DNA from: Macrostomum lignano
Taxonomy: Eukaryota
NCBI GenBank assembly: GCA_002269645.1
Contig: NIVC01000294.1
Coordinates: 62,001-126,000 of the forward strand
Direction: 5' to 3'
Length of the DNA stretch: 64,000 bases
Shown here: piece by piece, positions 1-64,000 of the stretch
How the letters are laid out: each line of letters starts with the position of its first letter
How positions within the stretch are numbered: position 1 is the first letter of the stretch
Made by a program: the position numbers and the translations under genes
Notes under the pieces: model-generated
Told to the model about the DNA's origin: nothing
Database searches by the model: none
What the model saw: the letters and a program-made list of their open reading frames with translations, nothing else

Positions 1-865
1 TCCTTGGCTTATCGAGTGCAGTAATCCTTGGTTTGCCAAGAGCAATAGTCCTTGGTTTATTGAGTGCAGTAATCCTTGGTTTATTAATAGCAATAATCCT
101 TGGCTTATCGAGTGCAGTAATCCTTGGTTTGCCAAGAGCAATAGTCCTTGGTTTTTTGAGTGCAGTAATCCTTGGTTTATTAATAGCAATAGTCCTTGGT
201 TTATTGAGTGCAGTAATGCTTGGTTTATTAATAGCAATAATCCTTGGCTTATCGATTGCAGTAATCCTTGGTTTGCCAAGTGCATAATCCTTGGTTTATT
301 AATAGCAATAATCCTTGGTTTATCGAGTGCAGTAATCCTTAGTTTATTAATAGCAATAATCCTTGGCTTATCGAGTGCAGTAATCCTTGGTTTATTAATA
401 GCAATAATCCATGGCTTATCGAGTGCAGTAATCCTTGGTTTGCCAAGAGCAATAGTCCTTGGCTTATCGAGTGCAGTAATCCTTGGTTTGCCAAGAGCAA
501 TAGTCCTTGGTTTATTGAGTGCAGTAATCCTTGGTTTATTAATAGCAATAGTCCTTGGCTTATCGAGTGCAGTAATCCTTGGTTTATTAATAGCAATAAT
601 CCTTGGTTTATCGAGTGCAGTAATCCTTGGTTTATTAATTGCAATAATCCTTGGCTTATCGAGTGCAGTAATCCTTGGTTTATTAATAGCAATAATCCAT
701 GGCTTATGAGTGCAGTAATCCTTGGTTTATTAATAGCAATAATCCTTGGCTTATCGAGTGCAGTAATCCTTGGTTTGCCAAGAGCAATAATCCTTGGCTT
801 ATCGAGTGCAGTATTCCTTGGTTTGCCAAGAGCAATAATCCTTAGCTTATCGAGTGCAGTAATCT
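1..865. repeat. 24-bp minisatellite (~36 copies, runs off the window start), two variant classes alternating as a 48-bp dimer
   Basis: Unit TCCTTGG(C/T)TTATCGAGTGCAGTAA alternates with TCCTTGGTTT(ATTAATAGCAATAA/GCCAAGAGCAATAG); explains the 8-aa-periodic ORFs at 33-709. Confidence 0.95.
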
Positions 866-934
866 AAGTGTTTTTATTTAGTCCTTTAATAAAAGCTTTT
901 AATAAAAAATTTTACACTACTACTTTTAAACTAC

Positions 935-996
935 TTAGATTAGATTCGAACCCAGGTCGCTGCATTAGCAGTCTGGTCTGCTCAGCTCTAGGCTAG
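935..996 (-). mobile_element. Degenerate tRNA-like sequence (SINE head or tRNA-Ser(GCT)-derived pseudogene)
   Basis: Minus strand reads TAGCCTAGAGCTG (A-box-like)...GACTGCTAAT (as in the tRNA-Ser GCT anticodon arm)...GGTTCGAATC (B box); no intact acceptor stem. Confidence 0.4.
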
Positions 997-2539
997 CTCT
1001 CATCGAAGTTATCAGTGAATTTGTACCACTTATATAATTAATTCAACACTCACACCAAGTCAGGTAGAGTAAAAAGTCACGCGAAGCAGTTATGACATAA
1101 TCAATTTCTTAGGCAAGTCAGTACCAGTGTCTATGAAAGTTAACAATATGGTTACGTAATATAAATTCAGTACTGCACTATACTTTCACCCTCAAAGCTG
1201 TGACGCAATTCAATTGAGTGTCAAATTCAGCCAGTACACAGACGATAAATAAAGTGTATTGTGATGCAATCTATTTCAGAATCAGAATTCAACCAGTCAG
1301 ATTTTTCTCTAGCATTCTTACAATGCATTTCAGGTCGAAAGAGCTGCTTGACCTTTGCAAAAAATCATGTTTTTCGAATATTTAATCCCTTTAACATTGA
1401 GCAATTTCTTAGCCAATATGCATGTACCGTCCCGGGAAAATTTCTGATCGAATGGTGCAAGTTTGAAGAAAATCGGTTGAGCCGTTCGGGAGAAAATCAA
1501 TTACAAGCAAGCAACCAAGCATTTCATTTTTAGTATATTAGATTATGTAATAGACATGTTAAGCTAAATTCTTTATTAATAAGCTAAGTTTTTGTTAGGG
1601 TACAATTATTGGTCTGACCATTCCTTGTTGTCCCCTAGCTCAAGTGTTGGCTTTATAACCAATAACTAAGGTTCTTAATGTTGTTAGACCTAACTCAACA
1701 CCAGATTAGTATTTAAAAATAAACTAACCTCCTAACATAGAAAAAAGGTCATTAAAATAAACAACTTTTGATATTAATTAAAAAACAAAGCTAAAATAGC
1801 AATTAGTTAAGATAAGATCCAACTCTTAATCCCAAAATACCTAATATCCTAGGAAGATTGTTACATTATTATTTCTTAATTTAAAAAATGGCACATATTT
1901 AATGTTTATTGATTATAAAAGGCATGTGTTATTGATTTTGATTGCATTAATTGAAATTTAAAACCTTATAAAGTTCCTTACATTGTTTGAAAGAATGATT
2001 TTTTCTATTTTATGGAATCCCATTTTAAATAACATTAAAGTAATTATCTTAAATGACTTGACATATGATTTTTAATTTTTGTTAAAGCAATGAATTTTTA
2101 TAAAATCATAGAATTATTGTCTAATTTTATATACATATTTTCTATAGCTGTTTTTCAATATTTAGTAAAAGTTAAATCTAGTAAGTTAACAGTAGAACTA
2201 CCTGACAATTACCTAAACTACCTGAACTACCTGACTACCTGAATTACCTGACAATTTTTTTTGCTGCACCGGAATGGAGCAACGCAGGCACACGAAATTC
2301 AAGAACACGGGCTAACTTTTTGTTGCGCACCTTCACAAACAAGAATCAAGTTGCCAACCCTCTGGACCATTGAGATATTTGACAATTCTGCCAGAAGGTC
2401 GGATTTTTCCCATAAGCGCTAGTGTATTCAGTACACCCCTGTGCACCAATCAGCACTGCACCTCAGTGCAGCCTTGCCAAGTCTCCAAATTTCATCAGCA
2501 CGTCGACCAAATGTGTCTGCATCAGCTCTGATTTCGTTG

Positions 2540-2905
2540 GTTATTGGCCTTTACCGAGACAGAGCTTCTGGACCTTCAACAGGTGGCACCAGGTGACTAT
2601 GAACACCTTGATGCGAATTTCTCTAGTTTCACCAATCAAGCCTCGACAGTGGGTAAGAATCAACCGCCAGACATTCTCAGCTAGTCTCTTAAGCATTCCG
2701 TCATCATCCCGATGCCGTCGGCTCCTTCAACAGATGACACCAAGTGACTATGGACATCCTGTTGCAAATATGTCAGGTTTTTCCTATCAAGCTTCAATAA
2801 TGGGCAAAACTCAACTGCTGGACATCCTCAGCTAGTCAGTCAAGCATTCAGCTATCACCCCGACACCGTCGGCACCTTCAACAGGTGGCACCAGGGGAGT
2901 AAGGA
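2540..2905. repeat. Degenerate tandem repeat, 151-bp period, ~2.5 copies
   Basis: CCTTCAACAG(G/A)TG(G/A)CACCA recurs at 2573, 2724 and 2875, exactly 151 bp apart. Confidence 0.75.
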
Positions 2906-3988
2906 CACCTGAGCATGATTTTTCATCATGCTCTTAACATTTCTGAAGCTCTTAAAATTTTTAAAGCACGGACATTGCTATAGTTAAACTTGAACTCATG
3001 TTGCTGTATATTTATATTATTATTACACAAAATTTTATGCATACAAGCCTTTAAAATTTAACTAAGAACTAGGTTTTTTGTACAAAAGGGTGTGCATTAG
3101 CATCATGGTCTTAAAAATTGCATCTTGAATTTTGACTCAGGGTGCGAAAAGCGCACCAGAATTTCTTGCAAGGATGTGATGCGGATTTCACAATTTAGTG
3201 TTATGGACTTTGAAACACACTATTAGTGTTAGACCAGTTTTTGTCTGCAGCAGTATAGCACATCCTGGTCTTGAAAATTGCACCCTGAAATCTTGCACAG
3301 GGTGTAAAATTGCACCCAAGTTATGGATGAAAAAACCCTAGAAGTCTAAGAACATCTTCAGAAATCATAATCTAATTAGAATATATAAACTTATAAAGAC
3401 AACAAAGATACAAAAGAAAAGGCAGCCTTATAGTCATAACATATTTTTTCTGTCAATCTAATAACTTTGAGGTACCAATATATTATAAATATAATAGATT
3501 ATATTGTTGCTTATGTTTTTATCTGATTATGGAAATACTATAATTTTATTTATAGTTTGTTTCAACTTTCCAAAGCTTTCTATTTGTGGTTAAAAAGTAC
3601 ACAAAGTTTATGATGTCTTTTGCTTAGAAAAATGTCCAAATTTTTACAAAAATGACTTTTTGCCAATTAATAACATATTAGGCCTAATCTAACATTTTAC
3701 CATTTATCTATTCTTAGATTGTATATATTACACATTAAAAACATTTGGCAAAAAAAATGGCTGATAAGGCAATGGCAAGCAAAAATATTGACTTTTTTTG
3801 TCTATCTTATGTGGAATCATGCATAGGTGCAACCTAGGGATTCACCCAGCCATTTCTATTGGCAACACACACAGATAAGTCGCTATTGGACGGAATAATA
3901 GTCATGTGACCACTTTTAGCCAATAGCAACTTACATGTGTGTGTTGCCATGGCATTAGAAACGGCTAGGTGTAGGTGATTCGGGTCCT

Positions 3989-5011
3989 GTCCATTTCGGC
4001 AACAAACCATTTTGGCGACACCCATTTTGGTGACAGGTCAATTTGGCGACAACCATTTTGGCAACAATTCTTAAATAGGATTTTTCATGTATTCTTATCT
4101 TATAGCAACAAAAAATTTTAGAACTTACACAAATTTACAACCTTTGTTTAAATGTTGTTAAAACAAATTATAGTGTTAAACTTTACATTAAACTTTAAAA
4201 GCTTTGTTAAAACTATGTTAAAATTTTTAATGTAAAACTTAATCAATGCATTGACAGTATAAAACCTGGACACTGATGGACATTTAGACACCAAAAGTAC
4301 AGTAAACGAATGAATTGCAATAAGAAATTAATGCTTTAAGAAACAATGAGAAAAAAGCTTGTAGAGGACTTTAAACATTAGTTCATTTGAATTACAATTC
4401 GTGTACAATGTCTACTCTTCCATAGGGGCATTCATGCCACTGCATGCAAGCAGCAATGCCTCAAGAGTTCTGGTGCCAGCTTTGTACTCTGTCCAGAGGC
4501 GAAAGAAGGCCTCCTGCCTCACACGCATTGCTGGCCTCATTTCCCGAATGTTGGCACCCTAGCTGACCAATGCTGCATCAATCTTAACCAAGAGAGCCTC
4601 TTCATGCAGCAACTTTAGCAGCTGGTAGAACTGCATGTTGGCCCTCATTACATGGTGCTACAGCTTATTATGCCATCCCTTGGTGTTGTTGTCTGTTCTA
4701 ATTGATAACTGGAAGACTAAGAGTTCATGCACTTGCCAATTAGAGTTGCAGATCCATGTGCCCTGGACATAGTTGCAGAGCCTGTGCATGACATTTGTGT
4801 ACATGTACAGACAAAGGGATAATGAAAATATCCATCAGATAATATAATAAGGCAAGTCTAAAACTTAGGCATTTAATTCCTAAGAGTGTCTTTTTTATAA
4901 GATAAGAAAACATTCAAAATCCTATTTAAGAATTGTTGCCAAAATGGTTGTCGCCAAATTGACCTATTGATGAAATGGGTGTTGCTGAAATGGTTTGTCG
5001 CCGAAATGGAC
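3989..5011 (-). mobile_element. Internally deleted Mutator-like (MULE) DNA transposon with ~90-bp TIRs
   Basis: GTCCATTTCGGCAACAAACCATTTTGGCGACA...TTCTTAAATAGGA (3989-4080) is inverted at 4920-5011; TIRs are built of CCATTTTGGC(G/A)ACA subrepeats; transposase relic inside. No convincing TSD. Confidence 0.75.
4412..4720 (-). pseudogene. MULE transposase C-terminal fragment with in-frame stops
   Basis: Manual translation VFQLSIRTDNNTKGWHNKL*HHVMRANMQFYQLLKLLHEEALLV...FFRLWTEYKAG matches the RTNNxxEGWHxxL motif typical of animal MULE transposase C-termini; two stops. Confidence 0.7.
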
Positions 5012-6449
5012 CAGATTCAGTATTCCCAAGGTTGCACATGAATATATAGAATGAGCCTAAAGATTGCCTGTCTTTGCTCCTTTGTAGTGTTATGTTAGGG
5101 TCCATGACTAGAACAAATATTATAGCTGCTGCATTGCAACTCTGTGCTTGATCAGCTCTACTTGTGGCTTTCTTTTAAGTGAGCATAGAAACATTGTCAT
5201 TAGGTTAGGCCTATGCAGTGTGTATTTCTATGGCAAAGCCAAAGGGTAAGCCTATATAAACAAATGTATGCAAGGCCTATAGCTTACAGGTTGTTTTAGT
5301 AAAGTTGTTTAGGGCTAAGCCTAGTCCTAGTTGACAATTTTTTGGTAGGGGGGCCTAAAAATTTGTAATTATAAAAAAGAAGTATACAGTCAGTCAGTGG
5401 TCACTCGTATTCTAGTAACTGGCATTACAAATTTACATAGCCTAGGCCTAATGCAATAGATGAAGAAAATTTCTCAAATGCTAGAACTAGAACACGGTAC
5501 TAAATACATGGTACGATTCTGAAAACGGAACATACAATATGAGAGCTCAAAACCGATTTTGGTTCTGGAATTGGTATAATGAAAATGCAATTTTACTGTA
5601 CTGTTCCTATAGTGTTTCATCTAATTGAAAAATATGCGACAATCGTTGATTTAAAAGTTACTATGTGAGTTATTGTGTACGTGTACACTTGCAAAAATTA
5701 AACAATAATTGGTTTTTTAATTGAGCTGCTAAACAAACGTTTTTTCCCATTAATGTTCATTTGTTTTATGTCTAATGATTTTTGTTTTAACGATTTTAAC
5801 AGTCTTAAAATTAAACCATCGGTTTTCAGAGAAACATAGTTAAAAATGAGCTTGTATTCAGCTTCAATTTAGTCAAGTTTTCAGCATTCCTTCTGTTTGC
5901 GATCACCTCAAACAGTGACAATCACCACTTAAAGCAGTTGTAAATATGAAAACCGACGATGGTTTCAAATGAAAAGAAACTACAAGTTGGCGAACTAACA
6001 TTGTTTATTTAAGGATGGTAAGATTGTTGTAGCTTATATTATATCACCTTCGGTTTGCGATCACCCAACCGTACGTTTCCCATTAAAATGATCGTGAAAT
6101 GAAGCTAGAAGGTAGAAGTAGGAAAGCGTGTCAAATACAAAAAATACTCGTAGTCACATGTCGAAAATCGCTGCTCATTTCAGATTGAGGGCATCGAAAT
6201 TCGAAATCCCCCCTCTTTCGCACCCTCTCTCACCTTCGGTTTACGATCACTTCCACACATGCACTTCGCTGAAATGATCGCAAACCAAAGCTGGCAATAT
6301 TACCTTTACCCTAACTTCATGTGCATTATGTAAAATTTTAATTTTAAGCCAGATTTGATGCACAATCATTTCTATGTGCATTACACATTCAAATGATTGT
6401 ATACCAAAGCTGATATATAAGCATCATCCAACCCATAGTCCGGATGGTG

Positions 6450-6990
6450 TAATGTGGTACGCCGGAAGGAAAAAGGAGGATTTTCAAGTGGTATGCCAGT
6501 GGTACGCCAAAAGAAAGACGCGGGGGTCCCTCAGTGTATAACTTTGAAAACAGTAAAAATATGGCGGACAAACTTTAACAATTATTAAAAAATAACAGAT
6601 ATAATCAGTGCTCAGAAATTTATTTACCAATAATACTAGGCTAAATTATTTTATTAATATATTTATAAAATGATAAATCAAGTTATACAATGCAGGAAAA
6701 AATATATGCAATTTTTTACATAAAATACATTGTCGTGTGATGTAGTCGTATCTTGTATGTCGTAATTTACGCAAAATTACAAAAAGTTTTTACTCTGGCA
6801 ACGATTTTTTTGCCTGGTGGTGCCAATGGTACGCTAAAAGTGGTATGCAAATTCAACTTCAGCTTGGTGGTACGCCAAAGGTGGTACGCCAAATGCTTTT
6901 TCGAATCGGTGGTACGCCAATGGTGGTACGCCAATTTTTCGGAAAACTCATTTGGTACGCCGGAAATCTCCGGCGTACCAGTCACCTTCC
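6450..6990. repeat. Cluster of about ten full or variant GTGGTACGCC motifs ending in a perfect hairpin (probable transposon subterminal region)
   Basis: Motif copies at ~6455-6510 and 6825-6960; 12-bp perfect stem TGGTACGCCGGA-aatc-TCCGGCGTACCA at 6953-6980. Confidence 0.6.
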
Positions 6991-9801
6991 GGAGTATGGC
7001 ATCCAACAAACCACACTTTCAATTTTGCATATTTTTTGTCAGATTGTTTTAAACATGCCATTTTTCTTCTGCAATGAGCAAAATATAAGGTGATTTTGCA
7101 AACTGAAATTAGGCTCTAGCAAAATAGAAGGTAGGCCCAATCATAAACTGAAGAATCACTAAGTTTTTTCTACCTTTGGCCAATGACCTAGTGGTTGGAC
7201 AATATCACATTTTCAAGCTTCTTGAGACTTGATATAACCAATATTTAAGATTAAGCCTAGTTAGTATCTGCTATCTAATAGAGTATAGACCCATTTACAC
7301 TATCTATCTATCTATCTATCTTTCAATGCTAATATTGTTTTTTGTTAAATTTGTACTAACTACAATAATAGAAAGAAAAACAAAGAAACAAATAAAACAG
7401 CTTGTTATAAACTTGATGTGTATCAAATATAAATATGATACTATCATAGTCACATACCTAGTCTAGACTTGAGTCTGACTAAGATAAAAAATTAGAATTT
7501 TGTTTTTATTTTTGAGTAAGATTAAACAAACAAAAAATGAGATTGAAAATAAGTGATTTGAGAATTGGAGATCAGGCTAAAATTGTGATTTTTATAGGAA
7601 GACTTATTCTTATAATAAGTTATAGGCCTATATAAAATTTAGCCTATAGGCCTAATGTCATTTTATATTGTCTTTTACTTTTTACTCAACAGCCACAATC
7701 TGTTGCTCTAGTAGCAGTAGCCTCTAGTTCTTAGAAGTTAGTGGCTCATGGTCCTGCAGAAAGTGTTGGCCTAATACTAGTAGGGCATTAGGTATTAGCA
7801 AAATCTCAACATTGTCAACTAAATCCTTAACCATATTGTTAGAAAAGTGCTTCAAAGCTAGCCAAGAGAGTTGCATAGTATTGGCCATTGACTATCCAGC
7901 CAAGCTGCTTTCCTAGCTCAACCTGCTAAAGCTATGCTTAGACTATTGTGACCTGACTCTCAGCACTAGCAGGCCCTAAGCAATGTCTAGTTTCCTATGT
8001 ATAAAAATATGCTAATGGCTAACAGTGACTATTTCAAGGCCACATTTAGTTTAGGCATATACAAAAGCTGGAGCCTTTTATCTGAAGCTCAAAGGTGTTA
8101 CAGCTGAGGGCCTACAGTCAATGTTAGAGTTTATATATACTGGCTTGTTGTCTCTGTCATTTGATTAGAGTGATGATATTCTCAATGTAGCATCATATCT
8201 TCATAACATTTTTATACTTTATTTATTGAATTTAATATTGCTTAACTGTTCTCAAATTCCAAGGCTAAACTGAAAATTTTGGGAATTTTTGAAATGACCT
8301 AAAAAGACCAAGTCTCAAAATCTTGAGATCTCAAAGTGCTGAAACTTTGTTGTTAGAAATTAAGATTAAGATCTTGCCAGGCCCTTTCTTTGACCACCTG
8401 CTTATTGTCATTTTGTTATAGCATTAATGGCAATCTTTTACTTTTGCACATTTAATTGTTTATTTTTCTTAGATATTTTAAATTTCAATGGGCACAAATG
8501 CACAATGATGTGGCTTTAAAGCTATAGTTCTAATGGTACAATATAACATACTGGAAAATGCATCTTTTGTTATGATATGCAAATGTACATAGCTTTTGTC
8601 TTACAAAAAAGATTTAAACAAAGTGATATCACATTTTAAGCATTATTGCTAAATTATTCCTATCCTTATAGAATATTAAATTTAGAACATGCTTACTTAA
8701 ATATATTATTTAAGCTTATATGAAATGAGCTTTACTTTAATATTTTTGCTATTTGTTAATTTATAAAAAAATTATATTGCATTCATAGTCTTTAAACCAA
8801 GGTTTTAATCATATTTAAGATGGTGGCATTTGCCTTAGAAAACTCTAGCATATATAAGGGGTCCCAAATGCACTTAGCATATAATCATGTCATATAGAGA
8901 TCACTAGTATAAATGTGGAACAACTTTTTAATGCATTTTTCATAATTATAAATCTAAAGCTAAATCTATAAACCTTAGTACTACATAGAAAAATTTATGG
9001 TATTGATTAAAATAGATATGGTTTGAGTTATTACATATATATAATATGTTACAAGGGTTTAAAAGAATGGATTGTCATGGAGTGTAGTAGTATATATAGT
9101 CTTAAAAATATAGAGGATATGACCCATGCCACTGTATAGGAGTTGGGTATTGAGGCTAGGTGGTTTAGCTTTGATGTACAGAACTTCAATTTTTTAAAAA
9201 CACCTATCAGTTTTTAAGCACTTTTTAGATTTAAAATTCTAGCACCTCTCTCACTATATGAAATGGTCTTAGATGGAAGATAGTTTGAAAGGCTGGCTTT
9301 ACTGTCTCAGAGGTCATGTAGTCTATCCCAAAGGCAGAAGCCTAGAGACTGTATGTTATCAGTGAGTAAATACTGACAAATTTCGCAAGAAAAGGCTAAT
9401 AAACAAGATGGTAAGAATGTTAATGTAAGAAAGCTAGTCTTACTGCAAAAGGCAGGGACTTGCTGTCTGCGCACAGATTTCTATGGTAAGCAGCGCACAT
9501 ACCAACCAGGCATCAAGTGAGACTCCTTCCCATCTAGCATGTCAGTTTGAACCAAGCTTGATCAGTAAGCCTAGCCGGCAGGAATGCAAGTGACATGCTA
9601 TGCCAGAAAATATCTAGCAGTTGGGAACAAACAAATTATGGATTCTGGTTGGGTAGGAAGAGGTTTTAATGCATTGAAATTGTTATTAACAGACTGTTGT
9701 TTAACATTGTTAATTATAATTTGTATAAAACTTAATTGCATGTTGTTGGCCTTTGAAAACTGAACCAAAGCCATACCCAACAATAAAAAACTGACATCAA
9801 A

Positions 9802-10143
9802 ATGACAGCGAATGGCACCGCTTCGGAACCATTTTTGCCGGTAGGCCGCAGTCCAGAGTCAATCTCAATGCTGCGCGGTCTCTCCGACCGGGAGTCAAAC
9901 AATCGCAGCGACATATTCTCCCAGTGTAGAAGCATGTTTCAAGTATGGTACTTTGGCCTCAGCTCGCCGCCAAATCTGTCAGACATGCAGTATCTTGGCG
10001 GGGCAGCAGCTGCTGGCCGCGCTGGCGACCCGTCGCAGCGGTGCAACATCGAGGAGCAGCTGCCGGACCTGCTGCGAATTTCTAAAGCTGCACCGCTGCC
10101 AGACGCGAGAGAGAAAGCCACGGAGCTTCTGGACTTTGTTGAG
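9802..10143 (+). CDS. SESN: Sestrin exon 1 (SESN1-long-isoform-type N-terminal domain)
   Basis: LPDLLRISKAAPLPDAREKATELLDFVE resembles human SESN1 LAHLLMLSKRCPFKDVREKSEFILKSIQ (recalled); ends GAG|GTGAGC, phase 0, in frame with exon 2. Confidence 0.75.
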
Positions 10144-13100
10144 GTGAGCGATTGATTTATTATTACACATTTTATGCGTCAATCTGTACACAGGCAGATT
10201 GAAGAGATTAATAATTGAAAATATTGACTTAAAATTTGACTTTGTCGCCAGTTTAGGTTAGGTTTAGGTTAGGGAACCGTAAACATGATTGATTGTAAAA
10301 ATGGAAACCGTAAACATGACTCATGTTAAAAAGAGTCCCGCAAAGACTGGGGTGTCGTGTGCTGTATGCAATGAAAAAGTAGGGTCTAAATCGTATCAAT
10401 AGCTTAAATAAATCTGCGCTGCGTGTACTTTTATTGGAAATCTACCCTCAGCTAGCTAGCATTGAGAGGGGAAAGAGATTTATAGCAAGGCAGCTGACTT
10501 TTTCATGCAGGAAATGGCGTGTTGGGAAAACTCTCTACGAGTGGGAGACGAAAAAATGGGCGGTAAGAGAGAGGGTTGCGGTTCCTAGTCGGTAAAGTGC
10601 ACCACTGATCTGACCTACAGCTGTACAACCGCTATTAATCTAAGAGTTTTATTTCTGCTGTTAAAATAAGTTTTCTTTTTACAGTTTTGAAAAGTTTAGC
10701 TACTCTCAGATTGAAGATTTAGATAACGCAAAACACTGTTACATGCATATTCAAGTGGCTTATAAGAGTGCGTGTGTGTGTTTTTTTAAATCGGTTATTA
10801 AAGCATGCCTAACCGGTGTGCCCCTCTCAGCTGTGTTCTTTCTGGGTGTCGGGTGACAAAGTCTTCTTGTACAATCGTATGCTGCTGCAATATCATGCGG
10901 CGCTGGTGTGCAAAAGGTAGATAAGAGAGTCGAGTGTGTTTTTTTGCTTTTTTTTTCTCTCTCTCTCTCTCTCTCTTTTGAAGGAAATCAAGATTCGTTT
11001 TACTTGTTGTTGTAGTGTCACTTCCTACTCGGCACCTATCTTTATGTTCAATATGTTCAAAATGCATATAGAATTATATTATATACTCAGCAACATATAC
11101 CAAACGCTTGGGGTTCTCTGACATGTTGCTGGGTATATTTAAAACTCTATAATTGCTCAATCAGCTTTGCCTGTCAGCTTGTATGCATAGAAAGACAAAC
11201 AGAAGACAGAGGGAAAGAAAATGTTTTGGAGGTAATATCGCTGGCGTTGCAAACGAAATATGAACGCAAAAAATCCAGGGGTTGGGAATTATTAGTATAG
11301 TTTTTTTATTGCTAAGAGAACGAATGAAAAGGTGAAAAATGGCCCAAAACAACCCCGTTGGGGTAGACCCAAAATGAATGCGTGCCTTGTGTAATGAGTA
11401 GTTGAACTACAAATGATCAAATATTAGATCATAATTTGACCTAAGTTACGATTTTCTATATTTTGGTTACTCCGTTTAACAGATTGTGCTTGAAGAGACA
11501 GGAGAAAGGATTAAAATTTTCAGAAGTTTCTAGAATTGAAAAGTTTGCAGGAAGTGCTGTTTATATTAACAATGCTTCAAGATCTTACTGACTATAAGCT
11601 ATATGATGTAGAACGCAATTTCCAAACTGTAAATTTTCTGCGCACACTAATGCATCTTGCTGAATTTCTTAGTTTTGATTTATTATATTGCTTCAATGGC
11701 GTGTACTTTTACATACAAACTACTGTTCGCTGACGTTATGCTTTCGCTTTGTCTGTCTGTGTGCTGTGCATGTTATTAATAATATGCTTTTGAAGTGTGT
11801 CTGTCTGGTGCCTAGATTTCTATACTAAACTTATTGTGTCCTCTGACAAATAGGCTGTGTCTAATAAATCTAATGAGTCTCATGCCTTTGCTAAACTGCT
11901 ACAAGTTAGGCTGTTGAGAGTGCCAAAACGTGTGTTTAGAGTGCCAAACTGGGTGTTTAGAGTGCCAAAATGGGTGTTTAGAGTGCCAAACTGGGTGTTT
12001 AGAGTGCCAAAATGGGTGTTTAGAGTGCCAAAATGGGTGTTTAGAGTGCCAAACTGGGTGTTTAGAGTGCCAAAATGGGTGTTTAGAGTGCCAAACTGGG
12101 TGTTTAGAGTGACAAACTGGGTGTTTAGAGTGACAAACTGGGTGTTTAGAGTGCCAAACTGGGTGTTTAGAGTGACAAACTCTGTGTTTAGAGTGCCAAA
12201 CTCTGTGTTTAGAGTGCCAAACTCTGTGTTTAGAGTGCCAAACTGGGTGTTTAGAGTGACAAACTGGGTGTTTAGAGTGCCAAACTTGGTGTTTTGGGTG
12301 CAAAACTAGGTGTTTAGAGTGACAAACAACTGGGTGTTTAGAGTGACAAACTCTGTGTTTAGAGTGACAAACTGGGTGTTTATTTAAAGTGCCAAAAGTT
12401 TTAGCACCGTAAGTATATTAAGATGCATAAGTAAGTCGCTAAAAGGGCTAGAATATAGTACTTCTGATTAATTTCATGCTTAGTTTGCATGCAAAAATGG
12501 CCTGTTAAAAACAGGGACCCTGGATTGTCTACTTGGTTCTAAACTACTCATAGGCTGATAATTTTAAATAAATATATATAGCAGATGATTTCTAATTAAT
12601 AAAGTTGTTGCACAGCTAATGCTTGAAAAAAAGCAGACAGATTCTAATGCTCTCTTATCGCTTTTATAGCTTCAAGACTGCCTGGATTTTAAGCGTTTAT
12701 CTTGTCTCTGAACTCTTAGCTGGGTCTGCCTATGCTTAATGTTTTGCTTGTGTGTGCTAAACTGTGCTAGCATTAGGTTACTGCTTTCCACTGCCTCAGT
12801 GCAAAGTTCAAGAATTTTTCTCTTTAAACTGTGTAATGGTTCAAATGTTTCAAATGCTTTTTCTGATTTCGTTACAAGTTTTTCGTAATAGAAAATTTGG
12901 TAATTTATTGGCATTAATTTGCTGCTGCATTTCTGCTGTTGCACATCGTTTGGCATTGAAGATGCTTTTGCCATCAAAACTGTTTTGCTGTGCTATCTTC
13001 ACGATTAATCTCTCTTCTCTAATCCTCTAATATCCCATCTCCCTATCCCTCTCCTCTCCCGCTTTTCTCCATCTCCCTCTCTTCCCCGCATCTCTCCCCT

Positions 13101-16100
13101 CCCGCTCTCCCCTCCCGCTCTCCCCTCCTGCTCTCCCCTCCCGCTCTCCCCTCCTGCTCTCCCCTCCCGCTCTCCCCTCCTGCTCTCCCCTCCCGCTCTC
13201 CCCTCCCTTACTCCCCTCCATCTCTCCCCTCCATCTCTCCCCTCCCTCACTCCCCTCCATCTCTCCCCTCCATCTCTCCCTTCCCTCACTCCCCTCCATC
13301 TCTCCCCTCCCTCACTCCCCTTCATCTCTCCCCTCCCTCACTCCCCTCCATCTCTCCCCTCCTGCTCTTCCTTCTCTCTTCTCCCTCCGCCTCCCTCTCT
13401 CCTCTCTCTCTCTCACATTTCCCTCTCCTCCCCATCTCTTCTCTCTTTCTCTCCCCTCCTCTCCCCTCCTTTTCTTTCCTCTTTCTCTCAGTCCTTCATT
13501 GTAAAGTGATGATTTTTTTCAAAGCCGTGTAATCATTTATTTTTCCCACCGGCCTTGACCGTTAAAGTGCAATCCCGCCCAGAAACTGGGCTACAGTGCA
13601 GGTCATCGTTTACTTTAGGAAAAGCAATCGCAAACGGACCTCTTGCTTACCTGACGTGTTTCCCAAATCCACCACGTGAATTTTTTTTCTTGTTTCCCAT
13701 TTCCTGTGGCATTTGGACTTTCCAGGGTTTGGCATTTAATAGTCATGCCTTAATTCTTCCTGTTTTGCTGTTTCATCATTTGGAATGTCAGGAAGACGTT
13801 AGCCAGTGTTAAAGTACAAATGTTGGTCTCTAAGAGCCTAGCATTAGCTAGATTGTGTGACGCGAAGGCTTGTGTTGCAATGGAGTTTCCCAGTTCTGTG
13901 CTCTGTTTTTGTGTGTGCCGGAATCCACAGCGCCCCTTCTACTTTGCCCTTTACACTGCGCTGGAGCGGCGTTGTCCAGGGTTCTTCGATTGCACAAAAA
14001 AAGGCTGTTGCTTCATGTGCTCTCCGCTTATAATATGATTGCATGTAGTTCAGAGCTGTGCGTGGGTGAGTCACTTTAAATCCACTTGCTTTCCTGGAAT
14101 AAACACTGTGAATTAGAGGATCATATATATAGGATTGGGATTATTGCTGCGGAAATACCTGACTGACAGAAAAACTGAGCTGGAACCAACTGAGCTGAGC
14201 TAAACCAAACTAAATCAAACTGAACTAAACTGTAAAAAACTGAGATAAACTAAAGCTAACTAGAACAAACTAATCTGAGCTAAACTAAACTAAACCTAAA
14301 GAGAGCTAACTAAACTAAAGCTAACTAGAACAAACTAAGCTGAGCTAAACTAAACTAGACTAAACCTAAAGAGAGCTAACTAAACTAAAGCTAACTAGAA
14401 CAAACTAAGCTGAGCTAAACTAAACTAGACTAAACCTAAAGAGAGCTAACTAAACTAAAGCTAACTAGAACAAACTAATCTGAGCTAAACTAAACTAAAC
14501 CTAAAGAGAGCTAACTAAACTAAAGCTAACTAGAACAAACTAAGCTGAGCTAAACTAAACTAGACTAAACCTAAAGAGAGCTAACTAAACTAAAGCTAAC
14601 TAGAACAAACTAAGCTGAGCTAAACTAAACTAGACTAAACCTAAAGAGAGCTAACTAAACTAAAGCTAACTAGAACAAACTAAGCTGAGCTAAACTAAAC
14701 TAGACTAAACCTAAAGAGAGCTAACTAAACTAAAGCTAACTAGAACAAACTAAGTTGAGCTAAACTAAACTAAACCTAAAGAGAGCTAACTAAACTAAAC
14801 CTAAAGAGAGCTAACTAAACTAAAGATAACTAGAACAAACTAAGCTGAGCTAAACTAAACTAGACTAAACCTAAAGAGAGCTAACTAAACTAAAGCTAAC
14901 TAGAACAAACTAATCTGAGCTAAACTAAACTAAACTAAACCTAAAGAGAGCTAACTAAACTAAAGCTAACTAGAACAAACTAAGCTGAGCTAAACTAAAC
15001 TAGACTAAACCTAAAGAGAGCTAACTAAACTAAAGCTAACTAGAACAAACTAAGTTGAGCTAAACTAAACTAAACCTAAAGAGAGCTAACTAAACTAAAC
15101 CTAAAGAGAGCTATCTAAACTAAAGCTAACTAGAACAAACTAAGCTGAGCTAAACTAAACTAGACTAAACCTAAAGAGAGCTAACTAAACTAAAGCTAAC
15201 TAGAACAAACTAAGCTAAAATAAGCTAAACTAGAACAAACTAAACTTTAGTAAACAAAAAACAAACTGAGCCATGCCAAAACAAACTTTAACTGACTTTG
15301 CCCGACCAAAACTGGACCCAGGCTACAGCTGAACTTATCAAATTTGACTGACAGACTTGGTGCAATCCAAAGTGTGCACCACCTGGTCAAAACAATCGCA
15401 CCATTGCACTTAGAATCTTTAGCAGTTGTTGCCAAACCAGAAATGCAAATATGGCCTGATATCGCAGTGATTTCATTTCGTGGTGCAGAAGATTTGTCAA
15501 ATCTATTTAGTTCTACATGGCGGTTTTACAATTTGTTTCTGATGAAATAAGCCGATAAACACAAGTGTTCAGTTACTGGCAGTTGGTGCCGAATGTGCAA
15601 ATTTCTTCAAAACAGCTTGAACACAGATGGAGCCTCAACTCAACTGCCCGTTGTAAACGAGCAGAAGTTCCTGAAATCATTTTTTTAATAAAAGCTAACA
15701 GTGTTTAAAAATCTCGAGAAGACTTCTTGACGTGTCACCTCTTATCAATCAAGACATTTGGCTTCTTATCTTACCTGGATTGCTTCTGGCCCTGACTAGT
15801 GTCTTGAGGATAGTTAAAAATTCGATTCCAATTTATGGTTTTGTAAAGTTTTTTTCCACAAATTTGGTAAGGTTTAAATTTAGGCCACAGTGCTTGTTAA
15901 GGTCACTGGTTTTATGGTGTTGATAAACATACTGCAGAAATGTGACGCTTCAATGTGCGATATGGTATAGTTATCTTAGTTTGAAATTACATATAGTTAT
16001 AGTAATAATCATAATTGTAATCGTAATCGCAATCATAATTGATTGCACCTGCCCAACTGGGCCAGATGTGCAACCGACAGCTCAGCCGCAGCTATTGCGC

Positions 16101-19100
16101 GGCGCATCTGAAGGCTGCGTACGGCTGTTCAAAGATTGGGGGTTAGTGGGGGGGGCGCCACACACACCCTCAATTACCCCAGCTAATGCTGGCATCCATT
16201 TTACAGCTGGGTGAACTGAAGCAATGCAGAGTTAAGTGTCTTGCTTAAGGACACAGATTGTTATGAGTGGGTCGAGAATCAAACCCCCCCTCCCCAACCT
16301 TAAAGTCGGGAGTCCGATGCTCTTACCACTAGGCTACAACCCCCTTTAATTGTTGGATTATAAATTCACATCAGAAAGTTGTAGAAAGTCGACACTTGTT
16401 AATCCCAAAGCAAAAAAAAATTAAGCAGCTACTCCTTGACTAAGAGCGGAGCTTGCATAGATTTTAGCAGCCCAGCAGAGCATTCAAACAACGCTCGTGA
16501 AACTGAAGTTTATAGAAATGAACTAATAAAAGTGTGTGTTTCGAGGCAGAAGCCATAAAAGTTTGTATAAATATAGCTCAAAATCAAATGTTCGGCAGTC
16601 GCATGCCCCGGACTCCCTTTAACAAACTTCTCAAATAAAGTGAGAACTTTTGGCACTTTTTCCCAGAGCAAAAATATAGGATCAAGTTTAAGTTTTGTGT
16701 CAGTTTAAAGCGAAAGATGTCTTCCTTCGAAAAAATTCCATCTTAATTAAATGAATGAGCTTTTAATAAAAATTATGTTTAAAATGATTGCACTATGCCA
16801 CTTATAGGCCTACCATGAAAGTGAGTCTTAAATCCTTCTAAATCTTATAGACTCTTCAATCCGACTAAATCTCATGGACTCTTTAAATCTAACGAAATCT
16901 TTAAAAACTTTCAAATCCAACAAAAAGTTTTTTCCAACGAGTGTCAGAAAATTCAACTAAAATGAAATTACCTAACTAGCCTATAACTGTAATTCCAATG
17001 GCAAAACTATTTACAGCTATTGCAGAAAACTAACAAAAAATGAGTAGTTCTAACGCTAAGCAGCAAGCAGTCATACGAGTTGAAACTAAAAGCTTCGTTG
17101 CTCAGTGTATACTTTCTGATAGTACTGAAATGAAATGATAGGGTGAAACAAAGGTCACCTAAAGAGATACACAGAGATATTATAGAAAAAGAAGCATGAC
17201 ACCCCATTGGCCATGCACATTGTCACTGCAACGTAAAGTGGGGGTGTGTCACTTTGAGTGGCGGGTTAGTGCAAAACAATCAAGCCTATTTAGCTAGTGC
17301 AGCAGCGTAAAAGAGAGGACAAGACTGAATCTATCTTTTTGAGAGCCTTGACTGAGGCCTTGCCTACCCAGGCCGTCATGCCAGTTAAAAGACTGCCAGC
17401 TACAAACAAACTAAACGAAGCTTCAACCGAAAACGGTTGTTGGTCTGCCGCCGAAAGCTTTCGTCAGCTTGGCGATCGATGCAGGCAGCTTCGCAGTCGT
17501 CGACAAGCTCAAGAGCAGCAGAAACAGCTTCAATTGCGCTTAGAACAATCCAAACAGCAGCAGCACAGAAATAGTTCAATATTGTTGCAGCTGCTTTTCT
17601 GCGAAAGCAACGATAGTGAGGATCAAAATAATAGCGCTCAACCACCGACGTTTCAGACTAATCTGCACATGCGACTGCCCAGGCCTCGCTATGCCGCAGA
17701 TTTTGCCGCCTCAGAATTTATCCCACAACGCGAGCTGATCCCGCTAGATGAGACTTTATCGAATGGTGAAGCCTCCGCTAGCGCGTCACGAGCCACTTTC
17801 TCCAACCACTTCGATTACGAAGATGACGAATTAGCTGAAACCGCGAGCAGCAGTCACGATTTAGATGCCGAACTAATCGAGAGAAGCCAAGACCTGCTTT
17901 TGGATCAGTTTCACGAATGGCATCGAAGTTGCAATATGTTCCACGTGATGGCCTACCATCCTGAGTACCTGGACATCTTCCTGCGCTTTCACAACTGCCT
18001 GCTGCGTAGTGCCGGGCCTGTTGGATACGCCGAACGGCACTACCTGGCTTTGATGGTGAGTGAACTATGTGAAATATTGTCACTCCCTAGATTATGAATG
18101 TCACTCCGTAGATTATGAATATCACTCCGTAGATTAGAAATGTCACTCCTTAGATTTGAAATGTCACTCATTAGATTTGAAATTTCACTCGTTATATTAT
18201 AAATGTCACTCCTTAGATTATAAAGGTCCCTCATTAGATTTGAAATTTCACTCCTTGGATTAGAAATGTCACTCATTAGATTTGAAATGTCACTCATTAG
18301 ATTTGAAATGTCACTCATTAGATTTGAAATGTCACTCATTAGATTTGAAATGTCACTCCTTAGATTAGAAATGTCACTCATTAGATTAGAAATGTCACTC
18401 CTTAGATTAGAAATGTCACTCATTAGATTAGAAATGTCACTCATTAGATTTGAAATGTCACTCCTTAGATTTGAAATGTCACTCCTTAGATTTGAAATGT
18501 CACTCCTTAGATTAGAAATGTCACTCATTAGATTAGAAATGTCACTCATTAGATTTGAAATGTCACTCATTAGATTTGAAATGTCACTCATAAGATTAGA
18601 AATGTCACTCATTAGATTTGAAATGTCACTCCTTAGATTTGAAATGTCACTCCTTAGATTAGAAATATCACTAATTAGATTAGAAATATCACTCATTAAA
18701 TTAGAAATGTCACTCATTAGATTTGAAATGTCACTCATTAGATTTGAAATGTCACTCATTAGATTTGAAATATCACTCCTTAGATTAGAAATGTCACTAC
18801 TTAGATTAGAAATGTCACTCCTTAGATTATGAATGTCACTCCGTAGATTATAAATGTCACTCCTTAGATTAGAAATGTCACTCCTTAGATTAGAAATGTC
18901 ACTCCTTAGATTAGAAATGTCACTAATTAGATTAGAAATATCACTCATTAGATTAGAAATGTCACTCATTAGATTAGAAATGTCACTCATTAGATTAGAA
19001 ATGTCACTCATTAGATTTGAAATGTCACTCATTAGATTAGAAATGTCACTCATTAGATTTGAAATGTCACTCATTAGATTTGAAATGTCACTCATTAGAT

Positions 19101-22100
19101 TAGAAATGTCACTCCTTAGATTTGAAATTTCACTCCTTAGATTTGAAATGTCACTCATTAGATTAGAAATGTCACTCGTTATATTATAAATGTCACTCAT
19201 TAGATTTGAAATGTCACTCATAAGATTAGAAATGTCACTCATTAGATTTGAAATGTCACTCCTTAGATTTGAAATGTCACTCCTTAGATTAGAAATATCA
19301 CTAATTAGATTAGAAATATCACTCATTAAATTAGAAATGTCACTCATTAGATTTGAAATGTCACTCATTAGATTTGAAATGTCACTCATTAGATTTGAAA
19401 TATCACTCCTTAGATTAGAAATGTCACTACTTAGATTAGAAATGTCACTCCTTAGATTATGAATGTCACTCCGTAGATTATAAATGTCACTCCTTAGATT
19501 AGAAATGTCACTCCTTAGATTAGAAATGTCACTCCTTAGATTAGAAATGTCACTAATTAGATTAGAAATATCACTCATTAGATTAGAAATGTCACTCATT
19601 AGATTAGAAATGTCACTCATTAGATTAGAAATGTCACTCATTAGATTAGAAATGTCACTCATTAGATTTGAAATGTCACTCATTAGATTAGAAATGTCAC
19701 TCATTAGATTTGAAATGTCACTCATTAGATTTGAAATGTCACTCATTAGATTAGAAATGTCACTCCTTAGATTTGAAATGTCACTCATTAGATTAGAAAT
19801 GTCGCTGATTAGATTTTAATGTCACTCCACTGCAAAACTTCGTGCCCTCAGTATGTAAACTCAGTAAGCAGACCAGTATATGTATATTATATATTTCAAA
19901 ATGGTCTTTTAAAACCCCTGGAACCTTCTTTCTGTCTGCACAACTTCTTGTGTGCATCTCTCTATCGAGCTAAAATATTCATCTCTCAAATGAAATAAAA
20001 ACCTTTTTTAACCTCGGCACTGAGGCCACTGCCCTGGATATGCGAGAATTTGCAAAAACTGAATTGGGGTGTTAGAGGCCATTATCTATCTCAGACAGTG
20101 TGCGAGCTGTTACTCTTTCTGTTGAAAAGCGGGGCCTCACTCACTGCTTACTGTGCAGCAAAGTGGCTGGCTTTTTACATCAAAGTGTGTGCGTCTTTGC
20201 GTTAGTTCTGCTCATACAGCTTCTGCCTGCCTCGCTTGTCTTTTGCGGGGCCTTTAGCCCTGTAAAACATGCGACTTTGTGGAGCAAACTTGATGGCAGC
20301 TGCATCATAAATATGTGTGCCTGTGTTTACACGCAACAGTACACGACTTTGCTTTTTAAGTTTTTAGATATTGTTTATTTATTTACCTTTGGATATACTT
20401 CACTGTGGTTTAATTTTCGGGTTTGTTTGCGATTGTAAATTGCTGCAAATTGCAATCTATAGCTATGAGCTCTCTCTCTCTCTTTCTGCTATTCTATAGT
20501 CTGTATTTCGTCAATTTCAATGTACACTCACCCGATTCCCCTCTCACCAGCACCCACCCCATTGTACACTCACCCGATTTTCCTCTCACCCAGCACCCAC
20601 CCCAATGTACACTCACCCGATTCCCCTCTCACCCAGCACCCACCCCAATGTACACTCACCCGATTCCCCTCTCACCCAGCACCCACCCTATGCACACCCA
20701 GGCCGCCAGTCGCCATCGCTGCGCCTACCTTGCCCACCTTCACGCCGCCGAGTTCATCCACCTAAACGGAGACGAGTCCTGGCTGCGCGGCCTCGAGCAC
20801 GCCTCATCCAAGATGCAGAAACTCGGCCAGCTATGCCGCCTGGTGGCCCACCGACCCTGGGAAATCACCTCGGATATTTTGCGCCCGCTGCTAACTGGCG
20901 CTGACTCGCTGTCTCAGTCGGAGCTGGTCCACTGCATGTGCATTCTGGCTCATTTTACCGCGCTGGCCGGCTTTGTGGCCGGGACAGGTGTCCGGCCCGA
21001 GATTGACTCGCCTTTAGGTCACACTTATCGAAGTCAAAGTGGCGAGTCTCTGTATCAGCAGCAGCAGCAGCAGCAACAGCAGAATTTCCTGCAAAGCAGT
21101 TGCAACAGCACCAGTGGTAACCTGACTACGGGCCATCTGCCTTCGTCTACCAGTCCCACACCTTCCAGTCCTGGGGTGAGAGACTATATGTCATTCAGGT
21201 TTTGTTCGGTTATTGCTGTGAGATCTCACAGGAGAATAGACTTTTATGATAGACAGTCTACCATACGATATCTAATAGGGAATTTTTAGTTATTACTTAT
21301 TACCGAATTATACTAGGGGGTTGTAGCCTAGTGATTAGTGTCAGACTCACGACTTGATGGTCGGGGGTTCGATTCCCGATCCAACTCAGAACGGAACAAT
21401 TAGTGTCCTTGAGCAAGACACTTAATTCTGCATTGCTTCAGTTCACCCAGCTGTAAAATGGGTGCCAGCATTAGCTGGGGTAATTGAGGCTGTGTGTGGC
21501 GACCCCCAGTCCTTGGACTGAACAGCCGTACGCAGCCTTCAGATGCGCCGCGCAATAGCTGCGGCTGAGCCGTAGGTTGCACATCTCTCCCAGTTGGGGC
21601 AGGCGTAATCAATTATTTGAATCCTTTATTTACACCCTGCTATCTGTCACCGCGGGCCTCCCAAACCAGATCGACCCGAACCAGCGGGTCCTGGATCTCA
21701 TGAACGCCATCAAAGACATTGACGACGAGACTGAAGGTGGCGAAGCCCTGCCAGAGGAGCAATTGATTCGCCGATTCGAGTGCATCGAAGCTGAGACCGC
21801 CGGGCTGCCCTGCTTTCACCGGAGCGTCTCCCGTGAGCAGCAACAGCAGCAGCAGCAGCAGCAAATGCTGCTCCGACAGCAGCAGCAACAGCAGCTCAAC
21901 AGTCAGGAGTTGATAGCCGCTGAATTGGCAAACTTCTGTCAGGAGCCCGGATACGCATATAAAGATTTTCTTCTGGCCAAAGCTGACAACAAGCAATTGA
22001 GAAGTTTTCGAATTCAGGTTTGTTAATTAGAAACTTTTTCTTAAAATAACGACTGAGGGTAAATGGTATTTAAGATACAAGTAATCCTATTCCCCGTTGT

Positions 22101-23066
22101 GCTCTAGCTGATATGAAGCCTACCCCCAATGTGTACATCACTAGCTGATATAAAGCCTACCCCCAATGTACACTAGCTGAAATAAAACCTACCCCAATGT
22201 ACACTAGCTGATATAAAACCTACCCCCAATGTACACTAGCTGATATGAATAAGCCTACCCCCAATGTGTACATCACTAGCTGATATAAAGCCTACCCCCA
22301 ATGTACACTAGCTGATATAAAACCTACCCCCAATGTACACTAGCTGATATAAAACCTACCCCCAATGTACACTAGCTGATATAAAACCTACCCCCAATGT
22401 ACACTAGCTGATATAAAACCTATCCCCAATGTACACTAGCTGATATAAAACCTATCCCCAATGTACACTAGCTGATATGAAGCCTACCCCCAATGTACGC
22501 TTGCTGATATGAAGCATATCTCTTAATGTACACTCACGCATCAATTCCAGGACTACTCCTGGGAAGAGGACGGCTGCTGTCTCGTTGATCGCTATCTGCC
22601 CAGCATAGGTTACGAACTCAACGAACGTTTTGAAACGTCGTTTAATTTAACCTACCTCACGATGGGCATGAATACCAACGTTGAAACGGCGCCGTTCCGT
22701 CGCGCTGTCTGGTACTACGTGCACAGCATATTCGGCATTCGACACGACGACTATGATTATCACCTCATCAATCGAATGTTGAGCATTGAGTTGAAGAAAT
22801 ATTGCAAGTTAGTGGCTTGCGCTCCGGAGCAGGTTACTATGGGGCACTATCGCAGCGCGATGCCAGGCTTCAAGCACTCGGAAAAGGTGATAGAGGAGAG
22901 AGGGAGGGTAGGGAGAATAGCTGCAATAAAAATCTTAATCCACCATTTTAATCTAAACCTTAACCAACCGCAGGTCCACGTGAATCTGGTAATCATGGAC
23001 GCCCGAGTTCAAGCCTGTCTGCTCTACAGTCTCCGAGCTCTAAATGACCACACTACTGGCCAGTGA
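9802..23066 (+). CDS. SESN: Sestrin, 6 coding exons: join(9802-10143,17657-18055,20702-21175,21670-22017,22551-22886,22974-23066), ~663 aa
   Basis: All junctions are GT..AG and phase 0. Motifs match sestrins: VMAYHPEYL..FL..H..LL...GP....RHYLALM|AASRHRCAYL, LVAHRPWEIT, YAYKDF, SFRIQ|DYSWEEDG, NLTYLTM, FRRAVWYYVHSIFGIRHDDYDY, FKHSEK|VHVNLVIMDARVQACLLYSLRAL. Confidence 0.93.
11917..12395. repeat. 21-bp minisatellite in sestrin intron 1 (~22 copies)
   Basis: Unit GTGTTTAGAGTG(C/A)CAAA(C/A)TGG; produces the spurious VFRVPNW, HSKHPVW and CLECQNG ORFs. Confidence 0.95.
13030..13492. repeat. Near-pure polypyrimidine (C/T) tract with 13-bp subunits
   Basis: CTCTCCCCTCC(C/T)G and CTCCCCTCCATCT units decaying into (CT)n; few purines over ~460 bp. 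Confidence 0.9.
14175..15246. repeat. 65/70-bp satellite built from CTAAA-type pentamers (~15 copies)
   Basis: Unit CTAACTAAACTAAAGCTAACTAGAACAAACTAAGCTGAGCTAAACTAAAC(TAGAC)TAAACCTAAAGAGAG. Confidence 0.95.
15990..16344 (-). mobile_element. tRNA-derived SINE with conserved central domain and (ATT)-like tail
   Basis: Reverse complement is strongly similar to the copy at 21316-21617; head GGGGTTGTAGCCTAGTGG; degenerate ATT/ATG triplet tail at 15990-16040. Confidence 0.85.
17657..18055 (+). CDS. SESN: Sestrin exon 2
   Basis: Acceptor TTTCAG| at 17656; TNLHMRLPRP...SEFIPQ...HYLALM; donor |GTGAGT at 18056. Confidence 0.9.
18075..19830. repeat. 21-bp minisatellite (~83 copies) at the 5' end of sestrin intron 2, with a 630-bp higher-order duplication
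   Basis: Unit GAAATGTCACTC(A/C)TTAGATT(T/A); rare variants recur exactly 630 bp apart (18581 vs 19211; stops 18832/19462). Confidence 0.97.
20518..20701. repeat. 42-43-bp minisatellite (4 copies plus a partial) ending at the intron 2 acceptor
   Basis: AATGTACACTCACCCGATTCCCCTCTCACCCAGCACCCACCCC; TG(T/C)ACAC starts at 20521, 20563, 20606, 20649, 20691. Confidence 0.9.
20702..21175 (+). CDS. SESN: Sestrin exon 3 (Cys125-equivalent; polyQ)
   Basis: Acceptor CACCCAG|; AASRHRCAYLAHLH...HRPWEIT...; donor GGG|GTGAGA. Confidence 0.9.
21316..21617 (+). mobile_element. tRNA-derived SINE (CORE/V/Meta-like central domain) in sestrin intron 3
   Basis: A box TAGCCTAGTGATT, B box GGTTCGATTCC; central GTGTCCTTGAGCAAGACACTTAA...CTGTAAAATGGG resembles conserved metazoan SINE central domains; second copy in the window. 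Confidence 0.85.
21670..22017 (+). CDS. SESN: Sestrin exon 4 (linker, polyQ); 5' boundary uncertain (alternative in-frame AG 15 nt downstream)
   Basis: AACCAG|ATC GAC CCG...RVLDLMNAI...YAYKDF...SFRIQ|GTTTGT. Confidence 0.8.
22104..22535. repeat. ~32-bp minisatellite (~13 copies) ending just before the intron 4 acceptor
   Basis: Unit AATGTACACTAGCTGATATAAAACCTACCCCC (e.g. 22332, 22364). Confidence 0.93.
22551..22886 (+). CDS. SESN: Sestrin exon 5 (Leu-pocket and GATOR2-binding region)
   Basis: TTCCAG|GACTACTCCTGG; DYSWEEDG...HDDYDY...FKHSEK|GTGATA. Confidence 0.92.
22974..23066 (+). CDS. SESN: Sestrin exon 6 (last coding exon)
   Basis: CCGCAG|GTC CAC GTG; VHVNLVIMDARVQACLLYSLRALNDHTTGQ*. 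Confidence 0.92.
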   Translation, partial: VHVNLVIMDARVQACLLYSLRALNDHTTGQ

Positions 23067-26000
23067 GTGATTAGTAGTATCGAACGATCGAGTTAAGAAG
23101 TTATTTTTAAAAGAACGGAATTACTTTGTCCAATTCATAAATGAATATGTCTAATTGAGGCATAGAAACCCACATGCATGCATATATAATGTCTTACCTG
23201 AACTGTTTCTGTCGCCAACAAACCCAAGCCGCGGCATCAGCTTTGTTTAGGTGCATTTCATATGCGCTTCAAGTTAGTACCTACTACTATTGCTACATAT
23301 TACTAGTAGTAGACGTAGAGCCTAGGAAACCCCGTTTAACCGCCTTCATCCGCCATCATTTGTAATTCTTCCTGTTCCCGATAATTAAGATTCGAGTATT
23401 GAAAGCTTTTTTCGCGCATCTGTACAAAATATTTGTGTGGTATTATTATTTTTTTCTTTTATTTTCTAATCGTGCCATTTATCATCACTTGCTAATCCGT
23501 TGCCCATCAATCGTAGGGCGTTTTTTTGTAATTAAATTAATAAACTTATTTTTTGTTCAACGTCTGGATTTTTTGTGGCCAGTTTGCGAAAATATAATAT
23601 AATCATGTTTGTTTATTCGACGAGTTTATAATTTGTTTCATAATAAGTTCGATTTTTTCTGTCATTTTTAAATGCTAATATATTGAGTTTTGATAATTAA
23701 AACCGTAGCGTTTAAATTTTTCTAAAATAGAGAGGTATGTATGTATATTTTTAAATATCCAATAAATTTAGCAGCGTTTCTATTTTATCCTGTTCCGCGA
23801 GTCAGTCAATTGCCAGGTGTCAAATGTCAAATAAGGTCAATCGGTTATTAACGTACTTTTGGGTCATTTGAAGTTGGTTAATCCAAAAGTTTCAGTGCCG
23901 CCTTTTCCTCATCGAATTTAACTGAATTTAATCTAATTCAATTTTAAGAGTTTTTTAAAACCACGGATTAGTTACCTGTTAAGTAAAATCTTTTTTTTAT
24001 AGTTTTTATGCAACTTATTACAAGTTTTCAAAGCCAAAAGCCCGCAGGGATCGATTTTGCGTACATAAAGTTTCATGTTTCATTATTTTATATCACAATA
24101 AGAGCGTCTGCCGCCGTTCACTCTTCGTCTCGTACCAAACAAGCAAAATAAATCGTCTTTCTTGTTTTTACCTTGGCTTCATTGCTGTAGTATTTCCTTG
24201 TTGGCGATTGTTTGTAATCCCCAAAAAAACCGATTATGATTTAATTATAATATTTCGTGTTTCTATTTCAACAGCATATTTAGATAGGCCTTATAGTCGC
24301 TGTTAAGGTCTTAAAAGATTTTAGACTTTACCTGTTTTTTAGGTTTACTGGATTTGTAGTCACTTCAAATTGTATTGTTTTGCAGTCTTTTCTCAAATAA
24401 GCACAATAAGCATATTACAATTTTCAATTTTCAAAATCCATGTTTTAAGTCCAAAATAAGAGTTTTTATTCAGTGCCATTAAAAACCGGAAATATTTCAG
24501 TTTGTTTAATTTTGCCAGGTTGACTGCAAAATGATATAATATAAGTTCTTATTAATTCATTTATAGTTTGTCTCGGCAATTTCTTCTCGGTGCAGTATAT
24601 AATTATATTTTCGAATTATAATAATTTTTACTTTGTAATAGACATACTGATTGCTAACTGTTGTGTGCTTGACAAACTTCATCAGTGTTCCTCATCGGTA
24701 TATCATATTCTGTCATTTTTGTCATCAACTGTCTTTTTTTCTTCCTTACCCAACGCTACTACTTGTGCAGTAGTACAATTAAGCCAAAATGGCAAAATTG
24801 CATCAACAAAACTAATTTTCCCTGAAAATTTGGTTGCAATGAAGAAGAAATATAAAAAAATTACTGAATATAAAAAATCGCTTAAAATCAAGTGGTTGAC
24901 TTATCCTGAAGTAACTCTTTGGTTGAAGTTTTTTTTCATTTAATTTCAAAATAGCGAAGTATTTTGTTTCATGGAAATAAGTATATGATTTTTTATTTGG
25001 TAAAAATGATTTATTTCTTTTAGCTTTGATTAAATTATATTAAAAAATTCTTTAGTAACGAAGCTAGACCGCTGTTGGAATGTAACAAACTATTCCAGAT
25101 TATGTACTAATGTGTTTCTTGTGTACCTCTAGTTTCATTTTAGTGTATCAATAGTTAATTGGTTGTAGTAAATGAAAGTAAACCTAGTAAATGAAAGTAA
25201 ATTAGATATCTAATATGTAATTTTAAAAAATAGCCACCCAGCTGCAACAGCAGCCTGTCAACGAGTTACAATTAATTACAAGTCGTTCAAAGACCAATAT
25301 GTAAAGTTGGCCAATTTTTTACGAAAAAACCCCATGATCCCATTTTCTAAATCGTCTTGAATTCGCGTTGAAGATAAAAAAAGACAATTGCAAGGGTGAA
25401 TGTCTCGGCTCTAAGATTCGTACGGCAATACAACCTACTATCAAGTAATACATTAGTACGAGCTAATAATGAATTTATGAGCACGTTATGGGCCAAATTT
25501 ATGAGCTATCAAAGCCAAAAAAATAAGCGCAATAATATCCGGATACAGGATGCCTCGTTCTTTGTGATATTTTTGCAAGAACGTCGATCAACTACTTAAA
25601 GTAGTAGCAGTTTATAAAGTTAAGTAGTCTTTTTTATTAATTATTCGATGGTTGTGCATCCAATGAATGAGTTGGGGCTTGTGGACACGTTTAGCTTTCT
25701 AGCAATGGGCAGGCATTTCTGATACGCATGAATATTCAAGACAATAAACTAATTTAGAACTGTAAAGGCATGCACTTATAAGAATTTTGCAAATGAAAGT
25801 GGGATTACGGTAGAACCAATCAAAATGAATTGCTTAATCTAAATATTCCTAGAGCAAAATTTGGCACCTAAAGTATAAAATTTACCAAACAGCCACAGTT
25901 GTATTAATATACTCGTATGTTTGTTGTTATTTAACTTTAGCACTTTGTCATATTCTCGTAAATTGAAATCTGTTTTGATTGATCGATGCAACGCCTCCTT

Positions 26001-26414
26001 AAAAACATTCTCTTGCTTTGGCAAATGAATTTTTTCTTCATTTTCCTCGAGCTAATTGTCAATCTCATTTCGCAATGGAAGCAGCTGATATAAAAAGAAT
26101 TCTGCGACAAAAGCTTTCAAAAAGATTCAATACAGTACGTGCTATATGCATGTTTTAACGATTGTACAGTATTTATTTGAAATTTAATCTTAAGCACTGC
26201 GTTCACAGTTAATTGCAGATCATGCCTCTGATTATAACTATTCATTTGATCGGGGTATAGAGAACTGATTGTAGTTTCCTGGCACCAGTTTAAATTTCAA
26301 ATAAGATACTGAGCGTTACAATACTGGTTACAATGTGTTTGTTCAATACATGCACGCACATTAATTAGATAATATACTCGTATAACACTGCTACTGCAGT
26401 TGCAAGGGATCTCC

Positions 26415-26804
26415 CTAAGTCGAGAGCTGGCGTCTACGGCCGTAGCTCTCCTGAATTGTTGCAATAGGTGGCGACAGACTTCGACAACGCGTCTGAATTT
26501 GCGGCTGCAGGTTATTGATCTGCGTGGACTTGCGCCCTGACGATGACGACCTAGCGGTGTACCTGTTGGACCAGTTCACCGGCTCTTTCATCTCGTCGAC
26601 GCCGCGAACTTTTGCGGCGGCGTACTTTTTCAACTTGTCAGAGTTGACGGTTGTGCGGTAGCCTGGAGGGCGCGAATCTCTCTTTGGCTGAGTCATTCGC
26701 CTGCTCTGTTTCCAGTAGTAAGCCAGGACCACTGCGATAGACACTAGGAGCATTGTTACTAGCAGGCCTACCACTATTAAACTGATGGTCACTTCGCTCG
26801 CCAT
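26415..26804 (-). CDS. Putative small single-pass membrane protein (129 aa), unknown function
   Basis: True ATG; ~23-aa hydrophobic segment ISLIVVGLLVTMLLVSIAVVLAYY followed by basic WKQSRR; GC-rich island in AT-rich DNA; upstream acceptor-like TTTTTCATATCAG| at 26891. Confidence 0.55.
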   Translation of the reverse strand: MASEVTISLIVVGLLVTMLLVSIAVVLAYYWKQSRRMTQPKRDSRPPGYRTTVNSDKLKKYAAAKVRGVDEMKEPVNWSNRYTARSSSSGRKSTQINNLQPQIQTRCRSLSPPIATIQESYGRRRQLST

Positions 26805-27498
26805 TCCGGTTTTCTTTGTCTGACCAGTTGATGCGTTTTAGCCGCTAGGCCTGTGGGTTCACCGGGGGGTCGTGGCATGAGAGTCTAATGCTGATATGAA
26901 AAACAGAAATTACGTTTTTTTCCATAAATTCAGTACACGATCAATAGATTCCAAGGCTAAAATGTAATAAGCTATACTTTAGCGAACTACAGTTCATAAA
27001 CGGTTATTACTTACATATATATATGGCATCTGCTATAGAATTGCGACGATCGAGTTCGAATGCTGGAACTCCTTTTTGATAACAATTTTTTTCGTGAACT
27101 TTTGATTTAAATCTCGAATCAACAAAGTTCAATAGGAATCAAGTAATAAAATTGTAGAATACAATCCAACGAATGGGCCGCTTTTCAATTTTTGTATTAA
27201 AAGTGACAATTGCTGAGAGAGTTGAACTGCAAGTTGAGTGACTTGTTTTTATTTTATAGTCTATGGTAATGCATCAATGTGGAACTAATTGATTTGAATT
27301 ACATGCGTTGAACTTCTCGTTCTCATTTGTTTGTATAGTTGTAGAAACATCTTCGCCAAGGGTTAAACTCAGTTAAAGCTATCGTTGTTTCTGTTTGTTT
27401 ATTCTACAATAACTTCTTTATCAGGGGCGTCGCCACGGGGAGGGACCGATTCTAAAGATAATGTACATGTAGGAATTTCGTCATGTACACGTACATAT

Positions 27499-27652
27499 AA
27501 CAAGAACAACAACAAAGTACACTGGATAGTCTCTAGTGTCACAGGGCGCGTCTCATGGCCAGAGTGCGAACGTAGGCCGCTCCGCTGGCAGAGTCCGGGG
27601 CGCCGGCGTCAGCCAGCAGGCAGTCGACGAAACGCCGAGTGCGCGCCTGTCA
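27499..27652 (-). mobile_element. 3'-terminal fragment of an RTE-type LINE
   Basis: Similar to 40610-40730 (CCAGCAGGCAGTCGACGAAA shared exactly); (TTG)n-like tail on the minus strand. Confidence 0.6.
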
Positions 27653-27981
27653 TACGTACATTACAATTCATGGCTTTGTCCCCCCCCCAACAACAGTCTG
27701 GCGTTGTGACAATAATTTTTAATTATTAGAAAGCATAACTGTCCTTCGACGGTTCAAAGGATCCAAAATTGTGTGTCCGATTAAAAGGTGGCTGACTACA
27801 GATTAAAGTTTATACAAATTTTCATCAAAATCTACAGGAGCCAACATTCTATGGTAAACTAATTCCAAAGAAAGCGCGATGCCTAAATAACAAATAAGCA
27901 ATTAAATCAGCTCGTATAAAGGCAGATTTCGACTTTCCAACGCAGTGCTCGTTAAAAAGAACTTAATTGCTCGAGTAAAGC

Positions 27982-28101
27982 ATGGCCTGCTATAAGGCGG
28001 CAAATCTTCGCTGGCCCTGCTATCACCATTTTCGCAGTTTGGACATCGGCGCTAACTGCTCCAGTCATTCACCGTTGCAGCCTTCTGAGCTTCCAGAAGA
28101 G

Positions 28102-28143
<42 letters not shown>

Positions 28144-28605
28144 ACAAGCAGTCAGGAACCAACATCGACCACTGGACCTTGCGGCACTGCTGCTTCAACC
28201 AATCAGCCACCAGTCGTTTGCAAGCGCTGCAAAAAGTATCTCAGCCTGTTGAAGGTGCTCCGTCAGACCAGAGATTGCAGCAACGGCATCGCCAACGGCT
28301 ACGGCTGCTGTCACACCGGCTGCTGCAGCGACGATCGATGTGGACGAAGGCCTGCTGTCGAGCAGGGAGATCGTCAGCCCGAGCTGGCAGCAAATGACGC
28401 CGGTGGTACTTCATCGGGTTTCGGCACCGGAAAATTGCAGAACCGATGCAGTTTCTGTTGCGGCTGCTGTCCCAGTGACGGAGATACGAGTACGAGTAGC
28501 CGGTTGGGAAGTGCTCAAAGTTGCGCTACTCATAATCAGACTGCAGTGCATGGCTCAAATCGAAGTGCTGAGCCGCGAAGGCAGACTGGGTGTCGGATTA
28601 TGTAG
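27982..28605 (+). CDS. Possible coding exon or ORF: polyQ plus Cys-rich segments, unknown product
   Basis: 207-codon ORF in a GC-rich island, Q15 tract, CKRC and CCHTGCC clusters; possible acceptor TTTTCGCAG| at 28037; no family recognised. Confidence 0.4.
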
Positions 28606-30262
28606 ATTGATGTCTTTGTAGCTGCAATTGCATATGTAGAAGTTTTGGTCAGTAAACTTCGTTTGTTCGTTAGTGAGAATAGATTTTTAAGTTCAAGCTG
28701 TTACTTTTTATTACTTTTGCACAGGTACATGTACATGCATGCTATTTAAAATATTATAACGCAGAAACCCTTCAGATGCACATGTAGGTGAGCTGACAGA
28801 GGTCAATGACAGTATAATTTGTCGTATATAGTCGTATATACCGACCAAAACTTCTGGTAGCTATGCATGACTTCAATACTATATATAATACTTGTGTAGT
28901 AATGCAGTCGGTATTTAAATAGTAAAGGAAGGAACATAATTTTCGATGCCTATTCGATGCAAATGCTGCTTAGGAAGACCAAGTACCATTAAAACCCACA
29001 AATTACTTTAAAAAATCAATAAAGATTTAATAGATTAGCCGAAGTGATTGTTCTACATTTGTCGTAAACACAATCAGCTCATTCACATCTAATATTTGCT
29101 ACATGAAGGCTAAAGAGAGGCGTCCCCTGTTGTTGCAACTTCAACAGATGTTTTCACTTTTAATAGAGCTAGCTGGCTAAATATTACTTTTCCACAAGCA
29201 ACACTAATTTAAGCATTCACAGAGATCGAGTGCAAGCGTCAGTTCCTTTGTTATCAGCTTCATGAACTTGATCGGAAGCGACTTTGAGCAACTTCCAGCC
29301 ATTGCTTTCGAATATTCGACTTGGTTTGTTGATTTTTTGTATAGGAATGTACATGCATTAGTCAGGGCTAATGAACTGCCATCTTCTTAGTGTATTCCCT
29401 TAGCTTTAAATGAGTGAATTTTGTCTGTGGTAAAAACCTATCTGATTAATAGATCAGCCCGGTTTCAGAAGGTGCCATAGATGATGCTTTTGGTGCCGCA
29501 GGACAGGCTCGGAGATACAAAAAACCCGGAAGCCGGTCCGGTAGGTGGGCGCAGCATTTTCAGCGGGGTGACCCTGTCCTGTAGGTCCTGTAGTCCAAGT
29601 TCGTAAACTTTAGTACCTCCTTTTGCAGTTTCTAAGAAATATCGAGTAGCCTAATAGCTAAGTTTCTATTTTAATGAAAAAATTGAAAGCATCGTTCAAA
29701 GACTTCTGTACTAACAAATCACAAATATGAGCGAACCGAAGGACTTAGGATTTTATTACTCCGAGTGAGGGGAGAGAGAGAGTGAGTAAGCGAGAGACAG
29801 AGAGAGCTTTTTGGTGAAAAAATAGATAAAGAAGAAAGATTATTCTTCTTAAAAGAAAAAAAACTTGAAATAAAAAAAAACAAAAAACAAAGACTTGCTA
29901 ACATGGGTCAGTAGGTTTCCAATCACGGATGCATCCATCAAAATTCAGAACTGAAGAGTATAATTGAAGAGAAATCCAAACTATGCTAGGCGTGCGACGT
30001 GAACAAATTTACTAATCATATTAATTATTTAGTGAGAATATTAAGCTTTTCATGTTAAAAGCAGTAGATGAAAATAAAGCTACCATTCGAAAATATTAAT
30101 ATATATTAAGAGGTGTTTAAGAAGCAAAAATATACGGGTGCTGAGTAGCTAGTTTTAACAAAGCATGATTGGAAAAAATCTTCTATGGTTCGATTTTCCT
30201 TCAATTTTCCTGTTTGTAGAAACCAACAAATTGAATGTATTCAATCGATGTGCGTGCTTATG

Positions 30263-32069
30263 CTAAGCGCACAGGGAGTCGTCAACCTGAGCGATACTCA
30301 CCTTGCCGAAGACGTCGTTGTTGCCGCCTGTCTTCCCTGCGATCTTCTTGCCGGATGAGCTCGCATAGCTGCCGCCGCCGCCTCCGTAGCCGTCCTCGCT
30401 GTCGCCGGATCCTCCGCAGCCGCCAGAGTAGCCGCCGCCTCCGCCGCCGCCTCCACCACGGCCGTCAGGAGGAGCTCCAGAGTTGCTGCCGCCTCCGCCG
30501 CCTCCGCCGTAGCCGCCGAACCCGTTGCTATCCGACCCACCGTTGCCCCCGGCCCAGTTGCCTCCGATGCTTCTTCCACCGTAGCCTCCGCCTTTGTCCG
30601 TGGCTTGCGCTGTTCCGTCTGAACTCCAGCCAGCTCCGCCCGCTCCCGAGTTATCATTGCTGTCTCCTTCACCGCCTTGCCCGTCTGATGTCCCGCAAGA
30701 GCTTTCAGTGCTGCTTGTTCCGTCTCTGCCGACCGACGAGGAAGACTCGGCACCGCCGCCTCCTCCTCCGCCGGCCGCCAACAGCAGCTTCTCGGCGCCG
30801 TCTGTGTACACAAAACTGCCACCTCCCCCGCCTCCTCCGCCACTGCTGCCGCTGTTTCCCGGCTTACCAACAACAACCGTGAGAGTTTGCGACATGACCA
30901 GCCTGAAATCGGCTTTCTTGAATGCGCCTCTGCCGCCGTTTGCGTTAGCGGATGACTTGCCACCACTCGCGCCCCAAGCCGATATTTGATAGCAGCCATC
31001 GGCCGGCGGAATGAAAGTCATCACCGATCCAGTTTGGTTGCTCGAGTCTGTTGGAGGAGCTGCATAGAGTTCGATCGAATCAGTTACAGTGTTTTCTAAT
31101 AGCACCCAGAACCCGGCATCTACGCTCGAACGAGTTTGGTTAGAAAGAAGTTCCCGCGCTCGACTCACAATTAAAATCGGCTGGCGCACTGGTCATAGTT
31201 GGTGTCGTAGTTTCAGCTGTAGTGGTAGTTGATGTTGTGGTGGTAGTTGATGTTGTAGTGGTAGTTGGTGTTTTAGTGGTAGTTGATGTTGTAGTTGTAG
31301 TTGGTGTTTTAGTGGTAGTTGATGTTGTAGTGGTAGTTGGTGTTTTAGTGGTAGTTGATGTTGTAGTTGTAGTTGGTGTTGTAGTGGTAGCTGGTGTTGT
31401 AGTGGTAGCTGGTGTTGTAGTGGTAGCTGGTGTTTTAGTGGTAGTTGGTGTTGTGGTTGTAGCTGGTGTTGTAGTGGTAGCTGGTGTTGTAGTGGTAGCT
31501 GGTGTTGTAGTGGTAGCTGGTGTTTTAGTGGTAGTTGGTGTTGTGGTTGTAGCTGGTGTTGTAGTGGTATCTGGTGTTGTAGTGGTAGTTAGTGTTGTAG
31601 TGGTAGTTGGTGTTGTAGTGGTAGTTGATGTAGTGGTAGCTGGTGTTGTAGTGGTAGTTGGTGTTGTGGTTGTAGCTGGTGTTTTAGTGGTAGTTGGTGT
31701 TGTGGATGTTGTAGTCAAGGCTGTAGTTGTGGCGATCGTAGAGCCACAAGCTGCCCGATTTCGAAGCGTCTGCGTGTCGCACGTCGGCCCCTCGGTGTTC
31801 TGCCACTTTAGCAAGAGGTCGCAGCTGTTGCCAAGGACGCAGGTTTTAGTGCCAGGCAGATACTGGTAGACAGAGCACACAGTGGTGTTAACCGCGCACT
31901 CAACCGCGCACACTCGAGAGTCAAAAACTCCGAACACTTTGCGCTGGTCGCCAGCAGCCGGGGCCGCCTCCGCGAAGCACAGGTCCGGCCTCTTGTCGAA
32001 GACGAAGGTCACACCGGCAGCTCGAGAGCTCCAGATGGCCACTATGATGACAATGCTCGCTAAAGACAT
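30263..32069 (-). CDS. Secreted PAN/apple + Thr-rich mucin + ALK/LTK-type glycine-rich-domain protein; join(complement 32069-31169, 31119-30263), ~585 aa
   Basis: Signal-like N-terminus MSLASIVIIVAIWSSRAAG; PAN Cys pattern CAVECAVNTTVCSVYQY...CVL; a 49-nt phase-1 intron (GTGAGT...TTCTAAC...TAG, 31168-31120) fuses the two ORFs in frame (..ADFN-Y-AGFW..); GRD motifs TFIPPADGCYQISAWGASGG, LTVVVGKPG, GGGGGGGSFV, LLLAAGGGG, GGGGGYSGG, GKVSI. Confidence 0.85.
31215..31712 (-). repeat. Coding 18-bp-type repeat encoding a (TTTP[A/T]T)n mucin stalk
   Basis: GTAGTGGTAGCTGGTGTT-type units; lies within the PAN-GRD gene. Confidence 0.9.
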
Positions 32070-32615
32070 TCTTGAACGTCGTCCAGTAAGTCGGAATAAG
32101 CTGACTGAACTGATTAAGAGACTTTACGAGTAGGTTTGAGAAATTTTTGAATTGACGCAAAGCCGGGGTAGTTAAACCCTGCTTTAATAAGAAAGTCTCA
32201 GGCCTCAGGTCCTCTGAGGCTGAGTTATATTTTCTTGGGACTGTCTCATGTTTCGTTTCCATGGAAACTTTGAGCAACAAACTGTCAGAGAAAAAACAAA
32301 AAACGAGAGAAAAAGGGAGCAACAGAGGGGAAGCGTGAGACCACATTAACGTAGCTAGGATATTGGGATAGGATCGGGGATGGTTCTAGTTGTGGAGATA
32401 AAAGCTGAAAATGTTAAGCAAAAGCTAAAAAGACTGAGTTTTTGTTAAAATATGTGCCAAAAACAAAGAATTGCCACAAAAGGGGACATTAGAGACATTA
32501 GGGAACAAAGAGACGCTACTGAGAGACAAGTCGTAAAGATCGATTGGTCTACATTAGGCTTACGTTGATCGAAAGCTCTAAATCCCGTCTGAGTTGTAGT
32601 GAAGCGTCTTTTAAG

Positions 32616-34085
32616 TCACCCAAGAAACTTCTGTCCGGAGTTACCATCCATTAACGGTCGATATCTCAGCTGTTCCATTTCAAAACGACAACCATTAAAT
32701 ATGTCCTCAACTTCGGAAGCCAGCCACAGAAGCACTGCCGGATTCTCACTGTTTTCTGCTGCAGCGTGTAAAATTGTTCGGTTTTTGAGGCTTTTAACAG
32801 AAATGCTTTCTTTAAATCGATTTTTGAAGCCAACGTTTGAAGAGCTTCCAATGCTTGATGTTTGAAAGTAACGTACACCGCACTCTCTCCATCACTGTCG
32901 ATATCGAAAAATCGCTGCTTGTCTTCAACTTCAGAGACAAGCCAAAGAAACGCCGACTGATTCTCGCTGTTTTTAGCTGCAGAATGCAAAATCGTTTGAT
33001 TTCTCGAGCCTTTTGCGGAAAGGCAGTTTTGCAAACCGAGTTCCGTTGCTAATGCCTGAAATATCTTCAAGTCTTGATTTTTAGATGCAGCATACACGAC
33101 TGTCTTTACTTCCTCGTCTGGATCAAAGAATCGCTGCTTGTTAACTTCGGAAGCGAGCCACAGAAGCACTGACTGATTCATATTGTTTTCAGCTGCCGCA
33201 TGCAAATTGTCCGACTTCTGGGACCCTTGGCGGAAGCGCACAGTTCCAAACCGAGTTCCTTTGGCAATGTCTGAAGAGTGTTCCAAGTCTTGGCATCTAA
33301 AGGCATTATACACAGCACTCGTTCCATCCTTGTCTGGATCGAAGAATCGCTGCTTGTCTTCAACTTCGGAAGCGAGCCATAGTAGCACTGAAGGATTCTC
33401 ACTGCTCATTGCCGAAATGTGTAAAATCTGTCTTCCTCGGCATTTGACGGAAAGGCAGTTTTTTCAAACCGACCGCCGTTGCTAATTTCTGAAGAGCCTC
33501 CAAGTTTTGATATTGGAAAGCAACATGCACGGCACTCTTGAAATCCATCCTCGTCTGGAATGAAGAACTGCCGTTTGTCTTTTATCGTGGAAGCAAGCCA
33601 ACGAAGAAAATCTGGGTTTTCGCTGTTTTGAGCAGAAATGTGCAAAGGTGTTTCCATCTCAGCATTCGTCTCTTTGACCAACTGTTGTCCACATTTTTCG
33701 CAAATAATTTGCAGTGATTGGACTGCCGAACCTGTCTGCTTGCAGCAACAGGCAAAGTGAAGCATGTTGTTGAATTCGTCGCTTCTCACTCTGAGGCACA
33801 GATCAGGACGTCTGTCAGCAAAGAATTTTAACAGCTGGACATCGGACGTGACAGCTGCCAGAAACAGCAGTGCCTTCGCTTGTACTCGTATATCATTCTG
33901 ATCCTCAATGCACTTTTTAGTGTCCTTGCTATTCTGTTCTGCTCTATCAATGTCGTCATTATGGCAGGCTTTGAGAAATTCCCTGTGCCACTCTATGCAC
34001 TGGCTGTCTGCCTCGCTCCAGTTAGATTCGAATTCGAATTCGCACAGTCCAAACTGATTTTTAAGTCGAAGTCCTCATCATCCAT
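32616..34085 (-). pseudogene. Ankyrin-repeat gene with five ~73-aa tandem double-ankyrin units, multiple frameshifts
   Basis: LH.AA.NS.N..VLLWLASEV.DKQRFF..D.DG repeats; DNA landmarks at 32711, 32929, 33145, 33364, 33585 (period 216-221 bp); ATG at 34085 (MDDEDFDL) needs a frameshift to join the long frame. Confidence 0.75.
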
Positions 34086-35937
34086 TGTGCGCGTCTGGCA
34101 CAGCTGTGAATTCTCCGGGCTGTAAAAAGTAATCGATTTTTTAGATTTAGGCTAATTAAACCAATGCGTGGATTTAAAAATGTCGAACCTAGTGATGAAT
34201 TGTGATCGGCGTTTCTATGTTCCCCTGTAGATACATTAAGACTTACGGACATTTCCCCTCAGGCACTTTCCTTTTGACATCACCGTCTAGACAGTAGTAT
34301 AGTGTGGTAGAGAGAGGTGTGGACATTGGAGTTGCAACGGCCGTGAGTTCAACTCACGACTTAGAGGGCAAAGAAATGAACCGTAGCTACTACAAGCCGA
34401 GTTTTTCATAAATAACACGGTTCATAATCTAAATTAAAAACCAGTAAATTTCGTTTTTTAAGAAATGTGCAATTAACTTACAGGGGTATACTTAAAATCA
34501 ACAAGTAGAGCAGAGCACCTAAATGATTCCAGCAGTACGGTGTGTGCATGCCTTTGAACAACTATATTAATTCCAACGATTGGTTTTCAAATTTGATATA
34601 AACAATCTATGTGCTACTCGCAAAGTAAGGTAAGTATTTTAAAACAAAGTCCAAAGGTTTTAGTACCATTCACAAGTAAATATATTTATTATGCATATAA
34701 TATTTTAAGGACTAAAATTAATATTGCATGCAATAATATTCACTAGAGACAATTTGCACCTCAGCGCAAAGCCTTCGGCGACATCGTTTTACTTATTTCC
34801 AACTGCTCAAAGGTCATGTGTCTGCCCAAATCTCCCATAAACAGACTTACAGTAACTACAAGGATTTCAGTTCAATACTTTACAGTTCAGTTCAATACCT
34901 CCCTTTGGCCTCTTCGTGTGGTCGGTGGAATGAGGTCTTTGTTGTTGTTGAACACATGATTGTTTGAAATGAGTCCAGCGGCTTATAGCCTACGAGTACA
35001 AGTACAACAAGCCTACAAGGCGTCTTGATGGCATTTCGCAAATTTTACAGCAGGGGCTGCAACGACTTTCATAGCCGGAAGGGATGAGATGCCCTCACAG
35101 TCCACTGGCACTGGCAACATGCTTCGAACTGATAGTAAAACGTTTCTCACTCCTCACACTCGCTACTCTCAGTAGCAGATCGCTCCCCAGTCACTCGGTC
35201 TCATTCTCTCGGCCAGGGTACAATACGTAAGTGCTTTCCACCTAATTCTTGCCTCTGCGAGGCCAATAGCCGAGAGTCTAAATTTTGGACTGGGCAGAGA
35301 GAGAACAATAGAGCATAAACAATTTTTTGGCGCCAAATTCTTGGCTTAGCTGACTTAAAAAGCTTTATTGACCAGAGAGAGAATGAAGTTTTGAGAGAAA
35401 TAATCTTCTTCTCTCTTCTTCTCCTTAGAAAATCCTGCAGGACATCAGCCACGGCGCTCTGCAAGGCGGCTCTCGAGTCTACGAATCCCGATAGAGAGTT
35501 TTGAGTGCAGCTGCTGGCTAGGGGCTGATTCGCTGAGAACTGAGGGAGCGGCTCCGAGAGGGACGAGTGAGAATAACGGTAGTTACATGTGTTTAACTTA
35601 AGTGCTTCTTTATCTCAAGGGCCAGGTAAAGAATTCAGCTCATGGATGAGAGACAAATGAGAGAGGAAAAGAGAAAGACTCGAAGATGAGAAATGAGAGA
35701 GGATAGGAGAGGCGTGAGATGGGATCAGAGAACAGATTTTAAAAGATAAGAGGAGAGAAGAGGGGAGAGAAGAGGGGGGGTGAGAAGAGAGAGAGAGAGA
35801 GAGTTGATGAGACACAATTTAAACCTTGAGCGGGCATGTTGCTTTTATGAAGGGGTTTCAAAGGACACAAGGGACAAAGGACGTATTTTTTAATTTACAT
35901 TTTCTTATAATCATCAAAAATAAATAATACCATCATT

Positions 35938-38900
35938 TCAAACCTTTTTAGAATCTTCATTATTCGGCTGATTAGCGCCTTCTAGTGCAAAAATAAGCAT
36001 TCTAGCAGCCACTTCGTTGCCAAATTCTTGAGCACGGAGCAATAAAGTTTGAAGACACTTTTTTGAATGATCAGCATTTGCGGCAAATAGAAGTAGCTCT
36101 AAAACTTTATTGTGACCATTCTGTGCTGCAATGTAGAGAGGTGACTCGCCAGTTTTCATTGAATATTGATATCGGCTTGAGCCCAGATGAGTAACTTCAC
36201 TATCCGATCATGGCCATTCTGCAATGCAACATACAGAGGTGACTCGCCAGTGTTGCACCGAAGATTTGCATCGGCATGCGCTTTGATAAGTGAATTCACT
36301 ACAGTTAATTTGTCATTGCGGGATGCAATGTAGAGAGGTGTGGCGCCAGTGTTACGTCGAAGATCGACGTCCGCTTCTGCCTTGATGAGTAGGTCCACAA
36401 CGAGACTGTGACCGTTCTGCGCCGCAAGGTAAAGAGGTGAGCAGCCGGATTTACGTTGGATATTCATGTCGGCTTGTGCTCGTATCACAGATTCAACAAT
36501 TAGCAAATGATCTTTCTGTGATGCATAGTGGAGTGGTGACTTGTTATTGTTTCTTAGAATATTCACATCAGCTTGTGCTTTAATGAGCAAGTTTACAACT
36601 TGACGATGACCATTTTGAGACGCAATTATTAGAGGTGTCTCGCCAGATTTTCGCTGAGCGTTGACTTCAGCTTTTGCTCGAATAAGTGATTTCACTACTT
36701 GCTCGTAACCATTTTGAGATGCAACATAGAGGGCTGAGCAGCTAGCGTCAGTTTGATTTGAAGATTGATGTCGGCTTGTGCAGGAATCAACACCTCAGCC
36801 ACCTTCTGATGCCCATTCTGCGAAGCAATGTAGAGTGGCGAGCAGCCGCCAAAACCATTGAGATCAAGGGAGGCATTTGCTTTAATGAGTGCATCTACTA
36901 TTTGTTGGTGACCATTTTGTAATGCAATGAAAAGTGGTAAGTCACCACCGCTTCTTTGAAGATTATCATCGGCTTTAGCTTTTATGAGAGATTCTAAAAC
37001 ATTCAGGTGGCCATTCTGCGACGCAACGAAGAGCGGTGAGCTGCCATCGGCTGCCCTAGCATTGACGACAGCTTGGGCTTTAACTAGTGAGTCCACAACG
37101 TCCTGATGTCCATATTCAGCTGCAATGTACAGATGAGGTGACTCGCCATCAGTTCTGTCAAGATCGATGTCGGCTTGCGCTCTGATGAGTGTGCCGACAA
37201 CAAATTTATAACCATTCTGCGATGCAACATAAAGAAATGACTCGCCTGTGTTTCGTTGAAGATTTACATCTGCTTGCGCTTTGATTAGTAAATCTAAAAC
37301 TTCCCGATGACCATTCCCGAAGACAGGTGAGCATCCTTCTGTCTTCTCCTGGTGGTTGACATCGGCTTGGGCACTACGTAATTAGCGAATTCACTGCCTG
37401 CAGATGACCGTTCTGTGATGCAAATATCAGGGATGTTACGCCAGTTTTAAGTTGAATATTGGTGTCCGCTTGCGCTTCGGTTAGCAATAGAACTATTTGT
37501 TTGTGACCTTTTTGTGACGCCATGAGAAGCGGTGAGCAGCCACCAGTTTCTTGGAGATCGACGCTGGCTTGTGCATCAATAAGTAATTTGACGACTTCTT
37601 TATGACCTTTCTGCGATGCAATGTATAGAGGCGAGCCGCCTTGGCTGTTTTGAAGATTTACATCGGCTTGTGCTTTGATGAGTAACTCAACAAGTTGCTG
37701 AAAACCATTCTGTGATGCAATGTAAAGAGGTGACTCTCCAGTGCAAAGTTGAATATTGACGTCGGCTTGGGCTTTAATCAGTAAGTCTACGATCAGATGG
37801 TGACCATTTTGTGCTGCAATACATAGAGGTGAGCCGCCTTGGTTCTGCTGCAAATTGACCTCGGCTTGGGATTTTATAAGCAAGTCTACTATGATGCTGT
37901 GACCATTCTGTGATGCAATGTAGAGAGGTGAACGACTTTGGCTTTGATCAGCGAATCCAAGACTTGTTGATAACATAACTTTGAAGCGATGAAAACAGCA
38001 CTGAGTCCATCATCGTTTTGTTGACTGAGCTTCACGTTCTCTCGTACAAGGCTGCATAATATATCTTTCTTCCCTAGCAGACATGCAAGCATTGCTGGAG
38101 TCAGGGAAATTCCTTTGAAGTTAAGGAAACCGCGCATATTCTTACCCTTGTCAATCAAGTCGGGTCGCTTTCACAAGCGCTAATTTTCATAACCGCTAAC
38201 GACATGAATTTCACAAGCGCTAAATTTCATAATAGCTAAAAATTTGCCGCCTATACTTTCACAAGCGCTAAACTTCACAAACGCTAAACTTCAGAATAGC
38301 GAAACCACCTACTTTCACAAGCGCTAAACTTCACAAACGCTAAACTTCAGAATAGCGAAACCACCTACTTTCACAAGCGCTAAACTTCACAAGCGCTCGC
38401 GCGCTAAACTTCACAAGCGCTAAACTTCACAAACGCTAAACTTCACAAACGCTAACCTTTACAATCCCCAAAACACGAATGTCGGCTTCTTTTACAAGCG
38501 CTAAAATGTTAATATACTATATATACTAATATACTAATACTAATATACTATACTAAAATACTAAAATACTATTTTAGCGCTTGTGAAAGTAGGCGGCATT
38601 CGTGTTTTGGGGATTGTAAAGGTTAGCGTTTGTGAAGTTTAGCGTTTGTGAAGTTTAGCGCTTGTGAAGTTTAGCGCGCGAGCGCTTGTGAAGTTTAGCG
38701 CTTGTGAAAGTAGGTGGTTTCGCTATTCTGAAGTTTAGCGTTTGTGAAGTTTAGCGCTTGTGAAAGTAGGTGGTTTCGCTATTCTGAAGTTTAGCGTTTG
38801 TGAAGTTTAGCGCTTGGAAAGTAAGTGAGTTAGCGGTTATGAAGTTTAGCGCTTGTGAAGTTTAGCGCTTGTGAAAGTAGGCGGCATTTGTGTTTTAGCG

Positions 38901-39297
38901 GTTGTGAAGTTTAGCGTTTGTGAAGTTTAGCGCTTGGAAAGTAAGTGAGTTAGCGGTTATGAAGTTTAGCGCTTGTGAAGTTTAGCGCTTGTGAAAGTAG
39001 GTGGTTTCGCTATTCTGAAGTTTAGCGTTTGTGAAGTTTAGCGCTTGGAAAGTAAGTGAGTTAGCGGTTATGAAGTTTAGCGCTTGTGAAGTTTAGCGCT
39101 TGTGAAAGTAGGTGGTTTCGCTATTCTGAAGTTTAGCGCTTGTGAAGTTTAGCGCTTGTGAAGTTTAGCGCTTGTGAAAGTAGGTGAGCTAGCGCTTATG
39201 AAAATTAGCGCTTGTGAAGCCTCCCCATCAAGTCTTTAATTGCTTGCAAAGCATTTTTTTTCAATCGCTAAGATTATGGCTGTGGTGTCTCGATAGA
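35938..39297 (-). pseudogene. Long ankyrin-repeat gene (~20 x 33-aa repeats), frameshifted and interrupted by a foldback transposon
   Basis: Consensus G.SPLYIASQNGH..IVDLLIKAQADVNLQ across ORFs 37374-37976, 36695-37096, 36156-36695, 35938-36159; removing the insertion and one A of an A8 run gives TAIILAIEKNALQAIKDLIDKG. Confidence 0.85.
38162..39226. mobile_element. Foldback-type non-autonomous DNA transposon with 8-bp TSD ATCAAGTC
   Basis: TSD at 38154-38161 and 39227-39234; arms of 16-bp CTAAACTTCACAAGCG subrepeats inverted about an AT-rich centre (~38505-38570); no ORF. Confidence 0.9.
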
Positions 39298-40589
39298 CTA
39301 ACACAGGAAACGCGAGTGATTAGGCAAGTGAGACGTTAGCCAAAAAAAGAGTACGCTCCAGTTAGGACAACCCGCGCTTATATTTGACATCCAACAATAA
39401 ATTCTTACACGATCGATAAATTTGGCAACATTTATTGCCTCACATTTTGCATCACATTTACAATGACGTAGCTACTTACAGTAGAGTAGTAAGAAAAAAT
39501 AACCCCTTTTAGATAGTTAGTAAAACTGCCCTTTTACGGGCTCCTTGCCACGACAAAACAATGGCCTCATCTGTTGTCTCTTTGGAAAGCTGGTGACAAA
39601 GTTGAAAAGCTGTTGGCATAATGACATGACAAGCAGTTATTTTTGTTCTGAATGCCACCAAAACTAAATAAGTTGGTTTTTCTGTATGCTTCAAGCGATA
39701 GTCTATAAGGATATATATGTACATATACGTGTAGAAGATATGTTTTACAGAAGATCTGAGATTCAGCAGTGCGAGGGTAGAAATGCGTTGCTACTTCTCA
39801 CAACAACTGCACTCATAGTGTACGCATTTCCTCACCCATTGCTCAAGATGACAATGTGGCGCCACGGCCTATTATGAATGCAGCCGCATTTTCAGGGTTG
39901 CATGGTTGGCTGGAAAAGAAACACGCGCGGGACGGAATTGCACTTTCATGTACTAATGTACATTTAAGTACATATGTTCCAACACTTTGCTAAGCCTAAC
40001 GCTTTGCTTGGTATATTCTCACAACTTGCGCCAAATACTATAGCTATACTGGTCAGAAAAATAATCGAAGGTCGTTCATAAATTATGTAAAAAATAGTAT
40101 ACCATAACGAATGACTTACATGTACGTTGTATGTCACTCGTCTGAGCTGTGAACTCTGAAATTTCAAATGCGATTAGAATCATTCGATTAATTGCAGAAT
40201 ATACTCGCATTGCATGTGCAGAAGTCGTGCTTGTTCTCGATCTACATGACTGCCTGAGTGACACCAAACAATACACAAAGACGAGGTGTGAGTGTGACAG
40301 CAATGAATCATTGGGGTGACTCAGTATAGTAACATTATTTCATCTCGTTCTCAGGGGACATACATGTTAATCATCAGTGCTTAATGTCCTCTGTATATTT
40401 CTAGAAAAAACCTTCCCTAATTTCTCCGGGTATACGTGCTGGGCCACCGCCATCATCCCAGATCTTCAGTTGTTGAGAGACCCTTCCAGATCCTCGCAGT
40501 TAATAATCCTCCTAATAAAATAGTATGAATACTAATTAATATTATTGCAAACAGTAGCAATGTGAATTATTGTCCGCCAGTGCAAGCGA

Positions 40590-41560
40590 TTCATGAGAGG
40601 CGAAGACAACGTCACGGGGCGCGTTTCAGGCAGGGCCTTAGAGCGACCGTACGCCGCACCGCCGGCAGTGTCCGGGGCGTTGGCATCAACCAGCAGGCAG
40701 TCGACGAAATGCCGAGTGCTTACCTGTCCCCGAGGGTAGTATGGTGCCTGCAGCATCAGCAACAGCACCGGCTGTGGTCACAGCACTCGGACTGCAGGAC
40801 CCTCAAAGAATTCGGAAGGCAGCCCAGGCAAGTCCGCAAGATCGACGCCGAGGTAGACGGAACTGCTGATCGGACACTGGGAAAGCTTCATCACCTGCCC
40901 GTCAGCGCCTCGGCAGAAAATCGCAGAGTTGATGTCCCCCGGAATCACGGTCCTCTGTCCTCTGCGCGTTGACCACCAATCCGCGACGCTCGCCGCAACT
41001 CTCACCAGCCGGTCCAGCTGGCGCTCAGCGCCCTCGAAGGTCGAGGACAGCAAGGGGAGGTCGTCCGTGTAGCCAAGCACTCCCGAGCCGCCTCTATGAT
41101 TGGCGTCGACCCAACGCGTCGCCGCAGCAGGATGCCGTTGTCTTTAAATTGAGTAGATCAGAGGAACGTCTGCAGCACCGAATAAAGCACCAGGACGAAC
41201 GCGGGAACGCCGCAAGCGTATCTGCTTGAAACACCCCAGAGAATGTCTCTCAAAGATATCAGACAGGCCGTCCGGTGTCAGCACAGAAGGCAGCAGCGCT
41301 TGTGTCATGATACAGTACAGCGCCGGAAACCTGTTCTGCGGCGCTCGGATCAGACCGCAAATACGCGAACTGCAACCGCGATAGCAGCAGTTGAACAGAC
41401 TGCAGGCTGATTTTCGGTGCTCCTCAATCCGTGTGTTTCCTGCAGCCGGCTTCTTTGGAATGGCGACGATGTGCACCGTGGGCCATATAATTCGTTTGGT
41501 GCCGCCTCACCGACGAAAGCACTCGGTTTATCACACTGGAGACCCCGCTCTTGCCTTGAT
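40590..41560 (-). pseudogene. Degenerate RTE-clade non-LTR retrotransposon (RT fragment plus 3' end)
   Basis: Across frameshifts: VLTPDGL...GV.QADTLA (GVxQGDxLxP motif), LGYTDDLPLLSSTFEGAERQLDRL (YADD motif). Confidence 0.75.
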
Positions 41561-42940
41561 AGAATACAATACTAATAATATTACCAATGTTAATGATATT
41601 AATAACAATAATAGTATTAATAATAGCATAGCAATACCTGAAACAATAAATAAAAAATATAACATTGTTCATATGTGCATTGCGCTCACTGATTTTAAAT
41701 AAAGCAGCAAAATAGTTTAACAAAGTATGATTTTGTCTATTTATTGCATTGATACCAACAGTACGAGTCACTCGTAATTCAAAATAGTTTTTTTACTGAT
41801 TATTTTCGTTTTCTTTTTTTTCAGATTGATTATCTTAAATTTGGGTAGTCCTGTATTATTTAACTTGTATTATTTTAAGAAATGCAAGTTAATTAGCCGT
41901 AGACAAACGTCGTGCGCTCTTCTCAAATTCGTTAGGCCCTACTTTATGAAACGCACTTTATGATCTTTAATGGGCGATTTTAAGTTATTGCTCCTATGCC
42001 ACTCGATAAATATACGTACTACATACTGCCGCTTTTAAAGTAAGATGAAGATTATTCCTTCAGTCCAATCCAGCAATGCTGGACTGTCCAGCTAGGCCCT
42101 GGCAAGTGTTTTAATATTTATTATTAGGCCTAGAGGGCTATTATGCATTGCTGTAATGTGATTCAAAATAATTGTAATGTAATGTCCGCGGCACGCCTAG
42201 CAAATTACTGCGGCTGCCATGTGTGCTATGTAAATTGTAATTTAGTTTTTTCTAATACAAGCGGCACTTGGCTTTGGCCCATATAAAATTACTTAATTTG
42301 AGTAGGCCTAATACTAATAGATCGTGAAACTGAAATCATGTCAGTTTAACTTTAACTTAAGGCCTACCCGCCTAGCCTAGTTAGTATTGTATGTATTAGT
42401 CAAACATAGTTACTTAGTTAGGCCCCTTTCTAGCCCTAGGCCTAGGTCTCCATGAAGATATAAATAGGCCTAGGTAATAATAATATTATTAATAATTAGG
42501 CCTAATTTAATATAAAAGTTAAAGACTTCAATTTCAATTCTATCTAGGCTATTTTGGTTATATTTTTATTAGTCTAGAAGTTAGAAGTCCCTATTATTTG
42601 TTTTAATGAAGGCCTAGGCCTACCTTTAAGATGAAAGATTCAAATGGCAATAATAAATAATATAATAGGGGCCTTTGTTCAAGGTATAATCTAACAAAGA
42701 TAAAATTTTATTTCCTAATAAAATTATTGTCACTTTATTATAAAAGGGTCTAAACTCTAGTCTTGTTGTTGTTACTGTAATGTTTTATTATCAAAATGAC
42801 TAATCTATCTAATTTGGCTAGAGGCTCAAGGCAAAGCCTAGGACTAATTTAATTTGATTAGAATTTCATTTTTAATTTTAGTTATGATCACAAAATAAAA
42901 TTTTGGAACTTCAGTTCTACTAAAATAGAATTAATAAAAA

Positions 42941-43815
42941 TGTTGTAGGACTCTTGGCTTTCTGTCTAAGAATCTCACTGCTGCAACCAAAATCTGTTGT
43001 AAGGGGGGGGGTCGAGGGTTATTAGAAATTTTCAGGGTTTCCTTAGAATTTGGGGCGAACTTCGCAATTTATACTACTAGCAGGAGTAAGCCGTAGGTTG
43101 CTCCTGGTGGCATGGTGTGTCCGAGCGGCAAGACACAGTTTCTATTCAGTCCGGGAGAATTGGATGGGGGGTAAAAGGCTTCGCGGTGGATTAGAGTTGC
43201 CTGGCGCGCTAGTGGGGAATTCTAGTGCTTAATAGGGAATGCTGGCGGGGAAGGTAGGCTGCTTCATTGGGAATTACATGGCGGAATTAGGAGTCTAATA
43301 TTAAGGGAAAATTAGCCGGGGCGGCTTGGCAATCACTATGTCTAGGGAAGCGCGGGAAGGGTTTCTTGGGACTATTGTACGTCCGAGAAGAGGGGGGGGG
43401 GTTTGAGTGGGTTTGGATCGCTCTGGGGAGCGCTCGAGGGGAAGGGAGTGGCTGTACGCCTCTATCGTACGCTTCTCTGAGAAAAGGAAAGAAAGCTGAC
43501 AAATCTAAGTTCTATTTTTAGCACAACTGTTCATCTAGTGCTCGAGAACAGGAAAGAAGCTTGCATATACCAAGCCCGTCGGAAGGAGATGCTTTTCTAC
43601 CGTATATTATAGCTCGCTTTTATAGTAAATTTTGCCATCATGGCGTATACATTATAACAATAATATTTCGGTTTTAGCACTACAGACATGCATATATATA
43701 AAAATAGTGCTCAATGCAAAGTAATTGAATTTATGGAAATAATTGTATAGACTGAATAAGAATATAGGAGAAATAATGCGCGTAAATTACGTAGGCACGA
43801 GCTAAGGCTGTTACA
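42941..43815 (-). repeat. 3' LTR of Gypsy-1
   Basis: ~99% identical to 51255-52130; preceded on the minus strand by purine-rich AAGGGAAGCCAGA (PPT-like). Confidence 0.97.
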
Positions 43816-44013
43816 TCTGGCTTCCCTTAAGTAATGAAATTGAATAAAGAATGAGTGAAGTTTTATTAAAACGAGACAACATATTGCAAAACATACTACA
43901 AATACAAAGGCAAACAAAGATAGAATAAGGCATATTGCAACAGAAAATAAAAGTTTTACTGCAAGGCAAAAAAGGTAAGTCTTGTACTACTGTAAGCGAT
44001 ATATTCTGTTCGT

Positions 44014-45057
44014 TCACATATATTGTACCATAGCAGTAGGTAGTCTATCCTGATACGGCCAGCCACACTCAAGGCCGACCCATAGTACTTCAGTGCGGAC
44101 ACTTGCGCGGTTCGTCCAACCGTTGTTCAGCTCGTGGAGCGCGTAGGCTACGGCCCGCTTCCAGGCAGCAATGGCCTGATACGGCTGCATTCGCTGCAGC
44201 GCCTGAAGCGTGGGCCGCAGTGCCTCTCTAGTTGGCAGGGGCCTGCCGTCCAAGCGGAGTCGCCCCATGCTAATGATGTAGTCTTTTATGCTATTGGCCA
44301 GACGTCGGTACTCGTCACGCTGAGAGCTGGGCAATTGGATGATTGCGATGCTGAAATCACCACCAATTTCCTGCAGGGGATCATGCTCGGCGTTATCCAT
44401 CAATGGCGGTATCAGAGCGACAGGCGACCTATTAGCTGGCTGGTGTTGGGGTCGCATGCCGTATTGCGGGGGTGGCGTTACCAACGGAGGCTGTCTCGGC
44501 GGCTGACTCATGACTGGGGACCTCGATGTTGGTCTCTGATTGCGGGATGATAAAACTGCTGGCGGCTATTGGACTGGTGATCTTGGCCGGGGCGACGAAG
44601 CAGTTGTCGGCGGTTTCTTAGCTATCGATTGCCGGGCTGGAGGCTGTTTGGCAGGTGACTTTGGTCTTGACCGGGGCGTTGCAATGGTCGAGGACGATTG
44701 GCGGGGTCCCAAACGATGCATGACGCTAGTGCTGGGCGCCTGGCTCCGGGGTAGCATGATGGCAGTTTTGCTGTTCGGCGGCTGGCGTTTTGACATGGCT
44801 GGGGGAACTAACACTGGGGTATCGGCCTGGCGACGCAATAGATCGGCGCGATCTTTCGGGGTCGTGCTTGGGGGCGCTCTTGGTTGAGTTACCACGGAGG
44901 CTAGGCGGGGTTTTGGTCCGGGCAGCTGGGGTCGAGTAGCCTGTCGATCTGGGATCGGCAGCTCATTTTCCTCATCACTGATGATTTCTCCTTCGTCACT
45001 AATGCTTAAACTCAACTCATCTTGCAGCCTTCTTAACTTCTCTGCTTCATCGGACAT
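44014..45057 (-). CDS. Gypsy-1 additional ORF3 (~347 codons, one internal TAG), non-env, unknown function
   Basis: ORFs 44566-45057 and 44014-44511 are in the same frame, separated only by TAG plus 18 sense codons; 3' splice site CTAATTATTGATCCAG| 16 nt before the ATG. Confidence 0.7.
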
Positions 45058-45429
45058 ATCAAATTCAAGATAGCTGGATCAATAATTAGCGGGATAACAG
45101 AATAGTTTGTTTGCTTGTTGTGTAATCTCGGTTTCAAGTGTCTGTGTTATTATTCCCTTTGTTCCCATTCTTTTGGACTCCTCATTTTCGTGACTCATCC
45201 TGTTTTTCGTCTTCTTTGGGCTCTAGTTTCGCTTTGGGTCGATAAATTTAGAGGGTCTTTGTACATTAGCATTGCCCTGGGTGAGTTCTTTCTTTGTATA
45301 AAATTTGGGGTTGGTCACGCAATTGGGGACGGCGAGAGGGCTAGAATTGGAGGTTGCGCAACAGACTGAGGGCTGTCAATAAGCGCTTTAGATGGCAGTC
45401 GCATCTTTGTCTGGCCTGGGTTGGGCGCC

Positions 45430-48400
45430 TTAGATTGTAGGGGGGGTGTGCACGGGCTCGGGATCTCGCGGGGCAGGAGAGGGGGGAAGGGATTGAGGGG
45501 CTTCTTCGTTCAAAGCTTCACTCTCTGAGTCATCATTTGCTTCTTCTTCTATCTGGGCTTCGGGCAATTCTTCTTCTATCTCTTCGTCGCTGTCTTCTCT
45601 TAGTAGACATCTCCAATTCATTTCTTCTTCGTCAGATGATTCTTCTGATTCAATTATTTCGGGTTCGGGTATTGACTTTGGTAGATTCTGGTGAGGGTTG
45701 CTTCCTTTGACTGGTAGTTTCCTCTTGGGTTTAGTTGAGGCGGGGGTAAGGGCGATAACAGGGGTGGAGATAGGGGTAGGAGCGGAAGCGGAATCAGGGG
45801 CGGAACCAGGGGCGGGAGCATCCTCCTGGCTTCCCTTAAGTAAAAGCTCTGTGGTGGAGTTAGGCACGGGTGTTAAATTGTCTCTATGCACTAGCATTTC
45901 TCTGCCAATCAGTTTGCCATCTTCTTCCTTCTGGATCTTAAATACGACTTCGGAAATTTGGGCTATAACTCGAAATGCTGATCGCTTCTTTCTATGGAAC
46001 TTGTGTGATTCTTCGGCGTCTAATTGGGGATTATTAATTAATGCAAGACAGCCTATGGGGACTCTCGGGGGAAGCTTATTGATTTCTGCGGCGGTCTTTC
46101 TCTTGTCAACTATCTTTTCCAATTTCTTCTTTACTACTTTGTGGGCTTCTTCTAGTCTTTCAGCATGTTTGGTAATATAAGAGGGGTAATCGGCATGTTC
46201 GGCTGCGCTTCTGATTTGAGTATCTAAGGGTAGAGTAGCTTCTCTGCCAAACAATAAAAAATGTGGGGAGAATCCTGTTGTTACATTGAGGCTGGTGCGG
46301 ACGGCTACTAGAGCTGCGGGAATTAGTAAATCCCAATCACCATGATCTTTATTGATCAAGCAGGTGATAATCGATTTAATTTGCTTGTTGAAACGTTCTA
46401 CTAATCCGTTAGATTGGGCATGGTAAGGGGTAGTAAAAGTATGGCGAATGTTGTAGAGTTCGCAGAAAGCTTTAAATTGTTTGCTGGCAAAAGTTTTTCC
46501 ATTGTCTGTGTGGATCCAGGTGGGCTGTCCATATTCTGCTACTATTCGTTCAAGTAGTATCTTGATGACCGTGTCGGATTTTTGGTTTTTAATGGGAAAA
46601 GCAAAGGGGTATCTAGTTGTGCTATCAACAACAGTTAAAACATATTTATGACCTCGTTTGCTTTCTTTTGAGATTGGGCCAATGATATCTATATGCAGGC
46701 GGCTAAATGCTTCGCCAATGGGGAATGACTGGACTGGGGCTTGAACAAAATGTCCTTTCTTGCTCTCAAGGCAGGGGATACACTCAGCAATTAACTGCTC
46801 AACTGAGGTGCTTAGTCCAGGTCGCCAAAATCTTTCTCTTATTCTCTGGAGCGTTTTATCTCTTCCTAGATGTCCTGCGAGGGGGCTGCAATGTAGGTCA
46901 GTAAAGACTGCTTTATCTAAGGATGGGGCAAAACTACTTTGGTTTTTCCGTCTTCGGCAATTGTCAATAACTCGTTATCGATTTTCATCAGTGCATAATG
47001 CTTACTGATTTTCTCTGGCACGTCCGGTGATTTGGGGAGTTGGCTCAACTTCTGTTTCTTGGCTTCTAACAGAGCTTTGATGATGGGGTCAGCAGCTTGG
47101 GCTTCTTGGATTTGTTCTTTCTTCAGGGGGCTGGGAAGATAATCAGTTAACAATTTCTCGCACTTTCCTGTCTCCTTTTCTGCTTCTACTTCTCTACCTG
47201 AGACAATTAGCTTTGTCCTAGATTCGGGACATTCAGGCTGGGTCTCGCTTTCTGTCAGGGCTTCAGGTGACTGGGACATGGGGTTGTCCTTAGTTTCAGC
47301 GGGAGCACTCTCATTTCTCAGGGGAACAGGGGTTAGCTTCTCAACTTTCTCAGGGATTGGCTCAGTTTTCTCAGGAATCGCTTCAGGTACTTCAGGGGTT
47401 TCAAGGATCGCTTCAGCAGGCTCAGTGGCTGTGTCAGGGACTTCAGAAACTTCAGGTGCTGTTTCAGCAAGTTCAGGGGCTACTTCAGGGGATACTTCAG
47501 GGGCTTCAGCTATCTCAGCTGGTCTTCTCGACAATCCGTCGGCATTGGAATGTTTTGCGCCGCTTCTGTGTTCAATGTCGAACCTGAATTCATTTAGGTG
47601 CTCTATCCATCTTCCTAGGATTCCGGTTGCTTCTGTCTGTCTCATGAGCCAAATAATCGCTTTATGATCAGTTTGGGCTAAGAATTTCTTGCCAATCAGA
47701 TAAAATCTGAAATGCCTCATAGCGTCGACAAGGGCTAACAATTCTTTCCGGGTAATGGGGTATCGTTTCTCTGATTCCTTCATTGCTCTACTAAAATAGG
47801 CTATTGGTCGCTCTATGCCATCACTCTGGATTTGGCCAAGGCATGCGCCAATCCTGTCGTCACTGGCATCTGTGTCAAGCACCATCTTCACATTTTCATC
47901 TTCGACATACTCGGGGTAGGCTAACACTTCAGTGGACATCATTCGCTGCTTCAGGGACTCAAAGGCTTCGTCATGCACTTTGCTCCACTTAGATTGGAAA
48001 TTCTGGACTCCTTTTCGAGTCAATTGGAATAGGGGGTGAGCCACTTCGGCATAATTCTTCACAAATCGGCAATAATAATTGCATAGGCCAAGAAAACTGC
48101 GTAGTTCTTTTACGTCTTTGGGACGGGGCCAAGTTTGGATAGCTTCAATCTTCGTCTTGTCTGTTTGAATGCCTTGTCGGCCAATCACGTGTCCTAGATA
48201 TTTCAACTCGTGATGGAAAAGATTGCACTTCTTGGGTCTCAACTTCAGACCTGCGGCAATTAGTCGCTTAAATACTTCTCTTAAGTGCTCTAAATGGTTG
48301 GCAAAGGTTTGGGAGTAGGCTATTATGTCATCTATATAGGACATGGTGAACTTATGTTGGATTCCTAATAGGACTAAATTCATTAGGCGTTGGAAGGTTC

Positions 48401-50192
48401 CGGGGGCATTGGAAAGTCCTTGGGCCATTACTTGGTATTCAAATTGGCCTCTAGTTAGGGTGGAGAAGGCGGTTCGATGTTTGTCTTCTTCTTTGATGGG
48501 GACTTGCCAGTATCCTGAGTTTAAATCAAGGCTACTAAAGTATTGGCTACCAGTTAGGTGGGAGAAGGTCTCTTGAATATTGGGGAGGGGGTAGGGGTAG
48601 TAATTAACTCTTGAATTGAGCACTTGGAAATCGCTCACGATTCTAATGGAACCATCTTTCTTGGGGACAATTACTAGGGGGGTGGAGTAGGTTGAATAGC
48701 AGGGTCTAATTAAGTTTTTGGCTAACATATCGTCTAATTGGGTGTCAACTTGCTTTTGCAAGTGTGGGGGGATGCGTCTAGCTGGGATTCTAACGGGAGT
48801 GGGGTCTTTAATAGAGATTTCGTGAGTTACTAAGTGGGTCAGGCCCATGTCTAATTCATTCTGGAAAAAGGCTTCACGGTTCTCTTTCATTAAGTCGATG
48901 ACTGCTTTTCGCTGTTCATCCGACAGTTCAGGGCCAAGGCTCACTTCATTAATCCAGGAATCTTCAGTACATTGAGTCTGGTTGACTTTCACAGGGGGTT
49001 GGGGGTTGGGAGTTGGGATTTGCCAATAGGTTAAGTCCTTGGCTTTCATAGGTCTGGCTAAGCCAATTAGGGAGGTTTTAGTTAGATTCACGTCTACAGG
49101 GTGACGATTAATAATCTCGACAATTCCTTTGCCTTCTTTCATGGTTACTAGGGTCGGAACCATTTCTAGGGAGAAATCACGGGTTCGGACAGTATCGCCA
49201 ATGGCTTCAATGGTCATGGGGGTGCCATAATTCGATTCACAATTCTTGGCTAATTTCACGGGTATTCGAAGGGCACTATTAGCTGGGATGATTACTCTTT
49301 CTTGAGTATAAACTCGACAAACTTTCACGGGTAGGCGGGTATACTGCATGGGTATACAGGTACCTTCATTAAGCACTAGCATTCCTTTGGCTAGCTGAAT
49401 GCTTTCACATTGGGATAGGAAAAATTCCATACCTAGAATATTGTCACAATCATGTCGGCATAGGAGGAAATCAACTTCGATTTGGATATCCCCAAACTTC
49501 ACTTGGGCGGATACCTCTCCTTCTAATTGAATAGGGGTACCGTCAAATGTACTAATGCTTTTGCTAGTGTCTCGGATTTGATCGGCACGGAATAGCTTAG
49601 ACCAGGTTGAACGGCTCAGGAAATTATTTCTGGCGCCTGTGTCTAACAAGAAATCAATCGATTCTTTCTGGATATCGCCGACAATTACAGCTTCATAGCC
49701 TTCTAGCTTAGTCAGGTCGATTTGGGATGGGGAATTGGGTTTTGGCTTTTGTCGCTTCTTTGAGCGGGTTTCAGCACTGGATAGAGCATTATTGACTTTA
49801 ATCGCATGGGATACATGGGGTGCAAGCGCAGTGGGTACATGGGGTGCGGACGCGTGATGAGCAGAAATCGCATTGGTTACATGGGAAGCAGTCGCATGAG
49901 CTGTAGTCGCATGGGGGTCATTGTACACATGGGGGTCATGGGGGGCAATTGGCGTATCATCGATTTCGTCGCAAGCAAGTAATGAGAAGTTATTGGGTGA
50001 AGTAAATATCGCATTATTCACAGGCATTGGCTGTACATGAGAGGTTTTGCGGGGGTAGCGGAAACCGTACTGGGGAGGTTGCCGGTATTTTGGTTGGGGG
50101 GCAATTTCGAATGATGGGGAGGCCGGAGAGTAAGCAGAATTTTGGCCTGAGGGGTGTGGCCTCTTAACTCGACCCTGGCTTCTCAGTTTCCC
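45430..50192 (-). CDS. pol: Gypsy-1 pol (protease, RT, RNase H, integrase); two compensating 1-nt frameshifts in the integrase Zn-finger region (~46920, ~46830)
   Basis: FLLDTGA; LDLNSGYWQV; SYIDDII; LDTDASD...IGA; LHCS...GHLG...CIPC; HIDIIGP/HTDNG/LVERFN (DDE intact). Confidence 0.95.
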
Positions 50193-51172
50193 GACTTCTG
50201 GGAGTCACGGGGGTTGCGGAACTTCAGCGGCTCATATCTGGGATTGGGGGGCTGACGCTCATTCCTTCTTGGGGGTTCACGCCTTGGCGGTTGGTTCATC
50301 AGCTGGGGCCTGTACTGCTGCTGAGGTTGCGGCCTGTACTGCTGCTGGGGTGGCTGTCTGTACAGCTGAGGGTTTGGCTGTCTGTACTGCTGAGGAGGTG
50401 GCTGCCTATACTGTTGCTGGGGGAACACCTGAGATGGCGGAGCGCATTGCACTGTTTCGGCCAGTTGTTTCTGCAGGTTCTGAATAAGCCTTTCTTGGCG
50501 GTCAATCTTAGTCTGCTGGTCAATGATCAACTGATCGGTTCTGACCTTGTGCTCCTCTTTTTCTTCCTTAGTCACTCGGATTCCACCTTTGTGGGACATT
50601 TGGTAAGCTGCTTCAATTCTGCGCAGCATTCTGCGGGCGGCTTGGAGACTAGCCGGTTGGGCAAAGATCAGCTTCTCACGGGTGTCGGGAAGGGTTCTCA
50701 CACCTTAAATGAACTGTTCGACCAGTTCTTCTTCTCTCTGCTCAGCATCCATATTTAGGAATGCGCAGGAGGCTAATTCAATCAAAGCATCGGCAAAACT
50801 GTCAGTGGATTCGTTTCTGCCTTGGCAGCGATTCCTAAACTCTTCGCGAAATTCAGCGGAGCTACCTACTTTTCCAAATCTTTCGATCAATCTTTCTTTG
50901 AACTCTTCATAGGGGAGATTAGCTGGGAGGTTGAGGCGTTGAACTGCTGCAAACGCAGTACTCAGGTCTAGATTGGTAAGCAGTTCCTGCTTCCGGTTTT
51001 CTTCTTCTATGCCTTCATTTTCACATCTCTGGTCAAATGCGGTGAGCCAGATTCTGATATCTTGGCTGGGAAGGTACTTCTGGATCTTCACATGTCTGAG
51101 GGGACCTAATTCTAAGTGGTTGCGGAGCTCTTCAGCTAAGAGCGCAAGGGCTTCCTTGATTCCTGCGGCCAT
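50183..51172 (-). CDS. gag: Gypsy-1 gag with one premature TAA (50705-50707)
   Basis: ORFs 50705-51172 and 50183-50701 are in the same frame; capsid-like QGRNESTDSFADALIELA motif; Q/P-rich C-terminus; no CCHC knuckle seen. Confidence 0.85.
50186..50192 (-). promoter_or_regulatory. -1 ribosomal frameshift heptamer G GGA AAC (Gypsy-1 gag/pol)
   Basis: Lies directly before the gag TGA; the -1 frame is open from GGG(50192) into the 1036-aa pol ORF. Confidence 0.8.
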
Positions 51173-51237
51173 TGTGCTTCAGGGATTGGGATGGGAAATT
51201 AGGCTGGGATGCGCGTTTCTCCAGATTCTAATCCTTT

Positions 51238-51250
51238 ACCGCTGCCACCA
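51238..51250 (-). promoter_or_regulatory. Primer-binding site of Gypsy-1 (tRNA-Leu-type)
   Basis: TGGTGGCAGCGGT is complementary to ACCGCTGCCA-CCA, the 3' end of eukaryotic tRNA-Leu(AAG/TAG) as recalled; 4 nt from the LTR. Confidence 0.8.
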
Positions 51251-51254
51251 AATC

Positions 51255-52130
51255 TGTTGTAGGACTCTTGGCTTTCTGTCTAAGAATCTCACTGCTGCAA
51301 CCAAAATCTGTTGTAAGGGGGGGGGGTCGAGGGTTATTGGAAATTTTCAGGGTTTCCTTAGAATTCGGGGCGAACTTCGCAATTTATACTACTAGCAGGA
51401 GTAAGCCGTAGGTTGCTCCTGGTGGCGTGGTGTGTCCGAGCGGCAAGACACAGTTTCTATTCAGTCCGGGGGAATTGGATGGGGGGTAAAGGGCTTCGCG
51501 GTGGATTAGAGTTGCCTGGCGCGCTAGTGGGGAATTCTAGTGCTTAATAGGGAATGCTGGCGGGGAAGGTAGGCTGCTTCATTGGGAATTACGTGGCGGA
51601 ATTAGGAGTCTAATATTAAGGGAAAATTAGCCGGGGCGGCTTGGCAATCACTATGTCTAGGGAAGCGCGGGAAGGGTTTCTTGGGACTATTGTACGTCCG
51701 AGAAGAGGGGGGGGGGTTTGAGTGGGTTTGGATCGCTCTGGGGAGCGCTCGAGGGGAAGGGAGTGGCTGTACGCCTCTATCGTACGCTTCTCTGAGAAAA
51801 GGAAAGAAAGCTGATGAATCTAAGTTCTATTTTTAGCACAACTGTTCATCTAGTGCTCGAGAACAGGAAAGAAGCTTGCATATACCAAGCCCGTCGGAAG
51901 GAGATGCTTTTCTACCGTATATTTTAGCTCGCTTTTATAGTAAATTTTGCCATCATGGCGTATACATTATAACAATAATATTTCGGTTTTAGCACTACAG
52001 ACATGCATATATATAAAAATAGTGCTCAATGCAAAGTAATTGAATTTATGGAAATAATTGTATAGACTGAATAAGAATATAGGAGAAATAATGCGCGTAA
52101 ATTACGTAGGCACGAGCTAAGGCTGTTACA
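51255..52130 (-). repeat. 5' LTR of Gypsy-1
   Basis: Direct repeat of 42941-43815; followed by the PBS on the minus strand. Confidence 0.97.
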
Positions 52131-52859
52131 AAAAGATAATCAAGCTTATTAATATAATGATTAGCACTTACCTTATTAACTATATAGGTATATTTAAAAT
52201 TATATTTTAGTTTTTTACAGAGCTAATCAGAATAGACCACACTCCAGATCATATAGTATGTACCCAAAAATGTGTGTATATATTGGCCTTGCATGCCAAA
52301 AGTTGGTATGAAGGATTCCTAATAAATAATGTATGCACACCTGGTAAGCACTTCATAGAATCATGCAAAAAATTAGCATAGAAGTTCATTTGAACTTTAG
52401 TATAAATTCTTAGCTTTCTACTTTTTAAGCTCATAAATAGCATTTGAAAAATTTTTTGTGTATATCAATTTTTTACTGAAGATAGTATAGGCAAGAAAGA
52501 AAGATACAAAAGCAACCAAATTATTTGCCAAAAAAAATTCTTTATATAACACAAAAAGGTCATTTACTGTTGTAATGCAAAAAGGCCATTTATTGTGGCA
52601 GCATTAGCATAGATTTGAGAATTTAGACATGTACTATTTTTTGTATACATTTATAACTATTTAATTTTTGTTTAGGCATGCACTAAGCATGATCCAGATT
52701 GGGGAAACAGGCAGAATATGATAGGCCTAGGATACAAGGTAGGCCTAGGACACAACTAGGAAACAAACAAACAATAATATATGGAATATTCAAAATATAT
52801 ACAATAGTGCTATTTGAATATTTTATATTTAAATCAATGTAACAATAATACTTGAATAA

Positions 52860-53895
52860 TGAAGTGGGGGTGGAAAAGAATTGACAAAGTTGAAAGTTGG
52901 CCAGTTTTTGTGTAAACCTGGTAGCATTGCATTCGCACGAGTAAAGCCGGAAATTTTGTGTAGGCAAATCACGATGTAATCTTCTCCTTTTATTCCGACC
53001 GCCGGGGTCCTCAAGTCCTGGGGGAGGGTAGTCATACTCGTAGCGGAGCAGTTGTGTAGCGGCGCGGTCATTCAAAGCAATGAAAACACTGGAAATGTAG
53101 GCACCGTAGTTAATGTGTCGTTTTGCTGAGCTTATTACTTCCAGTAGGGTAGAGCTGCCACCACTGTAATTTACGTATTACGGAATGGATAAGTCTCGGA
53201 GCTTTTCTTTAGCTGAGGAAACTTGGTTATTTTATGCCCCACGGGCAAAAGATTCAAGATAGGCTACGGCTTAAAGTCACCTATTAATGTATTAATATAT
53301 TGAATCGATATTATTTCTTTATTTGTTGGGATTTATTGAGCAGGATGAATAGATTATTATTACTGACGAGGATGAGCTTCGGTGGGCCGCGGTGCGACAA
53401 TTAATTAAAATGAAATAAAACTAAAAGAGTAAGCAGAAGGAGTACCGAATTAAACTAACACGTCAAAATGGAGGGAAAAGTAGGTGGAGGAGGAGGAGGA
53501 GGAGGTGGAGGTGAAGGTTAAACCAAAACACAAACAGATGCATATTTTATAAGTAAACGTGACGTAAAGTTTGCCGCTGGACCAGATTAAGGAAAGCATA
53601 CGAAACGCATCTGGTCCAGCAATGGCAGAGTAATGAAAATACATGCAATTAAATGTGGTATGCAAAAAGGCGAATGAAGGGATAGCAAGTTGGCATGGGG
53701 TGGAGATTAAAATATCCCATTGCGGGATGGGGTGCGTGACAAAATTTTCGGTAACTTGGCCCTACATGGGAAAACAAAAAAATGGCTTGCACTTATCGTA
53801 AAAGGAAAAGCACCAAATTTTGAAAGTTAATAAATGTCTATTAAATTGAATGAGTAAATAAATATTATTAAAACCAGGGGCAGCCACCTGCCATA
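52860..53895 (-). repeat. 3' LTR of Gypsy-2
   Basis: Direct repeat of 61690-62696; terminal TG mutated to TA on the minus strand. Confidence 0.92.
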
Positions 53896-53947
53896 TGCAC
53901 GGGCGGGTCAGGATTTGCAAGCAAAATTACAGTACTCCTATTGTCGA

Positions 53948-54685
53948 TCACTGACGTCCGCCTTGGCTGGTGGGTGCCCGGCCGCGAGTCGGAGGGCGAG
54001 AGCTGCGGTCCTCGGTCGACGTCACGGCCGGCGTCTCACTCGGCGTCTCGCTTAGGTTCAACTGAGCGGACGAGCTCGCTACTCGGGCCACTCTGCACGG
54101 GTTATCAATGACCGGCGGGATGCCGCGTTGCCAGACATGCTCCACATATCGAGCAACAAGTGTGCAACAGGGTCCCAGCTGTGGGCCAGTGGTCTCAGCT
54201 TGCAGCCAGAGACCCGTTAGGGCCACCTCGGCCTCGAGTGCCAGGGTGGTGTCGGCGGCTGAATGCTGGCGGGCCACAATGTCCCAAGTCCGACAATCGT
54301 TAACATGTCTTGGCTCCTGGGGATGCAGCAATTCCAGGTAAAGTAGTTCCTGGAGCATTTGGGCCGGCTCCACACTGGCCAGTGGGGCTGCTTCCAAGGC
54401 TGAGGTGCCCGACGCCTCCGAGTAGGCCTGGCTGGAGGTGCTTGACCAGGCAGATGGCGGCGTGACTTCGGGGCCGTACTCTAGCAGCCACAAGAAATCG
54501 GTGTCGTCGGCCTCCAGCGCAGGCGTGGCGTGGACTAGGTCCAGGTACTGCTCGACTCCGACGTCCGGGCTTGGGGCGGGCGCAGGAGGTGTGTGGAGCT
54601 CGGATGGCCCAGAAATTATTGGGATGTCGAACATCCGCCAGTCAGGGGTGCCAGCACTCCATGATCGGCCATGGCGACGAGACAA
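53948..54685 (-). CDS. Gypsy-2 additional ORF3 (~240 aa), non-env, unknown function; probable frameshift near the true start (ATG 54672)
   Basis: GC-rich 245-codon open frame between integrase and 3' LTR; GTCGCCATGG start context in another frame; acceptor-like TTATATTCAG| at 54750. Confidence 0.55.
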   Translation of the reverse strand: MSRRHGRSWSAGTPDWRMFDIPIISGPSELHTPPAPAPSPDVGVEQYLDLVHATPALEADDTDFLWLLEYGPEVTPPSAWSSTSSQAYSEASGTSALEAAPLASVEPAQMLQELLYLELLHPQEPRHVNDCRTWDIVARQHSAADTTLALEAEVALTGLWLQAETTGPQLGPCCTLVARYVEHVWQRGIPPVIDNPCRVARVASSSAQLNLSETPSETPAVTSTEDRSSRPPTRGRAPTSQGGRQ

Positions 54686-55784
54686 ATGAAGTTGAGCCCG
54701 GTCGCCGGATTAATGGATTAGTCAATTGGTCACAATCGAATGATGTCGGCTGAATATAAGTGGCAAGCCGGATAATTAACAATTAGAAAAAGAATCAGAG
54801 CCAGGGTGCGACTTATATACTCAGAATACCGTCACGCAGATGGAAATGAGGGGTCCCTAACTGGGAACAGGCCTCCACCCTGCATGCACTCTATGGTGGG
54901 CATGCATGGTGAAGGGGTGGGTGGTTAAATCCAAAAGGCTATAAAACAGATAAACGCGCGGCAGGGGTCCTGATTTGAATGAATTGGGGGCACCTAAGCG
55001 GCTCACATTAAACGGGTTGGTGGTTGGGAAAGCTGAACATCGCGTTAAACATTAAATAGAAAAATAGATAGAAAGAGGGAGCAATTGTGGCTCCTTATAG
55101 CTAAGATAATATAGTATAAGTAAGTTAGTGACCAAAATTGTCAAACTGGTGGGCTCAACAAGGAGTTACAGGAAAACAAGAGCAAACGACTGGCACTGGG
55201 AGAGGGGAAACAAAAGTCAGCCCTCACAAAATTTTCCCAGGCTCGAACTAAATTGAACAAAGAAAACAGGGGTCGAGTCACCTCAAAAGGCCTCCACTGA
55301 GGACAAGGCCTAGTTGGAAAACTGGGGCTCTTGACCTAGGTGGGGCAAATGACAGTTTGGCCCTTAGGCAGTGGGCACACAAATAGAAGAGAGGGACCTT
55401 CAGCATGAAACTAACTGCAAAGTTTGCAAAAATTAGTTGCTTTTCTCCGAAAGGCTTAAGGCAAGAAAATTGGGACACTTCTGCACTTTGATCGCGTGCA
55501 AGAAGTTTATAGCAAATGGGGAGGCGCAAAATTAGATGAGAATGCAATTAAGCAATGATTTTATAGTATCACATTGAATAAAAATTTAACGCATTGATTA
55601 AATAAGTTGCATTAGCGCAGGCTTTACTGCAGCAAAGGGAGAAATATGAAGAGCAGAAGTGCTGATTAATGAACCGCGTTGGATAATAGCAAATTATACA
55701 GGTGCTCAAATGATTTGCACGTATACAAATTATACGTGCTCATGCGGAGGTTCGTACATGAGCACGAAACTGATCAAATACACA

Positions 55785-56039
55785 CTGCTTTTACCTGAAA
55801 GCATAAGGAAAATGAGAATTGCTTTTAACCCTGAAGCATAAGGAAAGTACATTGAAATTAAAATTTGATGCCTGCTTTTACCTAAAAGCATAAGGAAAAT
55901 GAGAATTGCTTTTAACCCTGAAGCATAAGGAAAGTACATTGAAATTAAAATTTGACGCCTGCTTTTACCTGAAAGCATAAGGAAAATGAGAATTGCTTTT
56001 AACCCTGAAGCATAAGGAAAGTACATTGAAATTAAAATA
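55785..56039. repeat. 3 x 87-bp tandem repeat in the Gypsy-2 3' non-coding region
   Basis: CTGCTTTTACCT(G/A)AAAGCATAAGGAAA at 55785, 55872, 55959; each unit holds two related half-units. Confidence 0.92.
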
Positions 56040-56189
56040 TAAAAAAACCGCTTTTAGCACAGAGCAGGTGCAGAGAAAGCTTACGGCAAAATTAAAAAAA
56101 TTGGAATCCGTTTGCAAAATCAACTACTAATAGTAACGTGCATCAAAAGTTAGCAACTTGGCGCGACATAAAATGCATTGGTAATTACC

Positions 56190-59100
56190 TTTCAAACTTC
56201 AATCTCCGCACCGATATCAGGCAAATCCGGGTCGCCTTTGGGCAGCACTTCCGGATGGTGGAGGCTTGGCTCGAACAATTGGCTGCCGCGCATGTCAGGC
56301 TAAGCTGCGGCTGGTTGTTCAGGAGTGGGCTGATTGGCTGGGTCGACTTCGCTGTCGTCGCTCGACTCGTAGGGCAACATTGGCCGCTTGGTTTGGCGCG
56401 GCGGCGCCTGCGGTCGATTTACCATCATTTGCGGCACTTTGATGATGTTGTTGCAGTGCACCAACATCTCAGCGGGGTGTCCTCAACGGGCTGTCGCTGG
56501 CTGGATCCAATAGGCTACTTCGCCGACCTTTCTGTTGACTTTGTACAAGCTCTTGTATGGCCAGTGAAACCTTGGCAGCTCTCCCAATTTGAGCTTCGGG
56601 TTGGCCAGGCAGACCAGGTCTCCAGGCTGCAGTTCCATGGGCTTAGGCCGGTTTTCATAGTACTCTTTGCGGCGTTAAATCTCAGCTCGCAATCGCTGTC
56701 GTACAATTCTTTTGATCTCAGCCAGTCTGCGCTGATGCTTTGCGATGTACTCAGGGAGGTCCGGCGATACGTCCAGGCGGTCTAGGGTGTTATCAATTGG
56801 GTACCGATAGGGCACTCCGTAGACGACGTAATGCGGCGAGAAACCCGTCGTACAGTTGACTGCAGATCGCAGGGCTGTCAAAGTGGCTGGCAACATCTTT
56901 TCCCATTGTTGGTGATCTTCCAGGAGACAAGTGAGCACTTTTTTGATGTTTTTATTGTACGATTCAGCTTGTCCGTTGGCCCAAGGCGAGTATGGCAGCA
57001 TTGTCGTTTGCTGGATGCCATAGACTTCGCAGAAATGTTGAAACTCGTGCCTGGTGAACTGCTTGCCTTGATCCGAATGGATCCATGCAGGGATTCTGGT
57101 GATCGGGAAGACTTGTTCTTGGAGCCGAGTTATGATCGTCTTGGCCCGCTGATTCTTCATGGCGAAGGCAAATGGATACTTCGATGTCGTGTCGACATAG
57201 GTGAGGATGTACTTGTTGCCTCGGTCTGTCGGGTCTCCAGTGGGGCCCATGATGTCAATCACAAATTGCCCATAGATTTCGCAGACCGGAAATGATTGTA
57301 CATGCACTGGGATGCGTCGCCGTCCTTTGCTCTGAGTGCAGGTCTGGCAGGAAGCGACATAGTTGGACATGGCCTTGGCCAGGGCCAGTCACTAGAACCT
57401 CTCGCGCACCTTTGCGATGGTGAGATCTCGGCCCATGTGTCCGCAGTAGGGCGAACCATGCAGGTCAGCGAATACCGTGGCATCGAGACTCTTTGGCAGG
57501 ACGATCCTCGCTGTGTCCTCTTCACCAACATTGTTAAGATGGATGACTAAAAGTCCATTGTCTCGGACCTCTAGCAGTTCGTAAAATGCTAAGAGATTTT
57601 GCTCATCTCTTGTCAGATTTAACCGCTGATTCAGCGGCGGCTTCGGTTGTCGACTTTCGATAAGGTTGATCATCATCATGCTGGCAGAATCAGCATGCTG
57701 GTGAGTCTGGAGCTCCTCACGAGTGATTGGCCTTGGGATGTGATCAGTTAGATTCAAGGCTTGGCGTCGGTTAATCAAATTAGACGGCGTGTCTTCGGCT
57801 GTGGCATCATGGTTCAGGGTCTGGAGCTCCCTCCGCACGACTGCCACTCTGGCCAGTTGCTGGGTCGTTGAAGGATTTGAAGGCCAATCCTCGTCAGTCA
57901 GTTTGGCGTCGGTGTCGTCAGCATTGGATTCGTCAACAGATGAGAGTAAGTCAGCAGAGCTATCGGCGTCGAGGCTAAATCTCACCTTTTTGAACACAGG
58001 ATGGCAAACGGGTTGGCAGCAGTCGTTGCTGGCTGCACTGTGGTCGCTGTCCCCGTCGCCTTCAGCTAGTAGATGGCGGCTCCTTGATGGGCAACATGTC
58101 GTACTGCTAAAACTGGTGGGCGACCTCTGAGAGTCTCGCAGACGGCTGGCTGATGGCCTCGGCTTCGTTGCCGGCGGGTGCAGCACTGTCAGCGACTTGC
58201 TATCGGCTGTCAATGTTGCTGGCGGCGTAGCCTCGCCGTTGGACTCTGTTGGCTCAGGCAGGCTCCGATTCTGGTCGCAGAAGTATCCGTGTCCAGGACA
58301 AATATTACATTCGGATCTTCGCTGAACTGCGGATACGCGAGCACTGATGTCAAAGTCATAGCTGCCTTGAACTAGTCGAATGCGTCTTGCTGGGCTTTTC
58401 CCCATAGACAATTGAAATTTGAGATCTTCTTCTCCTTAATCAGATCGTGAAGCGGAGCAGCAAGTTCTGCGTAGCCAGGTACAAATTTAGCATAATAAGT
58501 GCAAGTGCAGACAAAACTTTTCAGTTGCCAAGCTGTTTTTGGTCTTGGCCAAGTTTGAATAGCTTCGATTTTTGCCGGGTCAGTCTTGATTCATCCTTTG
58601 TTACAACGTGTCCCAGATAGTTTAAACTGGTCCGAAATAGATGACATTTCTTGCCTTTAAACTTTAAATTAGCATCTTGAGTTCACTTAAATACCTCTTC
58701 ATATAGAGCAGATGGTTGTTAAATTTCTTAGAATAAACGATTACGTCATCCAGGTAGGCTATTGCGCTTTTGTAGGTAATCCCATTGAGTATAGCATTCA
58801 TGAGGCGCATGAAGCTGGCTGGCGCTAAACTTAGCCCCATAGGCATGACCTTGTAGGCAAATTGTCCGCAGTGCAGCGTAGCAAAGGCAGTCAGATCCTG
58901 ATCTTCTGGACGCAGCGGAATCTGATAGTAGCCGCTATTGAGGTCGAATGTGCTGAATAGCTGGCTTCGCTCAAGGCTGGCAAATGCTTCTTGGATGTTA
59001 GGAATCGGGTACGGAAAATACTCGCACTTTTGATTCAGACTCTGGAAATCTTGCACAATTCGCAGGCTGCCATCCTTCTTCGGGATGATCACCAGCAAAG

Positions 59101-60277
59101 TGTTGTAGCTGGAGAAGCTCGGTCAAATCACGCCTTTGGCCAACAGATCATCGAGTAGCTGGTCCACTTTGGGTAGCAGATGCGGCGGGATCCGGCGAGT
59201 TGGCAGATGCACCGGATTCGTGTCCTTTAGCACAATACTGTGGGTGACCAGGTGGGTTTGGCTGAGATCGTGTAGCCCCTGAGAGAAGATGGTCTTGTAC
59301 TTCTTCAATAGCTCGATGACTTGAGCTCGCTGGTCACTGGACAGATCTTCCCTGATGTCAATCTCCTTGATCCAAGCATCAGGATCTTTGTCTTGGATTT
59401 GATTGACCAAGTCTTCTGGCTTCAGCAGCGGGAAGAACTGTAACTCAGGCAGTCTGATGGGTCTAGCAATCCCGACTAAGGCATTCGCTTGTACTTTGAT
59501 TGATGTTGTTCCCCGATTAATCATCTTGATAGCACCTTCTCCATTGGCCATAGATATCAGGGCAGGCGCGGCGTCCAGGTGCTGCACATCTTCTTCGCGC
59601 CGAGCCGGTTTCAACGGCTCGATCATGGCGGGTATACCCTGGTTCTCTTGTCCTTTGGCAAGTTTAATCTTGATTCGGGCTGATGATAGCGGCGGCACGG
59701 TTGTGCTCTCAGCCGTGTAAATTCTGGACGTTGTCGCTTCTGTTCGTGTGTAACGGAGTGGTGCAGCAGTGCCGTCCTTGAAGAATAGCATCCCAGCGGC
59801 GAGATCCAGTGAGGTGCTGTACTTCTCCAGAAACTCGAAACCCAGGATGTTGTCATGAGATCCTTTCGCTAGCAGAAACTTGACTGTAGGCTCGAAATTC
59901 CCAATCTTCACTTTAATGGTTAATTCTCCTGCCATCTGAATTGGTTCACCATTGTAGGTCACGATGCACTGTAGGCAGGGCTTGATTTGGCCACACAGGG
60001 TTGGGTTATCAGTACATAGGCGATGCCAGGTGCTGAAGCCTAGGACTTCGCACTTAGAACTGGTGTCAAATAGAAAAGCAAAATAATGACAATGAATCTC
60101 ACCAGTTAAAAACGGATCTATTTGAGGTCGCTTGGGTGCAAAGCTCTGTACAGGTGCGGCGGAGGCGGGCTCAGCAGTGGCCTGCTGAGCGACTAAAGTC
60201 TGCGGTGGGGACTTTAGTGCTGGCGCGGCTGCTAGATGGTGCTGCCCCCGATGGCACGTCCAGCCATCCCGTTTCCC
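56190..60277 (-). pseudogene. pol: Gypsy-2 pol: protease (DTG to DTS), RT, RNase H core deleted, integrase; several frameshifts
   Basis: FLFDTSS; FDLNSGYYQIPL; AYLDDVIVY; LHGSPYCGHMG...CQTC; VIDIMGP/HSDQG/QAESYNK. Confidence 0.9.
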
Positions 60278-61622
60278 AAGCTGCTGTTGTGCTGGGACGC
60301 GGTGCTAGCCGACCGTCAGTGCGGGCATTTGTCAGCGCAATGCTCGCAGTTGCACCTGTAGCACATTGCACTTTGCCGTCGCAACTGATAGGGCAGCGGT
60401 CTTGAACTTGATTGTTGCTGCTGTTGCTGCTGCTGCAGCTGCTGCTGCAGCTATTGCTGTCAACGTTGACCTCCTGCTGGCGGGTTCTCGGTGGCGGGTT
60501 GCTGCCGTCTTTTGGTTGCTGAAGTCGCTGGAACTGGTCGTGCGGCACAGTTCTTTTTGCTGGGCGTTGTAAATTTGGCACTTCCGTCGGCACTGCGGCG
60601 AGGTGTCGGATGTACTAGACATCTAGAGCGTTGGTCCTACGAGTCCCACGACTGGTGTCAAGGTTCCCATGGCTCCGGGGTGTCGTTGTTGCGCGATCCC
60701 CGCGAGTAGAACTCTCGCATCGGATTACTCAAAGTTTCAAGTAGGCGTCGCTGCTCTTGCTGTGTCTCAGCTTGTTCCATGACTTCTCGCAACCAGTTTT
60801 CCTTGGGCCGAGATGACTTGTCGTGTTGCACTACAGTGGGCATCTGATCATTGTCATCCTCAAGAACCCGGACGTGTCTCACTGCTGGCGGCAGTGCTAT
60901 ACGCTGAGCCATGCTAGCTGCTGTCTCCAGGCGTAGCACGGCCCGTCTCGCTGCGATCAGATTTGGGGGTTGCACCAGGATTAGCTGTTCTCGGGCCAAC
61001 TGAGCAATCCGCACTCCCACAGTGAACTGATCCACCAGTTCAACCTGCTTCTGAACTGGGGTAAAATGCGGGAACGCTCAATCGGCCAAAGCAATTAGTT
61101 GGTCGCCGTAGTTGTCCACACTCTCGTTCTTGCCTTGCTGGCAGCTTCGAAATTGCTCCCGGTACTCCAGCGTGTCGGCAACATGTGTAAAACGCTTAGA
61201 CAATTGTTGTTTGAACTCACCAAACGTTAGGTTGTCTGGCAGCTCCATCCTGACAACTGCAGGGTAGGCTGTGGCGATGTCCAGATTCACGAGGACCTCT
61301 GCCTTCTTTTGTCTGTCGTCATTGATCCCGTTGAGCTTGCATCGCTCTTTGAGAGCCTTGATCCAGATGTCAAATTTCTGGTTGGGCGTGTACCACTGGA
61401 TCTTGACTGGTTTTGGCGCTGGAGCTCGATCCTGCTGCTGGGCTGCTGGCACACATAGTGATGGTGTTGCAGCTGGCCCAGGCTAGTCTGCTCCAGTCTC
61501 CGGTGCACCTCATCGGTCACTGCACAAATCATCTTGTCATAGGTCGGTCTAGTAGTTGAGTTGTCGGGGCCTGCGGCGTCGGCTGTTGCATCTGCGGCCG
61601 TTGGATCATTAGTTGAAGCCAT
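60232..61622 (-). pseudogene. gag: Gypsy-2 gag, frameshifted
   Basis: MASTNDP start at 61622; IQWYTPNQKFDIWI...QGKNESVDNYGDQLIALA aligns with Gypsy-1 IQKYLPSQDIRIWL...QGRNESTDSFADALIELA. Confidence 0.85.
60271..60277 (-). promoter_or_regulatory. -1 frameshift heptamer G GGA AAC (Gypsy-2 gag/pol)
   Basis: The -1 frame from GGG(60277) is open through the protease into ORF 59123-59962; the 0 frame stops 14 codons later. Confidence 0.7.
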
Positions 61623-61667
61623 AGTGTAGCATTTGAACGACTCGTTGAAAGGGTTTTGGCGTTTCGT

Positions 61668-61688
61668 AATCCCACTTAGCTGACACCA
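61668..61688 (-). promoter_or_regulatory. Primer-binding site of Gypsy-2 (tRNA-Leu-type)
   Basis: Plus strand AATCCCACTT-AG-CTGACACCA resembles the tRNA-Leu(CAA) 3' end AATCCCACTTCTGACA-CCA as recalled; 1 nt from the LTR. Confidence 0.75.
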
Positions 61689-61689
61689 G

Positions 61690-62696
61690 TGAGGTGGGGG
61701 TGGAGAAGAATTGACAAAGTTGAAAGTTGGCCGGTTTTCGTGTAAACCCGGTAGCATTGCATTCGCACAAGTAAAGCCAGAAATTTTGCGCAGGCGAATC
61801 ACAACGTAATCTTCTCCTTTTACTCCAACAGCCGGGGTCCCCAAGTCCAGGGGAGGGTAGTCATACTCGTAGCAGAGTGGTTGTGTAGCGGCGCGGTCGT
61901 TCAAAGCGATGAAAACACTGGAAATGTAGGCACCGTAGTTAATGTGTCGTTTTGCTGAGCTTATTACTTCCAGTAGGGTAGAGCTGCCACCACTGTAATT
62001 TACGTATTACGGAATGGATCTTTTCTTTAGCTGAGGAAACTTGGTTATTTTATGCCCCACGGGCAAAAGATTCAAGATAGGCTACGGCTTAAAGTCACCT
62101 TAATGTATTAATAAATTGAATCGATATTATTTCTTTATTTGTTGGGATTTATTGAGCAGGATGAATAGATTATTATTATGAGGATGAGCTTCGGTGGGCC
62201 CGGTGCGACAATTAATTAAAATGAAATAAAACTAAAAGAGTAAGCAGAAGGAGTACCGAATTAAACTAACACGTCAAAATGGAGGGAAAAGTAGGTGGAG
62301 GAGGAGGAGGAGGAGGTGGAGGTGGAGGTTAAACCAAAACACAAACAGATGCACATTTTATAAGTAAACGTGACGTAAAGTTTGCCTGGACCAGATTAAG
62401 GAAAGCATACGCGTCTGGTCCAGCATGGCAGAGTAATGAAAATACATGCAATTAAATGTGGTATGCAAAAAGGAATGAAGGGATAGCAAGTTGGCATGGG
62501 GTGGAGATTAAAATATCCCATTGCGGGATGGGGTGCGTGACAAAATTTTCGGTAACTTGGCCCTACATGGGAAAACAAAAAAATGGCTTGCACTTATCGT
62601 AAAAGGAAAAGCACCAAATTTTGAAAGTTAATAAATGTCTATTAAATTGAATGAGTAAATAAATATTATTTAAACCAGGGGCAGCCACCTGCCACA
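61690..62696 (-). repeat. 5' LTR of Gypsy-2
   Basis: TGTGG...CTCA on the minus strand; followed by PBS and gag. Confidence 0.92.
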
Positions 62697-64000
62697 ATAA
62701 TATTATATCTTTTCTAAGAAATCAAATCTATGTAAGATGCTTAAAACTAGTTTGTTTAGATGCACCAAATATTTTGTTTTAATATGCTAAATAGTTTGTT
62801 TCAATACATGAAATAAATTTGTACAATAATTTTTGTTATAATTGTATTGGGGAAATGTGGGTATAAATAGTGTCAAATAAACCAACTGCCCACTGCATTA
62901 CTATCAGTCTATTCTGTGAGCAATCATTTGCAAGCAACTTAATAGCAGTTCAACCTATACAATCTTAGAGCTTTCAAGTTAAGAGTTATTCATTTGTCAA
63001 AGTTGACGAACAGTTTAAAAAAGTTTGCTTAGAGAGAGAATTGGGAAGAGATCCAGAGAGAAATACTAAGAGTTTTACTGTGACCCCTTTATCTTAGTAA
63101 TGCCTGAATTTGGAAAGTACAGATACTAGTACGATTGCTCAGGCCAAGATTATTAAAATGCTAGTGTTCCACTATAGCTGTAGCTACAGCTATAGGATCC
63201 TATGGCAAATATGGTAAAATAGGTGCTTACGGCAGCTACAGATATGCCTACAGTAGCTAGCTGCTCTTATGGCTATGACTATAAGAATATGGTAGTTGCT
63301 GTCACATTCTATAGATTCCTAGACATAGTTAGGACATAGCCATAGTTATTATTTTAAAAAATTGAAAAAAATACTAGAAACAGGTAGAGTAAAACAAATT
63401 TACTTTAGTAAACTATATTATCAACTTAGAAACTTATAGAATATACCTAATAAAGTACAACAAAATACTAGCAAACTCTAATTTTTATTAATGTGAAAAA
63501 GTTTAGCATTAGTACTTTTAGTAGCGATTAAGTATTGTTGCTCTATAAAAAAGAAAATATAATCTTACAAAGGCAATCAAATGTTTCTTTTATTTTCTAA
63601 CCTTATTTGCAGTTGTTTAAGCACTAGTTTATCTTCTTGATTTAAAAATTTCGGAGTCCCTGCGGCTACAGAATATGGAGATTTGGAATAACCCGTAGTT
63701 TTGCTTATGGCTACGGCTATGGTACATGGACCCTCCTTATGGCAGAACACTAAAAATGCTACCAGAGATGTACTAAAATTATGTGTTACAAAGAAATTTT
63801 AAGAAACAAGACTGACATATTAATACCCCTGTATCAACTTCAGTAGCTAATCAGTAGGATCAATTCAGAGGATAGACCTAACCACTAGCACAACTTTGGT
63901 GTTTGCAGCAAAATTCTTCTAGAAGCAGAAGCTTAACACCTACTACAACCTGATAGCATCAATGCGATTCATAAAATTGTTATCAAGAAGAGGAAAAGTG

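Follow-up and report, generated by a model that had tools for sequence, protein, structure and literature searches.

What protein, if any, is encoded where two open reading frames overlap in different frames on the minus strand of a Macrostomum lignano contig? ORF 1 (32069..31140) encodes a hydrophobic N-terminus, an eight-cysteine domain and a Thr-rich run, while ORF 2 (31189..30263) encodes a Gly-rich domain. An earlier note on this DNA had joined the two through a 49-nt intron and proposed a soluble protein that combines a PAN/apple domain, a mucin stalk and a glycine-rich domain (GRD) of the type found in the receptor tyrosine kinases ALK and LTK. We ask here whether the gene is real, to what its domains are related and what its product might do. 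Coordinates refer to the whole stretch of 64 kb that was analysed (the window) and are collected in Table 1.

Table 1. Features of the PAN-stalk-GRD gene, in the order of transcription
Feature	Position	Strand	Basis or remark
Start codon ATG	32067-32069	minus	first in-frame ATG past the upstream stop
Predicted signal peptide, aa 1-19 (MSLASIVIIVAIWSSRAAG)	32013..32069	minus	hydropathy; start codon included
PAN/apple-like domain, aa 27-108	31746..31991	minus	8 Cys; Pfam PAN_1, near cut-off
Mucin-like stalk, aa 111-294 (184 aa)	31188..31739	minus	70.7% Thr, 11.4% Pro, 4% Ser
Splice donor GTGAGT	31163..31168	minus	exon 1 ends at 31169, phase 1, after ...ADFN
Rest of minimal 49-nt intron	31120..31162	minus	CTAAC at 31139-31143; TAG acceptor at 31120-31122
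Ambiguous segment	31048..31119	minus	coding (YAGFWVLLENTVTDSIELYAA...) with acceptor 31120; intronic with CAG at 31060 or 31048
Glycine-rich domain (GRD)	30266..31047	minus	TNF-like beta-sandwich plus polyglycine-II lattice
Donor-like perfect 9-mer AAG/GTGAGT	30296-30304	minus	within the last 13 codons; probably unused
Stop codon TAG	30263-30265	minus	after ...GKVSIAQVDDSLCA; paralogues terminate at the same position

A two-exon gene with a short intron

ORF 1 is preceded by an in-frame stop 20 codons 5' of the ATG and terminates at a TAA (31140-31142) that lies within the proposed intron. Excision of 31168..31120 (49 nt, GTGAGT...CTAAC...TAG) leaves a CDS of 1758 nt for 585 amino acids without any internal stop, and the order signal peptide-PAN-(Thr)n-GRD is present in the minus-strand sequence as the earlier note had said. 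The join goes beyond chance since exon 2 has homologues and a confident predicted fold, since PAN and GRD occur together in single-chain homologues, and since the paralogous genes carry phase-1 GTGAG donors. Exon 2 alone matches M. lignano proteins (E 6.5e-22) and metagenomic proteins (E 1.7e-51). The locus is thus a two-exon minus-strand gene, 32069..30263, and genuinely protein-coding.

The donor position at 31168 is secure. GTGAGT is the sole consensus donor among the in-frame solutions, and in each of the two M. lignano paralogue genes a phase-1 intron opens with GTGAG at the equivalent position (Mlig019850, YEN G/GTGAGA; Mlig028980, SNY T/GTGAGC); the [F/Y]-x-N context of the donor is matched by the former and only approximated by the latter. 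On the acceptor side, AGs at 31120, 31060 and 31048 all yield open, in-frame, stop-free products, so that 49 nt is just one of three solutions, next to 109 and 121 nt. The join, the GTGAGT donor, the CTAAC and the AG on which the 49-nt intron had been proposed are all there, but its length is one choice among three that give an identical architecture. Length colinearity with the paralogues and a serine at the split codon (P0154, P0231) point to acceptor 31060, and colinearity appears to support the 109-nt intron at least as much as the 49-nt one. The GC content of the ambiguous segment is 0.44 versus 0.59-0.64 in the adjoining coding sequence. Pairwise alignment scores against 10 relatives differ by no more than 7 units between the three acceptors and do not discriminate, a MAFFT alignment of the sequences around the junction is likewise ambiguous on this point, and the polypyrimidine tracts of the acceptors are weak. 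A search for short introns in neighbouring M. lignano gene spans gave a single, uninformative example of 121 nt, and the M. lignano genome papers report mean intron lengths only (0.56-1.4 kb). In comparison with the 49-121 nt considered here, the homologous introns of the M. lignano paralogues measure 365-744 nt.

At the 3' end, six residues (DDSLCA) follow the last GRD strand, without an EGF-like module, and FGK precedes the stop by 12 codons, with neither a transmembrane (TM) segment nor a tyrosine kinase following the GRD. The same 12 codons separate the TAG from the donor-like 9-mer (G of its GT at 30301); they encode the final conserved beta-strand and the C-terminal Cys, both of which are common to the paralogues, whose C-terminal ends, ...GRVKIEVIGTVNHTACTG and ...GRVDIRLLGPASTCA, are each directly followed by a stop. 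Because the last strand, the Cys and the stop position are shared, the stop is real, and its closeness to the last GRD strand, already pointed out in the earlier note, is a property kept in the paralogues. No kinase-like ORF was seen by eye among the ORFs of the same strand in the 8.7 kb downstream.

An exact look-up did not find the 585-aa product in a collection of 15 billion proteins, and no near-identical transcript-derived protein occurs among the database matches; a canonical AATAAA was not found within 500 nt of the stop. The short intron conceals the exon join, with the consequence that the product is missing from protein databases, a lesson for annotation.

Elsewhere in the window we found no paralogues, only low-complexity matches, and scanning it for Rfam families and tRNAs returned nothing. 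The window also holds a retrotransposon pol whose best match is from M. lignano (1266 bits at 64% identity, versus 486 bits for the next match) and a 250-bp repeat that it shares with M. lignano at 82-86% identity; both make this free-living flatworm the nearest database relative. The joined exons of the sestrin gene, used as a query against a word-indexed database, gave no scorable relative.

The glycine-rich domain and its relatives

The GRD contains 31% Gly and scores just above the threshold of Pfam Gly_rich_2 (PF21722; 24.8 bits versus a cut-off of 24.3, E 2.5e-5). Since ALK_LTK_GRD (PF12810) gave no match to it at E<=1, membership of the GRD superfamily rests, at the level of sequence, on this sister model; NCBIfam gave no match. 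By phmmer, the domain matches LTK (7nx0, E 2e-5), with a recognisable N-terminal strand motif, while no sequence-level match to C. elegans ALK was obtained. The AF2 model is confident (pLDDT 89.8, pTM 0.89) and places strands at the two ends only, the long Gly-rich middle being neither helix nor strand. When this model was compared with the PDB by Foldseek, the top 21 matches were all ALK/LTK GRDs (best E 1e-12; next match E 0.3), with TM scores of 0.49-0.66 over these matches, the best chains of LTK and ALK reaching 0.62-0.66. The ALK/LTK-type fold that had been read from the letters is thus borne out by phmmer, the AF2 model and Foldseek against the PDB. The likeness extends over the whole domain of the receptor structures (7nx1, 7nx0, 7lrz, 7mzy, 7n00 and 7lir, E 1e-12 to 1e-6), although sequence similarity is just about 22-27% and the EGF-like domain, TM segment and kinase of ALK/LTK are absent here.

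Relatives of the domain at E<=1e-3 number 2667. The Gly-run motifs GGGGGSFV, LxAAGGGGG, GGGGGYSGG and GGGGGSY are all present and align with 15 invariant columns in 89 relatives, all family-invariant residues being kept; within the family the Gly runs do not vary, and it is the loops between them that differ in length and sequence. Bit scores are 96 for the flatworm paralogues, 60-85 for bacterial PEP-CTERM-type proteins, 57 for a phage family and about 27 for LTK. Judged by sequence, the domain is thus much nearer to the GRDs of bacteria, phages and metagenomes than to those of ALK/LTK, and is not a truncated ALK.

Outside Macrostomum, the best scores come from bacterial and metagenomic surface proteins with a PF12810/PF21722 GRD (up to 192 bits, 44% identity). 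The invariant pattern of Gly runs recurs in them, but they carry prokaryote-type sorting signals or tandem GRD arrays (giant multi-GRD proteins), and none combines PAN and mucin. PEP-CTERM occurs in 9 of 89 GRD relatives; other partners include T9SS C-terminal sorting domains, type IV pilin N-termini, FN3, Ig, EGF, discoidin and BatD. The GRD also matches two PHROG families (E 3e-15 and 1e-12), neither with an annotated function. Comparable glycine-rich domains form the tips of phage tail fibres, i.e., Pam3 gp24 and gp38 of Salmonella phage S16. In cyanophage Pam3, the gp24 tail fibre has a TNF-like and glycine-rich tip that resembles the ALK GRD and has been proposed to bind the host receptor via variable distal loops (PMC9608196). 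However, phage tail fibres are trimeric and have an N-terminal alpha-helical shaft and a chaperone, none of which exists here: upstream of the GRD no helix is predicted and PAN and stalk are found instead, and the genomic neighbours are sestrin and ankyrin genes, without any phage context. That bacteria recently passed on the GRD exon by horizontal transfer was considered as the main story and rejected, the family being established in Macrostomum with introns and occurring in cnidarians as well.

A PAN-GRD family in flatworms and corals

The first 19 residues are the only hydrophobic 19-mer of the protein, and hydropathy detects neither a second hydrophobic segment nor a hydrophobic C-terminal tail in the whole chain; this single N-terminal segment agrees with the soluble protein proposed before. 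The paralogues open with similar cleavable-looking leaders. Assignment of the following domain to PAN/apple is marginal. Pfam PAN_1 stops just short of its cut-off (21.2 versus 21.4 bits, E 2.5e-4), while the core C54-x3-C58-x6-C65-x11-C77 aligns with the PAN_1 domains of corals (coral score 31.8 bits) and UniRef labels the M. lignano paralogues Apple domain proteins. The AF2 model has a pLDDT of 57.9 overall and of 70-82 in a strand-helix-strand-strand core. Its most probable Foldseek matches are the PAN domains of plasminogen, HGF NK1 and Sarcocystis SML-2, at E values (0.7-2.5) that are not significant.

The stalk is a tandem array of an 18-nt (6-codon) repeat, recently expanded, of which 27 copies (87% matching, 31218-31703) keep the frame. 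As a Thr/Ser/Pro-rich tandem-repeat region in a secreted protein, it has the make-up of a mucin-type PTS domain, and we assume from its composition that it is a putative site of O-glycosylation. The product is thus a secreted, kinase-less, putative glycoprotein made of a signal peptide, a divergent PAN domain, the stalk and a GRD of ALK/LTK fold.

It belongs to a small, uncharacterised macrostomid family of signal peptide-PAN-GRD proteins. Known M. lignano members are Mlig019850, in two copies (g1 and g2, PAA61162 and PAA91998, 403 aa), and Mlig028980 (PAA57358, 373 aa), all named Apple domain-containing proteins, to which paralogue fragments can be added (A0A1I8GWL7, A0A1I8J935 and A0A1I8HUE3). 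In our alignments, P0001 and P0154 are M. lignano signal peptide-PAN-GRD proteins and P0231, P0157 and P0226 fragments of further paralogues. The domains of the protein are colinear with those of the family, and it shares the phase-1 GTGAG donor after the first GRD strand, a Cys within the motif G-C-Y-x-I-x-A-W-G-A, and the last strand G-[KR]-V-x-I with a C-terminal Cys immediately ahead of the stop; across the GRD, 44-59% of residues are identical. What the paralogues lack is the Thr/Pro stalk of 184 aa: in P0001 and P0154 the GRD follows directly on PAN, whereas P0231 and P0157, the closest M. lignano relative among them, have an acidic Asp/Tyr-rich spacer at this place. Relative to the family, the stalk is an insertion between the last PAN Cys and the first GRD strand.

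The earlier note did not recognise this architecture. The PAN-GRD layout is nevertheless already in the databases, not only in M. lignano but also in corals (Porites harrisoni KAM7432210, P. lobata CAH3155743, P. lutea XP_073250399 and Dendronephthya gigantea XP_028405580), and only the Thr-rich mucin stalk is new. The coral proteins look secreted and have an N-terminal PAN and a C-terminal GRD, as here. Unlike the flatworm protein, they exceed the PAN_1 threshold (about 32 bits), the Porites ones also that of ALK_LTK_GRD (about 34 bits); they have no mucin stalk, and Porites carries an extra short COLFI-like segment. Intron positions common to the coral and flatworm genes were looked for and are not conserved, the intron of Porites being in phase 0 before the GRD and the GRD of Dendronephthya being split into three exons. 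Because positions and phases differ, a common origin of the coral and flatworm layout is unproven. A Thr stalk between PAN and GRD occurs in none of the retrieved relatives and a known function in none of them either; the many functionally known proteins of identical PAN-mucin-GRD layout that would have spoken against the earlier proposal are thus not found among them. The searched literature contains no study of any PAN-GRD protein and nothing on Mlig019850.

Possible roles of the secreted product

In animals, the GRD of ALK/LTK has been studied almost solely as a ligand-binding module of receptors. No kinase-less animal GRD protein is described in the searched literature, and according to a fungal-genome paper the GRD domain allows no inference of function. 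We infer a function for the present protein from its domain context only. The best overall explanation, to which we give a probability of about one half, is a real secreted PAN-stalk-GRD gene whose product would be an extracellular two-headed binder or cross-linker. It would act outside the cell, in mucus, glycocalyx or another secretion, where the PAN module may hold a glycan or protein and a stiff O-glycosylated stalk may project the GRD. The GRD could then bind a second target via those variable loops that sit at the far end of its polyglycine lattice, in the manner of ALK/LTK, which bind a cytokine, and of phage tail fibres, proposed to bind a receptor on the host surface. This target might be self, as in a matrix or adhesive, or microbial, in which case the protein may be an agglutinin.

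This explanation overlaps with, and is hard to tell apart from, a less probable one, namely that lattice and stalk serve as a material that builds the glue of adhesive glands, eggshell, rhabdites or a mucus gel, without binding anything specific. A domain of 31% Gly next to a stalk of 71% Thr fits such a role, which the earlier note had listed as a mucus, adhesive or structural alternative, and the spacer is a hotspot of low-complexity expansion (rich in Thr here and in Asp/Tyr in P0231 and P0157). Moreover, glycine-rich bundles of the polyglycine-II type form stable and compact modules (PMC13243192). However, the GRD is present as one globular copy and does not repeat as a fibre-forming sequence would, cross-linking motifs are absent apart from 4 Cys, and the bacterial and phage relatives are surface-displayed or receptor-binding.

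A broader proposal, which we consider improbable, sees secreted PAN-GRD proteins from corals to flatworms as an old animal family in which the GRD is a free recognition module, a pre-receptor state from which ALK/LTK would later have taken their ligand-binding domain; the gene might also switch between soluble and membrane-anchored forms (donor 30301, TM exon 26819).

The earlier note had further suggested a ligand trap, i.e., a free GRD that sequesters the animal's own ALK-type ligand away from its receptor. The protein is secreted and kinase-less, and the ligand-binding fold of ALK/LTK extends along its entire GRD, but the bit scores disfavour this idea: a decoy is quite unlikely because the GRD resembles its bacterial, phage and metagenomic counterparts so much more closely than ALK/LTK. 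In addition, several paralogues with variable loops would not be expected for the tracker of a single ligand, and a PAN domain with a mucin stalk is no feature of known receptor decoys. Between the two suggestions of the earlier note, the mucus, adhesive or structural alternative is the better reading.

The donor-like 9-mer near the stop raises the question of a membrane isoform. Perfect MAG/GTRAGT 9-mers occur only twice on this strand in 64 kb, one of them 12 codons before the stop, and a same-strand ORF (26819-26418) in phase 0 with donor 30301 encodes ISLIVVGLLVTMLLVSIAVVLAYYW and then KQSRR, in a positive-inside arrangement. In-frame splicing to a CAG acceptor (26820) would append a TM helix plus some 95 aa of tail to give a type I receptor-like protein, the soluble form being the read-through product. 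Yet such a protein would lose the last beta-strand and the C-terminal Cys that are kept in all relatives, the downstream TM ORF is absent from the M. lignano paralogue loci, this ORF, with an ATG of its own right behind an in-frame stop, may be a small gene in its own right, and the frames agree by chance in one case out of three. We hold the membrane isoform to be very improbable.

It is hardly credible, finally, that the locus is a decaying paralogue or a chance pair of ORFs, for which the lack of the exact product and of near-identical transcript-derived proteins in the databases, the missing AATAAA and the weak polypyrimidine tracts might plead, but against which stand two ORFs intact across 1.7 kb, a 27-copy repeat that remains in frame, the full set of family-invariant residues, the high-confidence fold of the GRD, and the conserved donor phase and stop.

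The two-headed extracellular binder remains our preferred reading of the gene. Its wider interest is that a genetically tractable flatworm lineage, in which transgenesis has been demonstrated for M. lignano, has several secreted GRD proteins. The gene and its paralogues could serve to learn which partners a free polyglycine-II domain binds, and could help to trace the origin of the ALK ectodomain.

Gene model, splice sites and 3' end

The earlier note had joined two minus-strand open reading frames lying in different frames through a 49-nt intron, and this fusion holds up: excision of 31168..31120 leaves a coding sequence of 1758 nt (585 aa) with zero internal stops. The splice donor at 31168 is secure, since it is the sole consensus donor among 28 in-frame, stop-free GT..AG combinations and since a phase-1 GTGAG occurs at the matching place in both M. 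lignano paralogue genes. The contexts, all phase 1 (slash, splice site), are ...A-D-F-N T/GTGAGT in the window gene, ...V-Y-E-N G/GTGAGA in Mlig019850, whose intron measures 744 nt, and ...Y-S-N-Y T/GTGAGC in Mlig028980.

The proposed acceptor at 31120 (49-nt intron) does not stand as the sole solution, as the frame also stays open for AGs at 31060 (109 nt) and 31048 (121 nt). The AG at 31120 is the first usable one and has CTAAC 20 nt upstream. What favours 31060 is that the product then becomes colinear with every relative: the split codon is 10 residues away from an S-V-M-T-F motif, versus 30 in the 49-nt model and 4, 7, 11 and 13 in the relatives. It also places a Ser at the split codon, like the M. 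lignano proteins P0154 and P0231 (...V-F-N-S-...). The disputed 60 nt have a GC content of 0.44, which resembles that of the flanks more than that of the coding parts (0.59-0.64), and alignment scores against relatives do not discriminate between the acceptors. We consider the 109-nt and 49-nt introns roughly equal and the 121-nt intron less likely. Alternative 3' splicing may occur; the domain architecture is the same whichever acceptor is used.

Twelve codons upstream of the stop lies a perfect AAG/GTGAGT, one of two such 9-mers on the minus strand in 64 kb. The codons that follow it (VSIAQVDDSLCA) encode the final beta-strand of the glycine-rich domain (GRD), conserved in all relatives, and a macrostomid-specific C-terminal Cys, and the paralogues terminate at the same place. 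The conservation of strand, Cys and stop position argues for a genuine stop and a soluble protein, as the earlier note had proposed from a stop 8 codons after the last GRD strand. A membrane isoform, in which this 9-mer (30301) would be spliced through a CAG acceptor at 26820 to an ORF with a transmembrane (TM) helix 3.4 kb downstream on the same strand, is very improbable: the ORF is in frame with that donor, but it contains an ATG of its own, and nothing comparable lies near the M. lignano paralogues. The ORF, whose Pfam matches are all sub-threshold (DUF6479, E 0.0065), would encode a small membrane protein in its own right or else serve as an alternative 3' exon. The older model of Mlig019850, UniRef A0A1I8HF87 (P0121), leaves the last GRD strand by a splice that follows ...GRVKIE and continues for 384 domain-free aa that resemble non-coding or antisense translation (versus M. 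lignano locus L001 10001-11956); this splice, at the same spot as the donor-like 9-mer, is likely a mis-prediction.

Domains and their relatives

Residues 1-19, the sole hydrophobic stretch of the 585-aa product by hydropathy, resemble a cleavable signal peptide, and so do the paralogue leaders. Residues 27-108, with 8 Cys, are PAN-like with moderate confidence. Their Pfam PAN_1 score (21.2 bits, E 2.5e-4) falls slightly below the threshold of 21.4, and the core C-x3-C-x6-C-x11-C lines up with coral PAN_1 domains that themselves score ~32 bits. The AF2 model has low overall confidence (pLDDT 57.9) but a strand-helix-strand-strand core at 70-82; its most probable Foldseek matches are the PAN domains of plasminogen, HGF NK1 and Sarcocystis SML-2, at non-significant E-values. 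The stalk (aa 111-294; 70.7% Thr, 11.4% Pro) arises from an 18-nt repeat present in 27 copies, 87% matching, and is a young in-frame mucin-type region.

The C-terminal 285 residues contain 31% Gly, pass the Pfam Gly_rich_2 cut-off (24.8 bits against 24.3) and match LTK (E 2e-5) and ALK (~5e-4) in sequence. The AF2 model, built with an 89-sequence alignment, reaches pLDDT 89.8 and pTM 0.89; its top 21 Foldseek matches in the PDB are all ALK/LTK GRD chains (E 1e-12 to 1e-6, TM 0.49-0.66), and beyond these no match is better than E 0.3. At the level of the predicted structure, the ALK/LTK-type fold claimed in the earlier note is thus confirmed.

A full-library search with the GRD retrieves 2667 proteins at E<=1e-3. 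Among relatives of ordinary size, M. lignano supplies all of the best; the top scores go to giant metagenomic proteins that combine 5-8 tandem GRDs with EGF/TM or discoidin domains. The best overall, P0129-P0135 (Logan/ENA/JGI contigs), have 2000-3000 aa, E-values up to 1.7e-51 and 39-44% identity, and their contigs leave little space for introns; of two scanned, EGF-like and TM-like segments occur in one and an F5/8 type C domain in the other. Many smaller matches bear PEP-CTERM, T9SS or pilin signals, and two phage families are also matched. In the cyanophage Pam3 tail fibre, a TNF-like, glycine-rich receptor-binding tip resembles the ALK GRD (PMC9608196). Since bacterial, phage and metagenomic proteins are among the relatives and ALK/LTK are distant ones (~27 bits), the GRD is a widespread surface-displayed module, of which ALK/LTK represent one use among others.

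The architecture had been described as unfamiliar. PAN and GRD on a single chain already occur at several M. lignano loci and in corals; the mucin stalk between them does set the product apart, the PAN–mucin–GRD layout being found in 0 of ~284 retrieved relatives and a Thr/Ser/Pro-rich linker ahead of the GRD in one (P0222). Intron positions of PAN–GRD genes differ between corals and flatworms, so the layout need not go back to a common ancestor. The product is a stalked form of an existing uncharacterised family and not a new kind of protein.

Surroundings of the gene

The window holds no GRD paralogue elsewhere in its 64 kb; its proteins are absent from the protein database searched, and it differs in sequence from the M. 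lignano loci compared. The neighbouring sestrin gene is convergent with the GRD gene, and its large intron contains a 1.7-kb tandem array (18040-19788), one frame of which reads as MSDISNL repeats. The ankyrin-repeat cluster lies directly upstream on the same strand. The 250-bp element matches M. lignano contig NIVC01002498 (L003 14015-14257) at 82-86% identity and probably represents a MITE- or SINE-like repeat common within Macrostomum. With one pol ORF as query, that of retrotransposon copy 1, the outlying best match is an M. lignano pol (64% identity, 1266 bits versus 486 for the next). The GRD relatives, the pol match and the 250-bp element point to a macrostomid flatworm as the source, whether M. 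lignano itself, with sequence that the database lacks, or a congener. A GC/AT-skew anomaly at 12001-14000 lies by the 21-nt repeat; weak Gly-rich tblastn matches at 13.0-13.5 kb probably reflect low complexity rather than a GRD paralogue. The 207-aa ORF is a candidate coding sequence with no significant Pfam match.

Features of the GRD gene and its surroundings (window positions)
Feature	Position	Strand	Details
21-nt tandem repeat	11857-12309	plus	VPKWVFR units
250-bp element, two copies	16093-16343, 21312-21557	inverted to each other	flank sestrin 5' exons
Sestrin (PA26) gene	17297-23063	plus	exons ~17.9-18.06, 20.7-21.1, 21.6-22.0, 22.5-23.06 kb; Pfam E 1e-11, 1e-37
TM-helix ORF	26418-26819, ATG at 26804	minus	TM helix ISLIVVGLLVTMLLVSIAVVLAYYW, KQSRR, Ser/Arg-rich basic tail ~95 aa
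207-aa ORF	27982-28605	plus	14-residue polyGln run; Cys-rich tail (CKRCKK..., CCHTGCC, CSFCCGCC)
GRD gene, second ORF (different frame)	31189..30263	minus	ends at GRD gene stop
GRD gene, minimal 49-nt intron	31168..31120	minus	GTGAGTCGAG...TTCTAACC...GCGTAG
GRD gene, ATG + first ORF	32069..31140	minus	309 codons; in-frame stop 20 codons upstream of ATG
Ankyrin-repeat ORF cluster	32666-38000	minus	Ank_2 E 1e-45, 4e-38
Ty3/Gypsy-type LTR retrotransposon, copy 1	~44000-51200	minus	intact pol ORF 46917-50027; gag-like ORFs 50183-51172; integrase-tail ORF 45430-46359
Ty3/Gypsy-type LTR retrotransposon, copy 2	~56100-62000	minus	broken; protease/RT 59123-59962, integrase 56675-57370

Possible role

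As read from its sequence, the product is secreted and kinase-less, and a mucin stalk sets apart its two candidate binding modules. Its inferred role is to bind or cross-link partners outside the cell, in mucus, a surface coat or another secretion. The PAN-like module would hold one partner and the tip loops of the GRD a second; among paralogues, alignments show these loops to be variable and the Gly runs invariant. The partner might be self matrix or microbes. That the protein serves as a ligand trap or decoy for an ALK-type ligand, as the earlier note had suggested, is unlikely, given the sequence distance of its GRD from ALK/LTK and the membership of its gene in a multi-paralogue family. 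A free animal GRD has apparently not been studied so far, and the flatworm lineage is experimentally tractable.
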